A stretch of DNA of 64,000 bases, from the NCBI RefSeq assembly GCF_050320075.1, contig NZ_CP190018.1; one strand, 5' to 3'. The translations under genes and the position numbers were made by a program. Under the pieces are notes generated by a model, which did not search any database, was not told where the DNA came from, and was given only the letters and a program-made list of their open reading frames with translations. Source of the DNA: Escherichia coli. Lineage in GTDB: Bacteria; Pseudomonadota; Gammaproteobacteria; Enterobacterales; Enterobacteriaceae. This document shows positions 1 to 64,000 of this stretch, piece after piece; positions within the stretch are counted from its first letter, which is position 1; the number at the start of each line of letters is the position of its first letter.

Positions 1-309
1 TAATGATGCTTCAATACCTGCTTTTGCCGTATCCTGATTCAACATATCCTGCACCCACAATTTAGACGTTATAAATAACTCATCTCGGGTACATAAACCT
101 TCAGATATAGCTTCACGAACGGCTTCACCGACGGCATCTTCATTACCGTATACCGCTGCAGTGTCGATGAGTCGATAACCCGTGCGGATAGCATTCAACA
201 CTGACTGTTTGCACACGTCTTTATCGGTAACCTGAAAAACACCAAATCCCATCATCGGCATTTTCAGATTGTTACTTAATACGGAAAATTCCACTGTCAG
301 TCCCTCCAT
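1..309 (-). CDS. aldo-keto reductase, N-terminal ~100 codons only (gene runs off the window start)
   Basis: Reverse-strand translation from ATG at 307-309 gives MEGLTVEFSVLSNNLKMPMMGFGVFQV...[14 protein letters not shown], the AKR N-terminal signature; not in the ORF track because truncated. Confidence 0.6.
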   Translation of the reverse strand, partial: MEGLTVEFSVLSNNLKMPMMGFGVFQVTDKDVCKQSVLNAIRTGYRLIDTAAVYGNEDAVGEAVREAISEGLCTRDELFITSKLWVQDMLNQDTAKAGIEASL

Positions 310-541
310 TAGGTATGAACAATGAGTCTACGTTAAAACGTAACCTCAAATTAGTATGTGGATTTTGATATCACTTATGCAAAAAATTCATTAATAATGT
401 AGGACTGAAACCTCTCTATTTTTGGGGCAATGAAGCAGACGCTATCAGTGCTTTTGCCTTGGGACTTGCTGTTTTTGATACACTTAAGGCCCAGGACATA
501 ACGAAAATGTGCGATATGACAAAGAATTAACGGAGAATGTG

Positions 542-1399
542 ATGATCAGGCAGAAGATTCTACAGCAGCTCCTGGAGTGGATTGAGTGCAATCTTGAGCA
601 CCCTATTTCAATCGAAGATATCGCACAGAAATCTGGCTACAGCAGACGCAACATCCAGCTTCTGTTCCGAAATTTCATGCATGTGCCTTTGGGAGAATAC
701 ATTCGCAAACGAAGGCTTTGTCGTGCCGCCATTCTTGTCCGACTCACCGCGAAATCTATGCTTGATATTGCACTCTCTTTACATTTTGACTCACAGCAGT
801 CATTCAGCCGCGAATTTAAAAAGTTATTCGGCTGCTCTCCCCGTGAATACCGCCACCGTGATTATTGGGATCTCGCAAATATCTTCCCTTCTTTTTTAAT
901 ACGTCAACAGCAAAAGACGGAGTGTAGATTAGTCAACTTTCCTGAGACACCTATTTTTGGCAATTCATTTAAATATGATATTGAAGTATCGAATAAATCA
1001 CCGGATGAAGAAGTCAAACTGCGACGTCATCATTTAGCCAGATGTATGAAGAATTTTAAGACGGATATCTATTTCGTCTCCACATTCGAACCGTCAACAA
1101 AATCGGTCGATTTGCTCACAGTTGAAACTTTTGCCGGTACGGTATGCAAACAAACCGATTCAGAGATGTCGAAAGAGTGGACAATTAACCGAGGACTGTA
1201 TGCCTCTTTCCGCTATGAAGGTGAGTGGGAGCACTACCCTGAATGGGCGCGAAACCTCTATCTGATGGAATTACCTGCCAGGGGGTTAGCCAGAGTGAAC
1301 GGCAGTGATATTGAGCGATTTTATTACAATGAAAACTTCGTCGAAATTGATAGCAATAACATTGTTTGCGAAATTTTTATCCCCGTTCGCCCGGTTTAG
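542..1399 (+). CDS. AraC-family transcriptional regulator (N-terminal HTH, C-terminal effector-binding domain)
   Basis: ORF 509..1399; GGAGA RBS upstream of ATG at 542 (MIRQKILQQLLEWIE...); AraC HTH motifs (IEDIAQKSGYSRRNIQLLF, SQQSFSREFKKLFGCSPREYR); sits beside eaeH as ykgA does in E. coli. Confidence 0.8.
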   Translation: MIRQKILQQLLEWIECNLEHPISIEDIAQKSGYSRRNIQLLFRNFMHVPLGEYIRKRRLCRAAILVRLTAKSMLDIALSLHFDSQQSFSREFKKLFGCSPREYRHRDYWDLANIFPSFLIRQQQKTECRLVNFPETPIFGNSFKYDIEVSNKSPDEEVKLRRHHLARCMKNFKTDIYFVSTFEPSTKSVDLLTVETFAGTVCKQTDSEMSKEWTINRGLYASFRYEGEWEHYPEWARNLYLMELPARGLARVNGSDIERFYYNENFVEIDSNNIVCEIFIPVRPV

Positions 1400-1523
1400 C
1401 CTGTAAATCCATCACATAAGATTTACCCTACCCTGCCACCGTCTAATCGGTACCAGGGTAGGTATTCAGTAAATAATGGCGCTGCGCATGTCAACGCCAT
1501 TATTATTTATTACATCGTCGTTT

Positions 1524-4500
1524 TTATTTCTCCTCAGCACCTTCAGTATCTGCAGGAACGGCGTTAATTGTCACAGTCACTGGTTTCATTTCATACCCTC
1601 CATATGTCAAAGAGTTGAATGTGAATGTGTATGTACCTGGCTTGTTGGTACTAAATGTACGCGTGATTTTCCCGCTCGCGAAATGGTCATTTTTCGACGG
1701 CAGGAACTGATAATCCGCCTCTGTCACCCCTTCCGGAGCCTCAATGTCGACCCACATGGTTCCTCCTACGGGGTTGACACCCGACATCAGAGTAACCGTC
1801 AGTGTTGCAGTAGTCTTCCCGTCCGCCACCAGAGAATCTACACGCTCTGGAGATGCAGCGAGCTCCGCGTTTTTATCATCCGCGACGAATTTAGATTCGG
1901 CAGTTTTCGTCGATTCCTGACCGTCGGCCTGTTCCACTTTCGCCGTGAGTGTATATGTCGCTGCGACAGTGGTCGTGGCGGTGAAAATAGCCTGTCCTTG
2001 CTCATTCGTTGTCGCCGTCCCATCGGGATCCAGAGCTAAATTTGCCGGGCTAGCAGTCAGCGTCACCTCGCTATCTTTCAACAGGTTGTTATTGGCATCA
2101 GTCACCGTAACTTTATACGTCTGTTTGGCTTTGCCATCCGCCAGTGCATAGTTGCCAATCACCTCAATACCGGAGACGGTTGCGGTCGCCTTATCGGCCA
2201 CAAACGTTATAGTCTGCGCATCCGAAGGCTGGTCATTTCCTGCCGATGCCGTGATCTCATAGGTTCCGGCAGTCACGGAAACCACCTGCAACTCTGCTTT
2301 CCCCTCATCGTTGGCTTTCACCCAGACATTATCGCCAGTAAGCGGCTTGACACCCCGGGGCAGATTAAAGGTCACCAGAGTGCCTGGAACAGGGTTACCG
2401 TTTTTATCCTCAACGGTCGCCGTCAGCGTAAAGGCATCTTTGCCGTTTGCCACTTTTTGAACGGCGGTGTCAACCTGCAGGTTTGCCTGACCGGTGCTGG
2501 CATCCGCGTTGAATTTCACCGTGACCGTCTTCTGAGAGTTTTTCACCGCGGCCGCGATTTCAAGTTCCCCTGCAACGGTTGATATCAACTCAATATCCGC
2601 TTTACCTGCCGCATTGGTTGTTACTGTATTCCCCGTCTTGCTAGTCACACCCTGCGGTAAAGTCAGCGTAACTTCTTGCCCCTGCAACGGGTTACCATAG
2701 CTGTCCACGACGGTCAGGGTTATCTGGTTAGCAGACTGTCCATTAGCCAGTTGGTTATTAACCTTCACTGTCATATCACGAATCTCAGCCTGAGAAGCGT
2801 CCCCTGCAACGTTCAGCACCAGTGGCTGAGCAACAGCATTTTGGCCGTTCACTCGCGGCATCACAGACAACTGACCCGCGGCAGATCCCAGCGTTAAGGT
2901 CGACACGTAGACCCCATTACCTTTCTCTGTCCAGTTTCCTGCTGAAGGACGCTCACTCCCCGTGCTGGCGGCACCGCTAAACACTGGTGCATCTGGCTTC
3001 AGCCCGGTGACCGGATTCCCGTACGCATCCTTCACGGTGAAGGTGAGTTCCGTCGTCGTTTTAACCGTTGGAGTTTTATTGTCCGCAACAAGCGTAGAAT
3101 TCGCTGATGACATCTCTCCGGCAATAACAGTCAGCTGCGCGGCTTCGGTGGCTGCTGGCTGGCCGTTGAAGAGCGGCATGACACGAAGCTCGCCCGTCTT
3201 TCCGCCTGTAGTTAACGTAGCAACATAGGAACCGTCACCTTTTTCGGTCCAACTGGAAACGGTCGCCCCTTCAGAGGCGGTCCCCGTCAAACTTGCCGAC
3301 AACGAAAGACCACTGATAGCGTTGCCATGTGCATCTTTCGCCACCAACGTCACGGTTGTGCTTTCGCCGGCTTTTACGTGATCTTCCGCGACAGAGACTT
3401 TCGACTGGTTTGAAGATAACGCATCAGCCACCACGGTTACTTTTGCCGCATTTGCTGCCGCATCCTGTCCATTTAGCTTCGGCATAACTTCTAATTCACC
3501 CGCCGTAGAGCCGAGAGTAATCTGCGCAGTCCACGTCCCATCACCATTATTTGTCCAGCCAGATGCCGTAGAACCAACAGCAGCGGCACCCGCTAATGAC
3601 GGCGCTTCCGGCGTGAGGCTGGTCACAGGGTTGTCATTGGCATCTTTTGTCGACCAGATTGCCGTAAGCGTACCGCCGACCACCGGTTTATCAGGATTCA
3701 GGGTGATGGACGAATGTGCTGCATCAAGCGGCCCGGCAACAAACTTCAGCGTTTGTTGTAATGTGCCCAGCTGATACTGCTCGCTGAAGGCGCGCACAAC
3801 AACGTTTCCGGCACGGGTCGAAGAAACCGTGGCGCTGTAAACCCCTGGTTTTATTTCCGAAATGGCACCAACGGTAACACCATTAGTGTCTTGCGGAACA
3901 AGTCGCAGGCGGCTGGCTTCTCCCGTCACCGGATTACCCTCGGAGTCCACCGCAGTCAGCGTCAGCGTGTAGGCTTGCTGACCATCAGCAACCACGTCAC
4001 CTGACGGCTCGTTAGCGCTCAGGGTGGAGTTTGCCACATCCATCATCGTGGCCCGCAGTTCTGCAGTGACGGTTTTGCTCATGCCATCAACGCTAACAGT
4101 AATCGTTGCCTCACCTGACTGCGTTCCGGTCGTAAAGACAGACTGGTACACCCCTGCTTCAGTTTCGGTGAACTCACCCAGTGTGGGCTGTGCCTGTGAT
4201 TTAGTGGCCTTCAGGGTACGAGTCACAATATTTCCAGCCGGTTTGAAGGTTAGTTCAGTCTTGATCTGCTCCTTCATGCCCGTGACTGGCTGACCCTCGG
4301 CGTCGCGCATAGACAGCACCAGCGGCTTTTGCTCATTACCGTTAGCAAGCATTTGAATACGGCTCTGACCGTCAAGCGTTAACGCCGTGCGATCGGCGCT
4401 CATACCAGCTCCGGTAATAACCACTTCTGTCTGCACACGTTTCGAGGCATTGCCTTTGTTATCGTAGGCAACTGCTGAAATCGCATAATAATTGTCTTTG

Positions 4501-5774
4501 CCTGGACGATAAGCCGGGAGCGTTACTTGCCACTGACTACCCTGACCGGTAATTTTGCCACCTTCAGCCAGTAATGACGGCGCTTCCCACTGCACATTTT
4601 TCAGTCCGTGTGTTGCTTTGCTGACCACAAGCCCCAGGGAAACCGTCTGACCGCCCTTACCTTCAATACGCTCAGGCAGAGCAATACGGATCACTTCAGA
4701 TTTGCGGTACTCAAGAACGATGTTGTTATTACGCTCAACCAGGTCATAGCGGCTGCCTGCCAGCATTCGACGCTCGCGAATGCTGTCTGTATCGAGTTGT
4801 TTTTGCAGAGGTTCGCCAATCCGATAATTAACTTCCAAGCCAAAGCGAGTGTCATTCTCACCACTCTTGCCCTGCTTATGCCCGGCACTCAGGGTCAGAA
4901 GAGGCACTGGCGTGTAATTCACTTCAGCGGTAATCGCATGTGGATCTTTCTGGCGTTTATCTTTGCCAAACAGCCCGACTTCATCGCCATAATACTGCTC
5001 ATACATCAGGCTTGCGCCAAGCTGCGGCCAGGCGGGTAAATAGCCCTCAGCACGAATATCCCAGCCATTCGCCGGGCGTTCCTGATAATCCTCAACATCC
5101 GGCGATTTTTTCCAGCCAGAAGCCCGGATATAACCATTGGCGCTCAATTTCAAATAATCACGCCAGTATTCCGCACCAACACCAATGCGGGTATGACTAC
5201 GGGATAAATCATGGTCGATAAAGGTGTTCACCCCCGCCATCCAGTCATTTCCTGAAAAATGACGCCAGCCAAAACCAATATTTGACTGAGTACGATCGTC
5301 GGTACGATGTATTGCCCCCTGAGTGAACAACATATTTGTCGGTGTATCATAAATCGGATAAAGCATTTCCAGCGAAGAATCCTTCAGCGAGAAATCTTTA
5401 TCGACATTCAGTTTGACGCGCGCAGTACCGTATTTCCCGAGCCACTCCTGAATTTCCTGGTTAGCTTTAGCGGTGGCCATTCCGGTAATAAAGTTACGTG
5501 TCGCATCGCTATCTGGCTGACTGCTTAAAAATGTCCCGGCATTTGCGGCAAACGACGCGACATTTTTCTCCACATTATTATCAGCAGCTACTGTGGTATT
5601 TTCCATGCTCAAACGTGGCTGAACCGCATGCTGCGCACGTGCTGCCATTACTGGCGTAAAGGTGACAGCGAGTGGAAAAAGAACCTGAACAGAGATATTT
5701 GCCCACGCCACGCAGCGGGCCAGAACTGAATAACGAAATCGTGGTTGTTTATGACCTGTTTTATAACGTGACAT
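1524..5774 (-). CDS. eaeH: intimin/invasin-like outer-membrane adhesin with repeated Big (bacterial Ig-like) domains, 1416 aa
   Basis: 1416-aa ORF; N-terminal signal and beta-barrel region, then many ~90-aa Thr/Val/Ala-rich Ig-like repeats; length and position match full-length EaeH/FdeC. Confidence 0.9.
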   Translation of the reverse strand: MSRYKTGHKQPRFRYSVLARCVAWANISVQVLFPLAVTFTPVMAARAQHAVQPRLSMENTTVAADNNVEKNVASFAANAGTFLSSQPDSDATRNFITGMATAKANQEIQEWLGKYGTARVKLNVDKDFSLKDSSLEMLYPIYDTPTNMLFTQGAIHRTDDRTQSNIGFGWRHFSGNDWMAGVNTFIDHDLSRSHTRIGVGAEYWRDYLKLSANGYIRASGWKKSPDVEDYQERPANGWDIRAEGYLPAWPQLGASLMYEQYYGDEVGLFGKDKRQKDPHAITAEVNYTPVPLLTLSAGHKQGKSGENDTRFGLEVNYRIGEPLQKQLDTDSIRERRMLAGSRYDLVERNNNIVLEYRKSEVIRIALPERIEGKGGQTVSLGLVVSKATHGLKNVQWEAPSLLAEGGKITGQGSQWQVTLPAYRPGKDNYYAISAVAYDNKGNASKRVQTEVVITGAGMSADRTALTLDGQSRIQMLANGNEQKPLVLSMRDAEGQPVTGMKEQIKTELTFKPAGNIVTRTLKATKSQAQPTLGEFTETEAGVYQSVFTTGTQSGEATITVSVDGMSKTVTAELRATMMDVANSTLSANEPSGDVVADGQQAYTLTLTAVDSEGNPVTGEASRLRLVPQDTNGVTVGAISEIKPGVYSATVSSTRAGNVVVRAFSEQYQLGTLQQTLKFVAGPLDAAHSSITLNPDKPVVGGTLTAIWSTKDANDNPVTSLTPEAPSLAGAAAVGSTASGWTNNGDGTWTAQITLGSTAGELEVMPKLNGQDAAANAAKVTVVADALSSNQSKVSVAEDHVKAGESTTVTLVAKDAHGNAISGLSLSASLTGTASEGATVSSWTEKGDGSYVATLTTGGKTGELRVMPLFNGQPAATEAAQLTVIAGEMSSANSTLVADNKTPTVKTTTELTFTVKDAYGNPVTGLKPDAPVFSGAASTGSERPSAGNWTEKGNGVYVSTLTLGSAAGQLSVMPRVNGQNAVAQPLVLNVAGDASQAEIRDMTVKVNNQLANGQSANQITLTVVDSYGNPLQGQEVTLTLPQGVTSKTGNTVTTNAAGKADIELISTVAGELEIAAAVKNSQKTVTVKFNADASTGQANLQVDTAVQKVANGKDAFTLTATVEDKNGNPVPGTLVTFNLPRGVKPLTGDNVWVKANDEGKAELQVVSVTAGTYEITASAGNDQPSDAQTITFVADKATATVSGIEVIGNYALADGKAKQTYKVTVTDANNNLLKDSEVTLTASPANLALDPDGTATTNEQGQAIFTATTTVAATYTLTAKVEQADGQESTKTAESKFVADDKNAELAASPERVDSLVADGKTTATLTVTLMSGVNPVGGTMWVDIEAPEGVTEADYQFLPSKNDHFASGKITRTFSTNKPGTYTFTFNSLTYGGYEMKPVTVTINAVPADTEGAEEK

Positions 5775-6324
5775 TGAGATAATTTCCTGATGAACGAATT
5801 AACGAACATAGGCAGACACAAATAATGGCGTCTGCTTGTCAGAAAAACCGGGGATTTCCCGGTTTCCTTTTCCGCAGAAAAGGAAATACCTTTATGTAAG
5901 AAAGTACACCGCCACCTAATATATCCAGTGTCTGTAGCCACTCATCAGGTGGTTGGGCGCGGGATTATATTTTTATTTATGGGTAAAAATTTAGCTTTTT
6001 GTGCAAGTTATTAAATAGATACTTAAGTTATATTTCTTACTCTGCGGGCAGTGAATAATTCATTATTAAGAGTGAATAATAATGACCCGTCTTTAATTAA
6101 CTGCTATTGGGAGTACGTCGAAGTGAGTATATACGCCAGGATAAACCAATATATTTTTTATGGACATTCATTTATATTCATCGGACTGTAAATTCCGGGG
6201 ATATCGAACTTGCACGACTAATCTCAACCCTCAAACAGATTTATGAATTTTGTTCATAACCCCTGACAAATCCTGCCGTCTAATCGAGCTTTTCCCTTTA
6301 CGTTATGCTTCTCATGAACGATAA

Positions 6325-9248
<2,924 letters not shown>

Positions 9249-9330
9249 CTAAACTTTCAGGAGATTTATTATGAATAAACGTATCCTCACGATTGCGCCA
9301 TTCTTCTTACCGATATTCTGACACACATCA

Positions 9331-10257
9331 TTAACTTTCTATTTTTACTCTTTTCTCCACCATAAAATCAATAAAAGCACGAACTTTAGAGGGCATTCTC
9401 ACCCGTGATGAAACATATATATAAAATCCAGGAAATGAAACGGCCCAATCCTCAAGAATCGGCTGTAACTTGCCCGCATTGATATGTTCAGCGATTGCAA
9501 AATCCAGATGTTGAATGATACCCGTTCCATTCAGCGCCATTCGTATCATGCTTTCGTCATCATTAGAAATATACTTACCTGAAACCTCTATTTCGAACTC
9601 TTCATTACCCCCCACAACATTAGAAAACTCCCATGCAGAGAGTGCACCGCTACTTTTATGCCGCAACCGAAGGCAATTATGGTTACTCAGTTCCTGAGGC
9701 GTTTCAGGAATACCGTGTTCTTTTAAATAATCTGGCGATGCCACAGTAACCAGTTTAATAAGCGGAGAAACAGGAACGGCAGTCATATGCTCATCCAGTC
9801 CTTGCTCAAGACGTATGCCCACATCACAGCCGTCCGCAATAATGTTAGATAAACCGTCATCCATAATGAGTTCTATCTTTGTTTTGGGGTAACGAGTAAG
9901 AAACTCGCCAATATGAGGCTCAACAAGCATCCGTGCTGCAACACGGGAGGAATTTATTCTCAACAGGCCTGTAGGTTCAAGTTGGGTATCACCAACATCT
10001 TTCAAAGCATCATCAATTTGCCCCAAAGCCGACACCAGCACTTCATACAGACGCTGTCCTTCCTCAGTAAGCGACATATTGCGGGTCGTACGGTATATCA
10101 GCTTGGTGTTAAGACGTTCCTCAAGAGATTTTAAATTCTGGGACAATGCGGCCCGCGTAATACCCATTTCAGAAGCGGCTCTGGAAAAACTGCCGGCACG
10201 AACAATAAGCGCAAACCAGGCAAGAGAAGGCAAAATTGAAGGCTCTATTTTCATCAT
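9331..10257 (-). CDS. LysR-family transcriptional regulator
   Basis: HTH FALIVRAGSFSRAASEMGITRAALSQNLKSLEERL; divergent from the hydrolase gene at 10414; start probably the internal Met. Confidence 0.8.
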   Translation of the reverse strand: MMKIEPSILPSLAWFALIVRAGSFSRAASEMGITRAALSQNLKSLEERLNTKLIYRTTRNMSLTEEGQRLYEVLVSALGQIDDALKDVGDTQLEPTGLLRINSSRVAARMLVEPHIGEFLTRYPKTKIELIMDDGLSNIIADGCDVGIRLEQGLDEHMTAVPVSPLIKLVTVASPDYLKEHGIPETPQELSNHNCLRLRHKSSGALSAWEFSNVVGGNEEFEIEVSGKYISNDDESMIRMALNGTGIIQHLDFAIAEHINAGKLQPILEDWAVSFPGFYIYVSSRVRMPSKVRAFIDFMVEKRVKIES

Positions 10258-10413
10258 TGTAAACCTTAACTTAACACTGTGATAGATATTAGACCATTGA
10301 TGATAACCAATACAAGTCATACTATTACGCCGTTCTCGATATGAACACGAATGCCAGTTGCGGATAATAGAAATGATATTTAAATCTGTTTAGGCAAATC
10401 CCCGGAGCTTGAA

Positions 10414-11334
10414 ATGAAAACTGTTTCGATAAAACATACTTACTGGGATATAGCTGCTGATATCTATTTCCCTGACGATTTTAATAGTGAAAAAAAGTAT
10501 CCTGCCATTATCAGCGCCCATCCAATTGGAAGCTGCAAAGAACAGACATCGGGTAGTGTGTATGGTGCCGCCCTGGCAAAAGCTGGTTTTATCGTCATTG
10601 CTTTTGATGCCAGTTTTCAGGGAAGCAGCGGTGGAGAACCGCGTTATCTGGAAGATCCAACAATGCGAGTAAAAGACTTCAGCATTGTCGTTGATTACCT
10701 TACCACCTTACCTTACGTTGATGCCGGGCGTATTGGTGTACTGGGTATTTGTGGTGGAGGTGGATATGCCATTAATGCCGCAATGACAGAACGTCGAATT
10801 AAAGCTATTGGTACTGTCACGGGTGCAAACTACGGGCGTCTTATGCGTGAGGGATTTACAGCGTTTAATCCTATCGGAGCACTCGAAGCGATGGCGCAAC
10901 AAAGAACAGACGAAGCTAACGGCGCAAAACTTCGCGTAGATGATTTACTCCCCTCTTCTCCGGATGCAGCTCTTGAAGCGGGATTAACAGAAATAGACCT
11001 TTTTGAAGCCACAGAATATTATCGTTCGCCACGAGGCTGTGCACCTAATGGGGTAAATCGTTCGCTATTCTCACATCAGACTGTTGCCGTGGGTTGGGAT
11101 GCATTTCATCTTGCAGAAGTCCTGTTAACTCAACCAATAATGGTTGTGGTGGGCGATAGAGTGGGCGCATTTGGTGCCTACCGTGACGGCTGCGAAATTA
11201 TTGGCCGCGCTGCCTCAAAACATAAAGAGCTGGTCGTGGTTGAAGGTTATTCACATTACGACCTGTATGATAAGCCAGAACCTGTGAAACAGGCACTCGA
11301 AAAATTAATTCCTTTTTATAAAACACATTTGTAA
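10414..11334 (+). CDS. alpha/beta hydrolase (dienelactone hydrolase / S15 peptidase-like), cytoplasmic
   Basis: 306 aa; paralogous to the 29616..30752 protein (shared KEQxSG...AFDxSxxGxSGG...IGxLGICG motifs); no signal peptide. Confidence 0.75.
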   Translation: MKTVSIKHTYWDIAADIYFPDDFNSEKKYPAIISAHPIGSCKEQTSGSVYGAALAKAGFIVIAFDASFQGSSGGEPRYLEDPTMRVKDFSIVVDYLTTLPYVDAGRIGVLGICGGGGYAINAAMTERRIKAIGTVTGANYGRLMREGFTAFNPIGALEAMAQQRTDEANGAKLRVDDLLPSSPDAALEAGLTEIDLFEATEYYRSPRGCAPNGVNRSLFSHQTVAVGWDAFHLAEVLLTQPIMVVVGDRVGAFGAYRDGCEIIGRAASKHKELVVVEGYSHYDLYDKPEPVKQALEKLIPFYKTHL

Positions 11335-11507
11335 TAATCTTACAGGGAGATTCCTTATCTCCCTGACATTTATCCTTTATTGACTACACAACAATAATAA
11401 AATTACTCAAAAAGAATTCTATTAAAGGAAAAAAAGCATCAAAAAGTAGCAACTCAACTTATTAAGATTATACGCATTAAAATCAGATAAACATTTGAGG
11501 TATTGTT

Positions 11508-12650
11508 ATGACAAATAAACACCCATCATTGTTTTCTCCTTTTATGCTGACAGAAAAAATAAAGCTACGTAATCGTATCGTTATGGCTCCTATGACAACC
11601 TGGTCAGCTAATCCTGATGGAACCATCTCTGAGCAAGAACTCGAATTTTATAAACGTCGCTCACAAAATGTTGGTTTAGTAATAACAGGATGCACCTATG
11701 TCACGCCAAGCGGCATTGGGTTTACTCATGAATTTGCCGCGTATGACGACCGTTTCATTAACAGCCTTGAAAAGTTAGCAGCTGCAGCCAAAAGTGGCGG
11801 TGCTCCGGCTATTTTGCAGATTTTCCACGCTGGTAATAAAGCCATCCCGGAGCTTGTGCCAAATAACGATGTTATTAGTGCCAGCGCATCAAGCGTAAAA
11901 TCTGGTGACTTTATGAAGAGAGTGGTACAAAGCAGGGAAATGACTGAAAACGAAATTCAGGAAACCATTAGAGCATTCGGAGATGTCACAAAAAGGGCGA
12001 TTAAAGCAGGTTTTGATGGCGTTGAACTTCATGGTGCGCACGGATTCCTTCTACAGAATTTCTTCTCCCCTCTATTTAACCAGCGTAATGACCGATGGGG
12101 AGGAGATCTCGAAAGACGTATGCGATTCCCGCTGGCCGTATTACAGGAAGTAAAAAATGTAGTCTATGAATATGCGACAAAGCCCTTTGCCATCGGTTAC
12201 AGAATATCTCCTGAAGAATCTGCAACAGGGGGGCTGCGGATAGAGGATACTTATAAACTCCTTGATCGGCTCATTGCATCCGGTATTTCGTATATACATA
12301 CCTCGCTGGTCAGTATTAACGATAGCTACCCTGTTGAGTCGCCAAATGGCCCCCGAACTATTGAATTGATTTTAAATCATATTGCAGGCAGAGTGCCGGT
12401 AATCGCTGCAGGTAAAATACGCACACCGTCTCAGGCTCAAGAAGCAATTTCCACTGGCCTGCCACTTGTTGCGATCGGTAAAGGGCTGGTGATAAATCCA
12501 GAATGGGTGACTTTAGCTGAATCAGGTAGAAGCCATGAAATTCAAACAACCCTTAATCCACAACTTGTTCCTGAATTAACCATTCCGGATAAACTATGGG
12601 ATCAAATTCAGGCATCGAAAGGAACTGGCTGGTTTCCGTTAATGGATTAA
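11508..12650 (+). CDS. NADH:flavin oxidoreductase, Old Yellow Enzyme family
   Basis: 380 aa; OYE/NemA-like fold motifs (PMTTWSANPDG, HGAHGFLLQNFFSP). Confidence 0.8.
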   Translation: MTNKHPSLFSPFMLTEKIKLRNRIVMAPMTTWSANPDGTISEQELEFYKRRSQNVGLVITGCTYVTPSGIGFTHEFAAYDDRFINSLEKLAAAAKSGGAPAILQIFHAGNKAIPELVPNNDVISASASSVKSGDFMKRVVQSREMTENEIQETIRAFGDVTKRAIKAGFDGVELHGAHGFLLQNFFSPLFNQRNDRWGGDLERRMRFPLAVLQEVKNVVYEYATKPFAIGYRISPEESATGGLRIEDTYKLLDRLIASGISYIHTSLVSINDSYPVESPNGPRTIELILNHIAGRVPVIAAGKIRTPSQAQEAISTGLPLVAIGKGLVINPEWVTLAESGRSHEIQTTLNPQLVPELTIPDKLWDQIQASKGTGWFPLMD

Positions 12651-13121
12651 ATATCTATTACTCTCCCGAGTGTAAAACTATCAAACCAATGAGTAACCGA
12701 TACAGCCTCGCAAATTCTTTCAGATAATTAACCCGTCACTGCGGCACGTTCTCTCATAAGGCGTGCCTGCTGTGTAATCCAGTATGGATCCAGCATAGTT
12801 GACGGCTTAATAGACTCAATTCCTTTCCCAGGTTACCAACAACGATATCTTGTATAACACCCCAGAAGATACGACATTATGATGAGATGAGGTATGCTCC
12901 TCAGCGCCAATCAACGCCAGGGCTGGGCCAGTTTTGAGATCAGACTCATTCCCGGACTGACTTCAGGCGACATATATCAATGACGTTGGGGCAATAAAAG
13001 ATAGCCGATGTAATACATCTATTCAAATTTGTGATACATGTCAAAAAATTGGTTGACCAAACTCGTTATTTATATAAGGGCACTTACGAAGTGCACTCTT
13101 TTTTAAAGCGAGGAAGTACCA

Positions 13122-13223
13122 ATGAAAGAGAATAAAGTACAACAAATCAGTCATAAACTGATTAATATCGTTGTTTTTGTCGCAATTGTAGAATACGCCT
13201 ATTTATTTCTCCATTTCTATTAA
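13122..13223 (+). CDS. ykgR: small membrane protein, 33 aa (MKENKVQQISHKLINIVVFVAIVEYAYLFLHFY)
   Basis: Short ORF with RBS AGGAAG, hydrophobic C-terminal half; conserved position upstream of ykgM; a degenerate copy occurs at 32044-32160. Confidence 0.6.
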   Translation: MKENKVQQISHKLINIVVFVAIVEYAYLFLHFY

Positions 13224-13543
13224 TAACGGCAATAAACTGTTCACTTCAGTGATATTAAAAAATATGCATCCTCTCCCTTTTTTGTAAGTAATTATTATAT
13301 CCGTGGGAGAGGAATACACGCTGTCCGGCAATCAATCAAACTGCGATAAATCATCGGCCAGTAAAATGGAGATAGCCTCCATTCTCGAAAAATTCATACT
13401 CTCAGCGAAACCATCACTCATCAAGGCGTTTATGGGAGCGTCGCCAATGGCTGCTAACAATGCCAGACTTCCCCGTTGCCGAAATTCCACATACCACAAA
13501 TGGTCACAGGGATTGGGTGTTGAAATGATCCGGATGAGCATGT

Positions 13544-13570
13544 ATCTTTATGGTTATGTTATAACATAAC
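13544..13570 (+). promoter_or_regulatory. Zur box (zinc-uptake-regulator operator) in the ykgM promoter
   Basis: Palindrome GGTTATGTTATAACATAACAGG immediately upstream of the ykgM start; the ykgM-ykgO operon is a known Zur target. Confidence 0.75.
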
Positions 13571-13581
13571 AGGTAAAAATG

Positions 13582-13845
13582 ATGAAGCCCAATATCCATC
13601 CTGAGTATCGTACTGTGGTGTTCCACGACACCAGTGTTGATGAGTACTTTAAAATCGGCTCGACTATCAAAACAGACCGTGAGATTGAGCTGGATGGAGT
13701 AACGTATCCGTACGTGACAATTGATGTCTCTTCTAAATCGCACCCGTTCTATACAGGGAAGCTGAGAACAGTGGCATCAGAAGGAAATGTTGCACGATTC
13801 ACCCAACGTTTTGGTCGTTTTGTTAGCACGAAAAAGGGGGCATGA
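13582..13845 (+). CDS. ykgM: ribosomal protein L31 paralogue (type B, zinc-independent)
   Basis: [27 protein letters not shown]...; 87 aa; lacks the CxxC zinc ribbon. Confidence 0.95.
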
Positions 13846-13985
13846 TGAAAGTCCTTAACTCTCTGCGTACCGCAAAAGAACGCCATCCAGACTGTCAGAT
13901 TGTGAAGCGAAAAGGACGGCTATATGTGATTTGTAAATCTAATCCACGTTTTAAGGCCGTTCAGGGTCGTAAGAAAAAACGTTGA
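13845..13985 (+). CDS. ykgO: ribosomal protein L36 paralogue
   Basis: [46 protein letters not shown], 46 aa; start overlaps the ykgM stop (ATGATGA); not in the ORF track because it is short. Confidence 0.95.
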
Positions 13986-14036
13986 TTCAAAATTCGACGA
14001 ATTAACGATATTTGTCTGATTAATAATCAGACCGGA

Positions 14037-14075
14037 TTAATGTTGGTGTATTTATTACACCAGCATTAATTTTCC
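14037..14075 (+). terminator. rho-independent terminator after ykgM-ykgO
   Basis: Hairpin TTAATGTTGGTGTA / TACACCAGCATTAA followed by a T-run. Confidence 0.6.
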
Positions 14076-14999
14076 TGGGGATGTATCTTCCTGTTCATTT
14101 AAAGTCAACTGCCTGACGTTTCTCTCCGAATATTCCATTATATTAATGTTGACTTGTTGACCAGGTGCGCCCTGTATGCTGGCATCAACTCTCTTTTAGA
14201 CTGAACACGCCACTCAGTTTCCTCCCTTTGCGACGCAGCCTGCATTTACACTCAAACGGTTAAGATGATAAATGTGGTAAATCTGTTGGTACTGACATAA
14301 AAACGTTTACGCCACAGGAACGGCCTGATCCACCGGTAACCCCATCGCCGACGTTCGAGTGCCAGTTAGAGTAACGCGCACAGATGACTGAATGCAGTGC
14401 CCTGGCAAAGAGGCCATCGTTCCTGTGACAACTGGCAGTCTTCGTTTAACTTCACTTAATTTGGCTCTTAGGGGGCTTACCGGACAGATGACGTACTTAC
14501 ACCTGTTTAATTTTTCATCACTTATTGGGATGAACCCCCATAACCATTTTGTGCGGCATGTTAATCCATTAAAACACCTTACTGATTGGCAAATCATCTT
14601 TAATTATGACTCATGATAGTTTTATATTCTATTTCTTATCATTTAAACTTGTTTTTTTACTAGTCCATTACACAACACATTAAGACTATTCCTAACACCT
14701 CAGGGCAAAGTTCCTGGCTAATATAAAATGCAAGTAAGAATTGAACGTTATATTGCCAATAACCTTATGAAACTGAATGTCTTTTTCTTCTTATCAAAAA
14801 AGCAATATTTTCATTTTTTGTAAATATTGACTTAACCATGGAATTCCTTTTCTGTTCACATATTGACACTCATCAGGAAAAAAACATAAATTTAAACCTA
14901 ATCGAAATAATTAAAACTTAATCTCGTTTAACCTATATTGATATGTGCTACGTATCTTATTTACTTCCGATTTACTAAAGAAACTGAATGTACCTGTAA

Positions 15000-15611
<612 letters not shown>

Positions 15612-15685
15612 ACTCCAGGCAAGTTAGTTTTAAAAAATGACTCACAGGGACATCACGTCCTCAATTCAACTCGGGAAGAAAAGCA

Positions 15686-16273
15686 ATGAAAAAAAAGGTT
15701 CTGGCAATAGCTCTGGTAACGGTGTTTACCGGCATGGGTGTGGCGCAGGCTGCTGACGTAACAGCTCAGGCTGTAGCGACCTGGTCAGCAACAGCCAAAA
15801 AAGACACCACCAGTAAGCTGGTTGTGACGCCACTCGGTAGCCTGGCGTTCCAGTATGCCGAAGGCATTAAAGGTTTTAACTCACAGAAAGGTCTATTTGA
15901 CGTAGCTATCGAGGGTGACTCAACGGCTACCGCCTTTAAACTGACCTCACGTCTTATCACCAACACCTTAACCCAGTTGGATACCTCAGGTTCCACACTG
16001 AATGTGGGCGTTGATTATAACGGCGCGGCAGTCGAAAAAACTGGCGATACCGTGATGATCGATACCGCCAACGGCGTACTGGGCGGCAACCTTAGCCCAC
16101 TGGCTAACGGTTACAATGCCAGCAATCGTACCACCGCACAGGATGGTTTCACTTTCTCCATCATCAGCGGCACCACCAATGGTACCACCGCAGTAACCGA
16201 TTACAGCACTCTACCGGAAGGCATCTGGAGCGGCGACGTTAGCGTACAGTTCGACGCTACCTGGACCAGTTAA
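15686..16273 (+). CDS. ecpA: common pilus major fimbrillin
   Basis: 195 aa with signal peptide [22 protein letters not shown]; Thr/Ser-rich pilin. Confidence 0.95.
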
Positions 16274-16329
16274 TCTCTCTGATGTACCAGCAGGGGTACC
16301 CCCCTGCTTTATTCCTGGACGGAATTGTT

Positions 16330-16998
16330 ATGAAAAAGCACCTTCTGCCTCTCGCTCTGCTGTTTTCCGGAATATCTCCGGCCCAGGCGCTGGATGTCGG
16401 CGATATATCATCGTTTATGAACAGTGACAGCAGCACGCTGAGCAAAACGATCCAAAACAGTACCGACAGTGGCCGCCTCATCAATATCCGTCTCGAACGG
16501 CTCTCTTCACCGCTTGACGACGGGCAGGTTATCGCAATGGACAAGCCGGATGAGTTGCTACTCACTCCCGCTAGCTTGCTGCTACCCGCCCAAGCCAGCG
16601 AAGTGATCCGCTTCTTCTATAAGGGACCAGCAGATGAAAAAGAGCGCTACTACCGCATTGTCTGGTTCGATCAGGCCCTCAGTGATGCGCAGCGCGATAA
16701 TGCCAACCGCAGCGCTGTAGCCACTGCTTCCGCCCGCATCGGCACCATTCTGGTCGTCGCCCCCCGCCAGGCGAACTACCGCTTTCAGTACGCCAACGGC
16801 TCCCTGACGAATACAGGAAATGCGACGCTGCGGATCCTCGCCTACGGCCCCTGCCTGAAAGCCGCCAATGGTAAGGAGTGTAAAGAGAATTACTACCTGA
16901 TGCCGGGTAAGTCGCGTCGTTTTACCCGCGTGGATACGGCGGATAACAAAGGACGGGTTGCACTTTGGCAGGGTGATAAGTTCATTCCCGTGAAATAG
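16330..16998 (+). CDS. ecpB: common pilus periplasmic chaperone
   Basis: Start at the internal Met ([20 protein letters not shown] signal), 222 aa; operon position. Confidence 0.9.
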
Positions 16999-17023
16999 AT
17001 AGCTGTGCAGATGGATAACGACA

Positions 17024-19549
17024 ATGCCTTTACGACGGTTCTCCCCAGGACTGAAAGCCCAGTTTGCCTTCGGCATGGTCTTTTTGTTCGTTCAGCCCGA
17101 TGCCAGCGCTGCTGACATAAGTGCGCAGCAAATCGGTGGGGTGATTATTCCGCAGGCCTTCAGTCAGGCGCTTCAGGACGGCATGAGCGTCCCGCTCTAT
17201 ATTCATCTTGCCGGTAGCCAGGGTCGCCAGGACGATCAGCGAATCGGCAGCGCTTTTATCTGGTTGGATGATGGACAGCTACGCATCCGGAAAATACAGC
17301 TGGAAGAGAGTGAAGATAACGCCAGTGTCAGCGAACAAACTCGACAGCAGCTGATGGCTCTGGCCAACGCCCCGTTCAATGAGGCCCTTACCATCCCCCT
17401 GACTGACAACGCGCAGCTGGATCTCAGCTTGCGCCAACTGCTGCTGCAGCTGGTGGTCAAGCGCGAAGCGCTGGGCACCGTACTACGCTCACGTAGCGAA
17501 GACATCGGGCAGTCCAGTGTTAACACCCTCAGCAGTAATCTGAGCTATAACTTCGGCGTCTATAACAACCAGTTGCGTAACGGCGGGAGCAACACATCCA
17601 GCTATCTGTCGCTGAATAACGTTACTGCGCTGCGCGAACATCACGTGGTGCTCGACGGCTCACTGTACGGGATTGGTAGCGGTCAACAGGACAGTGAATT
17701 ATATAAAGCGATGTATGAACGCGATTTTGCTGGTCACCGATTTGCCGGTGGAATGCTCGACACCTGGAACTTGCAGTCCTTAGGGCCGATGACCGCCATT
17801 TCAGCAGGGAAGATTTACGGCCTTTCCTGGGGAAACCAGGCCAGCTCCACCATCTTCGACAGCAGCCAGTCAGCCACGCCAGTGATCGCCTTTTTACCGG
17901 CGGCGGGCGAAGTACATCTCACCCGTGATGGGCGACTACTAAGCGTTCAGAACTTCACCATGGGCAATCATGAAGTGGATACCCGGGGTCTACCGTACGG
18001 TATTTACGATGTGGAAGTTGAGGTGATCGTTAACGGTCGCGTGATCAGCAAACGCACCCAGCGGGTCAATAAGCTGTTTAGCCGGGGGCGCGGCGTCGGT
18101 GCACCACTGGCGTGGCAGATATGGGGCGGTAGCTTTCATATGGATCGCTGGTCGGAAAACGGGAAAAAGACGCGACCAGCTAAAGAGAGTTGGCTGGCAG
18201 GTGCCTCAACCTCCGGCTCACTGAGTACGCTTAGCTGGGCGGCAACGGGATATGGATACGATAATCAGGCGGTGGGTGAAACCCGTCTGACGCTGCCGCT
18301 TGGGGGGGCGATCAACGTTAACCTGCAAAACATGCTGGCCAGTGACAGCTCATGGAGCAACATCGCCAGCATCAGCGCCACTCTACCTGGAGGCTTCAGT
18401 TCTCTGTGGGTTAACCAGGAAAAAACCCGCATTGGCAATCAATTGCGACGTAGCGATGCCGACAACCGTGCAATCGGCGGCACACTCAACCTGAACTCAC
18501 TGTGGTCGAAGCTGGGTACGTTCAGCATCAGCTACAATGATGACCGCCGCTACAACAGCCATTATTACACGGCAGATTACTATCAAAATGTCTACAGCGG
18601 TCCCTTTGGTTCGCTTGGCCTGCGGGCCGGTATTCAGCGCTATAACAACGGCGACAGCAGCGCCAATACAGGGAAATATATCGCTCTCGATCTCTCGCTA
18701 CCACTGGGCAACTGGTTTAGCGCAGGGATGACCCATCAAAACGGCTACACCATGGCAAACCTGTCAGCACGCAAACAGTTTGATGAAGGAACCATTCGCA
18801 CTGTTGGTGCCAATCTGTCACGAGCCATCTCCGGCGATACCGGTGATGACAAAACCCTCAGCGGTGGGGCGTATGCACAGTTCGACGCTCGTTACGCCAG
18901 CGGAACGCTGAACGTCAATAGCGCGGCGGACGGCTACATCAATACCAATTTGACCGCCAACGGCAGCGTCGGCTGGCAAGGTAAAAACATCGCTGCCAGC
19001 GGGCGGACCGATGGCAATGCTGGGGTGATATTCGACACTGGCCTGGAGAACGATGGTCAGATCAGCGCCAAAATCAACGGGCGGATTTTCCCGCTTAACG
19101 GCAAGCGTAACTATCTCCCGCTCTCTCCCTATGGAAGATATGAGGTGGAGTTACAGAACAGCAAAAACTCACTCGACAGTTACGATATCGTCAGCGGTCG
19201 CAAAAGCCATCTGACTCTCTATCCAGGCAATGTCGCTGTCATTGAGCCAGAAGTGAAGCAGATGGTTACCGTCTCCGGTCGTATCCGTGCGGAAGACGGC
19301 ACACTGCTGGCTAACGCACGGATTAACAACCATATCGGCCGAACCCGAACCGATGAAAACGGCGAGTTTGTCATGGACGTGGATAAGAAATACCCCACTA
19401 TCGATTTTCGCTACAGTGGCAATAAAACCTGCGAAGTGGCACTGGAACTCAACCAGGCGCGCGGTGCCGTCTGGGTCGGTGATGTGGTCTGCAGCGGCCT
19501 CTCATCGTGGGCGGCGGTGACGCAGACAGGAGAAGAGAATGAGAGTTAA
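17024..19549 (+). CDS. ecpC: common pilus outer-membrane usher
   Basis: 841 aa, signal peptide; operon position between chaperone and tip adhesin. Confidence 0.9.
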
Positions 19550-21182
19550 CCTACTGATAGCGATGATAATCGTTGCGCTAATCTGGCCTGCAACCGCGCT
19601 CAGAGCGGCAGTGAGCAAAACCACCTGGGCGGATGCTCCGGCACGCGAGTTTGTGTTTGTCGAAAACAACTCAGACGACAACTTTTTCGTCACTCCTGGC
19701 GGGGCGCTGGATCCGCGCCTGACCGGTGCCAACCGCTGGACCGGTTTAAAATACAATGGTTCAGGAACCATCTATCAGCAAAGCCTCGGCTACATTGATA
19801 ACGGTTACAACACCGGCCTTTATACCAACTGGAAGTTTGATATGTGGCTGGAAAATTCACCAGTTTCATCTCCTTTAACTGGCTTGCGCTGCATCAACTG
19901 GTACGCTGGGTGTAATATGACCACCAGTCTTATCCTGCCGCAAACCACCGACGCCAGTGGATTTTATGGCGCGACGGTGACCAGCGGCGGCGCGAAGTGG
20001 ATGCACGGCATGTTGTCAGACGCGTTTTACCAGTATCTGCAACAAATGCCCGTCGGCAGCAGCTTTACAATGACCATCAATGCCTGCCAGACCTCTGTGA
20101 ACTATGACGCCAGCAGCGGCGCACGCTGTAAGGATCAGGCCTCCGGCAACTGGTATGTTCGCAACGTCACCCATACGAAAGCAGCAAATCTACGGTTGAT
20201 AAATACCCACTCGCTGGCGGAGGTGTTTATCAACAGCGACGGAGTACCGACTCTGGGCGAAGGGAACGCCGACTGCCGGACGCAAACCATCGGCAGCCGT
20301 TCAGGATTAAGTTGTAAGATGGTTAACTATACCCTGCAAACAAACGGACTCAGCAACACCTCAATCCATATATTCCCGGCGATCGCCAACTCGTCGTTAG
20401 CCTCGGCCGTCGGGGCGTACGATATGCAGTTCAGTCTGAATGGCAGTTCATGGAAACCGGTGAGCAATACTGCCTATTACTACACCTTCAACGAGATGAA
20501 GAGCGCAGACTCGATCTATGTTTTCTTCTCGAGCAACTTCTTTAAGCAGATGGTGAACCTCGGGATCAGCGATATCAACACCAAAGATCTATTCAACTTT
20601 CGCTTTCAGAACACCACATCACCGGAGTCTGGCTGGTATGAATTTTCTACCTCCAACACGCTGATTATCAAACCCCGTGATTTCAGCATCAGTATTATCT
20701 CCGATGAATATACTCAGACACCGTCGCGGGAGGGATATGTTGGCAGCGGCGAGTCGGCACTCGATTTCGGCTATATCGTAACCACCAGCGGTAAAACAGC
20801 TGCCGACGAAGTGCTGATCAAGGTGACCGGACCCGCGCAGGTGATTGGCGGGCGCTCCTATTGTGTCTTCAGCTCCGATGATGGTAAGGCGAAAGTACCG
20901 TTCCCGGCGACGCTTTCCTTTATTACCCGCAGCGGAGCTACAAAAACCTACGATGCCGGGTGCGATGATAGCTGGCGGGATATGACCGATGCGCTGTGGC
21001 TGACCACACCGTGGACTGATATCTCTGGCGAAGTGGGGCAGATGGATAAGACCACAGTCAAATTTTCGATTCCAATGGATAACGCCATTTCGCTGCGTAC
21101 GGTAGATGATAACGGCTGGTTTGGCGAAGTCAGCGCTTCAGGAGAGATTCATGTTCAGGCGACGTGGCGTAACATTAACTAA
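19539..21182 (+). CDS. ecpD: common pilus tip adhesin / polymerised fibre subunit
   Basis: 547 aa, signal peptide; overlaps ecpC by 11 nt. Confidence 0.9.
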
Positions 21183-21861
21183 GGCCCTGCTGACAGTGGT
21201 CTGTATGCTGGCGGCACCTTTGACACAGGCGATTTCGGTCGGCAATCTGACTTTTTCACTGCCGTCCGAGACTGACTTTGTCAGCAAACGTGTAGTGAAT
21301 AACAACAAAAGCGCACGGATATACCGTATTGCCATCAGTGCTATTGATAGCCCGGGCAGCAGTGAATTGCGCACCCGACCGGTGGATGGTGAACTGCTTT
21401 TCGCCCCCCGCCAGCTGGCGTTGCAGGCTGGTGAGAGCGAGTATTTTAAATTTTACTATCATGGTCCACGGGATAACCGCGAGCGCTACTACCGGGTCTC
21501 ATTTCGCGAGGTCCCCACTCGTAACCTGACAAAACGCAGCCCTACCGGCGGTGAGGTCAGCACGGAGCCGGTGGTGGTGATGGATACCATTCTGGTAGTA
21601 CGACCACGTCAGGTTCAGTTTAAATGGTCCTTCGACCAGGTGACAGGAACGGTAAGTAACACTGGCAACACATGGTTTAAGCTACTGATTAAGCCAGGAT
21701 GTGATTCGACCGAAGAGGAAGGCGATGCCTGGTATCTACGTCCGGGAGAGGTGGTTCATCAGCCTGAGTTACGTCAGCCGGGGAATCATTATCTGGTCTA
21801 TAACGACAAATTCATTAAGATTAGCGATTCCTGTCCGGCTAAGCCCCCTTCGGCGGACTAA
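21151..21861 (+). CDS. ecpE: common pilus second chaperone
   Basis: Start at the internal Met ([27 protein letters not shown] signal), 236 aa; paralogous to ecpB (shared YYR, VVxPRQ motifs). Confidence 0.9.
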
Positions 21862-22173
21862 GACTTATCCATCGGTCAAGGGAAGAACTCCACCTCAGAG
21901 ACTCAAAAATCGTTTAAATAATGTGGAAGCGATCGTCAATGTCACCTGTAACGATGGGCTTTCTCATATGTACACCATAGTGTTCAGGAGACGCGGAAAG
22001 GTACCAGGCAGCCTGCTAACGAGTGGTTTATTCACGAATTAGTACGTAAAATCGGTAACGGCTGGAAATCATTCAATACTCACACTATCGAAAGTTCCCC
22101 AGCCAACCGCGGTACGTTCTTACATACGATGTACCGCTGTTCTCTTTACGATTTATAGCTGTACTGGTGAATT

Positions 22174-22503
22174 ATGAGCAATCTGAATCCATGCATGACG
22201 TGTGGTGCCTGTTGTGCATTTTTCCGCGTCTCTTTTTACTGGGCCGAAGCCGACGATGCTGGCGGTACCATTCCCGCCAGGCTCACTGAACAAATATCCC
22301 CTTTTCACCGATGCATGAGCGGTACCAATCAGAAAAACCCCCGATGTATTGCCCTTGCAGGAACACCGGGCAAAAATGCCTGCTGCACGATATATAAAAA
22401 TCGATCGTCCACGTGCAGAGAATTCGCCATGTCTGGTGAGAACGGAGTCGTCAATGAGGCTTGCAATCGTGCAAGAGCTAAATACGGGCTGACACCGTTA
22501 TAA
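22174..22503 (+). CDS. ykgJ: Cys-rich zinc/iron-chelating domain protein (UPF0153)
   Basis: 109 aa with CxxCxxCC and further Cys clusters; conserved position after ecpE. Confidence 0.85.
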
Positions 22504-22710
22504 ATATGCAATAATTAATTGCACTGCCCCGCCAGCTATAATCGCGGGGCTTCGTTTTTCAGGGATAACAAAACCCGAAACTTCTTCCATCTGCCAGCAA
22601 CAATGCCTCTTCCTCTATAGTGTTCTCCGGATCTACAGCATCCTGAAGTAGCGCGATGTACTCACGGGCTATCTGCTTCAGAAAGTAAAAAGCAATGTTT
22701 TTAACCTATA

Positions 22711-22740
22711 AAAATGGCGCTGCATTTGCGCCATTTTTAT
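22711..22740. terminator. bidirectional rho-independent terminator between ykgJ and yagU
   Basis: Hairpin AAATGGCGC / GCGCCATTT flanked by A-run and T-run. Confidence 0.65.
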
Positions 22741-22751
22741 TATTCAATGCA

Positions 22752-23366
22752 TTATCTGTTTGAGCCTAAAGGGATCTCAGGGTCTGGCTCATGAGTAATT
22801 CTGTTTCGTAAATCTCTGCGAATAATTTCAATGGACCAGAACCAGACTAAATGTCCAAAAATTTCAGAAACATTCTCATACCACGGGAGATCAAACAGAG
22901 GTGGCGTCAGTCCCATGAGAGGGAATGAAATCATATGAACAAAAAGTTGGGCTAAAGCACCTGCCAGTAAGCCCTGCCAGAGTTTAATTTTTGGAAATAC
23001 TTCAGCGACCACACAATAACCGACAGCAAACACTATCGAAAAGATAATGTGCGTAACACCAACCCAGTTAAAGACATGCCCGGCAAAGGTATAAACAGCC
23101 GCATTGGGATCTGTCAGCCCCAACCAGTCTCGAAGAAAAATATACGGAGGATTGAGAAAATTACGGGAGCAATCAATTTGCCCAGCAGCCCTGATTAATG
23201 ATTCCGGGCCACACGCTGCATTAAACATATCCACCGGGCTACGTGGCGGCAATGGAACTTCAGCCCCCCACTTCACAAATGCGGAAACAACGCCAGCAAT
23301 CAGCCCAATGAATGCAGCAAGACCATAACGTCTGCGGTTCGGTGGAGTTTGTTCAAATATATTCAT
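22752..23366 (-). CDS. yagU: inner-membrane protein, DUF1440 family
   Basis: 204 aa, several hydrophobic helices; conserved neighbour of the pao locus. Confidence 0.85.
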
Positions 23367-23771
23367 ATCTACCCTGCTTGTACCATTATGTTATACACCT
23401 CTTCAGGAGTATTCATAAAATAAGACAAATGTAAAGAACTGTATTGTTTTGTATAATGCAATGGTGACTAATCGCCAATGAATATAAGCACCATCATTTC
23501 TCCCTATTTTTATATTAAAAGTGACAACGATTTACAGGGTGATGCTGAGCTGACAATCACAGGTTTCCTTATCGGTTTTTGCATCGCACAACTAAAGCAA
23601 TAAACTAGCTCCCGTCATCGGCGAATATGAATTAATTAGCCGGGCTCATAGCTGCATTCGCGTTTTAAGAATAATCCTCCTGCTCTCACCGACTATGCTT
23701 AACGTTTAAAAAAGCATCAGCACTCTCGCAACGCACTCTTATTTTCCCCTTTAGAATACCGGAGGCCTGGT

Positions 23772-24461
23772 ATGAGCAACCAAGGCGAATACCCCGAAGA
23801 TAATCGGGTTGGGAAGCACGAGCCGCACGATTTTAGTTTGACCCGTCGCGATCTGATTAAAGTCAGCGCCGCAACGGCGGCGACCGCCGTGGTTTATCCT
23901 CATTCTACGCTTGCGGCAAGCGTTCCGGCAGCTACACCCGCGCCAGAGATAATGCCCCTGACACTTAAGGTGAACGGCAAAACCGAGCAGTTGGACGTTG
24001 ATACCCGAACCACGCTACTGGACGCTTTGCGTGAAAATCTGCATCTGATCGGTACCAAGAAAGGTTGCGATCACGGACAGTGCGGAGCCTGTACCGTGCT
24101 GGTCAATGGTCGAAGGCTTAATGCCTGCCTGACGCTTGCAGTCATGCATCAGGGGGCCGAGATCACCACCATTGAAGGCCTGGGTTCACCAGAGAATCTT
24201 CACCCCATGCAGGCGGCCTTTATCAAGCATGATGGCTTCCAGTGCGGCTACTGCACCTCCGGGCAAATTTGCTCATCAGTAGCGGTGCTAAAAGAGATTC
24301 AGGACGGCATTCCCAGTCACGTCACGGTCGATTTGGTTTCCCCTCCAGAAAGAACGGCCGATGAGATCCGTGAACGTATGAGCGGCAACATCTGTCGCTG
24401 TGGTGCATACGCTAACATCCTTGCCGCCATTGAAGACGCTGCGGGGGAGATAAAATCATGA
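23772..24461 (+). CDS. paoA: periplasmic aldehyde oxidoreductase, [2Fe-2S] iron-sulfur subunit with Tat signal
   Basis: 229 aa; twin-arginine motif ([18 protein letters not shown]), two Cys clusters ([11 protein letters not shown] and CGYCTSG...CRCG). Confidence 0.95.
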
Positions 24462-27205
24462 AGGCGTTTACCTATGAACGTGTGAACACCCCGGCCGAGG
24501 CGGCACTTAGCGCTCAGCGCGTACCTGGCGCAAAATTTATCGCTGGCGGGACCAATCTGCTGGACCTGATGAAGCTGGAAATTGAAACGCCAACCCACCT
24601 TATCGATGTGAACGGGCTCGGGCTCGATAAGATTGAAGTGACCGACGCGGGTGGGCTGCGCATCGGCGCACTGGTACGGAACACCGACCTGGCGGCTCAC
24701 GAGCGCGTGCGTCGTGATTACGCGGTACTCTCCCGCGCCCTGCTCGCTGGCGCGTCTGGTCAGTTACGCAATCAGGCAACCACCGCAGGTAATCTGCTCC
24801 AGCGCACGCGCTGCCCCTATTTTTACGACACCAATCAGCCCTGCAATAAGCGCCTGCCCGGGAGCGGCTGCGCGGCACTTGAAGGCTTTAGCCGTCAGCA
24901 CGCGGTGGTAGGCGTAAGCGAAGCCTGCATTGCCACCCATCCGAGCGATATGGCGGTCGCAATGCGGTTGCTGGATGCGGTGGTGGAAACCATCACGCCG
25001 GAGGGAAAGACTCGCAGTATCACACTGGCTGATTTTTATCACCCTCCGGGAAAAACGCCGCACATTGAAACCGCCCTGCTTCCCGGTGAGCTTATCGTTG
25101 CGGTGACGTTACCTCCGCCGCTCGGCGGAAAACATATCTACCGCAAGGTGCGCGATCGCGCCTCCTACGCCTTTGCCCTGGTATCGGTCGCGGCGATTAT
25201 TCAGCCTGACGGCAGCGGGCGCGTCGCGCTGGGCGTACTGGCTGTCATTACCGCCAGTAACGCCGGGGCACTCGGCAAAGGCGACAAAAACACCGCCAGG
25301 CTGTTAGGCGGCCCCACTATTGAACACTATCATCAGGCCATTGCGCTGGTAGTGGCCGAGACCTTCGAACAGGCGCGAGCGGCGGCCTCGCTGGTGCAGG
25401 CGCACTATCGCCGTAATAAAGGAGCTTACTCCCTGGCGGACGAGAAACAGGCCGTCAGTCAGCCGCCGGAAGACACGCCCGATAAAAATGTTGGTGACTT
25501 TGACGGGGCTTTCACCTCCGCTGCGGTGAAGATTGATGCTACCTACACGACCCCGGACCAGAGCCATATGGCGATGGAGCCGCATGCCTCGATGGCCGTC
25601 TGGGATGGAAATAAGCTTACCCTCTGGACCTCAAATCAGATGATTGACTGGTGCCGCACCGATCTGGCAAAAACGCTGAAAGTGCCCGTGGAGAATGTGC
25701 GTATTATCTCCCCGTATATCGGCGGAGGGTTTGGCGGCAAGCTGTTCCTGAGAAGCGATGCGCTGCTGGCGGCCCTCGCCGCCCGTGCGGTGAAACGTCC
25801 GGTTAAAGTGATGCTCCCCCGCCCCACTATTCCCAATAACACCACGCACCGCCCCGCCACCCTTCAGCACTTGCGTATCGGTACTGACCAGAGCGGGAAA
25901 ATCACCGCTATCTCACATGAAAGCTGGTCCGGAAACCTGCCCGGCGGCACGCCGGAAACGGCGGTACAGCAAAGCGAATTTCTTTACGCAGGGGCGAATC
26001 GTCATACCGGCCTGCGGCTCGCCATGCTTGATTTGCCGGAAGGGAACGCCATGCGTGCGCCCGGCGAAGCCCCCGGTCTGATGGCGCTCGAAATCGCGAT
26101 CGATGAACTGGCGGAAAAAGCGGGCATCGATCCCGTCGAGTTTCGCATCCTGAATGACACTCAGGTTGACCCCGCCGATCCGACGCGCCGCTTCTCTCGC
26201 CGTCAGCTTATCGAGTGCTTGCGCACCGGAGCGGATAAATTTGGCTGGAAGCAGCGCAACGCCACACCCGGACAGGTACGCGACGGGGAGTGGCTAGTCG
26301 GCCACGGTGTTGCGGCGGGCTTTCGCAATAATCTGCTGGAAAAATCGGGTGCGTGGGTTCACCTGGAGCAAAACGGCACCGTTACCGTGGAAACGGACAT
26401 GACCGATATTGGCACTGGCAGCTACACCATTCTGGCCCAGACGGCAGCGGAAATGCTTGGCGTACCGCTGGAGCAGGTTGCGGTTCACCTCGGCGATTCC
26501 AGTTTCCCGGTTTCTGCGGGGTCTGGTGGACAATGGGGCGCGAATACCTCCACCTCCGGCGTTTACGCCGCCTGTGTGAAGCTTCGCGAAATGATTGCCT
26601 CGGCAGTCGGGTTTGATCCTGAGCAGTCGCAGTTTGCCGACGGCAAGATTACCAACGGTACCCGAAGCGCCACGCTACATGAGGCCACCGCAGGCGGCAG
26701 ACTGACAGCGGAAGAGAGCATTGAATTCGGAATACTGAGCAAGGAGTACCAGCAATCGACCTTTGCCGGGCATTTTGTGGAGGTCGGCGTGCATAGCGCG
26801 ACGGGAGAAGTTCGGGTCCGGCGTATGCTCGCCGTGTGCGCAGCGGGGCGCATTCTGAATCCGAAAACTGCACGCAGCCAGGTCATTGGCGCGATGACTA
26901 TGGGCATGGGCGCGGCACTGATGGAGGAGCTGGCGGTAGATGACCGTTTGGGCTACTTCGTTAATCACGATATGGCGGGGTATGAAGTGCCGGTTCATGC
27001 GGATATCCCAAAACAGGAGGTGATTTTCCTGGATGATACCGACCCCATCTCCTCCCCGATGAAGGCCAAAGGTGTCGGTGAGCTGGGCCTGTGCGGCGTG
27101 AGCGCGGCTATCGCCAACGCGGTGTATAACGCCACCGGTATTCGGGTACGGGATTATCCCATCACTCTGGATAAGCTGCTCGATAAGCTGCCGGATGTGG
27201 TTTAA
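24458..27205 (+). CDS. aldehyde oxidoreductase FAD subunit (PaoB) fused in frame to the molybdopterin subunit (PaoC); apparent internal deletion
   Basis: Single 915-aa ORF: the N-terminal ~258 aa are a CO-dehydrogenase-flavoprotein-type FAD domain ([13 protein letters not shown]), continuing without stop at ...DGSGRVALG|[11 protein letters not shown]... into a molybdopterin-binding large subunit that lacks its first ~75 residues. Confidence 0.8.
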
Positions 27206-27214
27206 GGAGGAACA

Positions 27215-28168
27215 ATGTCATACTCGCTTTTTGACAAAGACGAGCACTGGCATAAGCCAGAGCAGGCGTTTCTCACCGATGACCACCGGGCCATTCTGCG
27301 CTTCGCCGTAGAGGCGCTAATGTCCAGTAAAGGAGCGGTGCTGGTGACGCTGGTGGAAATACGCGGCGGCGCGGCGCGCCCGCTCGGGGCGCAGATGGTG
27401 GTGCGCGAAGATGGTCATTACTGCGGTTTTGTCTCTGGCGGCTGCGTGGAGGCCGCTGCCGCTTTTGAAGCGCTGGAGATGATGGGCTCAGGCCGCGATC
27501 GCGAAATTCGCTATGGTGAAGGTTCGCCGTGGTTTGACATCGTTCTGCCCTGCGGCGGTGGGATCACGCTGACGCTCCATAAACTACGCTCGGCACAACC
27601 TCTGCTCGCCGTGCTGAACCGCCTGGAACAGAGAAAACCGGCGGGTCTGCGCTACGATCCGCAAGCACAATCGTTGGTGTGCCTGCCCACGCAAACCCGG
27701 ACGGGCTGGAATCTCAATGGCTTTGAGGTGGGGTTCAGACCATGCGTCAGGCTGATGATTTACGGACGTTCTCTTGAGGCGCAGGCAACCGCGAGTCTTG
27801 CAGCAGCCACAGGCTATGACAGCCATATCTTCGATCTTTTTCCGGCCTCAGCCAGCGCTCAGATCGATACCGATACGGCGGTCATTTTGCTGTGCCATGA
27901 TCTCAACCGGGAACTGCCAGTGTTGCAGGCCGCGCGAGAAGCAAAACCCTTTTATCTCGGCGCATTGGGCAGCTATCGAACCCACACTTTACGTCTGCAA
28001 AAGCTCCACGAGCTGGGATGGTCCAGGGAGGAGACAGAGCAAATCCGGGCACCTGTCGGGATATTCCCCAAAGCCCGGGATGCGCATACTCTGGCCCTTT
28101 CCGTACTGGCAGAAGTCGCCGCTGTACGTCTCCGTCAGGAGGATTCATGCCTGCCCCCATCGTCCTGA
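27215..28168 (+). CDS. paoD: XdhC-family molybdenum-cofactor insertion chaperone
   Basis: 317 aa; XdhC/CoxI-type sequence; immediately downstream of the Mo subunit. Confidence 0.9.
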   Translation: MSYSLFDKDEHWHKPEQAFLTDDHRAILRFAVEALMSSKGAVLVTLVEIRGGAARPLGAQMVVREDGHYCGFVSGGCVEAAAAFEALEMMGSGRDREIRYGEGSPWFDIVLPCGGGITLTLHKLRSAQPLLAVLNRLEQRKPAGLRYDPQAQSLVCLPTQTRTGWNLNGFEVGFRPCVRLMIYGRSLEAQATASLAAATGYDSHIFDLFPASASAQIDTDTAVILLCHDLNRELPVLQAAREAKPFYLGALGSYRTHTLRLQKLHELGWSREETEQIRAPVGIFPKARDAHTLALSVLAEVAAVRLRQEDSCLPPSS

Positions 28169-28254
28169 TCCTCGCGGCGGGGCGTGGGGAGCGCTTCCTC
28201 ACCTCCGGGGGAAATACCCATAAATTAAGAGAAAAATCTGCAGTAGCCGTTTAA
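28147..28254 (+). pseudogene. 5' remnant of a MobA/MocA-like nucleotidyltransferase gene
   Basis: ATG overlapping the paoD 3' end encodes MPAPIVLILAAGRGERF (the NTP-binding loop of MobA-like enzymes) and stops after 35 codons. Confidence 0.45.
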
Positions 28255-28346
28255 GAAAATCACCTAAATCGTTTAAAAGAGCGCCCAACCCATAGTGGGC
28301 GCTTATCGCCTTGTGAAACTTATTCAGCAACGCGCGCCTCGCCGGA

Positions 28347-29540
28347 CTAAAGCGCACCGGCCTTCTGGCGTGCGGTAACAAAGGTCAGTACGCCAGCGCA
28401 AAGGAGCAGCACGCTACTCATAGCAAACGTGCTCTGCCAGCCAAGGCGGTCAAACACAATGCCTCCTGCCGTTGATCCAAGGGCGATGGCGAGCTGAATC
28501 ACCGCGACCATGAGCCCGCCTCCAGCTTCGGCGTTGTCAGGCAACGTACGCGCAATCCATGTCCACCATCCGGTTGGCGCGGCGGTGGCCAGCATGCCCC
28601 AGAGTCCTAACAGCAGCGAGACCGTCCAGACGTGATGCCCGGTAAGCATCAGACCGATGGCAATGACGGCCATCAGTCCGGGTATGGCCATCAGCGTGGG
28701 GTAGAATTTTCTGTTGAGAAATGCCGAAACAACCAGCGTGCCAATAAAACCGGCCACGCCGATAATCAGCAAAATCGACGACAAGCCTAAGGAATTAACC
28801 CGTGTCACCGACTCCAGAAACGGGCGCACATAGGTGAATAGCGCAAACTGCCCCATGAAAAACAGGCCACAAGCTATCATGCCGACCACAACCATGCGGC
28901 GGCTAAATAAGCGGAATACCGCGCCACATGAAGTGTGGCTTTTATTCGCATCCATGCTTGGCAGGCTGATGCACTGCCAGATAAAGGCGACAACCGCGAT
29001 GGGCACCAGGCACAAGAAAGCGCCTCGCCATCCGACCGTAGCCCCCAGATAGCTTCCCAGCGGTGCGGCCACGACCGTCGCCAGCGCATTACCGGCGTTG
29101 AAAATTGCCAGCGCACGCGTGACCTGATGCTGCGGCACCAGACGAATCGCCGTTGCCGCTGACATCGACCAGAATCCGCCAATAGCCACACCAATCATCG
29201 CACGACCGACCATATACATCAGATAACTGGAAGCCAGCGCAATAATAAGCCCCGATACGGCCATCAGAACCGTCATCCCCAGCTGCAGGAACTTACGATT
29301 CATCTTTCCAGCTAGCGTTGAAAGCGTCAGGCTGGTCAGAACCGCCAGCGCGCCGGAGATAGCAATCCCCTGCCCTGCCAGCCCCTCCGTCACGCCTAAA
29401 TCGCGGGTAATCGGCGTGAGCAGGCTGACGGGCATAAATTCAGAAGCAATCAGCACAAACACGCACAGGGTCATGGCAAAAATACCGCCCCAGTATGCGC
29501 GCTGATGATGAGGTGATAGTGTTTGGCTTAGTGTCGACAT
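28347..29540 (-). CDS. MFS-family transporter (12-TMS efflux-type)
   Basis: 397 aa, highly hydrophobic with an MFS-like loop motif. Confidence 0.8.
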   Translation of the reverse strand: MSTLSQTLSPHHQRAYWGGIFAMTLCVFVLIASEFMPVSLLTPITRDLGVTEGLAGQGIAISGALAVLTSLTLSTLAGKMNRKFLQLGMTVLMAVSGLIIALASSYLMYMVGRAMIGVAIGGFWSMSAATAIRLVPQHQVTRALAIFNAGNALATVVAAPLGSYLGATVGWRGAFLCLVPIAVVAFIWQCISLPSMDANKSHTSCGAVFRLFSRRMVVVGMIACGLFFMGQFALFTYVRPFLESVTRVNSLGLSSILLIIGVAGFIGTLVVSAFLNRKFYPTLMAIPGLMAVIAIGLMLTGHHVWTVSLLLGLWGMLATAAPTGWWTWIARTLPDNAEAGGGLMVAVIQLAIALGSTAGGIVFDRLGWQSTFAMSSVLLLCAGVLTFVTARQKAGAL

Positions 29541-29615
29541 AGTGAAATTTCACAAAGATCAGGATAAAAGCCACCAGCCTATGGCCGGTGGCTTTGCATC
29601 AATTCAGGAGAGGTT

Positions 29616-30752
29616 TTATTTCAGTTTGGTCTGGAAAAATTGTTCGAACTTCGCGAAAGGTATTTTTCCGGCCACGTTATCGTACAGGTCCACGTGATTT
29701 GCCCCTGGTACCACCACCAACTCTTTGTCTTTACTGCCAACCGCCTTGTAAGCATCTTCAGCAAAATAGCGTGAATGTGCTTTCTCACCGGTCACAATCA
29801 GCGTCGGAATGGTGATTTCACTGGCGTAGCTCAACAGCGGCATATTCATAAATGACAGCGGCATCGTTGCCGTCCACGCCCCGGTAGAGTTAACGGAACG
29901 TTCGTGGAAGCCGCGCGGCATGCGATAGTAGTCAAAGAACTCTTTCAGTACCGGATGAGGATTTGCCGGCAGCGTTTCTGGCAGAATGCGCTCGCCCGCA
30001 CTGACCTTGCCGTTGCTGTCGACATTAATATCATGACCACCGTGAGCGAACGTTCCGCTCTGCGCATCCTTCCAGCGCTGTTCATTCAGATATTGCAGAA
30101 CAGCACGACGGTCGGCGGTAGAATAACGGTCTTTGCCATCCCCCACACCATGGCCCATCGCCCGGCTCATGTCATACATCACGCTGGTAGCTACCGCTTT
30201 AACGCGGGTATCCATCGCCGCGTCGTTCAGCGCCATGCCGCCCCAGCCACAAATACCGAGCAGCCCGATACGGTTGCGATCTACCTCTTTTTGCAGCCCT
30301 AAGAAATCCACTGCCGCGCTGAAATCTTCAGTGTTGATATCCGGTGAGGCGACGTTTCGCGGATAGCCGCCGCTTTCCCCGGTGTAAGAAGGATCGAACG
30401 CCAGGGTAACAAACCCTCGTTCCGCCAGCGTCTGCGCATACAGGCCGCTGGATTGCTCTTTCACCGCGCCAAATGGCCCACTGACCGCAATCGCCGCCAG
30501 CTTGCGATCGCCACGGTCTTTAGGCAGGTAAAGATCGCCCACTAAGGTGATGCCATATCGGTTCGGGAACGAGACTTTACGGTGATCGACTTTCTGGCTC
30601 TCGGCGAACGTTTTATCCCATTTATCTGTCATGGACACAGGGGCATTAGGATTGGTTGAATCAGCATAACTCATTGTCGTGACTCCACTTAATGATGCGA
30701 AAAGCAGCATGGTCGGCATCGCGGTTTTTAGCGTGCGGGTGAAGGCTTTCAT
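29616..30752 (-). CDS. secreted alpha/beta hydrolase (dienelactone hydrolase / S15-like), paralogue of the 10414 gene
   Basis: Signal peptide MKAFTRTLKTAMPTMLLFASLSGVTTMSYA; shared catalytic-core motifs with the 10414..11334 product. Confidence 0.75.
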   Translation of the reverse strand: MKAFTRTLKTAMPTMLLFASLSGVTTMSYADSTNPNAPVSMTDKWDKTFAESQKVDHRKVSFPNRYGITLVGDLYLPKDRGDRKLAAIAVSGPFGAVKEQSSGLYAQTLAERGFVTLAFDPSYTGESGGYPRNVASPDINTEDFSAAVDFLGLQKEVDRNRIGLLGICGWGGMALNDAAMDTRVKAVATSVMYDMSRAMGHGVGDGKDRYSTADRRAVLQYLNEQRWKDAQSGTFAHGGHDINVDSNGKVSAGERILPETLPANPHPVLKEFFDYYRMPRGFHERSVNSTGAWTATMPLSFMNMPLLSYASEITIPTLIVTGEKAHSRYFAEDAYKAVGSKDKELVVVPGANHVDLYDNVAGKIPFAKFEQFFQTKLK

Positions 30753-30938
30753 AAAAATCCCCATAAAAAACAACAGAGAGATACAGGTTTCCGACGGACA
30801 ACGCTGCGGTGCTTTACTTTGATGGGGTCATTATAGTGAGCAGAATTAGTGCTGATTAGGGGGCGATTAATGCTAAGATTAATACCATATTGTTATAAAT
30901 TAATGTGGAGATTGCCGGCATGAAGGGGGGATGTTTCA

Positions 30939-31823
30939 ATGGCGAAAAGGGAGAACTACAACGAGCTGTACCTGTTTATGCAGGTGGTGCGGGAAGGCAG
31001 CTTTACCGCAGCGGCTCAGCGGCTGGGTCTTGCTCAGTCAGGAGTCAGCCGTTCTGTTCGCGAGCTTGAAGAAAGGCTGGGTGTCCAGCTGCTAGTGCGC
31101 ACCACGCGTAAACTGTCGCTGACACAAGCAGGCGAGCAGCTCTACCAGAAGACGGCATCTGGATTTGAAATGTTAGATCTTGGGCTTGCCACGCTGGCGC
31201 ATTATCGAGAGACGCCCTCCGGCACGGTGCGTATCAATGCCAGCCAGCACGCGATTGATAAATGCCTGCTGCCAAAGCTGGCGGTATTTAAACAGAGATA
31301 TCCTGATATCCGGCTTGAACTGATAAATGAGAGCCGGTTCGTCGATATCATCGAGGAAAGATTCGATGCAGGTGTCCGCCTGGGGCCTGAAGTCGGCCAG
31401 GGTATGGTCGCGGTACGCATCACGCCCGATATGGAGATGGCAATTGTGGGGACTCCGGAACATTTTCGTCGCTATGGTTTTCCGCAAACCCCGGCGGATT
31501 TAAAGGCGCATCCCTGTATCGCCTATCAGTTTGCCGACGGCAGCGTATACCAGTGGGAACTCAATCAGGATGATAAAAAAATCACTCATCGCCCTGAAGG
31601 GCAATGGGCCCTATCCGACAGCTATATGGAAGCAGAAGCCGCCCGGCTGGGCCTCGGATTGGCCTATGTTCCTGTTGAACTGGTCGCGGATGATTTAGAA
31701 CACGGTAAGCTTATCAGGGTGTTGCAGCGTTACAGCCTGCGAATGGAGGGATTGTTTCTCTATTACCCTCATCGCAACGTCTCCCCCGCCCTGCGGATGG
31801 TCATTGATACATTGAAAATCTGA
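30939..31823 (+). CDS. LysR-family transcriptional regulator
   Basis: 294 aa; HTH LYLFMQVVREGSFTAAAQRLGLAQSGVSRSVRELEERL; divergent from the hydrolase/MFS pair. Confidence 0.85.
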   Translation: MAKRENYNELYLFMQVVREGSFTAAAQRLGLAQSGVSRSVRELEERLGVQLLVRTTRKLSLTQAGEQLYQKTASGFEMLDLGLATLAHYRETPSGTVRINASQHAIDKCLLPKLAVFKQRYPDIRLELINESRFVDIIEERFDAGVRLGPEVGQGMVAVRITPDMEMAIVGTPEHFRRYGFPQTPADLKAHPCIAYQFADGSVYQWELNQDDKKITHRPEGQWALSDSYMEAEAARLGLGLAYVPVELVADDLEHGKLIRVLQRYSLRMEGLFLYYPHRNVSPALRMVIDTLKI

Positions 31824-32043
31824 ACGTTAACAACGACCGACTCTTCACTGTGCAAAATTGTGTCAGGTAGTCCCTCTGCGTTCAATTCCAGGGTCTGCTT
31901 TGAGCGAGAAAGAGGGGACTATCCAGCAATGGAGATCACCCAAAAGAAAAAACCACCTGGCTCCCTCGACAACCTTCATCCGGGCATTTAGCCTCAATCA
32001 ACATTTTTATATCTGTCAGGTTACTTCATTATGAAAACTGATC

Positions 32044-32270
32044 ATCATCGTTGTTTTTGTTGCAATAGTAGAATACGCGTATTTATTCCTCCATCTCTAT
32101 TAATAACGGCAATAAACTGTTCACTTCACTGATATTTAAAATATGTATCCTTTTCAAGCTGTTCAGCGGCGTAAGAAAAAGTATTAATTATGAATTCGAT
32201 GATTTAACCATATCTGTCTGATTGGTAATCATCCGTGATTAATGCTGGTCTATTGATTACGCCAGAACCC
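32044..32270 (+). repeat. degenerate second copy of the ykgR 3' region joined directly to a ykgO 3' end-like segment
   Basis: 32044-32160 aligns by eye (roughly 80 percent) with 13155-13270, and 32170-32270 with 13951-14065 (encodes ...AVQRRKKKY* versus ykgO ...AVQGRKKKR*); the ykgM/ykgO body is absent between them. Confidence 0.7.
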
Positions 32271-33177
32271 TCTCTAGCTTATTCACCGCCGCCACATACT
32301 TCGCCGGATTTTTATCTTTAAGCACCGCCAGATTGCGTTGCTTCCAGCGAATAGCCGGAAGATGCTGAATTTCAGGATAGCGATACCGCGACCAGTCAGG
32401 GCTGTTTTGCTTAAAACTGAGCAAGAACTCGCGATCCAGATCCGTAAGATGTGACTTCAACGCCTGCGGCAGCAAAGTCGTTACTGACAGAAGCGATTCC
32501 AGCGACGTTTCCTGTTGCGTCATCCCTGAAAATTCCTGCGCGTACAACGTGGCGATCCGCTCTGTATCCCAGTTTGGAGCCAGCAACTCGGCGATGGGGC
32601 GGGGATGGCCTGCCAGATAACAAAGAAAACCGTCAAAGATCTCCCGCATCAGTCCCGGTTTCTCCAGCATATTCAGCACATCAAACAGATCGCGCGGGTG
32701 CTGACGATCAAGCGCAGCGCAGATTTTACCGCCATAAAGATCCGCCAGCGAGACGACACTCATGGTGGTGAAGCCATACTCCATTTCCACACGTTCGCAC
32801 ACAGGCATTTCTGCCGGAGGCAACAACAGCCCGCGCCAGACCGGGCTAACCTCGATCTTAATCTTTGCATCAGCGGTATTCACAATGATGCGCTTTTCAT
32901 CCGCTTTATTTTCCTGCCGAATCGCGGTGATCCCCGGTCTGCCGTTCAGCGATGCAGTAATCCTCTTCAAAGCGTCGTTGATAGCCGCCAAATCAGTATC
33001 GCGATCCGCAAAGCTCTTGTACGCCAGATCAATATCCACCGACAGACGGGGAAAATCCTGCACAAACAAATTGATTGCGGTGCCGCCTTTCAACGCGAAA
33101 CAGGACTCCTTCGCCACATACGGCAGAGCGGCCATCAACAGTTTGACCTGCCGGGCATAGCTATCACGCAGATCCAT
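32257..33177 (-). CDS. AbiEii/AbiGii-family nucleotidyltransferase toxin (type IV TA / abortive infection)
   Basis: 306 aa; NTase motifs (ALKGGTAINLF, DIDL); overlaps the upstream antitoxin gene by 14 nt. Confidence 0.85.
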   Translation of the reverse strand: MDLRDSYARQVKLLMAALPYVAKESCFALKGGTAINLFVQDFPRLSVDIDLAYKSFADRDTDLAAINDALKRITASLNGRPGITAIRQENKADEKRIIVNTADAKIKIEVSPVWRGLLLPPAEMPVCERVEMEYGFTTMSVVSLADLYGGKICAALDRQHPRDLFDVLNMLEKPGLMREIFDGFLCYLAGHPRPIAELLAPNWDTERIATLYAQEFSGMTQQETSLESLLSVTTLLPQALKSHLTDLDREFLLSFKQNSPDWSRYRYPEIQHLPAIRWKQRNLAVLKDKNPAKYVAAVNKLERVLA

Positions 33178-33967
33178 CTTCGACTCCTTCCGGTTTAAAT
33201 GCGCGTGGAACAGTAATTTGATAATCCGGCTCCAGCCAGCCGCCGGGTATGATTTGCCGCTTTCCCGTACCTGTTTCTATACCGCTTTGATCAATATACT
33301 GAAAATAAGGGTGTCCATTACGCCGGGCAAGGTAAAGCATCACCCGGTTGGTTTTAACCGAATGGCTGGCGCGAAGCAGTGCCTGCAATTTGCGTGGGCT
33401 GAGAAGATTCAACCCCTGAAACAGAGCATCGGCATGTTCGAACGAGATTAACGAAGGAACGCCGCAGGCGATCTCATACGCGGCCAGTTCCGGAACACTG
33501 CCTGCTAACTGGCGGTCGCCAATTTTCAGTTCCGTAGTAAATGGCGTTACATCAGCGGTAAGGCCTGACGTATACAGCGTGACAAACGTTGCGGATTGTT
33601 CAAAGGCAGAAAACCATCCCGGCAGTTTGACGTAAGCCGGAAGCGCGAGCCAGACCTGCGGCTTACCCTGTTCGGTATAGTGCGCATGACCCTGAAGCGC
33701 AAGGCTGGTTAGCCCCGCCACCCGAACAGGCTTTTCCCACTGCGATTGCAGGCAGTAAACCGCATCCACCCAATCCGGTTCACGACCCGTCCGGCAGTAT
33801 ACGCCGTGAGCGATCCGCCTGAGCCAGCCATTCTTCACATAGAGATAAGAGAGCTTACGATCTATGCCGTTGCGGGTAAGCCATGACTGGAGCAGCACCT
33901 GGCCGGGTAGCGTGTGCTGCATCAGCCAGTTTAGATAGTTTGGCAACTGTCGCCTCTGAATAGACAT
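33164..33967 (-). CDS. AbiEi-family antitoxin / transcriptional regulator
   Basis: 267 aa, N-terminal winged-helix-like region; immediately upstream of and overlapping AbiEii. Confidence 0.8.
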   Translation of the reverse strand: MSIQRRQLPNYLNWLMQHTLPGQVLLQSWLTRNGIDRKLSYLYVKNGWLRRIAHGVYCRTGREPDWVDAVYCLQSQWEKPVRVAGLTSLALQGHAHYTEQGKPQVWLALPAYVKLPGWFSAFEQSATFVTLYTSGLTADVTPFTTELKIGDRQLAGSVPELAAYEIACGVPSLISFEHADALFQGLNLLSPRKLQALLRASHSVKTNRVMLYLARRNGHPYFQYIDQSGIETGTGKRQIIPGGWLEPDYQITVPRAFKPEGVEDGSA

Positions 33968-34261
33968 TAGTACAAATATTTAAACCAGTGTAGATTCAGG
34001 GATACGCCACAGCAAGAAATAGTTTACTTATTCCTCATTTTGTCGACTAAAAATCGACATTAAACAAAAAATTCAAACTTAATCACTTTCGGGAAAAATG
34101 TGACAAATATATGCTCGGACTGGTTGCGGGGAGCGTGTAACATGGATACAAATCAAAATTATTGCCAGCCTCACTGATGGATTACTGGTGTCAAGAGCCC
34201 CCCTTCGGGCATGAAACGGCTGGCTAATTCTGTACAGACTGTAATCTAAGGACGATAACGC

Positions 34262-37200
34262 ATGACATATCAGGCAATTTTCACTGGCTGGGATGATCTG
34301 ACGATTGAAGACCTTCTGGTCGCTTACCGGAAAGCAAAAGCCGATAGCTTCTTTGAGAATACATTTCCTGTTGCTATCAAATTTGCCGAGTATGAGCAGG
34401 AATTACTTGAAAACCTGCAAAAACTCTTAGATCTTTTGCAGAGCGAAGATGGATTCAGTAGCAATAAGAAGTTGATTGGCAAATTTCGATTGTTACCGAA
34501 AAAATTAACCACAAAGAAAAAACATGAATCCCAAAATGGACACGTCCACTTTTCTAATCCTAAACGAGCAGCCGACCATTTATTTAATAATTTTGATCTG
34601 ATACCAGAGTTTCGTATTATTGGTGACTTCCCGGTTGATAGTCACATTATCTCTGCACTATGGATTAACATGGTCGGGCATAAATTTGATGCCAGCTTAG
34701 ATAACTGTTGCTATGGCGCGCGGCTAAAGCGTATTCGTAATGATGAATTATTTAGCAATGAGCAGGATAATCCATTCCATATCAGTGCCGTGGGTTCTTT
34801 TAGCCCCTACTTCCAGCCCTACCAAAAATGGCGTGGTGATGGCTTAAAAGCTATACGTGACGAGTTGGAAAAAGATCGTGACATTATCGCCGCCTCACTG
34901 GATTTAAAAAGTTACTATCATTTTATTGATCCACTGGCTATAACCTCTGATGATCTCTATAACACACTAAACATAAAACTGACTGAGGATGAAAAAGCGT
35001 TTACTGCACAGTTAGCAGTATTCTTAAAGCACTGGTCTGACGGCGCAGCGGCATTTGGAAAGAAAATAGCGTACAAAACACCTGTTATTAATGGTGGTCT
35101 GGTCATTGGATTAACAGCCAGTCGGATCATTTCAAATATATTGCTACACCATTGGGATAAATTAGTCATTGAAAAACTATCACCAATTCACTACGGTCGT
35201 TATGTCGATGATATGTTCCTTGTAATACGCGATACAGGGACAATTACTAATAATCACGAATTTATGTTATTGCTGCAAGATAGGCTTGGCAATGATTGCG
35301 TTTATTTGAAAAACGAGCAAAAACAAATATGGCAAATACAGCAGGGCGAGCATTTCCAGGGTAAGACCACCATCCAGTTACAATCCGATAAGCAAAAACT
35401 TTTCGTGCTTCAAGGGAGGGCTGGAATAGACCTGCTCGACAGTATCGAAAAGGAGATCTACGAGCTTTCTAGTGAACACCGCTTGATGCCTTCACCGGAT
35501 CAACTGGAACACTCCACCGCAGCTAAAGTCCTTTCCGCTGCCGGTAGTGTAGGTGAAAATGCCGATACTCTGCGCCGTGCGGATGGATTAACCATTCGTC
35601 GTTTGGGCTGGTCACTGCAATTACGCTACGTTGAAACACTGGCACGAGATCTGCCTCCAAGTGAATGGAAAGAACAGCGGGAAGAGTTTTATCAGTTTGC
35701 CTACAACCATATTCTTAGGGCTGATAATCTATTTGCACATTTTAGTTATCTGCCAAGGCTGCTTGGCTTTGCTATCAGTATGAATGAATGGCAGCACGCG
35801 GAAAAAATTGTACTTAAAGCTTACGAATCCATCAACCTGTTGGCATCGGTGATTACTTCAGGTAAGGAAGTGAATATAAATGGTTGCAAAACTCGAGCAG
35901 TAAATGATCTTTGGCGCTGTATAAAAGGCACATTAAGCTGGCTATTTGTTGATGCAGCGACACGATATTACAGTCCTGACAGATTATTTCTTGATAAACG
36001 TTCAAAGAAAGAAGAGTGCCTTGCGGATACATTTTTTAATCATATTTCACAAAGTCTGACGAATCTAAAGGATTTACTGGATCTTCGCTTTGATTCAGCA
36101 GATTTTTATTTAAAAGCGCCATTGGTAGCTCGAGCTGATTTAGCAAAGGAACCTTATAAACAGATCGTAAAGAGTCAGTCGGCAGAAAAACTTGTTAATC
36201 AGCGTGATAGTAAAAAAGAAGTTAAAATACTGAAATTAATGAGCGACTCATCGCTTATTGATATTGACGTTATTAAGCTATTTTTGAAATCAACCAAGAA
36301 TACCCGACTGGAAAAAGTGGCTAAAGGAAATCGTAAGAACGAAAGTTACCTACCTTACATTTTCCCTACACGTCCTTTAACACCCGCTGAAATATCAGAA
36401 CTGGCCCCCGAATGTGTTGGATTACCCTCCACATCCGACAAAAAACCAGATGAGAGACCGTCCACCATTTGGGCAAAATATACTCAAGCATTACGCGGAG
36501 TATGGATCAAACCGACGTTGCTAGCATCGGAGCAGGACTCAGATGAAGCGACAAAAAAAGCTCGGCCTAAGAAATTCATTCATATTGGCACAGACAGGAA
36601 ACATAAAGTTGTCGTTGCGCTAACCAGCATTAAAACAGAGGAGGACGACTGGGCTAAAATGGCCTGCAATAAATCTAACTTGTCCCGTTCAAGGTACCAG
36701 CGGATTTCTGAACTGGTTAATGCAACATTGAAACTATCTCCTAAACCTGATTATGTTTTATTCCCTGAGCTTTCAATCCCGTTACGCTGGGTTAACAGTA
36801 TTGCTGATCGTTTGAGTTCGGCGGGTATCAGTCTAATTGCGGGAACAGAATACCGCCACTTAGACGATAATCAACTGAAGAGTGAGGCCGTACTTGTCCT
36901 TTCAGATAACAGACTCGGCTATCCAGCGAGTGTCAAAATATGGCAACCCAAGCTGGAACCCGCCGTAGGTGAAGATGAGGCATTATTTTCAATTTATGGT
37001 AAGTCTTGGGATTCGACACTTAATGTTAAACAACGTAAGCCGGTATATATTCATCACGGCGTCAATTTTGGCGTTATGATTTGCTCTGAACTCCAGAATA
37101 GTAAAGCGAGGATCCGTTTTCAGGGCGCACTCGATGCATTAATGGTATTGAGCTGGAATAAAGATCTAGATACGTTTGCATCGTTGATTGAATCAGCAGC

Positions 37201-37471
37201 GCTGGATATTCATGCCTATACTATTTTAGTGAATAACCGAAAATACGGCGATAGTCGCGTACGTTCCCCGGCAAAAGAACCCTTTATGCGTGATATTGCT
37301 CGTGTGAAGGGCGGTGATAATGACTTTGTGGTCGCTGCAACGCTGGATATCGACTCGTTAAGGGCATTTCAGAGCAGGGCAAAACGCTGGCCTAAAGGCG
37401 GCGATAAATTCAAACCGTTACCTGAAGGATTCCAGTTGGCAAAGAACCGCAAAAAGCTACCGCCAAAATAA
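34262..37471 (+). CDS. reverse transcriptase fused to a C-terminal nitrilase (carbon-nitrogen hydrolase) domain; DRT type 1 / UG1-like defence RT
   Basis: 1069 aa. RT motif A ASLDLKSYYHFID, motif B GGLVIGLTASRIISNILL, motif C YGRYVDDMFLV (YxDD). C-terminal domain has nitrilase catalytic-triad contexts FPELSIP (Glu) and GVMICSE (Cys). AT-rich relative to flanks. Confidence 0.85.
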   Translation: MTYQAIFTGWDDLTIEDLLVAYRKAKADSFFENTFPVAIKFAEYEQELLENLQKLLDLLQSEDGFSSNKKLIGKFRLLPKKLTTKKKHESQNGHVHFSNPKRAADHLFNNFDLIPEFRIIGDFPVDSHIISALWINMVGHKFDASLDNCCYGARLKRIRNDELFSNEQDNPFHISAVGSFSPYFQPYQKWRGDGLKAIRDELEKDRDIIAASLDLKSYYHFIDPLAITSDDLYNTLNIKLTEDEKAFTAQLAVFLKHWSDGAAAFGKKIAYKTPVINGGLVIGLTASRIISNILLHHWDKLVIEKLSPIHYGRYVDDMFLVIRDTGTITNNHEFMLLLQDRLGNDCVYLKNEQKQIWQIQQGEHFQGKTTIQLQSDKQKLFVLQGRAGIDLLDSIEKEIYELSSEHRLMPSPDQLEHSTAAKVLSAAGSVGENADTLRRADGLTIRRLGWSLQLRYVETLARDLPPSEWKEQREEFYQFAYNHILRADNLFAHFSYLPRLLGFAISMNEWQHAEKIVLKAYESINLLASVITSGKEVNINGCKTRAVNDLWRCIKGTLSWLFVDAATRYYSPDRLFLDKRSKKEECLADTFFNHISQSLTNLKDLLDLRFDSADFYLKAPLVARADLAKEPYKQIVKSQSAEKLVNQRDSKKEVKILKLMSDSSLIDIDVIKLFLKSTKNTRLEKVAKGNRKNESYLPYIFPTRPLTPAEISELAPECVGLPSTSDKKPDERPSTIWAKYTQALRGVWIKPTLLASEQDSDEATKKARPKKFIHIGTDRKHKVVVALTSIKTEEDDWAKMACNKSNLSRSRYQRISELVNATLKLSPKPDYVLFPELSIPLRWVNSIADRLSSAGISLIAGTEYRHLDDNQLKSEAVLVLSDNRLGYPASVKIWQPKLEPAVGEDEALFSIYGKSWDSTLNVKQRKPVYIHHGVNFGVMICSELQNSKARIRFQGALDALMVLSWNKDLDTFASLIESAALDIHAYTILVNNRKYGDSRVRSPAKEPFMRDIARVKGGDNDFVVAATLDIDSLRAFQSRAKRWPKGGDKFKPLPEGFQLAKNRKKLPPK

Positions 37472-37817
37472 GAAACTGATTTTCGCTATTAATAATCAGG
37501 GTATTTTTGCGTGAGATGTTGGTAAACATGATGTAGCCCTTGCCACTCATGACCAATCGCAGTATCTTTCTCCCGCGCCTGCAAAATCAGGCGTCGGGAT
37601 TAGCCTCCTGAAGAAATCTTATCGGCGACACATGACGCGCCAGCGTCTTTTTTTGTGTTGTTCGCACGGTTACATCTCAATGGTGGGCCGGGCGGGGGCG
37701 TCGCAAGACGCGCCAGTGTCCGATAAGGCTGGTAAGGCTAACCCTGCCCGGTTCCACCACCCGCGAGATTAGCCTCTCCGGTGGTGGCTTGAACACCCAC
37801 TTATCGGAGGTTGCCCT

Positions 37818-38288
37818 ATGGCTACAATCCTCACCACTGACAGCGATTTACTCGATCTATTGACCGTCCCCTTCAATGCCACCACGGATTTCACTGTCCT
37901 TGCTGACTACTGCGCCCGCTTTGCCGAAACCCTGATTGAAACCGACGATCCAGCGCTACGACTGGCGCTCTGCGGGCGGCTTCACGCGGCTCTTGCGCTA
38001 CTGCAACCCACACTACACGACCCCATCCCACCGCATCTTACCGAAAGCCTGACCGTGGATACCCTTCCCGCCACACCAGAGCACTTTATTTCCGAACCTG
38101 ATTCCTTGTGCGAATACTGCCTCGCACTACTCCAGCTTCTGCTGGAACGTCCGGCGGAACCAAAAATGGAGCAAACCCTGACCGGGCTGCTGTGTGAGCT
38201 GGTCTGGTATTTCACGGAAGGACTCAAAGCCCCACGCTGGCTGCGTACCGCCGACGGCGTAAAATTTATCAGCGAGGTGGCCGCATGA
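37818..38288 (+). CDS. hypothetical protein (156 aa, acidic, Leu/Ala-rich), GC-rich
   Basis: ORF with good coding statistics; its stop overlaps the ATG of the downstream Ner-like fragment (ATGATG), suggesting an operon. Confidence 0.5.
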
Positions 38289-38410
38289 TGCAACAGGACT
38301 GGCATTCCGCCGACATTATTGCGGTGCTGAAAAAGCGGGGAACGCCTCTGGCGGCACAGAGAAAAACTCATTGCGGAAGCGCTGTAAATATCGCCAGAAA
38401 TCATCTGGCC
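38285..38410 (+). pseudogene. Ner/Nlp-like HTH regulator gene, frameshifted
   Basis: [25 protein letters not shown]... resembles the Ner/Nlp N-terminus (DWHxADIIAxLxKxG); continuation (REKLIAEAL) is in another frame. Confidence 0.5.
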
Positions 38411-38637
38411 TTCAAGGTACTTTGATAGCAAAGGCAAGCAGGCTGGTTCAGTCCAGTGTTTCTCTTCTTGCATTTTCAGAAATGGGAGGCTGGGAGTCTA
38501 TCGAAATGGTTCGTCGATATGCTCACCTCGCGCCTAATCACCTTACCGAACACGCACGGCAAATAGACTCAGTCCTGAACCCATCGGTCCCAAATTTGTC
38601 CCAGTCAAAAAATAAGGAAGGTACTAATGATGTGTAA
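38410..38637 (+). pseudogene. 3' fragment of a tyrosine-recombinase (phage integrase) gene
   Basis: Encodes ...[35 protein letters not shown]..., the C-terminal catalytic-Tyr region of phage integrases, with no N-terminal domains. Confidence 0.7.
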
Positions 38638-38789
38638 CTTATTGATTTTAATGGTGCGATAAGAGGAATGAATATTGCAAGTTAACGCATTGATTTATAA
38701 TAGATTATTATATTCAAAAAATATAACTATACACATATCTATACACACTGCGCGCATCGCTTGTTTTTCGCACAATTAAAAATAAGAAA

Positions 38790-39080
38790 AAAGTTTTTTT
38801 TCGAAAGAACTGTTCACACTGTTCACCTTTCTGTTTTCTCCTTTTATTTCAGTTTGATAGGTGGTGAATAATGGGTGAATGGTGAACATTCGATTCTTCA
38901 CCTCCGGCATTCTGCCGGTGTGACTCATACCGGTGATTAATCCCCCGTACTGAAATCACACAGGGAGAAAAAAAGTTTTTTTTGATTTGATTGTTCACAC
39001 TGTTCACCTTTCATTTTTCTCTTTTAATTTCAGTGTGATAACGGGTGAATATACGGTGAAGGGTGAACAGTGGATTGTTC
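38790..39080. repeat. P4-type crr (cis replication region): two ~100-bp direct repeats, each with TGTTCACC / GGTGAACA iterons
   Basis: Units at about 38790-38890 and 38973-39075 are near-identical and each contains TGTTCACACTGTTCACC plus inverted GGTGAAYA copies. Confidence 0.8.
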
Positions 39081-39098
39081 ACCTTCGGGGAATTCAGG

Positions 39099-39126
39099 GA
39101 TAAAAAAAGACCGGCAGATGCCGGTC
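39099..39126 (-). terminator. rho-independent terminator downstream of alpha
   Basis: Hairpin GACCGGCA / TGCCGGTC with an adjacent T-run on the minus strand. Confidence 0.55.
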
Positions 39127-39142
39127 AGATGAGTCATGATGG

Positions 39143-41476
39143 TCAGGTTGTTGCAGGGTCGTCACATTTTGGCAGCCAGTCGCCGTAGCTTTCCTCTTTC
39201 AGCGTCAGGTTGGTCTGTATCCCCTGTTTGGTATGGCGCTTCTCGTAATTCAGTCCGTATTCCTTCAGCATCACCGGCAGCCCCAGCCCGAACATTTTCA
39301 GACTGAGTACATTCCGGTAGCCGTTTGCCTCCATGTAGGCCAGATAGGCGTGATAGAGGTATTTACGGTAATTACGCGGGATGATACTGGCGTTCCCCAT
39401 ATACATGCCGCTGGTCTGCGGCAGGGTTTCCAGATAGCCGATAAAATCAAACGTCGGGTCGGCATCCCGTTTGATGTTCAGCGCCTCGTCTGAGTTCTGC
39501 TGGGACTGAAGCAGTGACCGGGCGAGCATCGGGTCGCTGAACTTCTGCATCAGGTGACGCACGATGACCGCCAGCTCGCGGGTGATTTTGTCCTTAAGCT
39601 GCGGGTCGCGCTCCTGCGGGGCTATCTGTTCCGGGAAGTGAATAATCACCCGCCGGCGTGACACGCCGCCGCTGCGGTCGGTGAAGCGCATCGGGTTATT
39701 GTTCACGGCCAGAATTACCGCCGGGATATGCGTGGAGTATGCATCCCGGTATTTCGGGTCAACGGACACCGCATCGCCGCCGGTGATGGCCTTGAGTCCG
39801 GCACCGTCGCCGCTCCATTTTTCCTGGTCCGGCAGGCGTATCAGTGAGAAGCCAGTTAACGCGGCACGTTCACGCGGGGATTCCAGCGTCTCGATGGTGG
39901 CCGACGTGGCGTTATCCTCCCCGGCCAGCAGGGTGGCTATTTCGGCCATGATACTTTTGCCGCTGCCGCCGGGACCGGTCACCTCCAGAAAGAGCTGCCA
40001 GTCGTAGCGGTTTGCCAGCACCATAAACAGTGCGGCCAGAATCACGTCGCGTTTTTCCGCACGGCCACCGGCGGCACGGTCAAGCCAGCGCCAGAACGCG
40101 GGGGCGTGGGTCTCCAGCGTTTCACCGTCCACCGGCGGGGTGAAATCCACATCGCACAGGGTGCGCATCCAGTGTGACGGACTGTGCGGGTGGAACGTGC
40201 CGTTCTGCGTGTCGAGCACGCCGTTACGAAAGCCAATCAGGCGGCGGGAGGGGGCTTCCTGCTGCGGAATAATCAGCTTCAGGGTGTCCACCACGGAGGC
40301 CACCTTCCCGGAGGAGAACGGCGCGCGCAGACGCTGAAACAGCCCGGCCACATCCCGGGCAAAGTCCTGTGGTGGCAGCACCTTCCAGACACCATTTTCA
40401 TAACGGGACAGAAGCTGGCCGTTGGCATCGACCGCGAGCGCCTCGCCGTAATGCTCATAGATACGCATGGCCTTTTCGCTGGTACTCATGGCGGAAAACT
40501 CCGCTTCGCTCATGGTGTCGAACGGGCTTTCAGCCGGTGGCCGGATGGCATCATAAATGGCCTTACGGGTGGCTTCCCCGCCGTACTGCGTGAAGGCATC
40601 ATTCCAGTCACCGAAGACCGGCGGCAGGGCAACAACGCCCTCACACGCATCTGCGGCTGCGGCGGCTTTTTTCTGGCCGTCACCGCTGAGGTCACGGTCT
40701 GCGGCAAGGACAATCTGACAGGCCGGATGCTTCTGCCGGGCAAGGCTGGCCAGAGAAAGGAGGTTCACGGAAGAAAGCGCCACCATCACCGTTTCACCGG
40801 TCAGGTGATGTACGGTAAGTGCGGTCGCGTATCCCTCCGCTATCCACAGACGTTTTCCGGCCTGATTCTGTCCTTCAAGGGTGTGACAGGTGCCCCTGAC
40901 CTGTCCGCCTTTCAGGGTGCGCTTACGGCCGTCAGCACTGATTAACTGAAGGTTAACCAGTTCGCCGCTGTCGTCATACAGTGGCACCACAAGGTCACCG
41001 GCACGCCAGCTCACGCCACCGGCTCTGTGTGTGCCGGTCAGCATCCGGCATTCCCGGCCGGGAAAGCCCTTGCGGGTCAGGTAGGCGTTACCGGTTCCGG
41101 GACGGGTTTTCGCCATCAGGGTTTGTGCCAGTGCGGCGGCGTTCTTCCGGGCAGCGTCTGTTTCAGCACCGGCGGCAGCCGTCACTGCCGGGTCAGCCGG
41201 GGGCAGGCTGCCGGTCACGGCAGCCACCTTTGCTGCCGCGTCGGACGGGGAAACACCAAACACCTTTTCAACCAGTTTCAGGCCGTCACCGGCACCACAC
41301 TGATTGCAGTACCAGGTGCCGCGCCCCTCCCTGTCATCAAAACGGAAGCGGTCACTCCCGCCACAGACCGGACAGGGCTGATGACGGTTTTTCAGCACCT
41401 GAATCCCCAGCGCCGGGAGAATACGCGGCCAGTGGCCGAGCGCATGGCTGACGGTGGCGGTTACGTTCATTTTCAT
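39143..41476 (-). CDS. alpha: P4 alpha-type primase-helicase
   Basis: 777 aa; N-terminal zinc-binding primase motif (CPVCGGSDRFRFDD...WYCNQCGAGDG), central and C-terminal helicase region; iterons on both sides. Confidence 0.9.
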   Translation of the reverse strand: MKMNVTATVSHALGHWPRILPALGIQVLKNRHQPCPVCGGSDRFRFDDREGRGTWYCNQCGAGDGLKLVEKVFGVSPSDAAAKVAAVTGSLPPADPAVTAAAGAETDAARKNAAALAQTLMAKTRPGTGNAYLTRKGFPGRECRMLTGTHRAGGVSWRAGDLVVPLYDDSGELVNLQLISADGRKRTLKGGQVRGTCHTLEGQNQAGKRLWIAEGYATALTVHHLTGETVMVALSSVNLLSLASLARQKHPACQIVLAADRDLSGDGQKKAAAAADACEGVVALPPVFGDWNDAFTQYGGEATRKAIYDAIRPPAESPFDTMSEAEFSAMSTSEKAMRIYEHYGEALAVDANGQLLSRYENGVWKVLPPQDFARDVAGLFQRLRAPFSSGKVASVVDTLKLIIPQQEAPSRRLIGFRNGVLDTQNGTFHPHSPSHWMRTLCDVDFTPPVDGETLETHAPAFWRWLDRAAGGRAEKRDVILAALFMVLANRYDWQLFLEVTGPGGSGKSIMAEIATLLAGEDNATSATIETLESPRERAALTGFSLIRLPDQEKWSGDGAGLKAITGGDAVSVDPKYRDAYSTHIPAVILAVNNNPMRFTDRSGGVSRRRVIIHFPEQIAPQERDPQLKDKITRELAVIVRHLMQKFSDPMLARSLLQSQQNSDEALNIKRDADPTFDFIGYLETLPQTSGMYMGNASIIPRNYRKYLYHAYLAYMEANGYRNVLSLKMFGLGLPVMLKEYGLNYEKRHTKQGIQTNLTLKEESYGDWLPKCDDPATT

Positions 41477-41490
41477 GGTGTTGTTCTCCT

Positions 41491-41811
41491 TCAGTGCAGT
41501 ACCGGCGCTTTTATGTGACGGGCACAGAGTTCATCCATCACAACCAGCCCGAGAAAGGACAGCGACGGCGCGGCCTTCAGGGGGCCGGATTCCATTAAAT
41601 CTTCCAGCAGGGCACAGGCTATCTGACGCCCTTTTTCCTCACCGTGCTGGCGCAGATAAAAGCCTTCCAGCTCAGCGGCGATGGCCGCCTCCAGTGATTC
41701 AAGGGTGAGATGCGGGTAGCGGTGCTGACGTTCGCACACGGTCAGCCAGGCACAGGCGACAGCGCGACGGTAAAGGGCTGCGCGTAAGACGGGCGGTAAG
41801 GGTGTTTTCAT
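41491..41811 (-). CDS. P4-family conserved hypothetical protein (106 aa)
   Basis: ORF directly upstream of alpha in the left operon. Confidence 0.55.
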
Positions 41812-41946
41812 TTGTTTTCCTCCCTGTGACAGATGACTGCATTCCGTGCCGGTTGCATTAACTGATAAGGCATATCTGCGTCTCCTGAAGACGTGCGTAT
41901 CCCTGCGCGAATACGCACATTTAATTTTTCGGGTGTCGTTTTTTAA

Positions 41947-42402
41947 TTACAGATAATTGCGGTAACTGTTATCCGGGGTGATTTCCGGGTCAGGCTCCGT
42001 GCGGGGAATTTCCCGCCATTCCCGCGCCACCGGTGCCGCCCGGCTGGCCGGAACAGTGTCCTGCGGGTAAATATCCAGATATTTCTCCCGCCATTTCTGT
42101 AATTCCGGGTCTCCGGCCATTTCTTTCAGTACCGCATGCCGGTTTACGGGGCTGCGTTTAAACAGGTCAGGACGGTCACAGGTAAATTCCCGCAGAAAAC
42201 GCCCCAGCGGGATGTCTGTGGTGCGCCCGTCAGCGAGGATACGCACAAGGATACTGAATTTACGGCGGTACGGGTTCCAGACAATGTCCGGGCAGCGGTA
42301 CGGCATTTCCCACGGAATACCGTCTTCCAGAATGCCGACCACGGCCACATCGGGAAAACCGGCAGAACGGTAAATCTCACCGGGCTGGGGAAAATCAAAC
42401 AT
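41947..42402 (-). CDS. P4-family conserved hypothetical protein (151 aa; P4 orf151-like position)
   Basis: ORF in the alpha operon; size and position as in P4. Confidence 0.55.
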   Translation of the reverse strand: MFDFPQPGEIYRSAGFPDVAVVGILEDGIPWEMPYRCPDIVWNPYRRKFSILVRILADGRTTDIPLGRFLREFTCDRPDLFKRSPVNRHAVLKEMAGDPELQKWREKYLDIYPQDTVPASRAAPVAREWREIPRTEPDPEITPDNSYRNYL

Positions 42403-42682
42403 GCGTCCTGTCTCCCCGGTCTTTCTGCTGGGCGAGAAAATCGCGGCACAGGCCTTTGGCTTTCAGTTCATTCAGCACAAAATCAATATCTTCATTCAGG
42501 TAGCTGAAAATATGCGGAATGTAGAGCTGATGCAGGCCGGAGAGTTCACGGTGAATCAAATCACCCCCAACAAACCGGGATACGGCGCTGGCGCGGTTGA
42601 GCTTATGGTAAGCCTCAATGCTGAGGTGTTCACGGGCGTCATGACGCGCTGAGACGGTCTGAGGGGCTTTTTTATTACGCAC
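42395..42682 (-). CDS. P4-family small protein with probable GTG start (95 aa; epsilon-like position)
   Basis: GGAGG RBS 6 nt upstream of GTG at 42682; ORF ends overlapping the orf151-like start; the 177-aa ORF in the track is probably an over-extension. Confidence 0.4.
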
Positions 42683-42875
42683 GGGACACCTCCACCACCG
42701 GCAGACGGGCAGCAAGGGAGAGCACATAGTCACGGACAAGGGAACGGCGGGCGCTGCGTTCATCACCGGCGACGGTGCGAAGCATACAGATACGGGGATG
42801 ACGATCTGCGCGACGGACAGCCGCAAACACAAAGACAAATTCAGGGTGTGAGGTGGTAAGGGTTGTAGCCATGAT
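42675..42875 (-). CDS. P4-family small hypothetical protein (66 aa, [26 protein letters not shown]...)
   Basis: Short ORF immediately downstream of the immunity-RNA region; stop overlaps the next start. Confidence 0.4.
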
Positions 42876-42883
42876 GGCAGCCT

Positions 42884-43136
42884 CCTTGAAGTAACAGTTA
42901 CAGCTACCACTGGAGTTCCTACGCTCATGGGTGGTAGCCCGGACGGGGGTAGGAATACCGGCCTTCAAGGAAACCGGCCAGCCCGAAGGCTGCCCCGCCC
43001 GGACCACCATTATCTGACAGAGGCTACGGTTTAAAAACCACAGCCAGAAAAACAGGTGTGCCGAAGCAACGACGTAAAAAAAGACGCATGGCGCGTCATA
43101 TGTCGCCTTGAAGTAACTCGGGTTCCTACGCCCGGC
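42884..43136 (-). ncRNA. P4-type RNA immunity region (CI-RNA-like seqB flanked by complementary seqA / seqC-like repeats)
   Basis: Direct repeats CCTTGAAGTAAC...GTTCCTACGC at 42884-42924 and 43106-43136, and between them (42949-42971) GGTAGGAATACCGGCCTTCAAGG, complementary to both; in the untranslated leader of the left operon. Confidence 0.5.
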
Positions 43137-43225
43137 TGCCGATTTTGCGGCAGCGGAAAAACTATATCCGCAAATGCCGGAAAAAGGCAAGCCAGAAAAA
43201 GGGACTTTTTGCAGAACAGGCATCA

Positions 43226-43492
43226 TCATGCGTCATACCCCCGTTGGCGTCCGGCAATGCGGCCGGCCATCCATGCGGTGACTTCAGAGTGCAGCCAGGC
43301 CACATTTTTACCGCCAAGACTCACCTGCGGCGGAAATTCCCCCTTACGGATGAGTTCATAGATGGTCGAGCGTGACAGGCCGCACAGGTGCATCACTTCC
43401 GGCAGACGTAAAAAACGCTCCTGCGTGATGTCCGGCAGCGGCATCAGTGGCGTCACAGGGGCGGGAGACGGGGAAGAAAAAACAGCTTGCAT
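43226..43492 (-). CDS. alpA: AlpA-family phage regulatory protein (small MerR-like HTH)
   Basis: [50 protein letters not shown] is the AlpA signature; true start may be the internal Met (43444). Confidence 0.85.
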
Positions 43493-43769
43493 CGGGCTAC
43501 CTCGTTAATGTCCATACAGCACCGGATAAGTCCGTCCGGCTTCTGGTAGCGCTTTATTTTGTGAATATTTTCAGCAGACGCAACAGGGGGAATTTGTTCC
43601 GGCAACCTTACAATGGCTGTGTGTTTTTTATCCATCTGGACTGGAAGGGTCTCAAAGGGTTCTGAAGGACCTGGAATTTTTTATAGTGAAATACAAATTG
43701 TTTTTTCTTATTTATTTCAGTGAATTAATAAAAATAAACAGTGATAAACAGCATAAAAAGCCCATCAAC

Positions 43770-43880
43770 GGGTGAACAGTGGTGAACAGACGGTGAACAG
43801 TCATTACTGCGATTGTTCACCCTTTAACTTACTGTATTACTTATCTTTTTTCTTATGGTGAACAGAGGTGAACAGTAAAA
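43770..43880. repeat. P4-type origin of replication: six GGTGAACA / TGTTCACC iterons
   Basis: GGTGAACAGTGGTGAACAGACGGTGAACAG (43771-43800), TGTTCACC (43815-43822), GGTGAACAGAGGTGAACAG (43858-43876), within AT-rich DNA between alpA and sid. Confidence 0.8.
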
Positions 43881-44043
43881 TATAAAAAAACAAACAGTAA
43901 GCCGGTTTTTCCTGCGACCTTTTCCTGGCTTGCCGGTCTGAGGATGAGTCTCCTGTGTCAGGGCTGGCACATCTGCAATGCGTCGTGTTGCTGTCCGGTG
44001 TACGTCACAATTTTCTTAACCTGAAGTGACGAGGAGCCGGAAA

Positions 44044-44778
44044 ATGTCTGACCACACTATCCCTGAATATCTGCAACCCGCACTGGCACAACTGGAAAAG
44101 GCCAGAGCCGCCCATCTTGAGAACGCCCGCCTGATGGATGAGACCGTCACGGCCATTGAACGGGCAGAGCAGGAAAAAAATGCGCTGGCGCAGGCCGACG
44201 GAAACGACGCTGACGACTGGCGCACGGCCTTTCGTGCAGCCGGTGGTGTCCTGAGCGACGAGCTGAAACAGCGCCACATTGAGCGCGTGGCACGCCGGGA
44301 GCTGGTACAGGAATATGACAATCTGGCCGTGGTGCTGAATTTCGAACGTGAACGCCTGAAAGGGGCGTGTGACAGCACGGCCACCGCCTACCGGAAGGCA
44401 CATCATCACCTTCTGAGTCTGTATGCAGAGCATGAGCTGGAACACGCCCTGAATGAAACCTGTGAGGCGCTTGTCCGGGCAATGCATCTGAGCATTCTGG
44501 TACAGGAAAATCCGCTCGCCAACACCACCGGCCATCAGGGCTACGTCGCACCCGATAAGGCTGTCATGCAGCAGGTGAAATCATCGCTGGAACAGAAAAT
44601 TAAACAGATGCAAATCAGCCTCAGCGGCGAGCCGGTTCTCCGGCTGACCGGACTGTCAGCGGCAACACTTCCGCACATGGATTATGAGGTGGCAGGCACA
44701 CCGGCACAGCGCAAGGTGTGGCAGGACAAAATAGACCAGCAGGGAGCAGAGCTTAAGGCCAGAGGACTGCTGTCATGA
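44044..44778 (+). CDS. sid: P4 Sid-type capsid size determination (external scaffold) protein
   Basis: 244 aa from the internal Met (MSDHTIPEYLQPALAQLEKARAAH...), coiled-coil rich; followed by delta and psu. Confidence 0.85.
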   Translation: MSDHTIPEYLQPALAQLEKARAAHLENARLMDETVTAIERAEQEKNALAQADGNDADDWRTAFRAAGGVLSDELKQRHIERVARRELVQEYDNLAVVLNFERERLKGACDSTATAYRKAHHHLLSLYAEHELEHALNETCEALVRAMHLSILVQENPLANTTGHQGYVAPDKAVMQQVKSSLEQKIKQMQISLSGEPVLRLTGLSAATLPHMDYEVAGTPAQRKVWQDKIDQQGAELKARGLLS

Positions 44779-45275
44779 TTTACTGCCCGTCGTGTGGACA
44801 TGTTGCTCACACCCGTCGCGCACATTTCATGGACGATGGCACCAAGATAATGATTGCACAGTGCCGGAATATTTATTGCTCTGCGACATTTGAAGCGAGT
44901 GAAAGCTTTTTCTCTGACAGTAAAGATTCAGGAATGGAATACATTTCAGGCAAACAGAGATACCGCGATTCACTGACGTCAGCCTCCGGCAGTATGAAAC
45001 GCCCGAAAAGAATGCTTGTTACCGGATATTGTTGTCGGAGATGTAAAGGCCTTGCACTGTCAAGAACATCGCGGCGTCTGTCTCAGGAAGTCACCGAGCG
45101 TTTTTATGTGTGCACGGATCGGGGCTGTGGTCTGGTGTTTAAAACGCTTCAGACCATCAACCGTTTCATTGTCCGCCCGGTCACGCCGGACGAACTGGCA
45201 GAACGCCTGCATGAAAAACAGGAACTGCCGCCAGTACGGTTAAAAACACAATCATATTCGCTGCGTCTGGAATGA
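44775..45275 (+). CDS. delta: P4 Delta-type late transcription activator (tandem Ogr-like zinc fingers)
   Basis: 166 aa; two CxxC...CxxC zinc-finger units (MIYCPSCGH...CRNIYC and YCCRRCKG...CTDRGC). Confidence 0.9.
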   Translation: MIYCPSCGHVAHTRRAHFMDDGTKIMIAQCRNIYCSATFEASESFFSDSKDSGMEYISGKQRYRDSLTSASGSMKRPKRMLVTGYCCRRCKGLALSRTSRRLSQEVTERFYVCTDRGCGLVFKTLQTINRFIVRPVTPDELAERLHEKQELPPVRLKTQSYSLRLE

Positions 45276-45348
45276 GGGCTGCCGGTTAACACCGGCCGTC
45301 GCCGCACACCGTATTTTTATTCTTCAGCATGATGAGAAAGAGATAACG

Positions 45349-45921
45349 ATGGAAAGCACAGCCTTACAGCAGGCCTTTGACACCTGTCAGAATAACAAAG
45401 CAGCATGGCTGCAACGCAAAAATGAGCTGGCAGCGGCCGAACAGGAATATCTGCGGCTTCTGTCAGGAGAAGGTAGAAACGTCAGTCGCCTGGACGAATT
45501 ACGCAATATTATCGAAGTCAGAAAATGGCAGGTGAATCAGGCTGCCGGTCGTTATATTCGTTCGCATGAAGCCGTTCAGCACATCAGCATCCGCGACCGG
45601 CTGAATGATTTTATGCAGCAGCACGGCACAGCACTGGCGGCCGCACTGGCACCGGAGCTGATGGGCTACAGTGAGCTGACGGCCATTGCCCGAAACTGTG
45701 CCATACAGCGTGCCACAGATGCCCTGCGTGAAGCCCTTCTGTCCTGGCTTGCGAAGGGGGAAAAAATTAATTATTCCGCACAGGATAGCGACATTTTAAC
45801 GACTATCGGATTCAGGCCTGACGCGGCTTCTGTGGATGACAGCCGTGAAAAATTCACCCCTGCGCAGAACATGATTTTTTCGCGTAAAAGTGCGCAACTG
45901 GCATCACGTCAGTCTGTGTAA
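45349..45921 (+). CDS. psu: P4 Psu-type polarity suppression / capsid decoration protein
   Basis: 190 aa; last gene of the sid-delta-psu operon, followed by cos. Confidence 0.85.
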   Translation: MESTALQQAFDTCQNNKAAWLQRKNELAAAEQEYLRLLSGEGRNVSRLDELRNIIEVRKWQVNQAAGRYIRSHEAVQHISIRDRLNDFMQQHGTALAAALAPELMGYSELTAIARNCAIQRATDALREALLSWLAKGEKINYSAQDSDILTTIGFRPDAASVDDSREKFTPAQNMIFSRKSAQLASRQSV

Positions 45922-46085
45922 AATTCCCCGAAAATCCGCCTGTTTTTACTGAAAAAAGCCATGCATCGATAAGGTGCATGGCTTTGCATGCGTTTTCCTG
46001 CCTCATTTTCTGCAAACCGCACCATTCCCGGCGCGGTCTGAGCGTGTCAGTGCAACTGCATTAAAACCGCCCCGCAAAGCGGGCG

Positions 46086-46104
46086 GGCGAGGCGGGGAAA
46101 GCAC
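46086..46104 (+). other. cos cohesive-end sequence of P2/P4 type
   Basis: GGCGAGGCGGGGAAAGCAC matches the 19-nt P2/P4 cohesive end as I recall it; position just downstream of psu fits P4. Confidence 0.65.
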
Positions 46105-46122
46105 TGCGCGCAACAATGATGA

Positions 46123-47517
46123 TTATGATTTCATTTTATCTGCAATATCTTCTAAGGAATCAAAGAATGCTTTGACAAAGTTGTCTTTATTAACAGTAGT
46201 AAAGTTTTGATTGTAAAATCCTACACATGCAGAAAAAATTGCTCTGCAAGTTAGCTCATTATATTTAGATGAATATAATGGTTCGACTCCACGATACACG
46301 GACCAAGAACCATGAGCTATATCAGACCTAGTCTTATACATTTCCTGAGCCACTCTAGCCCATTTTTTTTCATCTTGATAATAAATAGAAACTAATGAAG
46401 AAACACGACTTACGAAGTTCTTTGTTGTAGATGAATCCTTTTTTTCGCTACTTAGACTAACCAGCCGTTCAAGAGCCGTTGTTAATTTTACTATACGAGA
46501 ACTTTCATCCTTATCCTGTTGTGCGCTACTAAATAAATAGATAGCATCAATTAGCCTGTCTGCAATTACAGAGTTTTCATGAGGTTCTATCGCCAACTCT
46601 ATTAACCGAGAAAGAACTAACCCTAAGTCAGATTTGTAATCATCTTCAAACTTATTCCAAAACTCACCGCTATTGGCTATAGTCCCTTTAGTTGAGTAAT
46701 GATAGTTAAACATTTCGTTTGGTTTCTTGGAAAGATAAAAGCCGTCATAATTTGGGTAAGGATCTGTTGATATACTTAAAAAGTATGGGGAGATATTATA
46801 GTGCACACCAAATAGCTGTAGTATCCCAACCACAAAACATGCAATATTTTTAGCGATTCTCTGCCTACTTAACTTAGAGCGTTTGCTAACAGGGATTTTT
46901 AGGTAGTGTTTATAATGAAATTTATGAGAAGAACAAAATTTCTTAGCTAAATCAAGTTGTTGCTCAGTAAAATCATCACTAATAGTTAAGTGCATTTTTT
47001 CTGCCGATATAATATCAACTCGGCCAATAGACATTATATCTCGTTCCAACCCGTGAGCTAAAATAGGATAATAAAAATCCTCTTCAGACATTTCTCTCCT
47101 TGTTAGTTTTAATGTTTTATTTAGGAGGATAGTACATCCACTCCTGTCGCAACTGCCGTTCTCAACCCAAATATGCATAAACAATATTTTCTTAAGATTA
47201 CTTAAAAATTCATCGGTAGTAACTAGCATTTCTAAGCGATTTGATTTTATAAATCTAGCCGAAATAGCATATAACTTCTCATAAGAGGCATATGATAGAT
47301 GAATTTGAGTTCTAGAAAGATCTGTTCTTCCTTTTATTAGTTCATATGGTGCATCTATGGTCATTCCCAATGAACCAAAATTACCATTATATTCTTTTTT
47401 GTAAAATTCCATAAAATTAGATGAGGATGTTAACTCTTTATTTATTCTAACAGCCTCATCAAGAATAAATTTAAAATCTTTAACGTCTTCCAAACTGGCA
47501 CTCATCATTTTCACCAT
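46123..47517 (-). CDS. uncharacterised 464-aa protein in the P4 psu-int hotspot; C-terminal HEPN-like Rx4H motif; candidate anti-phage effector
   Basis: Strongly AT-rich versus the GC-rich flanking P4 genes; sits between cos/psu and int; C-terminal region contains RSDIAHG (R-x4-H-G, as in HEPN RNases); no Walker or other obvious motif; start overlaps the int 3' end. Confidence 0.7.
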   Translation of the reverse strand: MVKMMSASLEDVKDFKFILDEAVRINKELTSSSNFMEFYKKEYNGNFGSLGMTIDAPYELIKGRTDLSRTQIHLSYASYEKLYAISARFIKSNRLEMLVTTDEFLSNLKKILFMHIWVENGSCDRSGCTILLNKTLKLTRREMSEEDFYYPILAHGLERDIMSIGRVDIISAEKMHLTISDDFTEQQLDLAKKFCSSHKFHYKHYLKIPVSKRSKLSRQRIAKNIACFVVGILQLFGVHYNISPYFLSISTDPYPNYDGFYLSKKPNEMFNYHYSTKGTIANSGEFWNKFEDDYKSDLGLVLSRLIELAIEPHENSVIADRLIDAIYLFSSAQQDKDESSRIVKLTTALERLVSLSSEKKDSSTTKNFVSRVSSLVSIYYQDEKKWARVAQEMYKTRSDIAHGSWSVYRGVEPLYSSKYNELTCRAIFSACVGFYNQNFTTVNKDNFVKAFFDSLEDIADKMKS

Positions 47518-48685
47518 TTAAATTAATAATAAAATCACTATACCACTGCATCATTTTCTTTCGATCTTCTATATACTGTGCATGATTATATACACCACGT
47601 ATCGTGTTTTTATCCACATGAGCCAACTGCATTTCAATCCAAGCAGTATTAAAACCATTTTCATGGAGTATTGTTGATAATGTATGCCTAAATCCATGTC
47701 CTGTAAGTTTTCCCGCATAGCCTATGCGTTTGATAAGTTGATTAACACTTGCCTCACTCATAGGTTTGTTTGGATCATTCCGTCCCGGGAAAACATAACG
47801 ATAATTTCCTGTCATAGATTTAAGTTCATTAAGAAAGCCTAATACCTGGGTCGATAAGGGGACTAGGTGCGGCCTACGCATTTTCATTTTTTCGGCAGGA
47901 ATTTCCCAAATAGCGTTGTCCAGATCAAACTCTTGCCATAATGCCGCTCGCAACTCGATAGTTCTAACCCCAGTAACCATCAATAATTTTGTGGCAATCT
48001 GAACAAGTCGGCTTCCTGCATAACTATCTAAAGCACGCAGAAAATCAGGTATCTCATCTGATTTTAAGAAAGGAAAATGATTTGATTTGTGTACTTCGAG
48101 GGCACTGGACAGATCTGCCGCAGGATTAAACTCTGCTCTTCCGGTAGCAATAGCATATCGAAAAACCTCTGAGCAACGTTGCCGCACTTTGCGCATTTTC
48201 TCCAATGCACCACGTTTCTCAATTTTACGCAGCACATTTAGCAATTCTAGCGGTTTAATTTCCCCTACAGGCCTCGTCCCTACATACGGAAAAATATCAT
48301 TTTGGAACGCCTCAATAATATCTGAGGCATACCCAGCAGACCATTTTGCCGACTTCATCTGATGCCACTCTCTGGCAATCTTTTCGAATGCGTTCTCAGA
48401 TTGAATTCGTAATGCTAATTTTTGTTCTTTTCGAACCTCACTAGGATTTTTTCCCTCGGCCACTATTTTTCTGGCCTCATCACGGCGGGCGCGAGCTTCA
48501 GCAAGTGTGATCGTTGGATAAACACCAAGCGAGATCATTTTAGGTTTACCTGCATAGCGATAACGAAATCGCCAGCTTTTACTTCCATTTGGCTCTACAA
48601 GTAAAGACAACCCTTGCCCATCCCCAAGTGTATAGGCTTTAGCTTCAGGTTTAGCACGGCGAATCTGCATATCATTTAGGGGCAT
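47480..48685 (-). CDS. int: P4-type tyrosine integrase
   Basis: 401 aa; N-terminal arm-binding region (MPLNDMQIRRAKPEAKAYTLGDGQGL), C-terminal catalytic region (HGFRHT...YNHAQY); start faces the tRNA fragment 165 bp away. Confidence 0.95.
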   Translation of the reverse strand: MPLNDMQIRRAKPEAKAYTLGDGQGLSLLVEPNGSKSWRFRYRYAGKPKMISLGVYPTITLAEARARRDEARKIVAEGKNPSEVRKEQKLALRIQSENAFEKIAREWHQMKSAKWSAGYASDIIEAFQNDIFPYVGTRPVGEIKPLELLNVLRKIEKRGALEKMRKVRQRCSEVFRYAIATGRAEFNPAADLSSALEVHKSNHFPFLKSDEIPDFLRALDSYAGSRLVQIATKLLMVTGVRTIELRAALWQEFDLDNAIWEIPAEKMKMRRPHLVPLSTQVLGFLNELKSMTGNYRYVFPGRNDPNKPMSEASVNQLIKRIGYAGKLTGHGFRHTLSTILHENGFNTAWIEMQLAHVDKNTIRGVYNHAQYIEDRKKMMQWYSDFIINLNGENDECQFGRR

Positions 48686-48849
48686 GTGTATAGAATTCCA
48701 AAATCGAACAGGAACATATACATAATCCTATACACATTTAGTACTGGATTCTACTGGAAGGTTATGGACTAACACGGACAACGATAACAAAAAATCTTTT
48801 ATAAAACAGTATGCTTATGGACAAATACGGACGTTTGAAGAAGTTGGGA

Positions 48850-48896
48850 TGGTGCCGATAATAGGAGTCGAACCTACGACCTTCGCATTACGAATC
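48850..48896 (-). tRNA. 3' fragment (~47 nt) of a thrW-type tRNA-Thr(CGU); attachment-site core, not a complete tRNA
   Basis: Minus strand reads GATTCGTAATGCGAAGGTCGTAGGTTCGACTCCTATTATCGGCACCA (anticodon loop with CGU through T-arm to CCA); the sequence 5' of it cannot form acceptor and D stems. Confidence 0.8.
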
Positions 48897-49126
48897 TGTA
48901 GCACCAATCATAACTATCTGTTTTAGCAAGCATTAACCGCATTCACCAAGCAATAGTTGATGGCACAAACAGAAAGTTGATGCATGATGTTGTCATGTGT
49001 ATGTCACAAATACGGCACAACGATCTTCAAACATGTAGCCACTCAGCATAGAAGAGCACAAAGCCTTGCAATCCAGTGCAAAGCTTTGTGTGTCTCAGTT
49101 TTGTTTCATCTGTAATTATGTGTTCG

Positions 49127-49429
49127 CTACGATGCAAGAATCCATACCGATAAGCATCCGATAATTGGGAAAGAAAAATCCAACAAACTTCCCACACCCC
49201 ACGCGCGCGGATCAAAACCGCCCCACCACGGCATATTCATACGCTTGCCATGCCCGAACATTTCAATCCAGCGATATTCTGCCTGGGTGTGTTCACGCGC
49301 AATGAAGAACGTACAACCGGCTATCGCACCGTAAGCCCAGTTTCCGGTAAAAAGACCAATCAGTAGCTGCGCAGCCACAGCACAAAGTGCATGAAGTAAG
49401 GGTGTTATATCCATTTTCATCCTACCCAA
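49127..49429 (-). CDS. hypothetical small membrane protein (100 aa) between the att core and oac
   Basis: ORF with two hydrophobic segments; function unknown. Confidence 0.4.
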   Translation of the reverse strand: MGRMKMDITPLLHALCAVAAQLLIGLFTGNWAYGAIAGCTFFIAREHTQAEYRWIEMFGHGKRMNMPWWGGFDPRAWGVGSLLDFSFPIIGCLSVWILAS

Positions 49430-49885
49430 TAAAACGGGGCGCTCGGCCCATTAATATTATTTAGACGCAAGCGCTGCCTCAATTGCAGATAACATTTGTC
49501 TTAATTCTGCGTTTTCTTCTTCCAGTGCTGTTATTCTGTCGTCTGACTCTCTGGCTACCTGAACAAGCAAGCCAGTAACACCAGAATAATCTACAGTGTA
49601 ATACCGTTCACCTTCTTCACCTAAAGGATGACAAAATCACATAAATAATTTAAAAATCATAGCATTAGATTACTTAATGATTAAATAATAGACTGCGAAA
49701 CGCGACAAAACACAACATATCCAGTCACTATGAATCAACTACTTAGATGGTATTAGTGACCTGTAACAGAGTATTAGCGCAAGGTGATTTTTTGTCTTCT
49801 TGCGCTAATTTTTTGTCAACGCACTGGGTTAGTTGAATTTACAACCATGCTCAGTTTGGTGATCTCTTTAGGTCGATTGTTATGG

Positions 49886-50926
49886 TTATGCTCTGCTTGA
49901 TTCAGTGATTTTGGAATCCTGCATTTTAGTAATCATACCCATAATTTTATGCCTAAGCTTTTCCATTGGGTTTTCGATTAGATAAAAACTTACCGCCCCA
50001 ACTAAGATTGATGCTACCATCGTTGCTATATACATATAGAAACTGATTCCTACGTACCACACACCCATTGCTAGAATCAGGAAGTGCCATAGGTATATAG
50101 AGAAGCTCCATTTACCAATGTAAGACATTAACGGTGTTGACAGAGCCCAAGCAAATACACCTTCTCCATAGCTCATTAGCAGAACAATGAGTCCAAATAT
50201 TGGCGCATAGAAAATAAATTTGTTGAGAACCCATCCATCAGTAAACCCACCAGTTAACTTCCACATAACTTTAGGCAGTGCAATAAGCATTGATACAATA
50301 AAGAACAGGAAGGCTATATCAGACAACTCTTGACCAATTTTAAGGAAATTATCGTGATAGAGAAATGCTGCAATCATTCCGCAAGCAAACAGTGGGAAAT
50401 ACCACATCACCATTCCGCCATACGCACTATCCATCGCAGGGTACAATCCCTGTAGCAATACAGCCAGTGCGAAAATAAGGAATGCCGCTGCTTTTCCATT
50501 GTACACTTTTTGAATTGCGACACCAGCATACGCAAAGAATGGAAGTATGAAGTAGAATTTATACTCAATTGGTATTGTCCAGAAATGAAGCACGGCCTCT
50601 TTCATCGTTATGATTGAGATTGCCGTATTCAAATCAAAATACCCAAAATATGAATACACGAGAACAGCTATTGCGAACACCGGAAGGATTCTCATTGTTC
50701 TTCCAAGGAAATAACTTAAAAGAGACCGCCAGGAAAATCCGGTAGAAATAAATCTACTGGTTAGCAAAAATGCGCTGAGAACAAAGAATATCCAAACGCC
50801 AAACTGTGAACTTCCACCAAGCATAACCTCATACTCATGAAAATATATTCCTGTAGCGTGGGCTATTATTACAAGGAATACCGCTATTGCCCTTAGTCCA
50901 TCAAGAGACTTGATTTTACCTTTCAT
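49886..50926 (-). CDS. acyltransferase-3 family O-antigen acetyltransferase (Oac-like serotype-conversion enzyme)
   Basis: Multi-pass membrane protein with N-terminal LDGLRAIAVFLVIIAH (acyltransferase-3 signature); AT-rich; directly downstream of the tailspike gene; start probably the internal Met. Confidence 0.8.
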   Translation of the reverse strand: MKGKIKSLDGLRAIAVFLVIIAHATGIYFHEYEVMLGGSSQFGVWIFFVLSAFLLTSRFISTGFSWRSLLSYFLGRTMRILPVFAIAVLVYSYFGYFDLNTAISIITMKEAVLHFWTIPIEYKFYFILPFFAYAGVAIQKVYNGKAAAFLIFALAVLLQGLYPAMDSAYGGMVMWYFPLFACGMIAAFLYHDNFLKIGQELSDIAFLFFIVSMLIALPKVMWKLTGGFTDGWVLNKFIFYAPIFGLIVLLMSYGEGVFAWALSTPLMSYIGKWSFSIYLWHFLILAMGVWYVGISFYMYIATMVASILVGAVSFYLIENPMEKLRHKIMGMITKMQDSKITESSRA

Positions 50927-51009
50927 TTCTTTCCCAGATATGGAGTGAACATCTGCGAAAATGTAGCACATTTCAAGGTAAACAAGAAGCGCATCCATGC
51001 GCATTTTCA

Positions 51010-52929
51010 TCACCCTGCCTTGGTGTATGTCCAGTTAAATGTTGTTGTTCCCTGGCTTGTGATGGTTACAATCCTTCCTGTCACTGTAAATGATATCAAC
51101 CCTCCTGACTTAAGCGGAGTTAAAGTAAGTGTTGTTCCGTCCCACATGGCAAGCTGAAGCGAAGAGAAATTTGTTCCACTGCTTTCTGCCCAAACGCTTA
51201 TCAGGTACATCCCTTGGCTATTTGGCAGTTCAAACAACGTAGTTGCTACGTTAGCTGCAACAGCCTGAGTTCCTTTCGCTGTGTACACTGCTGGCAACTG
51301 ATTACCTGCAGAGCTTCGTGATTCAACATATGAGCCTGAAGTTTGCGTCCCAGTTAATGAGCAGTCAGTAAATACTCCATTCCCTGTGCTGTAAGTTGAT
51401 ATTACAGGAGTCCCACCAGTCGGAGCCTTAAACCGGCATCCCTCAGCAATTATTTTTGCTGTTGAGTCTGTCAGCAATGTGTTTGGGTATCCAGAGCCAG
51501 TGTAGGTTATTGATTCGCTATCAAGGAAGCTATCGGTACTTGATTTTATGTTAACAATGCTTGTGCCTGTTGCAAAGATAAATGCTGCTGTCCCACTCCC
51601 CGTTGTTTGCATTGAGTTTCCATGCCCGGCCAATCCTGATATATGGGCAATAGTATCATTAAGTTTTATATACGACGCAGTAATTCCATTTGTATTTTTT
51701 ATTATATTAGACTCACCATCATACCCTGTAATAGTAAGACACTTACATCCAGAAAAATATAACCCTGAGGAATCAAATGTATATTGCGACCCGTCAACTG
51801 TGATCTGGTCTCCTGCACAGTTTATTAGCTGAGGAGACAGGCAATTTACAACATACCATGCCTGTGCTGCATCCAGCACATAACATGTATCCCACTGTAT
51901 TGTCGTTCCGTTCGCCTTATAGAAACCATGCGCAACTCTCCTCGCCCATACCTGGGTATACTTTGTTAGGTAATTTCCAGAGTCATCATATATGGCCCAC
52001 CATGCACCATCAACCTCAACATTTTTAATGTGCATAACGCCTGGTGAAGTAGTTCCTCCATCAATTAGAATGCCAATTTTACCATCATTGCCAGTAGGTG
52101 ATGTAGGGCGTCCTCCATCGTAAAAAATATAGACATTTTCAATATTTATTGTATTAAACGCTGCGTGGTAATGGAAACAAGCTATATTTCCTATTACTGC
52201 TATGAAAGTTTCCGGCCTATTTATGTTGCTGTTTGTTTCGCCATTTATTGTGCAGTTTGAATTCATCTCTATCGTTGCATTTACGAAGTAAGTTCCAGAT
52301 GTCAATAATACATTCCGCCCTGTATTAATTGCGGCCTGTATGCCTGCATAGTCAAGAGACTGAGTTAGTGATGTTACGAATGGATAAACAGCCTGCGCCG
52401 CTGATAGTGTGGAGAATTTCTCGCTGAGTGGATGCAGAGTTCCGTCAGCTGTTGCACCGAAATCCTTGGCTGAAATGAAGTTGGTATTTTTATCATGTTG
52501 AGTTAAAGCTATTGAGCCGATATATGGCTGCTTAACTGCAACTAGTGCATCTCCCATTCCATCAGCATCGCTTTCTAACTGCTGCTTAAACTGATCAGGG
52601 TCATACTTCAGCACATTAGGAAAATAGAACTGCTGTGCACCATACGCATCATATACAGCCATAGAATGGCCTTGCACAGTTACGAACTTGGCAATCTGTC
52701 CGTTATATACAGGGTAACCAGCGGCGTTAATGATGATTGGTTGCGAAACAGGAACGTGAGAGCCGTCTTCGTTCTCTACATAAACCTGAATCTGGTTTTC
52801 TGGATTTACTGGGTCCGTGTCAATTTTACCGATATAAATTTTGCCATTGGCAACCGCTTTAAAAGAACGCGCCATAGTGAAGAGTTGCGAAGGCATGCTT
52901 ACCACAACATTTGCGGTGATATCTGACAT
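51010..52929 (-). CDS. tailspike protein: P22-type head-binding N-terminal domain with a different, AT-rich receptor-binding body
   Basis: From the internal Met: [43 protein letters not shown]... closely resembles the P22 gp9 N-terminus; remainder is Ser/Thr/Gly/Asn-rich and AT-rich. Confidence 0.85.
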
Positions 52930-53017
52930 TTCATTGCTCCAGACGAATGATATGATGCAACCATGATGTGATTGCATACCGAAATGGTACTATTGAGTAT
53001 TTATCCAGTAGGTTACG

Positions 53018-53311
53018 ATGCCATTCCACCCAACTGGTGAGGCATCAAGGATGTACAGCAAATACGACGAGGCGCAGTTTCACTTGAGACTTCCGCATGA
53101 ACTCCACGCGAAAATTAAGCAGCGTGCGAAGATGAATAACAGGTCGCTGAACTCAGAGATAATTGCAGCGATTGAGGAATCATTGGATAAACAAAGCTCT
53201 GCATCAGTTTACATTGACGATGCAGAGCGTATGGCAGAACAACAATCTGATATGGTTAAGAAAATTGTCTTTGATACGCTCAAGAAGCTATATAAAAAAG
53301 ACAGCAGATAA
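53018..53311 (+). CDS. Mnt/Arc-like ribbon-helix-helix repressor
   Basis: Resembles P22 Mnt (…RSLNSEIIAAIEESL…DAERMAEQQSDMVKKIVFDTLKKLYKK); located between gene-16-like and tailspike as in the P22 immI region; start may be the internal Met (53051). Confidence 0.75.
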   Translation: MPFHPTGEASRMYSKYDEAQFHLRLPHELHAKIKQRAKMNNRSLNSEIIAAIEESLDKQSSASVYIDDAERMAEQQSDMVKKIVFDTLKKLYKKDSR

Positions 53312-53400
53312 CCATCCGTTACGGAGGATTTATGCACAGAGATATGCTGAATATTGCGTTCTACATATTTGGTTTTTGCACGTTCCTGGTGTTTGCGAAG

Positions 53401-55794
53401 CTATTCTGACAGCGCATCAGACTTAGCCCCCTGAGTCAGGGCGTTAATGGCCTTTTGTGCCTGCTGCATGGCTTTCTCGAACGCTGTTGATCCGCGTGGG
53501 GTGTTTGCCATTCGGAGCATTGCATTTCTGAATGGCTCGCTCTCATAGGCGCGAGTAAGAAGTCCGTAGCTTACCGCTGCGCCAGTTGTCGCAGGGTTCA
53601 TTGCTGTCCCATATCCGATAATGAACGGGATGGTTTGCTGCCCTGTTGGTGTTGTTACTGCCGCTTTTGCAGCCTGCTGCGTGGATTGCAGGTAGTTTTT
53701 CAATCCTTTCAGATAAGCGGCTTCCTGACCTTTAAATGTGATGCCAGTCTGGTTTTGCAGGATGTTAAGCTGTCGAAGGAACTGGTCAGGGGAACCACCT
53801 GATTTCTCCATCGCCTTTCCAATGATGCCATTGCGCATTTGCGCCCTGCCAACACGACCAACTGAGTTATACAGCGTCTTAATTTCCGATTTGTTCTTGC
53901 TGAATAGCATGTTGTTGACAACTTCCGGCGTCAGGTCGCCTTTCATGAGAACATTCTTCAGCCTGGTATTCTTTAGTTTCGCCGCTTCGTCAGCGTAGAC
54001 GGCATTGGCCTGCTGATATTTACGGAGAGTATCGTTGCCAAGATTCTGACCAATGGCACCATTGATATCGTCGGTCATTGCCTTGTAAACGCGCTGAATG
54101 GCAGCATCGGAACGGTTTGGTAACACTGGTCGCTCCCCCTTCACGTCCATTCTGAACTGGCTGCGCAGATCGCTTAATTGCTTCAAATCCAGATTTACCG
54201 GACCATCAGGACCAGCATTGCGAACAAGCTCATCACGATAGGACTGAAGTTTTGAAATAGTCTCGTTATCAGCAACCTTACCAAGCTTCTGCAGGTTAGA
54301 TATTTCTGTATCAATCTGCTGAATTGCTCTTGCAGGCTGAATGTTTATTCCCGCCATAGCATTCTGAACCTGCTCCAGTCGATTTCCTGCAGCGCGACGA
54401 ATTCCTGATGTTTTCGCTTTAAGGCTGTCAATAACAACCGCTGGATCATACTCACCGAATTTATCAGCAAATCTCTGCACCAACTGGCTTCTCGCTTCCT
54501 GTTGCGTTGCTCTCATTCCGCTTGTGCCAGCCAGAGGGATATTTTCTGCTGTAGTCTGCGCCATTTTTCCGACGCGGGAAGTTGGTTGTAACAGGTCTGT
54601 GGTGTGCAGAGGAACTCCTTCACGCTCTGCAAATCTGATAGCCTGCTGCGCTTCTGGCGCGATAGCACCACGAACGCCACGATAAGCAGCACCTAACCCA
54701 CGTCCGGCAGCGTTAATAGCACCGCCAGTAAGTACACCAACGCCTAAATCGGTGGCGAGTGCTTCCGCATCATCTTTCGCACTATTTGCAGCAAGTGATC
54801 CAACTGCGTTTTCTGCGAGAAGTCGTGTTGCCCCCTGAGCAATTCGACCAGCAAGTGTTGGTGCCTGTGCCGCCGCTCTCTCAACGCCAGCAGGAGTGAG
54901 GTAAGGCAATGATTCAGCAAATACCCTTCCCTCTGTCGTTTGTGGAGTCAGCGCGCCTTGCTGAAGGCCAAAGTCCTGCTCTAATCCCTGCGTTGTTACT
55001 CGTGGCGCTGGTTGATATGTCCCATCGCCAATGCCGAGTTTACCTCCAGCCCAAGCCGCCGCGCTTGTTACAGCATCAGTGAGTTCAGCAGGTATGTTCG
55101 CTACGTTGATTCCTGCCTGTAGTAAGCCGCGCCCGGTTTCAGCAAGTCCATTACCAAGGTCAGACATTATTCCGCCTTGCTGCTGAACAGGTTTCGGTGC
55201 GACAGAACTTACGGGTTGAGGTGGCTGCTGACTGGCTGCCTGCTGCTCAATCTGAGCAAATGGATTATTTGGGTCTGACTGCACGCCTGATGCCGATACT
55301 TGTTCGGATGACTGTGCTTCCAGTTGTGCAAACGGGTTGTTAGGGTCTTGCTGAGGATGTACCTTTGCAGAGGTGGCGCGCTGTTCGACTGTTGAGTCTG
55401 TCACCGGGTCACCCGCCCATTGAGCAAAGCGATCATCAACGTAACCGCGGCCTTCAGGTCCTGGCGTATATTCACCACGCTTTGCCTTCATAACGTTGCC
55501 GGGACCGTCGTGATAAGCCTGAAGAGCGTCACGCCAGTTACCAAACTGCTGGTACATCTTTGCCAGATAGCGCGCGCCAGCGTCAGCCTGATATTCGGGG
55601 TTTTGCATTTGCTCATCGGTATAACCCATATCACGCCATGTCCCAGGCATGACCTGAGTCAATCCTACAGCCCCGGCGGAGCTTACTGCGGCAGGGTTGT
55701 AAGAAGACTCCTTGGCACCCAGTGCAGTCATCAACCCTTCTGGCACACCGTAACGTGCGCCAGCCTGCTCTAACAAATCACGGTAATTAGCCAT
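53401..55794 (-). CDS. DNA ejection / internal virion protein (P22 gp16 position) with N-terminal lytic transglycosylase domain
   Basis: 797 aa; N-terminal SLT motif (GLMTALGAKESSYNPAAVSSAGAVGLTQVMPGTW), Gln/Ala-rich remainder. Confidence 0.75.
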   Translation of the reverse strand: MANYRDLLEQAGARYGVPEGLMTALGAKESSYNPAAVSSAGAVGLTQVMPGTWRDMGYTDEQMQNPEYQADAGARYLAKMYQQFGNWRDALQAYHDGPGNVMKAKRGEYTPGPEGRGYVDDRFAQWAGDPVTDSTVEQRATSAKVHPQQDPNNPFAQLEAQSSEQVSASGVQSDPNNPFAQIEQQAASQQPPQPVSSVAPKPVQQQGGIMSDLGNGLAETGRGLLQAGINVANIPAELTDAVTSAAAWAGGKLGIGDGTYQPAPRVTTQGLEQDFGLQQGALTPQTTEGRVFAESLPYLTPAGVERAAAQAPTLAGRIAQGATRLLAENAVGSLAANSAKDDAEALATDLGVGVLTGGAINAAGRGLGAAYRGVRGAIAPEAQQAIRFAEREGVPLHTTDLLQPTSRVGKMAQTTAENIPLAGTSGMRATQQEARSQLVQRFADKFGEYDPAVVIDSLKAKTSGIRRAAGNRLEQVQNAMAGINIQPARAIQQIDTEISNLQKLGKVADNETISKLQSYRDELVRNAGPDGPVNLDLKQLSDLRSQFRMDVKGERPVLPNRSDAAIQRVYKAMTDDINGAIGQNLGNDTLRKYQQANAVYADEAAKLKNTRLKNVLMKGDLTPEVVNNMLFSKNKSEIKTLYNSVGRVGRAQMRNGIIGKAMEKSGGSPDQFLRQLNILQNQTGITFKGQEAAYLKGLKNYLQSTQQAAKAAVTTPTGQQTIPFIIGYGTAMNPATTGAAVSYGLLTRAYESEPFRNAMLRMANTPRGSTAFEKAMQQAQKAINALTQGAKSDALSE

Positions 55795-57126
55795 TTACTG
55801 CCCCAAAGATGGAAGATATCCGTAGCGATTAATGAAGTCGATTGACAGTTCGGGGTGCTGCTTCAGGTAATCTATAGAAGCCTGAGGCGCTTCCACTCGC
55901 TTGATACCGTTTTGCTGAACGTACTTACCAACCGCCTCATTACGCTTCTGGTTGAGCGTGTTCAGGATGACGCCAGCGTTGCGACGAAAGGACTCCTCGC
56001 TCTGCGAGTTCTGCAGCGAACCAACAGCCTGGTCGAGCTTTTTGCCCTCGGCATCAGAAAGTGCGCCCATGCCTCGCATGGCCTGAACCGCTGTCAGGTA
56101 TGCTTGTGATTTAAAGGTATCAAGTCGTGCCTGAGTGTCTGCAGCCTGTGAGCCTGGAACGTTGGGGATTACTCCACGTAAGCCTGTAATGCTCTTAAGT
56201 GAAGGAGAACTAACGATATCGTTCAGAGTGAACATGCTGGTTGTGAGGGTGTTGATGCCGTCTTTGTAGCCATCATTTAGCGCTTGCTGCTTCTGCTGCA
56301 ACTGCTGGTTGTTGGCTGCTATGCGGCTCTGTATTTCCTGGCGCTTCAGGTCGTTAGTTTCTGCTGATAGCATCCGGTCAAGGCGCTTATTTTCGTTGTT
56401 AATGCGGTTTGTTTCTGCGTCCAGATTAATGCGCTGCTGACCTAAATTCGCCTGGATATCTTGCCCGCGCATTGTGATTGCTTGATTCCGAGCGGCGGTT
56501 TGCGAATCCAGGTCCTGACCGCGCATGGCAACCTGGCGACCCTGCATTTTATCCTGTAGGTCAAAGTATTTTTCGGGTCCGAGACTGTTCATCCCCAGGT
56601 GATCGACAAATTCTCCGAACTGCCGCGGGTTCTGTTGGTACATCTGAGCGACGTCCTGAGGATTAACGCCAACACGAGCTAACTCACCGGCGTTGTTTTG
56701 CAGCCATGATTGCATTGCTTCTGGAGACGATGACGCAAGGCGTGCGCCAGCCGCTAAGGTGCCGATAGAATTACGCTGGTCTTCATCAATGAATCCCATG
56801 CCTTTACGAACGGATTCAATCTGGTCTGGATATTGAGTAGCCAACTGACGCAAAGCACCGCGATCACCAGAAGCATAAGCATTAGCGTATGCCTGCTGAA
56901 ATTCTTTCTGCCGCTGAGCCTGCTTTTCCTGCTGAAACACCCCCGCAATACCTGAAAGGCCTTGCAAAGCAGTCAGCCCAACATTGTTAGCTCCTGAACG
57001 CTCAATATCATTGTTCTGCCTGATAAGCTGAAGCGTATTGCCGATGTCATTTACGCTCGGAGCGTTTGAGTTGACGCCGCCGATACCAGCCAACAATCCG
57101 CCATTTGATCCTTGCCAAGTAGCCAT
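55795..57126 (-). CDS. DNA ejection protein (P22 gp20 position)
   Basis: 443 aa, Gln/Asn-rich coiled-coil protein; position. Confidence 0.7.
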   Translation of the reverse strand: MATWQGSNGGLLAGIGGVNSNAPSVNDIGNTLQLIRQNNDIERSGANNVGLTALQGLSGIAGVFQQEKQAQRQKEFQQAYANAYASGDRGALRQLATQYPDQIESVRKGMGFIDEDQRNSIGTLAAGARLASSSPEAMQSWLQNNAGELARVGVNPQDVAQMYQQNPRQFGEFVDHLGMNSLGPEKYFDLQDKMQGRQVAMRGQDLDSQTAARNQAITMRGQDIQANLGQQRINLDAETNRINNENKRLDRMLSAETNDLKRQEIQSRIAANNQQLQQKQQALNDGYKDGINTLTTSMFTLNDIVSSPSLKSITGLRGVIPNVPGSQAADTQARLDTFKSQAYLTAVQAMRGMGALSDAEGKKLDQAVGSLQNSQSEESFRRNAGVILNTLNQKRNEAVGKYVQQNGIKRVEAPQASIDYLKQHPELSIDFINRYGYLPSLGQ

Positions 57127-57135
57127 GATTACCCC

Positions 57136-57828
57136 TTAAAACAACGAGCCAAGCAATCCGATACCAGCACCAATGCCAGCGCCCCAAGGTGTTGATGTTC
57201 CCAAAAGGCTGGCAAGACCTGCACCGGTAATCGCACCAGACGTGCCACCGCTAATTGCAGTCTGAAGACTTGATGGTTTATTGGCATTAGCAGCGGCAAG
57301 AGCTGCGCTTTGCTGTGCAATGCTGCTCATGTTGTTGGCGTACGTCTGCCCGGCGTTTGCCTGACCTTGCAGCGCACCAAGCCCAACGTTTGCCAGATTG
57401 TTGTAATTGCTCATCTGATTTGATAACCAAGACTGACCGAGTGTCGGCGCGATCGTAGCCAGTTGATTGCTTGTGGCTGTCGAACCAAGTCCACCCGTCG
57501 CCTCCGCAGCAGCAAGACTCTGGTAACGCGCCTGCCCTGCAAGGTCTTTATACTGCTGAGAGTTGTAATACTGATTAAGTGCCTGCCCCTGACCTTCTAA
57601 ACTGGAAAGGTTCTGAAGCTGGTTAACATACTGCTCCGCAAGAGGCGTGAACGGAGCAAGGTTTTTCATGATCGTCTGCCACTGCTGATTTTGCAGATCT
57701 GCAGCATACTTCTGAGCTTCTGCTGCATACTTTGCGCTTTTATCAGAACTGCCACCTTTCCCGCCTTTTTCAGGGCAATAAGGTTCCTCGCCGCGCAGTT
57801 TTCTGCCCAGCTTAAATGCATATAACAT
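57136..57828 (-). CDS. DNA ejection protein (P22 gp7-like)
   Basis: 230 aa; MLYAFKLGRKLRGEEPYCPEKGGKGGSSDKSAKYAAEAQKYAADLQNQQ... near-collinear with P22 gp7. Confidence 0.85.
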   Translation of the reverse strand: MLYAFKLGRKLRGEEPYCPEKGGKGGSSDKSAKYAAEAQKYAADLQNQQWQTIMKNLAPFTPLAEQYVNQLQNLSSLEGQGQALNQYYNSQQYKDLAGQARYQSLAAAEATGGLGSTATSNQLATIAPTLGQSWLSNQMSNYNNLANVGLGALQGQANAGQTYANNMSSIAQQSAALAAANANKPSSLQTAISGGTSGAITGAGLASLLGTSTPWGAGIGAGIGLLGSLF

Positions 57829-57830
57829 GG

Positions 57831-58289
57831 CTATCTCCCGTGATTCAGGAAGTCGATTAGTTCTTCGCGTGTGGCGCTGTAAAAAGTCACGTCATCCACG
57901 CCTTTAAAGTATTTCTTGATGGTTCCGACACGCTTAAGGCCAATCATTGCGCAGTACATCTGACCGTGGCGGAATTTGCGTGCAGCGAACGATGTTACGC
58001 ACTGAACGGTGGTGTTAGTCAGAATGTATCTCCAGAACGCCAGCCCGATTTCCTTGCTGAAGCCGCGAATCTCTGGCAGGTACATGGCGTGGCAATCGAA
58101 TGTCAGCGGCTGAATCTCTTGATAGTAAACAATGCCGCCAAACTGACCGTGCACGTTAACCTCAAAGTAACGGCATTCAGGCTTGTAGTCGTATCCATCA
58201 CCGTTGTTGCTTCCGGCAATAATGTCAGGGTGATTTCCGACTGCTTCGATCAGGTCGATGTTTCGCGTTGGTTTGAACTGAATCATCAC
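57831..58289 (-). CDS. head assembly protein (P22 gp14 position)
   Basis: 152 aa; position between tail needle and gp7-like genes. Confidence 0.6.
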
Positions 58290-59134
58290 TGCTCCGCGAT
58301 TATCTTGATGGTTGTGGCAGTAAACGCCGCACCATTCGACTGAATGGTTAACGTACTGCCATTTGTGGCAAGAAATCCGTCTTTATCCACGCTGAAGAAC
58401 GTAGCTAACAAGATGTTATCGGTTGTTGTCGCCGAGTTGCGACTGCTTACCAGTGTGTCAGGAACAGAACCGGAAAAGGTTAGCTGCATTGACCTGTTGG
58501 CTGTTCCGCTGGGCCACGTCCCGACAATCGACAGCTTGAAGAACAGGGTTTTGTTCTCGTTGAACACAACCATCTTGTTGTTAACGGTGTCGAAGAATGG
58601 CGCCAACGCGCCGGATGACGGCGTGAGCGTTTTCAGCAGGCTAACAAGGTTGGTCGGCGCTGTCGGGATGGTTACAGATACGCCAGAGTAAACAACCTCT
58701 GACTTTTTGCGAGTAGTGGCATACTCCAGAGCATCGATGCGCGTTTCATGGTCTGAAACCTGCGATTCCAGCGACTGAACTCTGGTATCAAGCGACGCAA
58801 TATCGCTTTCATTCTGAGCTATTCGTGTTTCATGTTCCTGAAGAGTTGATTCTGCCTGGCTGATTCGCTCCTCATGATTAACAAGCGTTGCTTCCGCAGC
58901 AGAAATTCGCTGCTCATGGTCAGCGAGAATCACATCCTGCTCATCGTTCCTGACCTGTGCATCATAAGCGCCCTGTCCGGCCTCGTTGGCCTTGTTAGCC
59001 ACGTTACCAACATCAGTGCCCTGTGCGATAACGTAAAGCAGATACGACTGCGAGAAGATATTGCGTGGAAGGACTGATGTGTCGAGCCGCGTAGCCTGGA
59101 TGATTACCGGCACATTGAGATTCGAATCCGCCAT
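58286..59134 (-). CDS. tail needle protein (P22 gp26-like) with extended C-terminal knob
   Basis: N-terminus [43 protein letters not shown]... matches P22 gp26; heptad coiled coil ([37 protein letters not shown]), then ~110 extra residues. Confidence 0.85.
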
Positions 59135-60552
59135 TACTCAATCCTTATCTGGCAGCCAGACAGAGTGACAGGTGACTTCGTGATAACGCGCAATTTGAAG
59201 CCGACATTTTTCCTGATGCGCCCTACTCGCTTCCACAAAACGCGTTTGTCGTAAACGAACGGTTCATTCTGCTCAATCATCTGCTCACGCCCGTAATTGA
59301 TGCCGTCAGTGGTTGCAGAGAGAAAAAGGCGGTCAGCATACTGCGCAACGCCAGTTGACGATTCAACCTCAAGGTCGAACACTCTGGCGTTATCCGCTTT
59401 GAACAGTGGAGTAAACAGCAGGTGTTCCTGTTGCTTGTCGTACTGGCTGCTGATGTCGAATTGCAATTTCCCGGTCACGGACTCCAGCTTATCGCCACAC
59501 GTTATCTGATTGCCTTCGTAAATGAAGTCGATAGCGCGGTACACATCGTCATACAGGCCTGTTTTCAGCACACACCATTGCGGACCATTGGCACTTGAAG
59601 ATGCGTCGTACACGAGGACGTGACGCGGAAGATGGATAATCAGCAACTCATGAGCATCAAACCGCAGCGATTCCATCACACCATCAGCCAGTTCATCAGC
59701 AGTGTAGGAGCGTAGTATTTTCTCAATGCTCGCGCTGGCGATTGGTGACACCTGACCGGAGCCGATGATGTATACAGACGGCGCACCTGTTGCCGGATTG
59801 CTGATAAACGCATAGGAATCAGCAAACGGCGTTTTGCAGTAAGTCCCGGCGATTCCTTTTTGCACCATCAGTGATGGCTGTGCGACATACAAAGCGGCAC
59901 CAACGGTGGTTGCGCCAGTCAGGGAGAAATATTCAATCGTCGATGAACCAAAGCAGACGATGAAGTCTCGCCATGTTCCGATGCCGATGATGCCGTCCGG
60001 CTGCGATTCTGCGCGATATTGTGCACTGTATCGGTCAGGGTGCGATTCGTCTTCAAGGTCAGTGATAAACCATGAATCAGTTCCGTCTTTTGACCACGCA
60101 TAACGCCCACGTAAGCGCGTAATGTCGCGAACTGAACCTAACTCGTACTGTGTGAATCCGCTGTCTGTAGGCCAGTTTGAGACGGTTTTAACCGTGCCAT
60201 CATAGCGATACTCGACCAGTTGACCATTAACGCCTACCGCCTGTGATGTTCGACCATGCGCCATTGATACTCTACCACTTCCGGCAACATCACCGACTTC
60301 ACTTTCTCCTTTGTACAGCTTGCCACCACACACGCGATAAACAGCACTCTGCGCCATGTTGTACTCGACGCCGCGAGATACACCGTTCACATCAGAACGT
60401 TTGGCAATGCCCGGGAATGAGCGAAGATATCCGCTGCTGTTGAGTATTTCTTTGGGTGTAGCCAGCATATTCACTGGCATATAGTCGATATAGTCAGCGT
60501 TTCTAAAGTCTTTGCCGACACCTTTCATAAGCGGAAGTTGCTGAATCGGCAT
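59134..60552 (-). CDS. tail hub / tail accessory factor (P22 gp10 position)
   Basis: 472 aa; position between gp4-like and tail needle. Confidence 0.75.
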
Positions 60553-60560
60553 TTATTCAC

Positions 60561-61043
60561 CTATGCGTTTGGGATATCGCCATCAATCAGAGGGAGATCG
60601 CCTGGGTAATATCGGTCAGATGTGAACACGTCATATTTATTACCCTGCCCTACAGGAAAATCTCCACGTCGTCGCATTGAAGGAACAACCAGAGTGTCGG
60701 TCATCAAGGCATCATATGAGCGTTGGGCGTTACTGAGAACTTGCGGAGTTGGCTCAAGGCTGTAATCAGATAGCATTCTCAACAATAACTGATAGCCTAC
60801 TGCGTGTTTGTATTTTCTTGGAAGACCTGACTCATCATCTGGTAATGGCTGCTCATCTCCAGTTGCGAAAGCGTAACCAATGTCGCCGGGGTTAATCATC
60901 CACTCTGACATCATATCTTCCAGATCATTTACACCATCTTCAATTGATTGCGGCTCAACATCAGTCAGCGATGCATTAGAAGCAATAGCAAACTTACGAA
61001 GCGCAAAAAGGACGATCTCACCCTTTGTCAGTGCTGTTGCCAT
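60561..61043 (-). CDS. tail accessory factor (P22 gp4 position)
   Basis: 160 aa; position after coat gene. Confidence 0.65.
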   Translation of the reverse strand: MATALTKGEIVLFALRKFAIASNASLTDVEPQSIEDGVNDLEDMMSEWMINPGDIGYAFATGDEQPLPDDESGLPRKYKHAVGYQLLLRMLSDYSLEPTPQVLSNAQRSYDALMTDTLVVPSMRRRGDFPVGQGNKYDVFTSDRYYPGDLPLIDGDIPNA

Positions 61044-61245
61044 TGTCCGCCGCCTTACGACCTCGCTTACTGGTCGGTTTCAATTCATCAACTGAGGCAA
61101 CAAAGCCCAACCTTTCGAAAAACTGGAAGTCTTTTTCTGCGATAACGGCCTGTACATGCCCGGATTCGTTATCTGCGGCAAGGAATACACTCATCCGATC
61201 CATATTGTTTCCTTAAAACATAAAAGGGGCGTAAGCCCCTTGTTA

Positions 61246-62517
61246 TTACGGATTACCGAAGAACTGACCGCCCATGTGAGGGTTAAAGCACACATATGCA
61301 GGAAGTAAGTCGAAGCGCATTTTTTGCACGTTGGCATCGCCATCTGCGTATTTATGTACGCGGATGGAGAAACCTTCATATGTTGCAACAGCAGAATCAA
61401 TACTGTGCAGTTTCGGCAGTGGGATAGAGCCAAGTCCACAGAAGAACTTGTTATAGAACAGGTTTGGCTTCATTGTCTGGCTAGCAGTGCCTACTACAGA
61501 TACGGCATCGCCTGCCTCTACCTGACGACTTACAGAGTTGTACTGCGGGTTTGTAGTGTCATAAATCGGAACACCAGAAAGCGTAACCGTCACATCGCCA
61601 CTGCTGTCTGAATTAGCATCAGCAGTAACCGTTGCAGTGAAGCTAATTGGTGTGGCTCCGTTATACAACGCCTGTTTGGTCTGCTGTTGCAGCCAGTAGG
61701 TATTGGTGAATTTAACCTGATCACCAGCTTTCAGAAAACCTGTAACGCTGGCTGTCGCTCCGGTCAATGTTACAGTGAACTGGTATGAGTCTTTAACTGC
61801 GTTATAGGTAACAGTTGGCTGTGTTTTGACTGTCAGTGTTCCGCCAAATGCCCCCTGCGTACGAGAGGCAAGCCCATTAGACATCAGTGCGCGAATGCCG
61901 CCAAAATTGGTTGGAATCTGCGCATTCTCCCATGCAGTACGAACCAATTGATCTGAAGCGTGCAAACCAGTCTGCGCATCAGCAAGTCGCTGTGCAGACC
62001 ATGGATCCATTACAGCATAGTTTTCACCTTCATTAACGCCGAGGTCTTTCAGGAAAGATGCCGTCTGCGCAACATCAGACCATTTGGTGATTGGAGTATT
62101 GGGGCTACCAAGTGACAACGCACCGTTATTCATCATGAAGTGAGCAAGCTCTGTTTCAAGGTCGGTAACGATTCGCTGGCGAACCGGCGCGAGAATTTCT
62201 TCCAGTTGGTTAAGCTTGATCGCTTCCTCCAGTTGCTGATATTCAACAGCAACAGTGATGTAGTTACCTACACGCCCCGTAGCTTTACCTGAGATCAGGT
62301 TGTTTTTATTTTGCCCTGAAATATCACCAGTGGGAGTACGGAGGGATGAGAATTGATGCGGACGTTTAAAGCTAACGCTATCGCCAGTGCTGGAGTTGAT
62401 TTCACCTGCCAGCAACTGACGGTCTACGGTTTTCGCCAGAACTAAATCTGACATAAAACCCGGAAGGAATTTTTTCAGAACGATTTGACTGACGTTACTG
62501 TCGAGATTGTTAGGCAT
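61246..62517 (-). CDS. major capsid (coat) protein, Sf6-type
   Basis: 423 aa; length and position (after scaffold) fit the Sf6-like HK97-fold coat protein with insertion domain. Confidence 0.8.
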   Translation of the reverse strand: MPNNLDSNVSQIVLKKFLPGFMSDLVLAKTVDRQLLAGEINSSTGDSVSFKRPHQFSSLRTPTGDISGQNKNNLISGKATGRVGNYITVAVEYQQLEEAIKLNQLEEILAPVRQRIVTDLETELAHFMMNNGALSLGSPNTPITKWSDVAQTASFLKDLGVNEGENYAVMDPWSAQRLADAQTGLHASDQLVRTAWENAQIPTNFGGIRALMSNGLASRTQGAFGGTLTVKTQPTVTYNAVKDSYQFTVTLTGATASVTGFLKAGDQVKFTNTYWLQQQTKQALYNGATPISFTATVTADANSDSSGDVTVTLSGVPIYDTTNPQYNSVSRQVEAGDAVSVVGTASQTMKPNLFYNKFFCGLGSIPLPKLHSIDSAVATYEGFSIRVHKYADGDANVQKMRFDLLPAYVCFNPHMGGQFFGNP

Positions 62518-62528
62518 TTATCTTTTCC

Positions 62529-63413
62529 TTATTCGATTTTTGCGCCGGGGCATAATTTGTTGAATTCGTCTTGTTTCGCATCAGCACCGCCACCACGTAC
62601 TTCCGGCTCTGGCTTGATGGCTTTCTTTGGTTTTGGAGCAAGGCTTACCTGTTTGCTAATCTGCCCCAAGAGGAATGCTGCGCGAATTGGATCTGTCTCA
62701 GCGGCTACACGCTGGCGTAATTGCTGGCTCTTACCTAAGCCATAGGCGAGTAGTTCAGAGCCTTCGTCTGCACAGTGAATGATGATTTCCTGCTGAATTG
62801 GTGGTAGCTCACTAAGAACAATGGCCTCCATTTCCTGATAATCTTTCACAGGAAGTTTGGCTGCCCGTTGTTTATGCGCTTCTACCCTTTGCTGGAAACG
62901 CTGTTGGTATTCCTGTTGCTGACGTAGTTTTTGTTGCTGCTGCTGTTCGACACGGCCTTTTTTCTCATGCCAATCAGTCAATGCCTGTTCAAACGCCTGT
63001 TCGTCATAATCACACGACTCAAGAGTCGGTTTTGGTGGAATAGCGTCTGGTTGTGGTTGCTGATGTTCCGCAGGCTTGGCTAATGCTTCCTCAAGCTGGC
63101 GGCGCAACTCACGGTTTTCTTTCTGTGTTTCTTTGAAGCCTTTGCGAAGATCTTTCACCCATTGCGGTGCAGGTTGCCCGTCAATGTGATCATCATCGTC
63201 AGCGTTAAGCTGAATTTCTTCATCACCAATACGCAAGGCGTAATCTTCTGGTGTCTCTTCGGTTTTTTCAGGATCAGTTGCCATCTCTTTTCCGTTGTCA
63301 TCCTGGCTTTCATTCTCAGGCTGTGACTCTGTTTGGATGATGGTTTCTTCTGCATTTTCCTGTGTTTCAGACAGGTCAATAACCTGACCGTCGATGATCA
63401 GTTCGTTTTCCAT
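62529..63413 (-). CDS. scaffolding protein
   Basis: 294 aa, highly acidic, Gln-rich, helical (QQQQQKLRQQQEYQQRFQQRVEAHKQ); between portal and coat. Confidence 0.8.
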   Translation of the reverse strand: MENELIIDGQVIDLSETQENAEETIIQTESQPENESQDDNGKEMATDPEKTEETPEDYALRIGDEEIQLNADDDDHIDGQPAPQWVKDLRKGFKETQKENRELRRQLEEALAKPAEHQQPQPDAIPPKPTLESCDYDEQAFEQALTDWHEKKGRVEQQQQQKLRQQQEYQQRFQQRVEAHKQRAAKLPVKDYQEMEAIVLSELPPIQQEIIIHCADEGSELLAYGLGKSQQLRQRVAAETDPIRAAFLLGQISKQVSLAPKPKKAIKPEPEVRGGGADAKQDEFNKLCPGAKIE

Positions 63414-63426
63414 TGATTACTCCTGG

Positions 63427-64000
63427 TTAACTCGGCATTAAGTCTGCCGGTGACTGTGGTGGTGACTGGAATTGCTGTTGTTGTGACTCGGCGACATCTT
63501 TCAGAAGGCGTATTGCCTCCATCACTGCTTTGTCATCGATGTTTCTGGCTTGAGCCAGTTTATAGACAGTGTTTGCCTGACTCTCCATCGCATCCTGCTG
63601 GGCAGTAAATGCTTTGATTTGAGTTTGAGCGGTTTCGTTAGTTGCTTTTTGCGCTTCTGCCTGCGCTGCTACCATTTGCGCCTGAGCGAGAACCATTTCA
63701 GGATTTGGCTGGCTTTGTGCTGCCATTTGCGCCTGTTGAACAATCTGCTGCTCTTTCTCATTGCGTGGTTTTGCAATACCAGATATCAGCAGTTGGTTTC
63801 GGTTGTACTCTTTGAAGTCATCAAGGCCTTCGCCATCGATATTGTCCAGAATAATACCCTGAATTGCCGGGCGCATTGGGTCTGTTGGAAGCATAGAGCT
63901 AAGGACATTTGTCAGTACAGAAACCGTTGCATCACGTCGTGCTGTGTAGCTTGGTCCAACATCAACCGTCACATCGTATCGACCGACAGAAAGGTCATTT
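63427..64000 (-). CDS. portal protein, C-terminal part only (gene continues beyond window end)
   Basis: ORF open to the window edge; Gln/Ala-rich helical C-terminal barrel-like tail; position upstream of scaffold. Confidence 0.65.
   Translation of the reverse strand, partial: NDLSVGRYDVTVDVGPSYTARRDATVSVLTNVLSSMLPTDPMRPAIQGIILDNIDGEGLDDFKEYNRNQLLISGIAKPRNEKEQQIVQQAQMAAQSQPNPEMVLAQAQMVAAQAEAQKATNETAQTQIKAFTAQQDAMESQANTVYKLAQARNIDDKAVMEAIRLLKDVAESQQQQFQSPPQSPADLMPS

Follow-up and report, generated by a model that had tools for sequence, protein, structure and literature searches.

Reverse transcriptase (RT) and nitrilase domains are joined in a single protein encoded in a chromosomal islet of Escherichia coli. 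The locus, part of a stretch of 64,000 nucleotides that was analysed as a whole (the window), raises the questions of which group of defence RTs the protein belongs to and whether a gene that stands without its former operon could still act alone. The explanation preferred here, held with a probability of roughly 0.7, is a joint one. The gene would encode a single-protein anti-phage enzyme of the UG5-large group, its nitrilase would be gated by DNA adducts, and the locus would have originated by deletion within an operon.

Assignment to the UG5-large group

The RT-nitrilase gene is a single, intact open reading frame (ORF) that begins with ATG, occupies exactly positions 34262..37471 of the plus strand and encodes 1069 amino acids. 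It is recognized by PADLOC as RT_UG5-nitrilase and by RefSeq as WP_001521910.1, 'RNA-directed DNA polymerase', and a Shine-Dalgarno sequence, AAGGA, is found 8 nt 5' of its start. A preliminary description of this DNA had recognized a fusion of 1069 residues in one ORF, and the reading frame, the UG/Abi profiles, a structure model and the invariant catalytic residues all bear this out. The same is true of its AT-richness relative to its neighbours, with a GC content of 0.419 over 34171-37538 vs. 0.53-0.57 in the flanks.

The protein matches the PADLOC model PDLC03780 (RT_UG5-nitrilase) with E=0 and 1034.5 bits, over residues 1-1068 and profile positions 9-901 of 907. A second UG5-nitrilase model, PDLC02995, covers the RT part only (188.7 bits). 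The top score among other groups belongs to Drt1a PDLC03745, with 88.6 bits on residues 151-409 only, and PDLC02171 reaches 34 bits on residues 940-1045. Because PDLC03780 spans the full length and Drt1a only part of it, the gene is placed in UG5-large, and neither in UG1/DRT1 nor in class 1. The earlier label of a DRT type 1 or UG1-like RT is thus withdrawn. Length is a further ground for rejecting DRT type 1, as UG1 proteins are 1200-1300 aa long (PMC9226505), compared with 1069 aa here. The class 1 placement proposed with that label was also mistaken, since RT-nitrilases are class 3 in the UG/Abi scheme (PMC9226505). Class 1 itself (AbiA, AbiK and Abi-P2, with HEAT-like/alpha-Rep repeats and without a C-N hydrolase) was ruled out by the presence of the nitrilase and by class 1 profile scores of at most 44 bits. 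Carrying a nitrilase domain, the protein is therefore class 3 under Mestre's definition. By its profile matches, then, the gene is a UG5-large, class 3 UG/Abi RT, called DRT11 or 'DRT5L' in recent papers.

The check suggested in the preliminary description combined Pfam and UG/Abi profiles, and its two parts gave different answers. A Pfam-A scan of the protein matched neither RVT_1 nor CN_hydrolase, and an NCBIfam scan gave sub-threshold RT matches only. Because the family is divergent, the Pfam result is read as a limit of Pfam sensitivity and is not counted against the domains. The dedicated UG/Abi profiles in PADLOC, in contrast, identify both domains and give the group as UG5, and the identification rests on these profiles together with the structure model. 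Retrons and group II introns could be ruled out, in agreement with the earlier statement that the context of neither is present. The protein reaches 32 bits with the NCBIfam model retron_St85_RT, whose cut-off is 235, Pfam detected no Intron_maturas2 or RVT_1, and a search with Rfam over 31800-39200 (E<=1) returned no retron RNA and no group II intron.

In the family search, 858 cluster representatives match at E<=1e-30. The gene is an ordinary member of an already catalogued anti-phage family, and in itself it adds little, being of a catalogued kind of defence RT, detectable by PADLOC and common in E. coli. About 257 of the 5426 complete E. coli genomes carry the locus at an identity of at least 99%.

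Domain architecture and proposed mechanism

The AlphaFold2 model of the protein is confident and compact (pLDDT 87.6, pTM 0.91). Its N-terminal part matches the DGR RT, AbiA, DRT9 and DRT2 in Foldseek, the PDB library of which extended to April 2026 and did not include the DRT1 structure 9YFD. Together with the PADLOC RT profiles (residues 124-410) and invariant residues, these matches place the RT (fingers/palm) domain at about aa 120-400 (34619..35461, plus strand). Conservation was assessed in 53 diverse homologues of 26-64% identity. D214 of motif A (SLDLKSYY; 34901-34903, plus strand), motif B GLVIGLTASRIISN, Y314-V-D316-D317 of motif C (YVDD 314-317; 35201-35212, plus strand) and the motif D lysine K377 are invariant in all of them. 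According to the secondary structure of the model, an alpha-helical middle domain at about aa 445-760 (35594..36541, plus strand) joins the RT to the nitrilase. Class 3 RTs have been described as carrying an equivalent helical extension (Mestre 2022; Neville 2026).

The nitrilase (C-N hydrolase) domain extends over about aa 770-1069 (36569..37468, plus strand) and is supported by PADLOC, Foldseek, its catalytic tetrad and a match to DRT1. The PADLOC profile RTasNitrilase covers residues 783-1058 with E=2e-43, and the C-terminal part of the model matches nitrilase-superfamily amidases (6ypa, E=6.5e-8, TMt 0.65). The tetrad is composed of E836 (FPELS; 36767-36769), K897 (36950-36952), E904 (36971-36973) and C941 (MICSE; 37082-37084), all on the plus strand and invariant in the 53 homologues. 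In a sequence search of the PDB, DRT1 (9YFD) was the sole match, in the nitrilase part only (E=1e-6). The phmmer alignment to 9yfd_A places the C-terminal motif F-K1051-P-x-P1054-x-G-F (37409..37432, plus strand) on the C-terminal 'lid' of DRT1, K1219...P1222-A-G-F. All 53 homologues have K1051 and P1054, and 49 of them have G1056. In DRT1, the lid acts in trans, completing the nitrilase site and occluding it, and defence is abolished by K1219A and by C-terminal deletions (PMC13275509).

A residue that might prime DNA synthesis is found in the conserved motif SSExRLLP, which contains S403-S404 (35468..35473, plus strand) and recurs in the DRT5L and DRT5S sequences of Neville. S404 is a serine in 53 of 53 sequences and the sole invariant Ser/Thr of the family. 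At S403, serine is found in 41 sequences, alanine in 10 and threonine in 2. S404 lies 87 aa past YVDD, compared with 77 aa for the priming site S402 of DRT1. When the family profile was aligned with DRT1 residues 278-523 by hhalign, only motifs B-C were aligned and the S404 region was left unaligned; equivalence of S404 and S402 is therefore not claimed. Because hhalign failed in this region and, according to Neville et al., conservation of the priming serine of DRT1 does not extend to other class 3 RTs, S404 as the priming residue is a guess from conservation.

The preliminary description considered the mechanism of such RTs not understood, a view now outdated. DRT1 works alone, its structure has been solved by cryo-EM and its mechanism described, and together with two UG5 enzymes (DRT5S and DRT5L) it has been found to make template-free, protein-primed covalent DNA (PMC13275509), and DRT11 has been validated (bioRxiv 10.64898/2025.12.16.694600). 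DRT1 is presumed to be the mechanistic model for the protein described here, and the mechanism would be transferred by homology from relatives that are at most about 30% identical. The RT domain would synthesize short, semi-random ssDNA without an RNA template, with one of the protein's own hydroxyl side chains as primer and Ser404 as the candidate. Because this side chain is the primer, the DNA would stay covalently attached. The DNA adducts would drive nitrilase-mediated assembly of an oligomer, in which the K-P-x-P-x-G-F tail of a neighbouring subunit would close over E836/K897/E904/C941 and keep the enzyme assembled but dormant. Phage infection would release this block, probably via ssDNA-handling replication proteins. 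The nitrilase would then hydrolyse an essential C-N compound, and the infected cell would stop growing or die before the phage cycle ends (abortive infection). The invariance of the RT and nitrilase residues, the confidently predicted folds and the alignment of the lid motif all support catalytic competence. The gene could be used to test whether the DRT1 mechanism, in which protein-primed DNA adducts gate the nitrilase, extends to UG5, which residue is the primer (the prediction being Ser404) and which compound the nitrilase hydrolyses.

A role other than defence against phages, either as an addiction or stabilization module of the island or as a metabolic nitrilase whose polymerase domain has degenerated, is highly improbable. 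Such a role could explain why the Pfam CN_hydrolase and RVT_1 models miss the protein. It would also fit the conservation of about 70% across many gammaproteobacterial genera, which is unusually high for a defence gene. However, both active sites are invariant, the relatives are placed consistently inside defence loci, and the homologues DRT1, DRT11 and E101 are proven anti-phage systems.

Origin of the locus and context of its relatives

The gene was described earlier as part of a defence islet beside AbiE and integrase debris, and this was confirmed. AbiEi and AbiEii adjoin the RT-nitrilase (PADLOC E=5e-80 and 4e-116), and RefSeq annotates an integrase fragment at 38434-38637. AbiE as a functional partner was rejected, given that it is nearby at no other of 76 related loci. 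The islet is separate from, and lies to the left of, an intact P4-like satellite, which has a HEPN gene in its psu-int hotspot (about 45922-47480).

Judging from homologies on both sides of the gene, the locus is a deletion remnant of an hsdR-hsdM-hsdS-kwaA-kwaB-RT operon in which the RT was the last gene. On the left, window positions 32256-34170 match 67-1984 of another E. coli islet variant (L087) at 93.5%, and hsdR begins at position 2041 of that variant. The segment 33968..34170 (plus strand), common to its AbiEi-hsdR intergenic region, represents the former hsdR upstream region. It is followed at 34198..34256 (plus strand) by what is left of the 3' end of a KwaB-like gene. This remnant, in which the ribosome-binding site of the RT gene has been retained, is 81% identical to two related loci (L002 5938-5995 and L008 4943-4995). 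In relatives, the gene 5' of the RT abuts the RT start or overlaps it by 4 nt. In Salmonella and Yersinia, where the operons have the order hsdRMS-KwaA-KwaB-RT, the gene directly before the RT is KwaB-like by PADLOC. On the right, an RT-specific 3' flank (37472..37538, plus strand), 68 nt of which are common to the E. albertii copy, is followed from 37539, where homology with L087 starts, by the shared right flank of the islet. In strain CCUG 73778 a sister variant of the islet has the order AbiE-hsdRMS-same right flank. The deletion would have spared only the last 60 nt of kwaB and brought the RT directly behind the old hsdR upstream region. The ancestral operon would have been on an island next to tRNA-Thr (thrW), leaving the RT gene of the window as an orphan. 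ARAGORN found no tRNA in the window, and the relation to tRNA-Thr is taken from the annotation of matching genomes. The full hsdRMS-kwaAB-RT operon was not found in complete E. coli genomes at blastn sensitivity.

As the deletion put the RT gene behind the former hsdR upstream region, this region is probably its source of transcription. The upstream promoter scan gave weak sigma-70 matches only, with 8/12 consensus positions at best. An orphan copy might be impaired, because the closest relatives are usually in operons with type I restriction-modification (RM) genes. A stronger form of this argument, considered rather unlikely, is that the RT-nitrilase of this clade works only with the upstream type I RM genes or variable-slot cargo, and that the E. 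coli copy is an inactive or weak operon fragment that has not yet decayed. Among close relatives (at least 58% identity, with enough upstream DNA), 11 of 19 are the last gene of an hsdRMS operon. The copy in the window retains 60 nt of the upstream gene and has no strong promoter in view, and the UG5-type system of E101 requires a partner gene. Against this, the ORF is intact with all catalytic residues present, dN/dS relative to the E. albertii copy is 0.08-0.12, and the locus is fixed at high identity in the E. coli genomes counted above. Moreover, the gene is probably still transcribed, the other 8 of the 19 close relatives are also without RM, and DRT11 and DRT1 are autonomous. A downstream transmembrane (TM) protein (clusters 85/1858, Drt1b-like) is an optional feature of UG5-large that 31 of the 299 members have, and DRT11 is active without it. 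Downstream of the gene described here there is no TM ORF, and no homologue of the Drt1b|RTasTM family was detected in the whole 64-kb window at E<=10.

The proposed template-free synthesis would also be at odds with a dedicated ncRNA copied from the flanks, as in retrons, DRT2, DRT3 and DRT9. Rfam does identify three RNAs on the same strand, 90-300 nt 3' of the gene: c4-a1b1 (37562-37614; 43.8 bits, just under the gathering score of 46.7), isrK (37575-37653) and C4 (37676-37764). All three belong to the P4-type immunity RNAs, which comprise the C4/CI family and its targets. They are part of the shared right flank, occur also in the islet variant without the RT and recur in the intact P4-like satellite (42876-43107). 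No conserved flank was found among the RT homologues, and the downstream DNA in particular is not conserved. Additionally, the DRT11 locus is without ncRNA by RNA-seq and tolerates a deletion 179 bp upstream. Copying of such an RNA is accordingly very improbable, and the flanking regions, singled out earlier as a place to look for an associated ncRNA, contain none.

Relatives of the gene sit in defence loci that include type I RM, BREX-1, Kiwa-like genes, PADLOC candidate systems, and Tn7-like and integrase islands. About half of those sampled form part of type I RM operons, in every case 3' of the methylase and specificity genes. Others occupy a stably split pglX in BREX-1 operons, and a variable cargo slot often precedes them. 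This wiring is a more interesting lead than the gene itself and, if functional, would link DNA-synthesizing abortive-infection enzymes with methylation-based immunity. Nothing specific on an RM or BREX link of RT-nitrilases was found in the literature searched. Because of these placements, it could be supposed that UG5-large RT-nitrilases are dedicated back-up (guard) modules of methylation-based immunity and not free-standing systems, although this is doubtful. Such a module would fire when a phage neutralizes or evades RM or BREX, and DNA-mimic anti-restriction or ssDNA-handling proteins could strip the enzyme of its own DNA adducts. If so, the E. coli gene would be a naturally uncoupled copy that allows a direct test of autonomy. 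The anticodon nuclease PrrC is embedded in the EcoprrI type I RM locus and, like many RT-nitrilase relatives, is an abortive-infection effector inside or after a type I RM operon. PrrC is an unrelated protein, however, and the RT copy in the window has lost its RM genes; the parallel is an analogy only. The gene is convenient as a representative of a UG5-large clade that is very conserved: it is minimal by nature, and its host is tractable.

Comparison with known systems

The RT-nitrilase + 1TM system of E. coli E101 (Rousset et al., 2022, PMC9122126) is UG5-type, occupies the psu-int hotspot of a P4-like satellite and depends on a TM protein encoded downstream. It resembles the gene described here in being a UG5-type RT-nitrilase, in its E. 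coli host and in its association with P4-like satellite DNA. Its name in DefenseFinder is Rst_RT-nitrilase-Tm. This identity was ruled out for the window gene, as the RT lies outside the satellite, the psu-int hotspot holds the HEPN gene and the window contains no TM homologue.

DRT1/UG1 from Klebsiella pneumoniae (PDB 9YFD) is likewise a class 3 RT-nitrilase fusion with the nitrilase tetrad and the K...P-x-G-F lid, and both proteins have a Ser-Ser dipeptide at a similar distance past YVDD. Despite this, DRT1 belongs to another UG group, is longer (1229 vs. 1069 aa) and cannot be aligned with the window protein outside RT motifs B-C and the C-terminal part of the nitrilase. 'DRT5L' (Neville et al., 2026) is UG5-large like the window protein, with which it shares the architecture, the SS-x-x-R-L-x-P motif and the nitrilase and C-terminal motifs. 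Its sequence was OCR-derived from the supplement and gives 27-29% identity in two alignable blocks.

The validated UG5-large RT-nitrilase DRT11, from Sinorhizobium meliloti RMO17 (CP009145, 109347-112340), defends without a TM protein and without upstream DNA (bioRxiv 10.64898/2025.12.16.694600). It is 29.8% identical to the window protein over 99% of the length and belongs to a different subclade. Both are single polypeptides of about 1000 aa in the same UG group, with an RT, a helical linker and a nitrilase, YVDD and the nitrilase Cys, and both genes are without a TM partner or ncRNA. DRT11 also lies in a variable defence region and adjoins an AbiEii-type gene, although adjacency to AbiE does not recur among the relatives of the window gene. 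The two differ in setting: DRT11 is plasmid-borne in an alphaproteobacterium, whereas the E. coli gene appears to be the chromosomal remnant of a deleted RM operon.

A fused RT-nitrilase of the UG5-large group

The reverse transcriptase (RT)-nitrilase gene lies exactly where the preliminary description had placed it, at 34262..37471 on the + strand. It begins with ATG, 8 nt downstream of an AAGGA ribosome-binding site, and encodes a protein of 1069 aa that RefSeq names 'RNA-directed DNA polymerase'. The segment is AT-rich, as had been claimed, with a GC content of 0.419 vs 0.53-0.57 in the flanks. All the catalytic residues expected of the two domains are invariant in an alignment of 53 representatives that share 26-64% identity with the window protein. 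The invariant positions comprise D214 of RT motif A, Y314, D316 and D317 of the YVDD motif (nt 35201-35212), RT residue K377, and the nitrilase tetrad E836, K897, E904 and C941. A Pfam-A scan of the window protein, the check first proposed for this gene, recognised neither the RT nor the nitrilase domain, and NCBIfam gave only sub-threshold RT matches. The identification is based on UG/Abi-specific profiles and on structure. The AlphaFold2 model built on the same alignment is confident (pLDDT 87.6, pTM 0.91). In Foldseek searches, its C-terminal third matches solved amidases of the nitrilase superfamily (6ypa, E=6.5e-8, TMt 0.65), and its N-terminal part matches the DGR RT, AbiA, DRT9 and DRT2.

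The finding is real. The gene belongs to a defence family that is already known and catalogued, and the family and class labels originally attached to it need correcting. The PADLOC profile RT_UG5-nitrilase matches the whole length of the window protein (residues 1-1068, E=0, 1034.5 bits), whereas the Drt1a profile, which represents UG1/DRT1, reaches only 88.6 bits over residues 151-409. In the scheme of Mestre et al., RT-nitrilases constitute class 3, within which UG5-large proteins are fused and about 1000 aa long and UG1 proteins have 1200-1300 aa (PMC9226505). The gene is therefore UG5-large, and neither UG1/DRT1 nor class 1, as had been proposed. The absence of retron and group II intron hallmarks was borne out by NCBIfam, Pfam-A and Rfam checks. 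A function other than defence is unlikely because of the genomic contexts in which the relatives occur.

The family comprises 858 cluster representatives (clusters at 50% identity) with E<=1e-30. The clade of the window protein (homologous proteins P0002-P0120) is tight, with lengths of about 1067 aa (range 1064-1080 aa) and about 70% identity across genera that include Salmonella, Yersinia, Citrobacter, Vibrio, Marinobacter, Alteromonas and others. Such conservation across many gammaproteobacterial genera is unusually high for a defence gene, and the carriers are integrase islands and Tn7-like elements. The novelty of the E. coli gene is low. Its use is that UG5-large can be studied through it in E. 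coli in minimal form, and that it leads to the embedding of its relatives in restriction-modification (RM) and BREX operons.

Relatives in type I RM and BREX-1 operons

The contexts of the relatives were surveyed in 76 loci from one-genome-per-species contigs, about 60 of which extend 2.2 kb or more upstream of the RT gene. In about 30 of the latter, the RT-nitrilase gene is found within a methylation-based defence operon or closes it, a count made without a control gene set and across lineages that are not independent. Type I RM genes are found directly upstream on the same strand in 18 loci (L002, L006-L010, L014, L016, L017, L021, L024, L033, L044, L048, L063, L065, L069 and L073), and a large methylase occupies this position in 2 more. 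UG5-large genes are thus very often the final gene of an operon with the order hsdR-hsdM-hsdS-[variable slot]-RT. The arrangement shows a position bias: of the 31 HsdM-like ORFs found within +/-10 kb, 29 precede the RT gene in the same orientation, the two exceptions being one upstream ORF in the opposite orientation and one downstream ORF in the same orientation, while random placement would put about a quarter upstream on the same strand. In the close clade, the RT gene either follows hsdS immediately (L014, L016, L017, L024) or comes after the variable slot, which contains Kiwa-like genes, PDC-S06, an ATPase, or PDC-M59A/B.

In eight distant relatives (L046, L049, L057, L060, L066, L075, L078 and L081), the RT gene is located inside pglX of a complete BREX-1 operon, sometimes with one or two extra genes, and in L054 and L080 it follows an intact pglX. 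BrxC, PglZ and BrxL were confirmed in L046. The split falls at about position 641-647 of the 1210 positions of the NCBIfam PglX model in the two loci checked, L046 and L075, where the N-terminal ORFs cover positions 1-645 and 1-641 and the C-terminal ORFs positions 641-1209 and 647-1210, respectively. Both halves are intact and under purifying selection: their identity has fallen to 40-85%, with pN staying well below pS, which makes the split old and maintained rather than a recent disruption. No description of RT-nitrilases embedded in RM or BREX-1 operons was found in the literature searched.

The E. coli islet and the probable loss of its RM genes

The window is from an E. coli chromosome, and the locus is present at >=99% identity in about 257 of 5426 complete E. 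coli genomes. The proposed defence islet was confirmed, with AbiEi and AbiEii on one side of the RT gene and an integrase fragment, annotated in RefSeq at 38434-38637, on the other. To the left, the order is paoABCD, an MFS transporter, a hydrolase, a LysR regulator, a truncated ykgR, and then AbiEii and AbiEi on the - strand. Within the pao genes, a 915-aa ORF (24458-27205, +) combines an N-terminal segment from PaoB with a C-terminal segment from PaoC; RefSeq treats both genes as partial pseudogenes, so the aldehyde oxidoreductase operon seems to have undergone an internal deletion that kept the reading frame.

The right flank, from 37539, contains P4-type immunity RNAs, a 156-aa ORF, a broken HTH gene and the C-terminal integrase fragment. 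The RNAs, all on the + strand, are the a1b1 targets (37562-37614; Rfam 43.8 bits, slightly below the gathering score of 46.7), isrK (37575-37653; 68.8 bits) and the C4 antisense RNA (37676-37764; 71.1 bits). A RefSeq CDS for an 'ash family protein' (37608-37772) overlaps them. If the RT copied an RNA template, a partner RNA might be sought here. The RNAs at 37562-37764, however, are part of a degraded P4-like element and are not to be taken for a partner of the RT. Copying of an RNA template is disfavoured, as no RNAs lie nearby apart from those of this P4-type flank, which the RT-less variant of the islet shares; in addition, the flanks of homologues are coding or unconserved. In other genomes, the sequences matching 38479-38667 carry annotations of an integrase and of tRNA-Thr, pointing to a partial att site near 38650. 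To the right of the islet is an intact P4-like satellite (38800-48685) with an alpha primase-helicase (39143-41476, -), sid/delta/psu (44026-45921) and an integrase (int, about 47480-48685); a HEPN-domain gene (about 46123-47508) occupies its psu-int defence hotspot. The octamer TGTTCACC is clustered at 38820-39083 and 43771-43874, which presumably represent P4 crr- and ori-type iterons.

The orthologues of Salmonella and Yersinia (75-76% identity) close the array hsdR-hsdM-hsdS-KwaA-like-KwaB-like-RT. Upstream of the ATG in E. coli, a stretch of 59 nt (34198-34256) matches the 3' end of the KwaB-like gene at 81% identity. The islet also exists beside tRNA-Thr (thrW) in two complementary forms with common flanks, one with AbiE and hsdRMS but no RT gene and the other with AbiE and the RT gene but no hsdRMS. 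The former is found in E. coli CCUG 73778 (L087), where AbiEii-AbiEi is followed by hsdR-hsdM-hsdS, the same right flank and tRNA-Thr-proA. Window positions 32256-34170 are 93.5% identical to 67-1984 of L087, a match that stops 57 nt before hsdR, and 37539-38528 are 89.5% identical to 8075-9060. The hsdRMS genes of L087 share 83% nucleotide identity with the Salmonella cassette, and HsdM 89% amino acid identity. The simplest reading of these comparisons is one ancestral island, AbiE/hsdRMS-kwaAB-RT/flank, that underwent two complementary deletions. The deletion in the window variant would have removed hsdRMS, kwaA and most of kwaB, bringing what had been the upstream region of hsdR (33968-34170) immediately in front of the RT gene, which is probably transcribed from it. 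Sigma-70 matches in this region are weak. Separately, several hundred E. coli genomes (e.g., H21-H32) carry a KwaA/KwaB-like pair, about 68% identical in DNA to the Salmonella slot genes, that adjoins a type I hsdR without an RT gene.

With 11 of 19 close relatives linked to RM genes, the orphan E. coli copy may depend on an RM partner for its activity. This explanation is disfavoured, as the ORF is intact, the upstream region has been retained and relatives are autonomous. Moreover, dN/dS values relative to the E. albertii copy, 0.08 for the C-terminal and 0.12 for the N-terminal part, show that the gene is under purifying selection.

Comparison with characterized relatives

The mechanism of this defence family, first noted as not understood, has recently been worked out in relatives of the window protein, from which its most likely mode of action is wholly drawn. 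DRT1, one UG5-small enzyme (DRT5S) and one UG5-large enzyme (DRT5L) perform template-free DNA synthesis with RNase A present, and the DNA made is covalently bound to protein (Neville et al., 2026, PMC13275509). DRT1 is primed by Ser402, and its DNA adducts drive nitrilase-mediated tetramers to assemble into filaments. Its activation requires the phage ssDNA helicase Dda and results in abortive infection (PMC13275509). DRT11, a UG5-large enzyme without a TM partner, confers MOI-dependent protection on Sinorhizobium (S.) meliloti and requires the RT aspartates and the nitrilase cysteine, with no ncRNA involved (Sanchez-Nieto et al., 2025, bioRxiv 10.64898/2025.12.16.694600). At the window RT locus, no downstream ORF with a hydrophobic segment was found, nor was a Drt1b|RTasTM homologue anywhere in the 64 kb; of the 76 related loci, 3 have a member of this family 3' of the RT.

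Over 99% of its length, the window protein shares 29.8% identity with DRT11; its identity to DRT5L is 27-29%. Ser404, the sole invariant Ser/Thr in the family, lies 87 residues past YVDD within the motif SSExRLLP, which DRT5L and DRT5S also possess, and may be the priming site for DNA synthesis. Confidence in this candidate is low, since the region does not align to DRT1 and the DRT1 study reported no conservation of its priming serine (PMC13275509). In DRT1, the nitrilase site is occluded by domain-swapped C-termini, and K1219 and the C-terminal tail are essential (PMC13275509). The DRT1 tail T-K1219-T-Q-P-A-G-F aligns with F-K1051-P-L-P1054-E-G-F of the window protein, whose K1051 and P1054 do not vary within the family.

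Follow-up and report, generated by a model that had tools for sequence, protein, structure and literature searches.

The thrW gene is a recognised integration hotspot of Escherichia coli (PMC7545054). The closest described systems for the locus analysed here are the satellite P4, the ptwF duplicate of K-12 and the P22/lambdoid phages that use thrW (HK542, mEp213, HK75, P22 and L). In the annotated P4 record the integrase gene int is followed by arm repeats, a 20-bp attP core that copies the 3′ end of leuX, further arm repeats, crr, a terminator and alpha. In K-12, ptwF forms the distal end of the cryptic prophage CP4-6; it duplicates part of the thrW 3′ end and marks the distal border of an element integrated at thrW. 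For P22-type attP sites, the statement given in PMC8022706, which cites Lindsey et al. 1992, is that they rebuild thrW on integration.

The window, i.e. the whole stretch of 64 kb that was analysed, is identical (100%) between 37500 and 39200 to E. coli YZLc1-3 (NZ_CP123240.1); window positions are obtained by subtracting 3,927,581 from the positions of this record. It runs from the ecp/pao genes towards thrW-proA-proB and is thereby reversed relative to K-12. The segment 38285-38667 consists of dead-gene remains of older mobile elements at the thrW hotspot and closes at an att scar. We are confident of the overall account, according to which debris at thrW is followed by the distal att of a thrW-specific P4-type satellite at 38668-48849.

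This satellite shows the same order as the attP region of P4, opened at the core. As in P4, whose core reads TGGTGCCGAAGGCCGGACTC on the equivalent strand, the core is a copy of a tRNA 3′ end that begins at the edge of the T loop and includes CCA. Unlike P4, with its leuX target and 20-nt core, the satellite targets thrW and has a shorter, imperfect core, in which 7 + 10 bases match on the two sides of a one-base gap; its Int is only 38% identical to that of P4, and a HEPN-domain gene replaces gop-beta-cII. The K-12 ptwF flank is of the same kind as the flank in the window, a lambdoid integrase 3′ tail followed by TTGATTTTAA. However, ptwF comprises about 49 nt with both Cs kept, belongs to the unrelated element CP4-6 with a different integrase (IntF, 466 aa), and adjoins an integrase remnant of only about 75 nt and of the P22-type allele. 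The integrase fragment of the window and its 14-nt spacing match the int-attP layout of the P22/lambdoid phages at thrW, whereas these phages differ from the window in that it keeps only the last 67 integrase codons, as a mosaic fused to an unrelated pseudogene.

Integration targeted to a tRNA gene is here an ordinary case of a well-understood phenomenon and leaves current understanding unchanged. The two pseudogenes were already annotated by PGAP, and the att core is easily deduced by comparison. What is added are the exact borders of three elements stacked at thrW: an old island remnant, the satellite (38668-48849) and a P22-like prophage from 48896 on.

Remnant of an older island

The following features lie upstream of the integrase fragment:

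37575-37653, + strand: isrK-like RNA (Rfam, above gathering score)
37676-37764, + strand: C4 antisense RNA (Rfam, above gathering score)
37818-38288, + strand: intact ORF of 156 aa (ORF list), overlapping the start codon of the Ner-like gene (ATGA)
38285-38432, + strand: pseudogene of the Ner/Nlp family (HTH_35; Pfam, comparison with an intact homologue, PGAP)

The preliminary description had placed a frameshifted Ner/Nlp-like helix-turn-helix gene at 38285, which was confirmed. The frame-joined conceptual translation of 38285-38432 matches Pfam family PF13693 (HTH_35) with an E value of 4.4e-15 and 55.9 bits (cut-off 25). The match falls into two stretches and skips roughly the middle fifth of the profile; it passes the profile cut-off for family membership, while an intact reading frame over the whole domain is absent. 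Compared to the intact homologue of 80 aa (L016:9459-9701), the gene has an internal deletion of ~50 nt that leads to the frameshift, carries an in-frame stop (TAA, 38385-38387) in place of the GAA of the homologue, and lacks its 3′ end, homology stopping near 38430. For the same genome PGAP lists a 'helix-turn-helix domain-containing protein, frameshifted, incomplete', i.e. a pseudogene. The family relationship to Ner of phage Mu, to Nlp/SfsB and to HTH_35 is clear, and in related islands the same ORF is followed by intact homologues of 80 aa. Unlike the Ner/Nlp proteins, however, the gene in the window is a pseudogene by internal deletion, premature stop and loss of the 3′ end. The debris on the thrW side, made up of this gene and the integrase fragment, is expected to have no function.

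For the 156-aa ORF 646 homologues were retrieved by protein search, a Pfam search matched no family, and a locus search of viral contigs revealed no relatives. The ORF is conserved together with the Ner-like gene, the intact HTH_35 gene of 80 aa coming after the ORF in three related loci (L016-L018). The intact island at tRNA-Asn (L016) has the order isrK, C4, ORF153, HTH_35 gene (80 aa), EFASI RNA, further genes, P4-family integrase and tRNA, and its isrK-C4-ORF-HTH_35 module is directed towards the tRNA, the orientation also seen in the window. Because order and direction of the module agree, the remnant in the window can be read as the distal part of an L016-like island that has lost its integrase end; the isrK-like and C4 RNAs at 37575-37764 are its immunity-type RNA module. 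An inversion of the remnant relative to thrW was rejected, since the module of L016 normally reads towards the integrase/tRNA end. Likewise, the remnant (37472-38432) was rejected as a second copy of the P4-type satellite, DNA comparison giving a 40-nt isrK match only. In L016 the EFASI RNA (Rfam RF02957, 100 bits) is located at 10389-10517, just downstream of the intact Ner-like gene; the equivalent region is deleted in the window. A search of the window for further thrW fragments, for instance at the left border of the old island, found none.

Besides isrK, C4, ORF156 and the truncated Ner-like gene (Ner′), the remnant contains an AbiE pair and a defence gene of the reverse transcriptase type. 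The AbiEii/AbiEi pair, both defence genes, occupies 32257-33967 on the − strand, and the reverse transcriptase of 1,069 aa, which has a C-terminal extension, is encoded at 34262-37471. In ST131 (L015:1-6658) a type I restriction-modification operon replaces the reverse transcriptase between the same AbiEi gene and the ash/ORF156 module. With either gene set found between the same neighbours, this slot appears to hold variable defence cargo within a fixed remnant.

Integrase fragment of mosaic origin

Directly beside the Ner-like pseudogene follow:

38434-38637, + strand: tail of a lambdoid thrW-specific tyrosine integrase, 67 codons and stop (Pfam, alignment, PGAP)
38638-38651, strand not applicable: 14-nt spacer between integrase stop and tRNA 3′ end, the same in intact lambdoid prophages at thrW

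About 70 terminal codons of an integrase had been proposed, in good agreement with the 67 codons and stop present. The encoded residues (ASRLVQ...EMVRRYAHL...TNDV*) include the region of the catalytic Tyr, EMVRRYAHL. The Pfam Phage_integrase profile is matched at positions 137-171 of 172 with 23.7 bits, which is under the cut-off of 27.1; the complete catalytic domain (R..HxxR..Y) is absent, its HxxR box lying upstream of the breakpoint. PGAP annotates 38434-38637 as 'integrase, incomplete, missing N-terminus', a pseudogene. At the DNA level 38479-38667 shares 96.8% identity with the 3′ end of an intact integrase gene of 372 aa beside thrW (L011/L012), which adjoins thrW in lambdoid prophages of O157:H7 FRIK944 and of 504239. 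The 14-nt gap between integrase and thrW recurs in L002, L003 and L011.

The two parts of the fragment resemble different alleles. The stretch 38479-38637 is 97.5% identical to the FRIK944/504239 integrase allele and 59% to the ST131-type remnant, and identity to the FRIK944/504239-type gene is 97.5-100% over 38479-38651, whereas 38433-38478 resembles the ST131/P22-type allele (85% against 57%). The breakpoint falls within the conserved block GAAATGGGAGG. By these identities the fragment combines two integrase alleles, and we regard this mosaic as direct evidence for repeated integration and loss at thrW. Such a mosaic is what the deletion of a later prophage by recombination between its integrase gene and an older fragment would leave. 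The fragment would thus be a clear example of a prophage lost by recombination with an older remnant, a process that swaps the allele of the remnant and probably the tRNA 3′ end as well.

The fusion of Ner′ to the integrase remnant (int′) is present in 803 of 5,426 complete E. coli genomes, in two versions. ST131 carries the same fusion, with 97.5% identity to the window up to the junction, followed by the other allele of the integrase tail and by thrW of the T..A type (see below). Repeated integration and decay, as suggested in the preliminary description, is borne out by the island remnant fused to a mosaic integrase remnant and by the intact satellite and the intact P22-like prophage stacked at the same tRNA gene.

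In K-12 (L010:5230-5310), 504237, O55:H7, ST131 and 7/2 a lambdoid integrase 3′ tail directly flanks the ancestral thrW 3′ end (also L004:1400-1487). These tails comprise about 75 nt or about 200 nt and represent different alleles. Since such a tail was found in every E. coli examined (the five named), the 'chromosomal' side of the thrW att site is itself old phage DNA.

The att core is orthologous to the thrW 3′ end

The debris ends at the first of two sequences derived from thrW:

38652-38667, − strand (tRNA sense): distal att core of the satellite, 16 nt, the last 17 nt of thrW minus one C, with the G allele (orthology)
48850-48895, − strand: partial copy of thrW with the T..A allele, 46 nt reaching from its 3′ end as far as the anticodon loop; identity to thrW nt 31-76 is 100%

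The core reads TGGTG-CGATAAGAGGA, or TGGTGCGATAAGAGGA when written ungapped. The integrase stop codon is located at 38635-38637 and ATGGTGCGATAAGAGGA starts at 38651, the tRNA-derived part being 38652-38667. The position of the att-like sequence close to the stop codon had been recognised before, but the distance given as 12 bp is 13 nt when measured to 38651.

Genomes with an empty site reveal what the core is. In strain 7/2 and many other genomes the window sequence 37500-38667 is matched with 99.9% identity and one gap of one base, and tRNA-Thr, proA and proB follow directly; the alignment passes from the debris through the 14-nt spacer into TGGTGCCGATAAGAGGAGTCGAACCTCCGACC..., which is the real thrW. 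The debris flank together with the G..C allele of thrW occurs at ≥99% identity in 248 genomes with no satellite in between. Identity of the window to satellite-free genomes stops after ...GAGGA at 38667, where the foreign satellite arm starts. Because the debris of the empty-site genomes runs straight into thrW at this point, 38652-38667 is the orthologue of the final 17 nt of thrW, and we take this orthology as the decisive evidence that the att-like match is real. The core and the copy at 48850-48895 form a direct repeat, both being the reverse complement of the tRNA on the + strand.

The P4-type satellite

The DNA between the two att sequences is organised as follows:

38668-48849, strand not applicable: P4-type satellite of 10.2 kb (P4 identity, att ends)
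38668-38787, strand not applicable: P′ arm, non-homologous to P4, P4 homology beginning at 38788
38785-39088, strand not applicable: crr (cis replication region), two direct repeats of ~120 nt with TGTTCACC iterons, 96-97% identical to the annotated crr of P4
39143-41476, − strand: alpha primase-helicase gene, 777 aa (ORF list, PGAP, 97.6% DNA identity to P4)
47480-48685, − strand: intact integrase of 401 aa with the three P4-type domains Arm-DNA-bind_3, Phage_int_M and Phage_integrase
48686-48849, strand not applicable: P arm, with CTATACACA copies at 48685-48693 (−) and 48728-48736 (+)

Over ~7.3 kb (38788-46113) the window is 97.3-97.6% identical to P4 DNA (positions 4291-11624 plus 1-28), and this stretch runs through crr, alpha, epsilon, cI, ori, sid, delta, psu and cos. 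Rfam matches to C4 and isrK at 42927-43154 and the PGAP product names agree with the P4 type. Accordingly, the gene set of a P4-type satellite, with alpha primase, crr/ori iterons, cI/C4 RNA, sid-delta-psu and cos, was found to be present. At 43701-43842 there is a third cluster of TGTTCACC-type iterons, which resemble the crr repeats; it corresponds to the annotated ori of P4.

In the 2.7 kb from cos to att (46114-48849) a HEPN-domain gene and the integrase gene stand in place of gop-beta-cII-int of P4. With P4 identity outside the int/att region and a different integrase and core, 38668-48849 represents a P4 variant with a thrW-specific int/att module. The integrase gene lies beside the proximal att, and arm repeats are found on both sides. 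The 9-mer CTATACACA occurs in four exact copies in the 64 kb, all within the two att arms; those of the P′ arm are located at 38727-38735 and 38739-38747. We regard these repeats as putative arm-type binding sites of the integrase. The HEPN-domain protein (PGAP) is encoded by an ORF of 464 aa at 46123-47517 on the − strand, between cos and int at the position of gop-beta-cII, and is probably swapped anti-phage cargo.

The excised junction (P arm, core and P′ arm) was searched for in the viral contigs of IMG/VR without a match, so that site-specific integration of the satellite is deduced from its structure. For the excised form an attP of the sequence ...GAAGTTGGGATGGTGC[-/C]GATAA[G/T]AGGAATGAATATT... 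is predicted, and for the restored chromosomal site ...TTGATTTTAATGGTGC[C]GATAA[G/T]AGGAGTCGAACC....

Related satellites share the core and its one-base gap

The satellite family occurs in ~170 complete E. coli genomes. Nine other genomes or contigs contain related thrW satellites in which this 16-nt core lies equally far from P4-type crr repeats. Near-identical satellites are found between a yagP pseudogene (yagP′) and thrW in six complete genomes and two contigs of the viral catalogue, and in all of these TGGTGCGATAATAGGA directly precedes the same arm sequence. Beyond the complete genomes, a scan of IMG/VR for the integrated distal junction gave only two instances, of the K-12 type. A more divergent satellite in O55:H7 CB9615, 89% identical over the int-proximal att region, differs in arm and flank. 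It has the same distal core, likewise minus one C, while its proximal copy has CC.

The related satellites examined lie in three kinds of flank, and all of them have a distal att that lacks this C. The gap is therefore a constant property of the satellite family and not a sign of decay, and would most simply reflect the attP core of the satellite itself. Since the gap is constant in the distal att and CC in the proximal att, the crossover is expected to the left of the gap, in the 7-bp sequence ATGGTGC, which is common to all attP-side and attB-side sequences. The earlier designation of the core as a 'degenerate copy' of the tRNA 3′ end holds in so far as the copy is imperfect, but not in the sense of degeneration by decay, as the gap belongs to the satellite family and the G is the local thrW allele.

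thrW alleles and the origin of the core bases

Two alleles of thrW exist, which differ in a compensatory base pair of the T stem, G..C versus T..A on the + strand of the window (L002:13153-13228 and L003:39299-39374). Among the complete genomes searched, the G..C allele occurs only with the integrase remnant of the 7/2 type, which suggests that it may have been installed by a phage attP.

Position 38663 of YZLc1-3 is a G, whereas all other satellites examined have T, including the closest ones with 99.4-99.6% identity over the 475 bases beside the core. Every other genome with debris of the 7/2 type has a G..C thrW, the G being paired with the compensatory C in the T stem. A search of 5,426 genomes for 7/2-type debris combined with a T..A thrW found none, the best match keeping both G..C mismatches. 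The G thus agrees with thrW of all other genomes that carry this debris, which points to a resident origin. In YZLc1-3 itself, both the 46-nt copy and the complete thrW are T..A, and the G at 38663 is found beyond the one-base gap, on the side of the satellite. Single-crossover histories were considered for both integration orders, with the crossover at either end of the core, and none of them gives gap and G on the left together with CC and T..A on the right.

One variant of the account derives every core base on the right-hand side of ATGGTGC, the G at 38663 among them, from the attP of the satellite, with strand exchange inside ATGGTGC and the G as a private T>G change; the excised satellite circle would then carry GGGATGGTGCGATAAGAGGAATGAAT (with G). 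That the one-C gap is present in every distal att and that the proximal att always has CC agrees with it by placing the crossover left of the gap. Distal cores do indeed gain private changes, e.g. GTTAAT in 2017.06.05CC, and the T..A of the proximal 46-nt copy fits a target other than G..C. Nevertheless, the T of all of the closest satellites and the G..C of all other genomes with this debris would have to coincide with a private G, for which the chance was roughly estimated at well under 1%, and we consider this variant unlikely. A history with a T..A target and a G from the satellite has no supporting genome among the 5,426.

Within the account of debris and distal att at thrW, possibilities for the mixed pattern are a wider overlap with piecemeal repair of the heteroduplex, a private T>G change, or later homologous recombination that replaced the right-hand part within the satellite. 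That the distal att is a true patchwork, with the gap from the attP of the satellite and the G from the resident tRNA allele, seems quite improbable to us. If it were true, the integrase would exchange strands over an overlap of ~8 bp, (C)CGATAA(G/T), tolerating a one-base indel and an edge mismatch, and the heteroduplex would be fixed piecemeal by short-patch repair. The cleavage positions of an uncharacterised integrase could then be read directly from natural att polymorphism. A mixed origin of the core bases could help to map the crossover position of this integrase family.

Chance resemblance and limits of the satellite

In a gapped alignment to the 3′ half of thrW, the core scored second-best among 2,556 scanned windows of 100 nt (both strands), after the copy at 48850. 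As a 16-mer with up to 2 mismatches it occurs once in the window, 0.03 occurrences being expected. Based on ungapped words, BLAST found an 11-nt match only, with an E value of about 0.8, and for a 17-mer with 3 mismatches allowed the expectation is 0.3 per window. Taken by themselves, these statistics provide moderate evidence for the att-like match. The latter two values would leave room for a chance resemblance of 38651-38667 to the thrW 3′ end, unrelated to att; yet with base-for-base orthology to the real thrW 3′ end, about 250 genomes with identical debris, the low expectation for the 16-mer and the same core terminating related satellites in nine other genomes or contigs, such a coincidence has a negligible probability. 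The proposed similarity to the thrW 3′ end is therefore better than chance.

It is just as hard to credit that the debris belongs to the satellite, with the true left end further left than 38652: debris and satellite are contiguous and an isrK/C4 module of the type found within the satellite lies just upstream, but the debris occurs in about 800 genomes without any satellite, satellites with the same end adjoin the completely different flank yagP′, and remnant and satellite have almost no DNA similarity. The core at 38652-38667 is thus the left att of the P4-like element, as had been tentatively proposed, given the empty sites, the end of identity at 38667 and the core shared with the nine related satellites.

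The P22-like prophage and the intact thrW gene

Beyond the proximal copy the window is occupied by one further element:

48896-64000, − strand: late-gene end of a P22-like prophage (PGAP annotation of NZ_CP123240.1)

The 46 nt at 48850-48895 are at the same time the proximal att of the satellite and the left att of this prophage. They correspond to the prophage end known from P22/lambdoid integration at thrW. The late genes encode an O-acetylase, a tailspike, ejection proteins and a P22-type capsid and portal. The prophage extends about 24 kb past the window to an integrase, a 14-nt spacer, the complete thrW and then proA. When its ends were joined in silico to attP, the product was found contiguous, at ~95% identity over 449 bp, in HK542, mEp213, mEp043, ECP1, HK75 and mEpX2; the matching region of the free phages is annotated as attP of the thrW/ptwF type.

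ARAGORN detected no tRNA gene in the 64-kb window, in which only the 3′ fragments of 16 nt and 46 nt are present. The earlier statement that the thrW 3′ end lies 10 kb away is correct for the sequence match but not for the gene, of which only the 46-nt fragment is found there. The complete thrW is located at 4015298-4015373 of NZ_CP123240.1, outside the window and about 39 kb beyond the 46-nt copy. That the proximal copy comprises only 46 nt and the intact gene lies so far on is explained by integration of the P22-like prophage at the anticodon-loop position.

Proposed history of the locus

In the first step an island of the isrK-C4-ORF156-Ner type would have resided at thrW; its intact relatives have a P4-family integrase by their tRNA. 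A lambdoid prophage would then have entered the same tRNA gene, and one deletion, with one endpoint within the Ner-like gene and the other at codon ~306 of the lambdoid integrase, would have produced the series Ner′, int′, 14-nt spacer and thrW. The fused debris is inherited in about 800 of the 5,426 genomes. In a second step, a further lambdoid prophage would have arrived in one lineage and been lost by recombination of its integrase gene with the resident fragment. Thereby the last ~160 bp of the fragment would have been replaced, and probably also the 3′ part of thrW, with the phage-borne G..C. In the third step the satellite, specific for thrW and not for leuX, would have entered the thrW 3′ end by site-specific recombination, a reaction that fits the observed structure, splitting the site into the distal att at 38652-38667 beside the debris and the proximal att from 48850 onward beside the integrase gene. 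The P22-like prophage would have been inserted at the anticodon-loop position of the same tRNA gene. The 16-nt core would be one of the two sites that the satellite integrase, together with an excisionase, would recombine for excision.

Other observations in the window

A single ORF of 915 aa at 24458-27205 spans the expected paoB and paoC genes, and PGAP annotates paoC as 'incomplete, missing N-terminus'; the ORF may represent an in-frame deletion that fuses paoB to paoC. Furthermore, an Rfam match to the IS009 sRNA (187.8 bits) is located at 22546-22746 on the − strand, between ykgJ-like and yagU-like ORFs, and is unrelated to the att site.

Follow-up and report, generated by a model that had tools for sequence, protein, structure and literature searches.

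A P4-type satellite at the 3' end of thrW, between two other mobile elements in Escherichia coli

Gene content and cis-acting elements of the satellite

In the 64,000-nucleotide stretch of Escherichia coli DNA analysed here (the window), positions 38652-48895, about 10.2 kb, carry the genes and sites of a complete P4-type satellite. From crr to cos the element is 97.6% identical to phage P4 at the nucleotide level, with blastn against NC_001609 aligning 38788-43011 to P4 4291-8504 at 97.6% and 43070-46085 to P4 8608-11624 at 97.3%. The minus strand encodes the 777-aa alpha primase-helicase (39143..41476; 99.4% identical to P4 alpha by tblastn, as are all protein identities to P4 given here; phrog_2249, E 3.5e-242), orf106 (41491..41811; 100% to P4 ORF106), orf151 (41947..42402; 98.7% to P4 ORF151), the 95-aa helper derepression protein epsilon (42395..42682; 100%) and vis/orf88, an AlpA-type excisionase and regulator (43226..43492; 97.7% to P4 ORF88; phrog_2790). 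On the plus strand follow sid for capsid size determination (44044..44778; 99.2%), the Ogr-type late activator delta (44775..45275; 98.2%; phrog_603) and psu for polarity suppression and capsid decoration (45349..45921; 99.5%). The P4-like core set of SatelliteFinder and Moura de Sousa & Rocha comprises int, alpha, epsilon, alpA/vis, sid, delta and psu, all seven intact in one locus under 20 kb. Here all seven are intact within 10.2 kb and are 98-100% identical to P4, save Int at 38%. These blastn and tblastn comparisons bear out the gene order and identities of the initial annotation, which had called the element near-complete and P4-like; it is P4-like, and its P4 core set is complete.

As in P4, the satellite contains crr repeats, an ori and C4/CI RNA immunity. 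The cis replication region (crr, 38785..39088), aligned to P4 crr 4291-4590, consists of two ~120-nt direct repeats found by repeat search (38785-38907 and 38966-39088) with TGTTCACC-type iterons. An approximate ori region (43548..44271) was transferred from P4 9086-9809 and falls within the unbroken 97.3% alignment to P4 8608-11624. A CI/C4-type immunity RNA is present at full length on the minus strand (42927..43014; Rfam RF01695, 86.1 bits), with the C4 specificity box GTAGGAAC in place of GTGAGAAC in P4, and the leader on the same strand (43077..43167) holds an isrK-like RNA and the a1/b1 targets of C4 (RF01394, 73.4 bits; RF03163, 49.6 bits). Between psu and the cargo hotspot lies a P2-type cos (46067..46113), in which the right and left ends of P4 are joined (aligned to P4 11624|1-28). 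The 19-nt P2/P4 cohesive end GGCGAGGCGGGGAAAGCAC occurs there exactly, at 46086-46104, and no second match to it was found in the window with up to three mismatches allowed.

Integrase, hotspot cargo and attachment arms

The satellite integrase (47480..48685, minus strand; 401 aa; phrog_1) is a P4-family tyrosine recombinase for thrW. Against P4 Int it shows 38% identity across 409 aa (tblastn, E 2e-93), and it is unrelated to K-12 IntF, with which it shares 23% local identity only. In six other genomes that we read, its gene and arms stand beside an intact thrW, with at least four different left flanks, and in strain 504237 an identical int-side arm precedes the intact gene.

The P4 hotspot genes gop-beta-cII are replaced by a single gene for a 464-aa HEPN_Apea-like protein (46123..47517, minus strand), which overlaps int by 38 nt, or by 29 nt with the PGAP start at 47508. 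Two 18-residue stretches of this cargo protein were searched, and both match the representative of system 19 in Table S1B of Rousset 2022, where the system is named 'HEPN_Apea', has 75 occurrences and is 'likely a RNase' (PMC9122126); it is listed but not described there as validated (PMC9122126). The match to Pfam HEPN_Apea is weak (E 0.08), no PADLOC family was found at E up to 0.01, there was no NCBIfam or PDB match, and no curated defence-system model matched. Judged by its sequence, the cargo is most likely an anti-phage RNase.

Both attachment arms carry the repeat CTATACACA. On the primase side (38668..38784) it forms a tandem pair at 38727-38735 and 38739-38747; on the int side (48686..48849) it occurs at 48728-48736 and, on the minus strand, at 48685-48693, touching the int start codon. 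The int-side arm also has two ATGGAC.AA.ACGGAC repeats. The four copies of CTATACACA in the 64 kb are all at the satellite ends, where 0.37 would be expected in the whole stretch, and none of 100 shuffles reached four. This layout agrees with the arm repeats annotated in P4 attP, and the copies on both arms are candidate arm-type Int sites.

thrW ends and the neighbouring elements

Next to the int-side arm lies a 46-nt thrW 3' fragment (48850..48895, minus strand), identical to the last 46 nt of the gene and diverging at 48896, which reads c here and g in thrW. It had been described initially as a 47-nt tRNA-Thr 3' fragment facing int; it is indeed a fragment, of 46 nt. The competing case of a complete tRNA at 48850-48925 was checked, and neither ARAGORN nor Rfam found a cloverleaf, the sequence departing from thrW after 46 nt. 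ARAGORN detected no tRNA gene in the whole window, and Rfam at gathering thresholds detected none in 37500-50000.

To the right of the fragment is the attP arm of a P22/Sf6-like prophage (48896..49104), matching annotated phage attP: core and arm together (48850-49104) are 94.5-95.7% identical to the attP of HK542, ECP1, mEp213, mEp043, HK75 and HK446. This match to free thrW-integrating phages upholds the earlier placement of the fragment as an att core beside the conversion-gene end of the prophage. The late and conversion end of this Sf6/P22-like prophage, which is not part of the satellite, occupies 49105..64000 on the minus strand and runs past the window; it includes a phrog_1443 ORF (49127-49429), an acyltransferase (49886-51013), a tailspike (51010-52977) and ejection, needle, coat and portal genes. 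Positions 48897-64000 are 96-97% identical to Sf6, Gally and vB_EcoP-611R6, with the morphogenesis genes at 96.7% nucleotide identity to Sf6. In the near-identical genome YZLc1-3 the prophage measures 38.8 kb, its coat is annotated as P22 family by PGAP, and it ends at an intact thrW next to proA with a convergent int. The prophage Int is 56% identical to SfI Int. With a P22-type coat, portal, gp4/gp10, needle, ejection proteins and tailspike head-binding domain, and an int converging on thrW, the prophage is of the Lederbergvirus type.

The two elements share this junction, its left side being the satellite int-proximal arm and its right side the prophage attP arm. The initial annotation correctly recognised the shared junction and took it for one att-core copy common to both elements. 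The cores differ in length: all 46 nt form the int-distal core of the P22-like prophage and belong to the lambdoid integrase, and only the last 17 nt (48850-48866) form the int-proximal core of the satellite.

At the far side of the satellite, an att-like repeat was sought by alignment and found as 16 nt of the thrW 3' end (38652..38667, minus strand), reading TGGTGC-GATAAGAGGA on the plus strand and differing from the thrW end TGGTGCCGATAATAGGA by one deletion and one substitution. Copies of the thrW end, of 17 and 16 nt, form a direct repeat at the two sides of the element, as expected of site-specific integration. An ungapped search with up to three mismatches found the right copy and missed the left one. 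On sequence alone the left copy is weak, since its 16 nt include an indel and a mismatch, and a chance resemblance with the true boundary elsewhere might be proposed; the left copy becomes certain because of the empty-site and cross-genome comparisons. In CFSAN061763 the site is empty, and the same left flank, including the int' described below, runs straight into an intact thrW, putting the tRNA end exactly at 38652-38667; the left flank differs from the window by one SNP in 6552 nt and the right flank by none in 2450 nt, two thrW allele sites aside. Five additional loci, whose flanks differ, contain the same junction, and the homologous stretch shared with this satellite in other genomes runs from 38634-38658, within 20 nt of the left copy, to 48895. 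Against this evidence, a chance repeat is barely credible. The empty-site relative and the six occupied sites beside intact thrW confirm the direct repeat of the target at both ends. We conclude that 38652-48895 is very probably an intact P4-type satellite whose own tyrosine integrase placed it in the 3' end of the tRNA-Thr gene thrW.

The left copy had been noted as a degenerate tRNA end at 38649-38669. A partial repeat it is, but mere degeneracy does not describe it, for the same missing C recurs in the other int-distal junctions of thrW P4-like elements that we read intact, in several flank contexts. Judging from these junctions, the missing C is family-wide and comes with the satellite, rather than reflecting decay. 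The satellite att core is probably confined to the final ~17 nt of thrW. Both satellite ends contain the putative overlap ATGGTGC, and strand exchange most likely takes place within (A)TGGTGC, equivalent to GCACCA(T) at the tRNA end and probably its last 6-7 nt, because the one-C deletion lies on the satellite side of every distal junction and never on the tRNA side. Phage and plasmid collections yielded no free or circular form in which attP is intact, so we infer the satellite attP sequence and crossover point.

The thrW alleles are less straightforward. The G at 38663 is the thrW allele of the resident lineage, and its position on what would be the satellite side of the crossover conflicts with one simple history. 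C27, the second allele base of the resident lineage, is missing from the two other thrW copies of YZLc1-3, an unexpected loss given that conservative recombination should have retained it. As read from these sequences, a conservative history of two simple steps does not account for the allele pattern of the three thrW copies.

Left of the satellite is the remnant of an older third element, comprising an Sf-type int', a second C4 immunity RNA, a DRT reverse transcriptase and AbiE. The int' (38435..38637, plus strand), included for context, encodes the ~67-aa C-terminus of an Sf/P22-type integrase, 87% identical to the last 67 aa of SfI Int; its 3' end converges on the tRNA end, and it is annotated 'integrase, incomplete' in YZLc1-3. 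Intact thrW adjoins int' in 256 genomes. The locus is best read as a three-element array at thrW with the satellite in the middle: in tRNA-strand order, proA, the intact thrW (outside the window), the 38.8-kb Sf6/P22-like prophage, the 46-nt fragment, the satellite, the 16-nt thrW end, the older remnant, and then LysR and the pao genes.

Mobility and relation to known elements

By analogy with P4, the satellite would be repressed through its C4-type RNA and mobilised only with the late genes, capsid, tail and cos-cutting terminase of a P2-type phage; epsilon, delta, sid and psu, together with the P2-type cos, would serve the exploitation of such a helper. The initial annotation instead suggested the P22-like prophage, which would have to undergo derepression by epsilon, activation of its late genes by delta and Sid/Psu resizing of its capsids, and to take satellite DNA into its heads. 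The two elements are adjacent with a common att junction, and no canonical helper is resident, insofar as the YZLc1-3 chromosome showed no P2-like capsid gene: with P2 gpN (1074 nt) added to the search, the matching places stayed at 5, while in the control Ec-U3 they rose from 6 to 7 (all places, 17311 to 20236), in a nucleotide-level search sensitive to ~65-70% identity and confined to the best-ranked (chromosome) record. Satellite mobilisation would therefore need an incoming helper. The sequences nevertheless do not support the proposal. The satellite exploitation genes epsilon, delta, sid and psu are 98-100% those of P4, which act on the P2-type repressor, late promoters and gpN capsids (PMC8628076), and the satellite keeps an exact P2-type cos, of which the 38.8-kb prophage has none with up to four mismatches. 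Headful packaging from a pac site, as in Sf6/P22-type phages (PMC8575938), is expected of this prophage. The two elements also occur apart: the same satellite stands beside intact thrW without such a prophage, or beside a different, SfI-type att arm in EC19, and in Ec-U3 and SB0258h1 the same prophage end adjoins a thrW core with no satellite present. We regard the P22-like neighbour as an independent co-tenant of the same tRNA site; a role as a P4-style helper is very unlikely.

Lateral transduction might still let the prophage carry the satellite along passively. Headful packaging in situ, begun at the prophage pac, would proceed through the late genes and the 46-nt junction into the satellite, taken up as ordinary flanking DNA. 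In P22, packaging starts at a pac within terS and runs in one direction, and the DNA downstream is transferred at high frequency once SOS has been induced (PMC8575938). The minus-strand order of terminase, portal, coat, tailspike, att junction and satellite suits this route, and the small-terminase gene lies ~18 kb from 48896; the whole satellite would fit within one ~40-44-kb headful, because its far end is 28.5 kb from that gene. The argument is positional, however, with the pac site and direction presumed for this prophage, and the process would be non-specific, carrying any adjoining DNA equally well. We consider such passive transfer possible but unlikely, and the full sequence of events, in which a satellite ~18-28 kb downstream of the presumed pac is delivered and its own Int and Vis excise it and insert it at the recipient thrW, distinctly doubtful. 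If true, a cos-type satellite would have a second way to spread, one that needs no helper but depends on tandem residence at a shared tRNA. Loss of mobility, with the element domesticated as a fixed island and retained for its cargo gene, could instead be argued from the undetected resident P2-like helper and from one private substitution in the left att copy. Yet none of its P4 core genes is truncated and all match P4 at 98-100% identity; cos, crr and the C4 RNA are likewise intact, and the putative ATGGTGC overlap stands at both ends. Near-identical copies (99.3%) lie in unrelated flank contexts, and the other ~256 genomes belonging to this lineage lack the satellite, making it a recent arrival. 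An immobile island is improbable on this evidence.

The intact satellite is of a known kind, and the locus shows mobile elements stacked in the ordinary way at a single tRNA site. With P4 (NC_001609 / X51522) it shares gene order, the 19-nt cos and the attP layout, with arm repeats beside the start of int and a tandem pair on the opposite arm. The two differ in target (leuX in P4, thrW here), core (20 nt of leuX versus about 17 nt of the thrW end), arm repeat (GGGGGCA versus CTATACACA), hotspot (gop-beta-cII versus one HEPN_Apea-like gene) and immunity segment (103 nt versus 58 nt, with another C4 specificity box). E. coli P4-like satellites with a defence hotspot between psu/cos and int (PMC9122126; PMC8628076) have the same architecture and include system 19 cargo; nothing essential sets this copy apart, which merely lies between two other thrW elements. 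The thrW phages SfI, SfII, SfV, SfX, HK542, mEp213 and HK75 have a 46-nt core and an int whose 3' end converges on the tRNA, and the arm at 48896-49104 matches such thrW-integrating lambdoid/P22-type phages. Unlike the satellite, they are helper-independent; it shares only the terminal 17 nt of their core and has an unrelated integrase. As in other tandem tRNA arrays, each insertion restores the tRNA and displaces the earlier tRNA end outward, neighbours share a junction, and three thrW ends are left (16 nt, 46 nt and the intact gene); the allele pattern is what departs from the simple case. The K-12 cryptic prophage CP4-6 similarly has a leftover 48-nt thrW fragment (the pseudo-tRNA ptwF) at its far end.

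Current understanding of satellites is unchanged by this case. In practical terms, it narrows the thrW att core of the satellite to about 17 nt and places the element in a genome without a detectable P2-type helper. The locus offers a worked example of how mobile elements of three generations gather at one tRNA gene, the piece of the tRNA end left behind being shorter each time. Sister copies carry HEPN, Gabija-like, SIR2, ORC/CDC6 ATPase and other cargo in the same hotspot; P4-type satellites exchange their integrase/att module and defence cargo while the helper-exploitation core stays nearly unchanged.

Boundaries and attachment junctions of the satellite

The window and E. coli YZLc1-3 (NZ_CP123240.1) are 99.9-100% identical over the segments compared, and we used the YZLc1-3 record, in which window position 1 is 3927582, for sequence beyond the window. 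In + strand order, fdeC, ecp, the pao genes and then a LysR gene lie leftmost (YZLc1-3 record). They are followed by an older island remnant (32257-38637) containing AbiEii/AbiEi, a 1069-aa reverse transcriptase of the RT_UG5-nitrilase DRT type (34262-37471; PADLOC PDLC03780, E = 0), a short ash gene, a 156-aa ORF, a truncated Ner-like HTH gene and int', the C-terminal fragment of an Sf-type integrase (38435-38637). Right of the satellite, an Sf6/P22-like prophage runs out of the window; in YZLc1-3 it ends 38.8 kb from position 48896, and its integrase converges on an intact tRNA-Thr gene adjoining proA.

The initial annotation had placed a 47-nt tRNA-Thr 3' fragment facing the satellite's int start. 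The fragment stands and its length is corrected: 48850-48895 is identical, on the minus strand, to the last 46 nt of thrW, with divergence from 48896, and 164 nt separate it from the start of the integrase ORF (47480-48685, minus strand). No complete tRNA, the alternative to a fragment, occupies 48850-48925; the thrW match stops at 46 nt, and no tRNA was found by ARAGORN in the whole window or by Rfam at gathering thresholds in 37500-50000.

To delimit the element we compared three kinds of site. At the empty site of strain CFSAN061763, the AbiE, reverse transcriptase and int' remnant is kept, and int' runs into an intact thrW followed by proA. On the left side, a single base in 6552 separates the window from this strain; on the right, YZLc1-3 differs from it by 0 in 2450, two positions inside thrW excepted. 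Among occupied sites, six genomes (504237, JNEC-KY180, RM14723, G3/10, C325 and CH10508) carry, by junction sequence, the same integrase arm adjoining intact thrW-proA with the prophage absent; strain 4750 is a seventh such site by annotation and int-side junction. These prophage-free sites have at least four different left flanks (K-12-type beside a LysR fragment, a CP4-6 arm beside ykfI, and two sorts of integrase remnant), and homology to the window starts no more than 20 nt from 38652 in each occupied-site copy. From these comparisons of empty sites, prophage-free occupied sites and differing left flanks, we place the satellite at 38652-48895; these limits take in both att copies, which are separated by 10,182 nt. 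An att-like repeat is thus present at the left boundary, its position fixed at 38652 by the empty and occupied sites.

This left copy (38652-38667) reads TGGTGC-GATAAGAGGA against the thrW end TGGTGCCGATAATAGGA. It had been called a degenerate tRNA end marking the far side of the satellite, and the marker holds, whereas decay does not. Five other loci have TGGTGC-GATAATAGGAAT as their int-distal copy, C325 shows a larger deletion at this place, and the tRNA-side copy has CC in all loci. Because the flank differences reach as far as the core itself, the missing C is read as travelling with the satellite, as attP. Assuming a single reciprocal exchange, that would put the crossover within (A)TGGTGC, corresponding to the tRNA end GCACCA(T).

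Identity between the satellite and thrW extends over only about 17 nt. The full 46 nt match the core of lambdoid integrases (SfI annotates exactly such a core, 14 nt after the int stop codon), and 48896-49104 with the core added has 94.5-95.7% identity to the attP annotated in HK542, ECP1, mEp213, mEp043, HK75 and HK446. As judged from these matches, the 46-nt fragment is a composite junction in which the left 17 nt and everything leftward belong to the satellite, and the 46 nt and everything rightward to the prophage. The earlier claim that two elements share one att-core copy is correct in this sense, a 17-nt satellite core lying inside a 46-nt prophage core. Its structural interpretation of the satellite is borne out with four corrections: the 46-nt fragment, the 17-nt core, the satellite-derived deletion in the left copy and a third remnant to the left.

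Four copies of the motif CTATACACA are present in the 64-kb window, all of them at the satellite ends: a tandem pair 60-80 nt inside the left end, one copy touching the int start codon and one 43 nt further (0.37 expected; 0/100 shuffles reach four). The annotated attP arm repeats of P4 have the same layout but a different motif, and the CTATACACA repeats are putative arm-type Int sites. The int-side arm also holds two copies of ATGGAC[T/A]AA[C/T]ACGGAC (48764-48779 and 48817-48832), a pattern that was defined after the sequences were seen and carries no significance value. A resembling repeat, ATG[G/T]CACAAATACGGCAC, is present in both P22-like attP arms (49001-49018; L004 19232-19249) and in the K-12 ptwF flank (L003 37304-37321).

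An exchange in (A)TGGTGC would give an attP one C short, with the circle junction ...GTTGGGA-TGGTGC-GATAAGAGGA-ATGAATATT...; an exchange nearer the T-loop would give a circle junction with TGGTGCCGATAAT.... Phage records yielded no free copy with an intact attP, the candidates being short 'phage' records only; one record considered, OR845657, is integrated host DNA with thrW and proA. The plasmid collection gave one weak irrelevant match.

The P4 core and its variable genes

All P4 hallmarks had been reported in P4 order, and all were found. By blastn, 38788-43011 corresponds to P4 4291-8504 (97.6%) and 43070-46085 to P4 8608-11624 (97.3%). The P4 left end follows immediately (28 nt, 46086-46113), which leaves cos intact; the 19-nt P2/P4 cohesive end has one exact occurrence in the window, within the satellite. 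Protein identity to P4 is 99.4% for alpha, 100% for ORF106, 98.7% for ORF151, 100% for epsilon, 97.7% for ORF88/vis, 99.2% for Sid, 98.2% for Delta and 99.5% for Psu. Both ~120-nt crr repeats are present, as is a full-length C4-type immunity RNA (Rfam, 86 bits) with an isrK-like leader and a1/b1 targets. The element is a P4-like satellite by each testable defining feature. Between the C4 RNA and the leader targets, 58 nt (43012-43069) stand for 103 nt of P4 (8505-8607); here the P4 'cI 137-aa'/Icd-like frame is broken up in the PGAP annotation, which has an Icd-like ORF of 65 aa plus an ash pseudogene; some sister satellites have one 199-aa ORF instead.

In contrast, the satellite integrase is just 38% identical to P4 Int, and a single 464-aa gene replaces gop-beta-cII. 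K-12 IntF, considered as kin of the integrase, shows 23% local identity only. The 464-aa protein matches, over two 18-residue stretches, the system 19 representative; this system, 'HEPN_Apea', has 75 occurrences in P4 hotspots and is annotated 'likely a RNase' (Rousset et al. 2022, Table S1B). The protein has a marginal Pfam HEPN_Apea match (E 0.08) and no match in PADLOC, NCBIfam or PDB. Other cargo occupies this position in sister satellites that have the same integrase: a UvrD-helicase and ATP-dependent nuclease pair, SIR2, or an ORC/CDC6 ATPase. Cargo swapping at this position is published hotspot behaviour (PMC9122126), and the variable parts of the satellite are already catalogued. The longest cargo ORF overlaps the int 3' end on the same strand by 38 nt (47480-47517; 29 nt with the PGAP start at 47508), which suggests that int and cargo are co-transcribed.

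Neighbouring elements and the thrW allele

That several elements come to occupy one tRNA site in tandem is already known, and thrW is known to serve SfI, SfII, SfV, SfX, HK542-type phages and K-12 CP4-6 as an attachment site. The older remnant is about 100% identical in 258 complete E. coli genomes; the K-12-type thrW-distal flank, sought as its outer end, has no match in the window. Directly downstream of its reverse transcriptase gene lies a second isrK and C4 immunity-RNA pair (37575-37764, + strand; Rfam 68.8 and 71.1 bits) whose specificity box, TTAGCCTC, is unlike those of the satellite (GTAGGAAC) and P4 (GTGAGAAC). The K-12-type 'bacterial' flank downstream of thrW is the 3' end of a lambdoid integrase gene (L003 37240-37330, in K-12 beside yagP; L002 3930-4020) and is nearly identical to the int end of the P22-like prophage (L004 19220-19298). 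On this resemblance, even the apparently empty K-12-type thrW site is a prophage scar. At the other prophage end, the conversion gene is an acyltransferase, not gtrABC; a 100-aa ORF pointing toward the att site (49127-49429), considered as GtrA, belongs to phrog_1443, a family with no assigned function.

The left copy has one private substitution, G at 38663 where the satellite family has T, and this G is also the base that sets the resident lineage's thrW allele apart. In 256 complete genomes of that lineage, int' abuts a thrW reading ...GATAAGAGGAGTCGAACCTCCGACC..., an allele in which G13 and C27 form a compensatory T-stem pair; these genomes and CFSAN061763 (L015 9053-9128) have T-stem U50-A64 changed to G50-C64. 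The variant presumably came in with the attP of the phage from which int' remains. YZLc1-3 has the variant G in its 16-nt left copy and the canonical allele, with no C27, in the 46-nt fragment and intact thrW.

Conservative site-specific recombination into the variant allele should keep C27 somewhere, and G13 would lie on the satellite side of the proposed crossover. No single-crossover history (satellite or prophage first, crossover at the CCA end or T-loop) yields the missing C together with G13, or accounts for the loss of C27. A crossover right of position 13 accounts for G13, but we rejected it because it would require one and the same C deletion in four or more independent flank contexts. 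Homologous recombination is an unlikely route of import for the array, since the left-flank sequence is that of the resident lineage as far as the core. Among complete E. coli genomes, YZLc1-3 alone has the G-type left junction TGGTGCGATAAGAGGAAT, and the 17 matches to this junction in metagenome contigs are all chance ones in unrelated contexts. Possible origins of the pattern are further thrW events that are no longer visible, repair of a heteroduplex, or coincidence, which given one substitution has a chance of about 1 in 48.

Helper and expected life cycle

The suggestion that the P22-like prophage acts as helper is unsupported, because it lacks a P2-type cos even at four mismatches, its head genes are of Sf6/P22 type, and the two elements occur independently. 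Packaging in P22-type phages is of the headful kind and starts at a pac site within the small-terminase gene (PMC8575938). The same satellite is found in other genomes without this prophage, and the same prophage end at thrW without the satellite. In strain EC19 the satellite adjoins a different, SfI-type att arm; there (L005 7001-24458) int', the HEPN-carrying satellite, the 46-nt thrW fragment and the SfI-type arm are followed by a myovirus-type prophage with baseplate and tail-fibre genes, so tandem satellite-plus-prophage arrays at thrW arose more than once. Lateral transduction by the P22-like prophage could carry the satellite as passive cargo, to judge from position: it lies 18-28 kb from the presumed pac site, and the packaging direction points at it.

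For a resident helper, we added the P2 gpN gene to a nucleotide-level query and counted matching places. The count stayed at five in the YZLc1-3 chromosome, rose from six to seven in a control genome and increased by about 2,900 over all genomes. Within the limits of a nucleotide-level search, the YZLc1-3 chromosome has no P2-like capsid gene.

The functions expected of the satellite all follow from established P4 biology (PMC8628076). Its C4-type RNA would, by P4 identity, hold it quiescent; since the specificity boxes of the satellite and P4 differ, it is probably heteroimmune to P4. Replication would proceed by alpha acting on ori and crr, and excision by Int plus Vis. With a P2-type phage present, epsilon would derepress the helper, delta would activate helper late promoters, Sid and Psu would form small capsids out of helper coat protein, and the helper terminase would package the satellite from its cos. 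Mobilisation would need an incoming P2-type phage.

Follow-up and report, generated by a model that had tools for sequence, protein, structure and literature searches.

What is the function of an octamer that is crowded into two short places of a bacterial chromosome, ca. 4.7 kb apart? This is the question raised by TGTTCACC/GGTGAACA in the 64 kb window of Escherichia coli DNA (the whole stretch that was analysed) considered here. In our view the two clusters are ori1 and crr, the cis-acting halves of the bipartite origin of a P4-like satellite of ca. 10.2 kb, located at an att site derived from thrW in the E. coli chromosome, and we put the probability of this reading at ca. 0.96. The two-part origin itself is already known, being a textbook feature of P4, and the replication module described below is, as far as can be read from its sequence, intact and ordinary.

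We searched both strands of the 64 kb for exact copies of the octamer and found 12, against 1.88 expected, a count that was not reached by any of 100 shuffles. Eleven of these copies were concentrated in two short clusters, at 38820-39083 (five copies) and 43771-43874 (six copies), while the chance expectation for the 368 bp of both clusters is ca. 0.01. The twelfth, at 5225, lies inside the fdeC adhesin gene and agrees with chance. Allowing one mismatch added five octamers to the crr cluster (38811, 38863, 38895, 38992, 39044), which gives the 5 + 5 pattern annotated in P4, and a repeat search at this place recovered two copies of a direct repeat of 123 nt that are 80% identical (38785-38907 and 38966-39088, 181 bp start to start). 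The elements of the two clusters are as follows.

38788..39088, no strand: crr (cis replication region), delimited by the repeat search and by alignment to P4 crr 4291-4590
38788-38907 and 38969-39088: the two 120-bp direct repeats of crr, with a 61-bp spacer between them
38811, 38820, 38863, 38881, 38895: the five type 1 iterons of crr repeat 1
38992, 39001, 39044, 39062, 39076: the five type 1 iterons of crr repeat 2
43771..43874: the iteron block of ori (ori1), with six exact type 1 iterons, at 43771, 43781 and 43792 (-), 43814 (+), 43857 and 43867 (-)

The starts of the ori iterons follow each other at 10, 11, 22, 43 and 10 bp, and an AT-rich spacer of 35 bp (43822-43856, 20% GC) separates the fourth from the fifth. 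The block is situated between the divergent promoters P_LL and P_sid, 2.3 kb upstream of the start of alpha and beyond cnr, orf151, epsilon, icd/kil, the CI RNA and vis. At the other side, crr begins 55 bp past the alpha stop codon, with a terminator between them, and 4.69 kb separate the clusters (39083 to 43771). A preliminary description of the window had already placed the octamers at these two locations, with the right coordinates (11 of the 12 exact copies are there), ca. 4.7 kb apart and with six copies at 43770-43880, all of which agrees with the present figures, including exactly six copies in the second cluster. It had also reported two direct repeat units of ca. 100 bp; the direct repeat is real, but its unit measures 120 bp. 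Its statement that the clusters flank alpha holds only loosely, with six genes or features lying between alpha and ori.

The identity of the two clusters was revealed by comparison with phage P4 (X51522), to which window positions 38787-46085 are 97.6% identical (P4 4291-11624). At the homologous positions the P4 records annotate crr as a 'cis required region for replication' with two 120-bp repeats that have five 'ori type 1 repeats' each, followed by a putative alpha terminator, alpha, ORF106 (cnr), ORF151, epsilon, cI, ORF88 (vis), sid, delta and psu; six type 1 repeats are likewise annotated, at the homologous position, as part of an 'origin of DNA replication'. When the alignment was examined base by base, all 16 annotated type 1 iterons were the same as in P4 and no indel altered their spacing. 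Within crr there are 11 differences (substitutions or indels) in 301 columns with respect to P4 4291-4590, and the ten iterons are identical. The ori block, whose iterons are at P4 9310-9413, has two substitutions in 141 bp and no indels. The proposal that the arrangement matches that of P4 ori and crr is therefore borne out by this 97.6% identity and the 16 identical iterons.

The trans-acting parts of the module are equally close to those of P4.

39102..39126 (-): t-alpha, the rho-independent terminator of alpha, identical to the P4 terminator at 4604-4628
39143..41476 (-): alpha, the replication initiator, 777 aa (primase, SF3 helicase and C-terminal winged-helix origin-binding domain)
41491..41811 (-): cnr (ORF106), copy-number regulator of P4 replication, identical to P4 ORF106 in 106 of 106 residues

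The terminator was also detected independently by a terminator scan (39126-39109). Alpha shares 771 of 776 residues with P4 alpha, its coding DNA, of the same length as in P4, is free of indels (99% protein identity), and it matches the Pfam domains Zn_Ribbon_Prim, Toprim_3, D5_N, DUF5906 and Pox_D5, while residues 671-770 correspond to PDB 1KA8, the solved origin-binding domain of P4 alpha (E=1e-63). Directly upstream of it is cnr. With alpha full length and 99% identical, Cnr 100% identical, the terminator identical and the iterons unchanged, the replication module appears intact, as had been surmised from the sequence alone.

How such a module would work can be taken largely from P4. There, crr is reportedly needed in cis and both sites are said to be bound by alpha, and looping between ori and crr belongs to the picture of P4 replication. 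The minimal ori1 is said to comprise 123 bp, with the six iterons and the 35-bp AT-rich region, and to be disturbed by insertions of 6 or 10 bp; an alternative origin, ori2, reportedly consists of a 36-bp site inside alpha. Cnr is said to be a negative regulator of initiation. Alpha combines a DnaG-type primase, an SF3 helicase and a winged helix (PMC2777425), and it binds the P4 origin repeats through the winged-helix domain before unwinding and priming (PMC4234260). By analogy, TGTTCACC would be the type 1 iteron, to which the alpha of this satellite would bind with its C-terminal winged-helix domain; the SF3 helicase of alpha would open the adjacent AT-rich DNA at ori, and its N-terminal DnaG-type primase would prime synthesis. 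The crr cluster, 4.7 kb off and just past the alpha terminator, would serve alpha as a second group of binding iterons, needed in cis, and Cnr would restrain initiation. We expect the module to be at work once the satellite is derepressed or when it is kept as a plasmid. Binding, unwinding, priming and the ori-crr interaction we infer from published P4 work; the identity of every component to P4 was established here directly.

Among 5426 complete E. coli genomes, P4-type ori was detected in 1050 and crr in 1154, in all cases on the chromosome. Compared with the P4 replicon (X51522, X05623), our satellite has the same octamer, the same 6 + 10 iterons in the same orientation and spacing, the 120-bp crr repeats, the terminator and the gene order, and none of the 11 changes in crr and two in the ori block lies within an annotated iteron. 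It differs in its att/int module (thrW-type, with an integrase only 38% identical to P4 Int), for which reason homology to P4 starts precisely where crr does on its left side, and it has other alleles of the immunity region and of the cox-box ('type 2 repeat') patch. The P4-like family is defined by seven core components, int, psu, delta, sid, alpA/vis, epsilon and alpha (de Sousa & Rocha 2022, PMC8628076). All seven are present in canonical order, together with cnr, in an element of ca. 10 kb with variable cargo between psu/cos and int; nothing that defines the family sets it apart, and its cargo is a single unclassified protein annotated as HEPN.

Outside P4 proper, a functional parallel is provided by the iteron-type origins of plasmids such as pSC101, R6K, P1 and F, which also have clustered short direct and inverted repeats for initiator binding, with nearly helical spacing and an adjoining AT-rich unwinding element. 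However, the P4 initiator is itself a primase-helicase, hence no separate helicase loader or primase, and the P4 origin consists of two parts, the second iteron set being 4.7 kb distant, and belongs to no plasmid Rep family. Two other satellites show how much of this design is retained. One is a diverged P4-like element of strain QDFD216 (alpha 84% identical), in which the DNA around ori has diverged beyond recognition while the ori iterons, their orientation and the 10/11/22/43/10 spacing have been kept; its crr (L005 1860-1980) is a single unit that still has the iterons, against the two 120-bp repeats described above, and no repeats like type 2 or cox-boxes were found upstream of its ori. 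The other is an unrelated, capsid-encoding satellite of E. coli CREC-629. Its ca. 10 TGTTCACC iterons (L006 5860-6110) directly follow the gene of a primase of 605 aa, which shares 48% identity with alpha residues 290-771 in its helicase and C-terminal DNA-binding domains. Unlike the P4 type, this satellite has another N-terminal domain in its primase, one cluster of iterons, with no crr observed apart from it, and its own genes for major capsid, head decoration and small terminase, but no sid, delta or psu. The same octamers beside an alpha-like domain in CREC-629, together with the 38% identical Int of our satellite, indicate that the octamer travels with the alpha-type DNA-binding domain and not with the integrase or the capsid-hijacking genes.

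The remainder of the satellite and its junctions are given below.

About 38651-48895: the satellite, ca. 10.2 kb
38651..38667 (-): distal att, a degenerate copy, 17 nt long, of the 3' end of thrW (one indel, one mismatch; local alignment)
41947-42402 (-): orf151, 2 amino-acid differences from P4
42395-42682 (-): epsilon, 0 amino-acid differences from P4
42927..43014 (-): CI immunity RNA (Rfam C4), gathering-threshold match, in a region diverged from P4
43077-43154: isrK, Rfam gathering-threshold match
43115-43167: c4-a1b1, Rfam gathering-threshold match
43226..43492 (-): vis/alpA (ORF88), 88 aa, differing from P4 only by V30L and K83Q
44044-44778 (+): sid, late operon, 2 amino-acid differences from P4, no indels
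44775-45275 (+): delta, late operon, 3 amino-acid differences from P4, no indels
45349-45921 (+): psu, late operon, 1 amino-acid difference from P4, no indels
46086..46104: cos cohesive end GGCGAGGCGGGGAAAGCAC, 19 nt, from alignment to the right and left ends of P4
46123..47517 (-): cargo gene in the psu-int hotspot, annotated in RefSeq as HEPN domain-containing protein
47480..48685 (-): tyrosine integrase of P4-type architecture (Pfam Arm-DNA-bind_3, Phage_int_M, Phage_integrase)
48850..48895 (-): int-proximal att, identical to the last 46 nt (3' end) of tRNA-Thr (thrW)

The cos site is of the P2 type; its 19-nt cohesive end and the flanks are identical to P4, and homology ends ca. 14 bp beyond. 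The 38% identity of the integrase to P4 Int was obtained by BLASTP. The changes in delta are C72G, G73S and P116R, so a cysteine has been lost in this zinc-finger activator, which might matter. Between psu and int, P4-like satellites have a hotspot for defence genes (PMC9122126), with which the location of the cargo gene coincides. Its product had no match in Pfam, PADLOC or NCBIfam, and we regard the gene as a candidate for an uncharacterised anti-phage gene.

The block that is common to other genomes has its left edges at 38634-38658; an exact-repeat search at both junctions found no att repeat, and ARAGORN detected no tRNA in the 64 kb window. E. coli strain YZLc1-3, 99.9% identical to the window, provides the wider setting: a complete thrW, next to proA, sits beyond the adjacent P22-like prophage, and the order proA, thrW, P22-like prophage, partial thrW, satellite, older remnant amounts to a tandem pile-up at thrW. 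The P22-like prophage lies to the right of the satellite (49886-64000, -) and runs past the end of the window; its genes include an O-antigen acyltransferase, a tailspike with P22 head-binding domain, ejection proteins, gp10/gp4 and coat, and its integrase abuts the complete thrW beside proA in the matching genome. To the left there is a decayed older island (32257-38637), with a 3' integrase fragment (38434-38637, ca. 96% identical to the int of SfI/SfII/SfV), an HTH fragment, an ash-family ORF and a second pair of C4 and isrK RNAs (37575-37764, +), all of which look like the remnant of another P4-like element. Beside this remnant are a reverse transcriptase-nitrilase of 1069 aa (DRT, RT_UG5-nitrilase, E=0, 34262-37471) and an AbiEi/AbiEii pair (32257-33967). 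Farther away (24458-27205), paoB and paoC are fused into one ORF of 915 aa, both being flagged as partial in RefSeq, which points to an internal deletion in the aldehyde oxidoreductase operon. Outside the window, at ca. 1330368 of NZ_CP123240.1, the host genome has at least one further P4-like satellite, with a P4-type cox-box allele, and six places in NZ_CP123240.1 match crr, so that several satellites with the same iterons coexist in one cell.

Could the clusters be something other than a replication origin? A short motif that recurs in two clusters gives the superficial impression of a CRISPR-like array, a memory locus of repeats and spacers, and recurrence is the only likeness, as the repeats of ca. 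23-50 nt at regular intervals that characterise such arrays are not found here. The motif is only 8 bp, occurs in both orientations and is irregularly spaced (9-97 bp), the 120-bp units represent one duplicated sequence instead of a repeat with unique spacers, and every base is explained by P4 homology. Furthermore, no cas genes are annotated across the 64 kb in the 99.9% identical RefSeq genome, and no CRISPR family passed the Rfam gathering threshold between 37000 and 50000. We consider the probability of a CRISPR locus to be practically nil, in line with the preliminary description, which had set the octamers apart from CRISPR and had named regular spacing, unique spacers and an adjacent cas gene as signs to the contrary; all of these are missing. 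It is also very improbable, if less extremely so, that the octamers serve another satellite protein, either as arm sites of the integrase or as sites for the transcription factors Vis or delta. The position of crr, ca. 120 bp from att, and that of ori, near the late promoters P_LL and P_sid, would suit such a role, but the octamers are identical to those of P4 in spite of the 38% identical Int and the different att, the annotated Int arm sites of P4 are of the unrelated ATGCCCCC type, and an octamer cluster accompanies an alpha-like primase/helicase in a satellite devoid of sid, delta and psu. Besides, the repeats have been assigned to the winged-helix domain of alpha (PMC4234260).

An alternative that deserves more weight, even if we think it unlikely, accepts the clusters as an origin and supposes that the satellite is a relic, intact in sequence but inactive, i.e., a fixed cryptic prophage whose iterons are now functionless in this strain. 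The degenerate distal att (17 nt, with an indel and a mismatch) speaks for it, and so does the position of the satellite in a tandem pile-up at thrW, next to an older P4-like remnant that has decayed; indeed, excision of this satellite copy could be impaired by the state of the distal att. However, the seven P4 core genes, cnr, cos and the terminator are intact, with no frameshifts and at most three amino-acid changes (five in alpha), and the iterons are more strongly conserved than their flanks. Moreover, at least 12 other complete genomes have the block of 10.2 kb, 98-99% identical and in different contexts, which indicates recent mobility. We favour instead a complete P4-like satellite that is probably replication-competent, with ori1 and crr as the two halves of its origin.

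Within DNA that is 97-99% identical, two patches are sharply unlike P4, the immunity region (42887-43160) and the type 2 repeats. In the former, which contains the CI/C4 RNA, isrK and the seqA/seqC-like repeats, the window has TTGAAGTAAC...GTTCCTACGC and P4 has CTGTGAAT.GC...GTTCTCACGC, so that the CI RNA and its target repeats change together. This suggests a different immunity specificity. The second patch corresponds to what is annotated in P4 as 'ori type 2 repeats' (P4 9176-9205; window 43638-43667), in P4 three units of 10 bp, TTAAAGTCA / TTAAAGCCA / TTAAAGCAA.

43634..43680 (P4 9172-9215): position of the type 2 repeats, occupied by a diverged allele of ca. four phased 10-bp units, GGACTGGAAG GGTCTCAAAG GGTTCTGAAG GACCTGGAAT

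Cox-boxes, with the consensus TTAAA(G/C)NC(A/C), are the sites upstream of P_LL at which the Cox protein of the helper phage P2 binds P4 DNA to derepress the prophage (PMC3936717). The type 2 repeats of P4 fit this consensus, which makes them helper-sensing sites and not replication elements. With at most one mismatch there are three cox-boxes in the P4 allele and none in the window allele. The window allele aligned instead to the attP of WPhi, with a score of 33 that none of 2000 shuffles reached and including the exact 12-mer GGACTGGAAGGG; the matching WPhi segment lies between the core and the P' arm, which is the positional equivalent of the annotated Cox site of P2. Matches of the window allele to WPhi Pe-Pc (145 of 2000 shuffles) and, in the same type of test, to the P2 sites were not significant. 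Conversely, the P4 allele matched P2 Pe-Pc (1 of 2000 shuffles) and the P2 attP Cox site (38 of 2000), and its comparison with WPhi was not significant in the shuffle test. The Cox protein of WPhi reportedly neither binds cox-boxes nor activates P4 (PMC5009727). The alleles fall into two discrete types: of the 5426 complete E. coli genomes, 279 have the window type and 447 (megablast) to 686 (blastn) the P4 type, and strain YZLc1-3 has both of them, on different satellites.

A tentative interpretation, to which we give somewhat less than even odds, is that this satellite has exchanged its Cox site for an allele similar to the Cox/attP site of WPhi, a heteroimmune helper, i.e., that there may be satellite alleles tuned to different helpers. 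Co-residence of alleles and helper switches, considered for the best 60 genomes per list and confounded by clonality, gave overlaps of the window-type allele with the WPhi switch in three genomes and with the P2 switch in three, and of the P4-type allele with the WPhi switch in 19 (18 of them from one heavily sampled O145 clone) and with the P2 switch in none. A BLAST search of phage genomes with the 51 nt of the window allele returned spurious matches only, and in the literature searched no paper combined 'cox-box' with 'P4-like'. Two other accounts of the patch were considered. That the type 2 repeats are integrase arm sites was rejected, given that the arm sites annotated in P4 are of the ATGCCCCC type, and that their divergence tracks an altered Vis is unsupported, given that Vis differs only by V30L and K83Q. 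The motif CTRGAAGGG was not enriched window-wide (18 against 19 expected), and its look-alike beside int (48754) has therefore been treated as possibly due to chance.

The value of identifying the iterons is mainly one for annotation, as it avoids calling them CRISPR or leaving them as unexplained repeats; with P4-type ori/crr in about one fifth of complete E. coli genomes, such recognition is routine but useful. One initiator-iteron pair is used by two satellite families, which makes cross-activation or incompatibility between them possible. Of the items described here, only the Cox-site allele might call for a specialist's attention. If the swap is functional, there would be at least two helper-tuned alleles of P4-like satellites, deciding which P2-like phage wakes the satellite, with replication iterons that are unchanged between alleles. 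If it is the allele that sets the derepressing helper phage, the Cox site would become a simple sequence marker of the specificity between satellite and helper.

Follow-up and report, generated by a model that had tools for sequence, protein, structure and literature searches.

A P4-like satellite prophage of Escherichia coli with a probable RNA immunity module predicted to be heteroimmune to P4

The immunity locus and the element that carries it

The DNA analysed here is a stretch of 64,000 nucleotides from Escherichia coli (RefSeq assembly GCF_050320075.1, contig NZ_CP190018.1), referred to below as the window. From about 38.6 to 48.7 kb it is occupied by a P4-like satellite prophage, the left operon of which lies on the minus strand. 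Window positions 38787-46085 match P4 4291-11624 at 97.6%, and the ORFs of the left operon have the same sizes as in P4: the alpha primase-helicase (777 aa; 39143-41476), cnr/orf106 (106 aa; 41491-41811), orf151 (151 aa; 41947-42402), and epsilon (95 aa; 42395-42682), all on the minus strand, in the P4 order, and placed so that they would come under the control of the module described below. The P4 size is also kept by orf88/vis (88 aa; 43226-43492, minus strand), which encodes an AlpA-family helix-turn-helix protein, lies upstream of the left-operon promoter PLE, and is the gene called alpA in the preliminary description of this DNA, and by sid, delta, and psu, which are present as well. P4-like sequence occurs at four places in this genome, and the window as a whole matches the chromosome of E. 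coli strain YZLc1-3 at 99.9%.

The element differs from P4 in its integrase, which has 401 aa rather than the 440 aa of the P4 enzyme, and in its cargo. A 464-aa ORF (46123-47517, minus strand) lies between psu/cos and the integrase gene, a position that is a known cargo hotspot of P4-like satellites; RefSeq annotates a HEPN-domain protein over 46123-47508, and PADLOC gave no match for this protein. No tRNA gene was found anywhere in the 64-kb window, and so the element, unlike P4, is not at a tRNA site. At the left junction (38434-38790), matches in other genomes begin at window position 38634 or 38444, so that the junction adjoins or includes a C-terminal integrase fragment (38434-38637) belonging to a decayed neighbouring element. 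Adjoining the integrase end of the satellite, positions 49058-64000 hold prophage genes (tailspike/head-binding protein, O-acetylase, Arc, and DNA-ejection proteins), and the part of this region that was checked, 49058-52000, is 100% identical to Escherichia phage vB_EcoP-611R6. Elsewhere in the window, a full-length match to the Rfam family IS009 (RF02111; 187.8 bits) at 22546-22746 on the minus strand is unrelated to the immunity module.

The preliminary description had drawn attention to direct repeats flanking their own complement between the AlpA-family gene and the small ORFs, and these are found where it had placed them. On the plus strand, CCTTGAAGTAAC is present at 42884-42895 and again at 43106-43117 (12/12 identical), and ACTGGAGTTCCTACGC at 42909-42924 is repeated as ACTCGGGTTCCTACGC at 43116-43131 (88% match), this second repeat ending in GTTCCTACGC. 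Between the repeats, at 42949-42970, lies GTAGGAATACCGGCCTTCAAGG, which is complementary to both repeat halves. The bipartite motif GTAGGAA-N(5-35)-CTTCAAGG that they define occurs at only three sites in the 64-kb window when both strands are considered, the minus strand holding two of them and the plus strand the third, and it did not occur in any of 100 dinucleotide-preserving shuffles (three observed versus zero expected). The repeats at 42884-43136 are real and are not the product of chance.

Read along the minus strand, the parts of the locus follow one another in the order PLE, seqA, t1, the CI (C4) RNA gene with seqB, and seqC on the ribosome-binding site of kil. A consensus scan identified a PLE-like sigma-70 promoter for the left-operon leader at 43161-43190, with a -35 element TTGCCT (43185-43190), an 18-nt spacer, and a -10 element TATAGT (43161-43166); it is the sole promoter-like match in 42300-43700 and is identical to P4 at 30/30 nt. 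The leader RNA that contains seqA (43077-43154) is of the isrK type, giving a full-length match to Rfam RF01394 (73.4 bits; gathering score, 50), and the c4-a1b1 family (RF03163) is matched at 43115-43167 with 49.6 bits, also above its gathering score. The leader is laid out as a first hairpin, a second hairpin with box a in its loop, a single-stranded box b, and then t1. The upstream target, seqA, spans 43106-43129, with box a (GUAGGAA) at 43123-43129 and box b (CUUCAAGG) at 43106-43113. Directly after seqA, a terminator scan found the intrinsic terminator GACGCGCCAUGCGUC followed by seven U residues (43076-43097), which we take to be the counterpart of P4 t1. This t1-like stretch is kept in P4 and in every locus fetched by the t1 pattern (see below). 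The efficiency of t1 in P4 is said, from work by Briani and colleagues in 2000, to depend on CI and seqA.

The CI RNA gene itself (42927-43014, minus strand) matches the Rfam C4 antisense RNA family RF01695 over model positions 1-87 of 87 (86.1 bits, E = 1.5e-15; gathering score, 45). Structure prediction gives the RNA the fold of its family, a 17-bp closing stem around two hairpins, with a folding energy of -53.3 kcal/mol (z = -5.0). The two boxes of seqB (42949-42970) lie in unpaired parts of this predicted fold: box b' (CCUUGAAG, 42963-42970) forms the loop of hairpin 2, and box a' (UUCCUAC, 42949-42955) occupies the unpaired 3' junction. The downstream target, seqC (42884-42922), repeats box a (GUAGGAA) at 42916-42922 and box b (CUUCAAGG) at 42884-42891, and the final GG of its box b opens the Shine-Dalgarno sequence GGAGG of kil; the arrangement at the kil start, read from the sequence, is CUUCAAGGAGG-N9-AUG. 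The kil homologue (65 aa; 42675-42872, minus strand) is the first translated gene after seqC, is nearly identical to that of P4, and is labelled "host cell division inhibitor Icd-like" in RefSeq.

The repeats had also been assigned to an untranslated region, but the region is not wholly non-coding, since an open frame of 184 codons spans 42884-43136. This eta-like frame (184 aa; 42675-43229, minus strand) starts with MMMP and reads across seqA, the CI RNA gene, and seqC into kil, with which it shares its end. Its P4 counterpart has 199 aa and the same MMMP start, and a net deletion of 45 nt relative to P4 leaves the frame open. RefSeq places an "ash family protein" CDS over both of the CI/C4 RNA genes in the window, at 42897-43229 (minus strand) and at 37608-37772 (plus strand), one of them as a pseudogene, and P4 records carry a 137-aa "cI gene product/transcriptional repressor" at the CI RNA gene. 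The "ash family protein" and P4 cI protein calls look like legacy protein labels over an RNA gene.

Complementarity and covariation of seqA, seqB, and seqC

The predicted duplexes of seqB with its own targets have energies of -34.4 kcal/mol (seqA) and -30.5 kcal/mol (seqC). Shuffled targets gave about -16 to -18 +/- 3.6 kcal/mol and were as good as the cognate target in 0/1000 cases for seqA and 3/1000 cases for seqC.

To follow this pairing across related elements, 22 sequences comprising the leader, the CI RNA, and 62 nt downstream were aligned with MAFFT. They came from a one-genome-per-species scan with the t1 terminator pattern, from six divergent E. coli variants, and from P4. The scan, the yield of which is limited by its strict anchor pattern, returned 14 loci, 13 of which had isrK and C4 matches; the remaining one, from an "Alistipes" metagenome-assembled genome (L009), contained the pattern without a C4 or isrK match and was dropped. 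The 22 loci represent Escherichia, Klebsiella, Raoultella, Buttiauxella, Xenorhabdus, and Photorhabdus. One of the loci (L004; URND01000141.1, positions 5-232) comes from an "uncultured Clostridiales" metagenome-assembled genome, and its isrK-type leader is identical to that of the window while its C4 RNA is one base off; this contig is probably enterobacterial DNA that was binned in error. Another, L006, from an Enterobacterales metagenome-assembled genome, has a second C4 match (8230-8317, plus strand; 58.6 bits) that lacks an upstream isrK-type leader and probably belongs to some other C4 arrangement, such as that of phage anti-immunity modules.

All three sites covary. Over the 15 pairs between seqA and seqB, 99.4% of the alignment cells were paired, 12/15 pairs had changed on both sides, and the covariation score was 0.86, against 0.05-0.14 in slid controls in which the partners were shifted by 1-3 columns. 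The corresponding values for the 15 pairs between seqB and seqC were 97.4% of cells paired, 12/15 pairs changed on both sides, and a score of 0.71 (slid controls, 0.03-0.14); several of the unpaired seqB-seqC cells stem from a single locus (L008), in which the unedited MAFFT alignment misregisters seqC by one column. For the 45 pairs of the CI scaffold and leader hairpins, 95.1% of cells were paired (31-42% in slid controls), compensatory changes were seen in 26/45, and the score was 0.45, with the CI closing stem contributing compensatory changes in 11/17 pairs across the loci. The pairing scheme was read off the sequence of the window, which inflates the percentages paired relative to the slid controls but leaves the counts of compensatory changes unbiased. 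Direct results of this analysis are the anatomy of the module, its assignment to RNA families, the fold predicted for the CI RNA, and the complementarity of the three sites with its three-way covariation.

The code formed by the two boxes is diverse. Among the 22 loci, which were picked for diversity so that allele counts do not stand for frequencies, box a has 9 alleles and box b has 11, occurring in 18 combinations. The alleles mix: GUAGGAA is found with four different b boxes, and CUUAUUGG is found with three different a boxes. Xenorhabdus beddingii DSM 4764 carries two P4-type modules (L011 and L012) with the same box a, UUGAGAC, and with box b sequences ACACGG and GUUAUCGG, respectively, which hints that one differing box may suffice for the coexistence of two elements.

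Divergence from P4 and a second module in the window

A query of 951 nt aligned to P4 8093-9088 with 94.2% identity over 94% of its length, so the region corresponds to the cI/seqA/seqB/seqC region of P4, as the preliminary description had anticipated. The two loci agree in the order of their parts, in the promoter, t1, and the CI scaffold, and in the downstream operon; in both, seqC lies on the kil ribosome-binding site and the eta frame overlaps the module. The substitutions and indels relative to P4 are concentrated between 43127 (box a of seqA) and 42887 (box b of seqC); outside these limits, there are 12 mismatches in 420 nt upstream and 3 in 276 nt downstream, so that the flanks are 97-99% identical. 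What differs between the two limits is the sequence of both boxes and the spacer between t1 and CI, which cannot be aligned to that of P4 and is 45 nt shorter (net). Box a is GUGAGAA in P4 and GUAGGAA in this element, and box b is UUCACAGG in P4 and CUUCAAGG here. In total, 6/15 box positions differ from P4, and they have changed coordinately in seqA, seqB, and seqC, with the result that complementarity stays perfect. From the sequence comparison, it looks as if an immunity cassette with seqA and seqC as its limits has been swapped.

The predicted duplexes between the two systems are weaker than the cognate ones. This element's seqB is predicted to pair with the P4 targets at -23.9 and -23.2 kcal/mol, and P4 seqB with the targets of this element at -20.0 and -17.2 kcal/mol; the cross-duplexes of -17 to -24 kcal/mol, although not zero, thus fall 7-18 kcal/mol short of the cognate range of -30 to -35 kcal/mol. 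The specificity of P4 itself would call for seqB boxes that are identical to those of P4 or fully complementary to P4 seqA and seqC, and the seqB boxes of this element are neither. Because of the six coordinated box changes and the weaker cross-duplexes, the element is predicted to be heteroimmune to P4. The P4-like retronphage phiR73 is said, from work by Sabbattini and colleagues in 1996, to be heteroimmune to P4 as well. It shares with this element the principle that a P4-like element differs from P4 in specificity through altered complementary sequences; its cargo is retron Ec73, whereas that of the present element is the HEPN-domain protein. The allele described here is not rare in E. coli: the same 261-nt segment, at an identity of at least 99%, was found in 131/5,426 complete E. 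coli genomes, and some relative of it was found in 1,170/5,426.

The decayed neighbouring element carries a second immunity module with a different code, at 37540-37807 on the plus strand. Its parts are a promoter (37540-37568; promoter scan), an isrK-type leader (37575-37653; Rfam isrK, 68.8 bits) containing a seqA of the form UUAGCCU..CUUAUCGG (37600-37625), a terminator (37634-37654; terminator scan), a C4 RNA (37676-37764; Rfam C4, 71.1 bits) with seqB at 37720-37741, and seqC (37769-37807), seqA and seqC being recognised by their bipartite motif. The motif UUAGCCU..CUUAUCGG occurs at exactly three sites in the 64-kb window. Cross-duplexes between the two modules were predicted at -12.9 and -15.6 kcal/mol for seqA and at -22.4 and -23.5 kcal/mol for seqC, values near the shuffled background, and by this modelling the two modules are orthogonal, each with an independent code.

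The element to which the second module belongs lacks alpha, sid, delta, and psu. Downstream of the module are a 156-aa ORF, for which PADLOC gave no match, a helix-turn-helix pseudogene, and an integrase fragment. The segment 37480-38640 (1.16 kb), which comprises the module and these downstream remnants, is present at a coverage of at least 80% in 801/5,426 complete E. coli genomes. Upstream of the module, 32257-37471 holds defence cargo: the toxin-antitoxin pair AbiEii/AbiEi (32257-33967, minus strand) is followed by a gene for a 1069-aa reverse transcriptase (34262-37471, plus strand), the latter a full-length match to the PADLOC system RT_UG5-nitrilase (DRT).

Proposed mechanism, alternatives, and significance

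All of the sequence-level features that define P4-type CI RNA immunity are present at 42884-43133 on the minus strand, and this segment is very probably the lysogenic immunity module of the P4-like satellite, predicted to be heteroimmune to P4. The matches to the C4 and isrK families, the identity to P4, and the covarying seqA, seqB, and seqC bear out the P4 immunity arrangement suggested in the preliminary description, and the intact sequence suggests that the module may, as was also suggested there, keep functional immunity. In P4, processing of an untranslated leader releases the CI RNA, and its pairing with seqA and seqC leads to premature termination, which keeps the replication genes off in the lysogen (PMC4825925, PMC3632133); the leader is processed by RNase P and PNPase, and termination is partly Rho dependent (PMC4825925, PMC5499578).

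By analogy with the P4 literature, on which our proposals for RNA expression, processing, and termination are modelled, the module would work as follows. Constitutive transcription from PLE (43161-43190) would yield a leader with seqA, t1, the CI RNA gene, and seqC on the kil ribosome-binding site, from which the CI RNA would be cut out, as in P4. In the processed RNA, a hairpin loop would expose b' and an unpaired junction would expose a'; together these make up seqB, which would bind the two boxes of each target, seqA and seqC, in nascent leader transcripts. Pairing at seqC would presumably mask the kil Shine-Dalgarno sequence, so that the leader would remain untranslated and transcription would stop before epsilon, cnr, and alpha, while pairing at seqA may promote termination at t1; a Rho-dependent termination step (timm) may also take part, as the P4 literature suggests. 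The genes for replication and helper derepression would then be silent both in the lysogen and in any homoimmune satellite that superinfects it.

The same RNA family also operates in a different kind of element. The c4 system of P1 and P7 shares with this locus the RNA family (RF01695, RF03163), two-box recognition through a' and b', and the placing of a target at the ribosome-binding site of a gene of the Icd-like kind, and the P4 CI RNA and the P1/P7 C4 RNA are both listed as RNase P substrates, processing by RNase P being shared by the family (PMC5499578). The locus might then be a c4-icd-ant anti-immunity module of the P1/P7/N15 type, in which the C4 RNA controls the antirepressor of a full temperate phage. 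Both RNA families are matched, the C4 RNA and its a/b targets do lie upstream of an icd-like gene, as the annotation of kil has it, and the distant DNA matches in phiKO2, D6, and lambdoid phages hit genes that are icd-like or encode antirepressors. In P1 and P7, however, c4 controls the ant antirepressor of a plasmid prophage, whereas the operon here would serve replication of a satellite and derepression of its helper. An ant gene is absent from the locus, as is any P1- or N15-like genome, the genes downstream are kil-epsilon-orf151-cnr-alpha of P4 at about 98% identity, and the complete P4 gene set (sid, delta, psu, and alpha) is present. We rejected a P1-type ant module, which we regard as very improbable, because the gene content is that of P4: the RNA mechanism is the same, but the host element is another. 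A reading that assigns no RNA-level role to the repeats, taking them as part of a coding sequence (that of the "ash family protein" or the eta frame) or as chance, is more improbable still, even though a 184-codon frame is open over the entire segment and both the RefSeq CDS and the 137-aa P4 product have been annotated as proteins. The boxes vary freely across loci while Watson-Crick complementarity is kept at three sites, which argues for selection on RNA pairing and not on a peptide, and the published immunity factor of P4 is an RNA (PMC4825925). Chance or protein-coding repeats were rejected on the basis of the covariation at three sites and of the motif count, which was three where none was expected.

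A further possibility concerns the leader rather than the module as a whole. The t1-ended, isrK-type leader might be a stable trans-acting RNA, either a sponge for CI or, like IsrK in Gifsy-1, a translational activator of the read-through transcript, in which case the repeats would serve both activation and repression. From end to end, and above the gathering score, the seqA leader and its terminator fit the family model (RF01394) of IsrK from Salmonella Gifsy-1, and an intrinsic terminator lies directly after seqA. IsrK is moreover a structural homologue of P4 seqA that acts in trans (PMC4825925), and a transposon screen of Salmonella Typhi found a requirement for IsrK-like elements in P4-like prophages (PMC3632133). 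Against this, the antQ, anrP, and orf45 genes that adjoin isrK in the lambdoid prophage Gifsy-1 are absent, the neighbours here being P4 genes, and P4 genetics give seqA a cis target role (summarised in PMC4825925); whereas IsrK of Gifsy-1 is a trans activator, the leader here would be a cis target of CI. We consider a trans-acting leader unlikely, and it would add to the explanation by CI RNA immunity rather than replace it.

The P4-type immunity found here is a kind of feature that is already known, and it is the recognition code that differs from that of P4. The result is of value mainly for annotation, in that a segment labelled "ash family protein" in RefSeq can be described as an RNA gene with two targets. 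For the biology of these elements, the module would be a natural example of antisense-RNA immunity changing its specificity, with the three sites altered together in a backbone that is nearly unchanged. Mutual exclusion among P4-like satellites could be predicted by typing the two boxes; the main text of a large genomic survey of P4-like elements (PMC8628076) does not contain the word "RNA," and immunity-RNA typing is therefore not covered there.

A broader reading is that seqA-seqC is an exchangeable two-box "barcode" under diversifying selection and that the module of the decayed neighbour has been kept because its RNA still acts. It draws on the free mixing of the boxes, their match at all three sites, and the placement of the cassette in an otherwise P4-identical backbone, and we put it forward as a tentative suggestion that may well prove wrong. 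If it is true, the RNA of the decayed neighbour might silence a downstream gene, as happens in antisense toxin-antitoxin pairs, or might exclude incoming homoimmune satellites, and satellites with orthogonal codes could live side by side in a single chromosome without repressing one another, a freedom that the two modules described here have.

Follow-up and report, generated by a model that had tools for sequence, protein, structure and literature searches.

What does the single AT-rich open reading frame (ORF) between psu and the integrase gene of a P4-like satellite encode, and could its product act against phages? The ORF lies in a window of 64,000 nucleotides of Escherichia coli DNA (contig NZ_CP190018.1), which is the whole stretch that was analysed. 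An earlier note on this DNA had placed the ORF in the psu-int hotspot of a P4-like satellite, reported that its start overlaps the 3' end of int, and suggested that it encodes a single-gene HEPN-type defence protein. We refer to it as the HEPN gene, and residue numbers follow the 464-aa ORF. The features on which the analysis rests are collected in Table 1.

Table 1. Features of the psu/cos-int locus and of the HEPN gene, in positions of the window
Feature	Position	Strand	Remarks
alpha primase	39143-41476	-	P4-like satellite
sid	44026-44778		P4-like satellite flank
delta	44775-45275		P4-like satellite flank
psu	45349..45921	+	Left flank of hotspot; RefSeq 'phage polarity suppression protein'
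Probable terminator of the int-HEPN transcript	46067..46086	-	Terminator scan; GC-rich hairpin, then TTTT
P2/P4 cos 19-mer GGCGAGGCGGGGAAAGCAC	46086..46104	+	Exact single match, 0 expected by chance
Variable cargo segment	~46112..47530		32.6% GC; HEPN gene alone inside
HEPN gene, ORF	46123-47517	-	464 aa, longest frame in the ORF list
HEPN gene from likely start	46123..47505	-	ATG 47505, 460 aa; stop TAA 46125-46123
C-terminal HEPN domain, residues 285-464	46126..46665	-	Compact, without the ApeA insertions
Rx4H catalytic motif R397-S-D-I-A-H402	46312..46329	-	Codons of the motif
Middle (Mid) alpha/beta domain, residues 144-284	46666..47088	-	AlphaFold model; holds invariant P151
N-terminal domain, residues 1-143	47089..47517	-	Mostly helical; AlphaFold, H9-30 to H125-142
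Tyrosine integrase int, thrW-type	47480..48685	-	Last ~17 codons and stop in cargo segment
Shine-Dalgarno-like GGTGA	47511..47515	-	5 nt 5' of ATG 47505; read from sequence
attL core	48850..48895	+	3' 46 nt of tRNA-Thr, partial copy

The locus was described correctly in the earlier note. None of the hotspot elements (sid, delta, psu, cos, cargo and int) is missing, the 464-aa ORF is in the ORF list on the minus strand, and no other ORF shares the variable segment with it. With a GC content of 33%, the ORF is more AT-rich than the P4 genes that flank it (61% in alpha, 58% in sid, 49% in delta, and 52% in psu) and than the conserved part of int (42%). Its overlap with int is 38 nt for the longest ORF and 26 nt from ATG 47505. 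The ORF is not a chance reading frame, since it stays open for 1.4 kb in DNA of 33% GC and has homologues in several genera. In the preferred reading, a P4-like satellite that integrates at thrW carries this gene as the only cargo in its psu/cos-int defence hotspot.

The borders of the cargo were obtained from related loci. On the cos side, the conserved flank stops at about 46111 and is 12 nt away from the HEPN stop codon, while three related int alleles align through the WYSDxI codons and part ways at about 47532, and thus the variable segment has the limits given in Table 1. Related int alleles carry other cargo, indicating that the psu-int junction is a true swap site. One allele (82%) carries a reverse transcriptase (RT) and a hypothetical gene that are co-oriented with int and also overlap it, and another (93.6%, in RM9245) lies beside an intact tRNA-Thr and has as its cargo a gene for a 532-aa protein that is oriented against int. 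The 46 nt of attL are identical to this tRNA-Thr gene adjoining the 93.6% allele in RM9245; a complete tRNA was sought in the window and none was found. The cos 19-mer also flanks the cloned hotspots in Table S2 of Rousset et al. The putative terminator hairpin lies 37 nt past the stop codon of the HEPN gene, within the conserved backbone.

Three starts can be considered for the HEPN gene: position 47517 in the longest ORF, 47508 in RefSeq, and the ATG at 47505. Homologues from other genera begin with MSASL, which matches the N-terminus read from ATG 47505. This agreement and the spacing of the GGTGA sequence make the 460-aa protein from ATG 47505 the likely product. In RefSeq, the twin of the gene is WP_235839804.1, which is annotated as 'HEPN domain-containing protein'.

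The position of the swap site has consequences for both genes. The C-terminal tail of Int is encoded in AT-rich cargo, and it differs between int alleles with different cargo. Therefore, each cargo swap gives the integrase a new C-terminal tail, and cargo that is co-oriented is put into the int operon. About 25 nt of cargo precede the start of the HEPN gene and these carry the ribosome-binding site, leaving essentially no space for a promoter borne by the cargo. Such a promoter was also considered directly and rejected, because the promoter-like match (47564-47537) falls in int. Around the int/HEPN junction, promoter-like sites were not above the shuffled expectation, and the TGnTATAGT site in the 3' end of int (47545-47537) is a consensus match only. 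The HEPN gene must be expressed from the int transcript or from an int-internal site of the TGnTATAGT type.

The AlphaFold model of the protein (21 homologues) has a pLDDT of 81.6 and a pTM of 0.79, and it consists of three domains (Table 1). The helical core fold of the HEPN superfamily is present in the C-terminal domain, and the RSDIAHG motif that had been pointed out from the sequence alone is found there as R397-x4-H402-G403. Across 21 close homologues, the most divergent of which has 29% identity, no change was seen at R397, H402, and G403, nor in DRLIDAI (320-326) or at K344, T347, L349, E350, and R351. Among 84 full-length representatives, which extend to about 15% identity, six residues never vary, namely P151, E350, Y394, R397, H402, and G403, and E350 is the invariant glutamate of the second HEPN helix. 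Thus the fold and the conservation of the motif, on which the earlier proposal depended, were both borne out, and the protein is almost certainly a HEPN protein of the catalytic type. The N-terminal domain, in which I54, P57, I72, L74, and S75 are invariant among close homologues, is presumed to be the sensor or regulatory part. It matched no family in Pfam, PADLOC, NCBIfam, or PHROGs. The statement that the N-terminal ~400 residues belong to no recognisable family was therefore right about the missing family match, but the part outside the HEPN domain is about 285 residues long rather than 400.

Profile searches placed the protein near the Apea-type HEPN domains. Scans of the protein with PADLOC, NCBIfam, and PHROGs gave no match, and PADLOC gave no relevant match for 20 distant relatives. 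In Pfam, HEPN_Apea (PF18739) matched residues 342-434 with 13.8 bits (E 0.08). None of the 84 relatives matched HEPN_Apea at E<=0.001, and profile scans of the 21 and the 84 relatives found no further family beyond this sub-threshold HEPN_Apea match. The Pfam family ApeA_NTD1 did not match the query at E<=10, nor any of the 84 relatives. ApeA-NTD1 was reportedly described by Anantharaman and colleagues in 2013 as consisting mostly of beta strands. Unlike this mostly-beta domain, the N-terminal domain of the HEPN protein is mostly helical in the model. Sequence relatives at E<=1e-3 numbered 132 cluster representatives among 1.84 billion, and structural relatives at the same threshold in AFDB50 numbered 865. 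The top 50 of the AFDB50 relatives are mostly about 430-510 aa long, and are aligned over most of their length with TM scores of 0.5-0.9; their source organisms are Proteobacteria, cyanobacteria, and Firmicutes. Many AFDB50 relatives are named 'Apea-like HEPN domain-containing protein' in UniProt. A Foldseek search of the model against the PDB gave no match. With tblastn, phage records gave no match to the HEPN protein, and plasmids gave two Vibrio matches only, which cover the HEPN part only.

ApeA (Ec1ApeA and Ec2ApeA) is a defence system of a single protein of about 580 aa (Gao et al. 2020; Juozapaitis et al. 2026, preprint). It is a HEPN nuclease that cuts the anticodon loops of tRNAs, and in cryo-EM it forms decameric or dodecameric rings with a ligand pocket (bioRxiv 10.64898/2026.01.26.701840); it is also able to cut the genomes of RNA phages (10.64898/2026.03.20.713152). 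The cryo-EM structures had no match in the PDB copy that was searched. We compared alignments and AlphaFold models. The ApeA alignment was rebuilt from the sequences in the preprint supplement (~400 aa) through full-length relatives from a database search. With hhalign, the 84-sequence family matched the ApeA profile with 76% probability (E 2.3e-5) between residues 205-357 of the HEPN protein (columns 197-349) and ApeA columns 263-394, a range that covers the last strand and helix of the ApeA Mid domain and helices H1-H2 of HEPN. Only the relaxed hhalign alignment pairs the catalytic helices, MY394-KT-R397-SDIA-H402-G with IY499-R-x-R502-N-x-IV-H507-x-G of ApeA, and the Rx4H motif aligns with Y499-x2-R502-x4-H507. 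Both proteins have an N-domain, an alpha/beta Mid domain, and a C-terminal Apea-type HEPN domain in the same order, and they have the motifs ALE(S/R)L and Y-x2-R-[NS]-x3-H in common. The two AlphaFold models also agree in the order of their elements from the second half of the Mid domain onward, where a strand, a helix, and two strands are followed by two helices and the HEPN core. As judged from these alignments, homology between the HEPN protein and ApeA is marginal.

The differences from the long ApeA proteins are considerable. The HEPN protein is about 120 aa shorter, and its conserved glutamate and catalytic arginine are 47 residues apart, compared with about 130 in ApeA, where six extra helices lie between HEPN helix H2 and the catalytic helix. 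These helices are absent from the HEPN protein. Its N-domain has 5 helices against 10 in ApeA and has no detectable relation to the ApeA N-domain, and the YKPS pocket motif of ApeA is not recognisable in it. Because the ring-forming insertions of ApeA are absent, the regulation of the HEPN protein may differ. The PADLOC model for ApeA (PDLC02157) matched neither the HEPN protein nor 20 of its relatives, and the model itself is narrow. When the PADLOC v2 version was run on P0157, P0183, P0205, and P0221, it detected Ec2ApeA weakly (2e-12), while Thr1ApeA escaped it, as did relatives with 34-35% identity to Ec2ApeA. Therefore, ApeA-type systems are probably undercounted by PADLOC. The same holds for the widespread compact ApeA-like family, which PADLOC misses, so that defence censuses based on PADLOC undercount it.

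A closer relative might be found among the minimal ApeA proteins. Bm1ApeA is described as a 'distant 467-aa minimal homolog' that has no BLAST similarity to Ec1ApeA, and it was reported to be protective against DNA phages (Drobysheva et al. 2026, preprint 10.64898/2026.03.20.713152). A 133-aa fragment of Bm1ApeA did not match either of the two family profiles, and in the protein collection it retrieved short fragments only. As a proxy for Bm1ApeA we used a 467-aa Agrobacterium homologue from a genome scan, which is 59% identical to it over the first 130 residues. The proxy matched the profile of the HEPN family (hhalign 91%, E 1e-6, 374 columns), and HMMER gave 25.4 bits over an uninterrupted HEPN domain; against the long ApeA, hhalign gave 6.6%. 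The HEPN protein resembles the Bm1ApeA class in size, in being encoded by a single gene, and in its compact C-terminal HEPN domain without a long insertion, while identity is about 13% (to the proxy) and the N-terminal domains align with low confidence. Judged through the proxy sequence, the HEPN protein groups distantly with the compact ApeA-like class and not with the long ApeA. Without the insertions that build the ring, and with a smaller and unrelated N-domain, different sensing and regulation may follow. It is a tentative idea, which we hold to be unlikely on present evidence, that the compact (~460 aa) ApeA-like proteins are a mechanistically distinct class with another infection signal and another regulation, for example as simple dimers. 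Equally speculative is the joint reading in which, in addition to this distinct class, expression is coupled to the integrase transcript in the lineage of the HEPN protein. If this were true, the coupling would tie defence to the integration module of the satellite.

The fold, the invariant motif, the residence in the hotspot, and the lack of a partner gene all support the original suggestion of a HEPN-type defence protein that acts alone, and we regard the protein as probably an anti-phage RNase. That it is specifically a tRNA anticodon nuclease, by analogy with ApeA, is possible but doubtful. Following what is known of ApeA, HepT, and other HEPN enzymes, a low level of the protein might be made from the int transcript or from a promoter within the 3' end of int, and dimerisation of two HEPN domains would build a composite active site. 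The N-terminal and Mid domains might hold the enzyme off until an infection cue is sensed. The activated protein would then cleave RNA, most likely the anticodon loops of tRNAs and possibly phage RNA, and this cleavage would halt translation and block competing phages, whether through abortive infection or by a direct effect. Target RNA, trigger, and oligomeric state are all proposed here purely by analogy. The placement near the minimal ApeA proteins gives this mechanism a testable form, with R397A and H402A as the mutants.

The relatives of the gene were located in several contexts. A homologue that is 66% identical lies in Klebsiella, 5 nt after int and followed by a psu fragment, in an otherwise ordinary chromosome. 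This locus is a decayed P4 remnant, which suggests that the int-HEPN pair was kept long after the rest of the satellite was lost. The Klebsiella pneumoniae homologue gene is at 6001-7374 (L002-L006). It is extremely common in Klebsiella, perhaps near-fixed, and 4,228 blocks of the collection list it. In Serratia, two relatives (46% and 44% identical) lie 13-14 nt after int in P4-like elements with delta, sid-like genes, and alpha primase. Homologues do therefore occur in other P4-like loci, the point on which a survey had been proposed. The integrases are 62-64% identical to the int of the window. One further copy was found within an integrase-bounded island in Brenneria, another beside SymE and a HigBA-like pair, and a metagenomic one with IS1, RelA_SpoT, YoeB/Phd, and a restriction enzyme. 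A member that is 24% identical (L018, 7001-8368) sits in a P2-like prophage, in a variable slot between ogr/portal and the replication gene gpA, beside HicAB. Thus the compact ApeA-like family occurs in P4-like satellites as well as in P2-like helper prophages. A further member of the family adjoins a lambda Ea47-like gene.

No partner gene is conserved across these contexts, and this bears on the suggestion that the protein is a selfish toxin, that is, a HEPN RNase that mainly stabilises the satellite or the int module in its host by addiction. In none of the contexts is a partner of antitoxin size conserved, and the cargo consists of the HEPN ORF alone. Furthermore, HepT is only a third as large, and the additional domains of the HEPN protein are of the kind usually seen in sensor-effector defence proteins. 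Toxins of the HepT/MNT type differ from it in that the HEPN gene has no MNT antitoxin gene beside it, has about 285 extra N-terminal residues, and shows 8-9% identity. A toxin-antitoxin pair was rejected for want of a partner gene, as the HEPN gene is the sole cargo ORF and has no conserved neighbour in six contexts. We consider addiction improbable as the main function.

Somewhat less probable still is a role in the satellite life cycle, in which the RNase would process transcripts of the satellite or of its helper (P2), or would tune the expression of int. In E. coli, in Klebsiella, and in the two Serratia elements, the HEPN gene does abut or overlap a co-oriented int, as such a role would lead one to expect. 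However, homologues also occur without int and outside satellites, and close int alleles carry unrelated cargo instead (the RT system and the opposite-strand 532-aa protein described above). The gene is also rare: among 5,426 complete E. coli genomes it was found in 15, each time next to int and, where psu is present, with psu on its other side, whereas psu-like flanks were found in more than 2,000 of these genomes.

The protein has been catalogued before. It is identical at 398 of the 399 residues displayed for the representative of P4 hotspot system #19, which is listed as 'HEPN_Apea', 'Likely a RNAse', and '1 TM' (Rousset et al. 2022, Cell Host Microbe, Table S1B, PMC9122126). PADLOC gave no match, but the protein is the catalogued system #19. 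The two descriptions agree in the protein, the psu/cos-int locus, the single-gene layout, and the reading as an RNase, and they differ in the predicted '1 TM', which the AlphaFold model does not back. The hydropathy peak at 221-243 falls on the hydrophobic helix 215-239 of the Mid domain, and we regard the membrane call as a false positive, as this is a confidently modelled helix that aligns with the Mid helix of ApeA. Although some HEPN domains are non-catalytic and the hydrophobic stretch and the '1 TM' entry would fit a membrane anchor, a HEPN protein that only binds nucleotides or is anchored in the membrane is very improbable here, since the catalytic Arg and His never vary in the 84 sequences, the hydrophobic helix belongs to the Mid domain, and purified ApeA, whose structure was solved, is a non-membrane oligomer.

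DARNA (PD-T7-3), a tRNA anticodon nuclease, resembles the HEPN protein in its length (~456 aa) and in combining HEPN with a sensor domain. In DARNA, however, the HEPN domain is at the N-terminus, and the PADLOC models gave no match; an identity with DARNA/PD-T7-3 was rejected because the domain order is opposite.

The HEPN gene is absent from the constructs tested by Rousset et al. 2022 (Table S2, PMC9122126) and from the systems synthesised in the 2026 P4/P2 preprint, and no experimental test of the protein or of a close homologue was found in the literature. The protein was catalogued in 2022 with the same interpretation and is expected at the psu-int locus, and for specialists there is little that is unexpected in a HEPN RNase candidate that was listed in the paper defining the P4 hotspot. 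The present analysis places its family as a compact relative of ApeA, nearest to the minimal ApeA class, one member of which has reported anti-phage activity.

Other elements of the window lie on both sides of the satellite. Immediately past attL is a P22-like prophage (49886-64000) with acyltransferase, tailspike, and ejection protein genes, and the satellite and this prophage appear to form a tandem integration at a site of the thrW type. Just to the left of the satellite are AbiEii (32257-33177) and AbiEi (33164-33967), both on the minus strand, and a 1069-aa reverse transcriptase of the RT_UG5-nitrilase (DRT) type on the plus strand (34262-37471, PADLOC E=0). The RT-nitrilase system was first described from a P4 hotspot. 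In the RefSeq twin, the AbiE and RT genes are followed by an ash-family gene, a partial HTH gene, and a partial integrase gene, and the AbiE and RT region (32257-37471) has the look of another integrative element that is decayed and lies in tandem with the satellite. Just past the end of the alpha primase gene on its downstream side, at 38785-39088, are two direct copies of a 123-nt repeat, which are 80% identical and 181 nt apart, and this pair might be a repeat of the P4 replication region.
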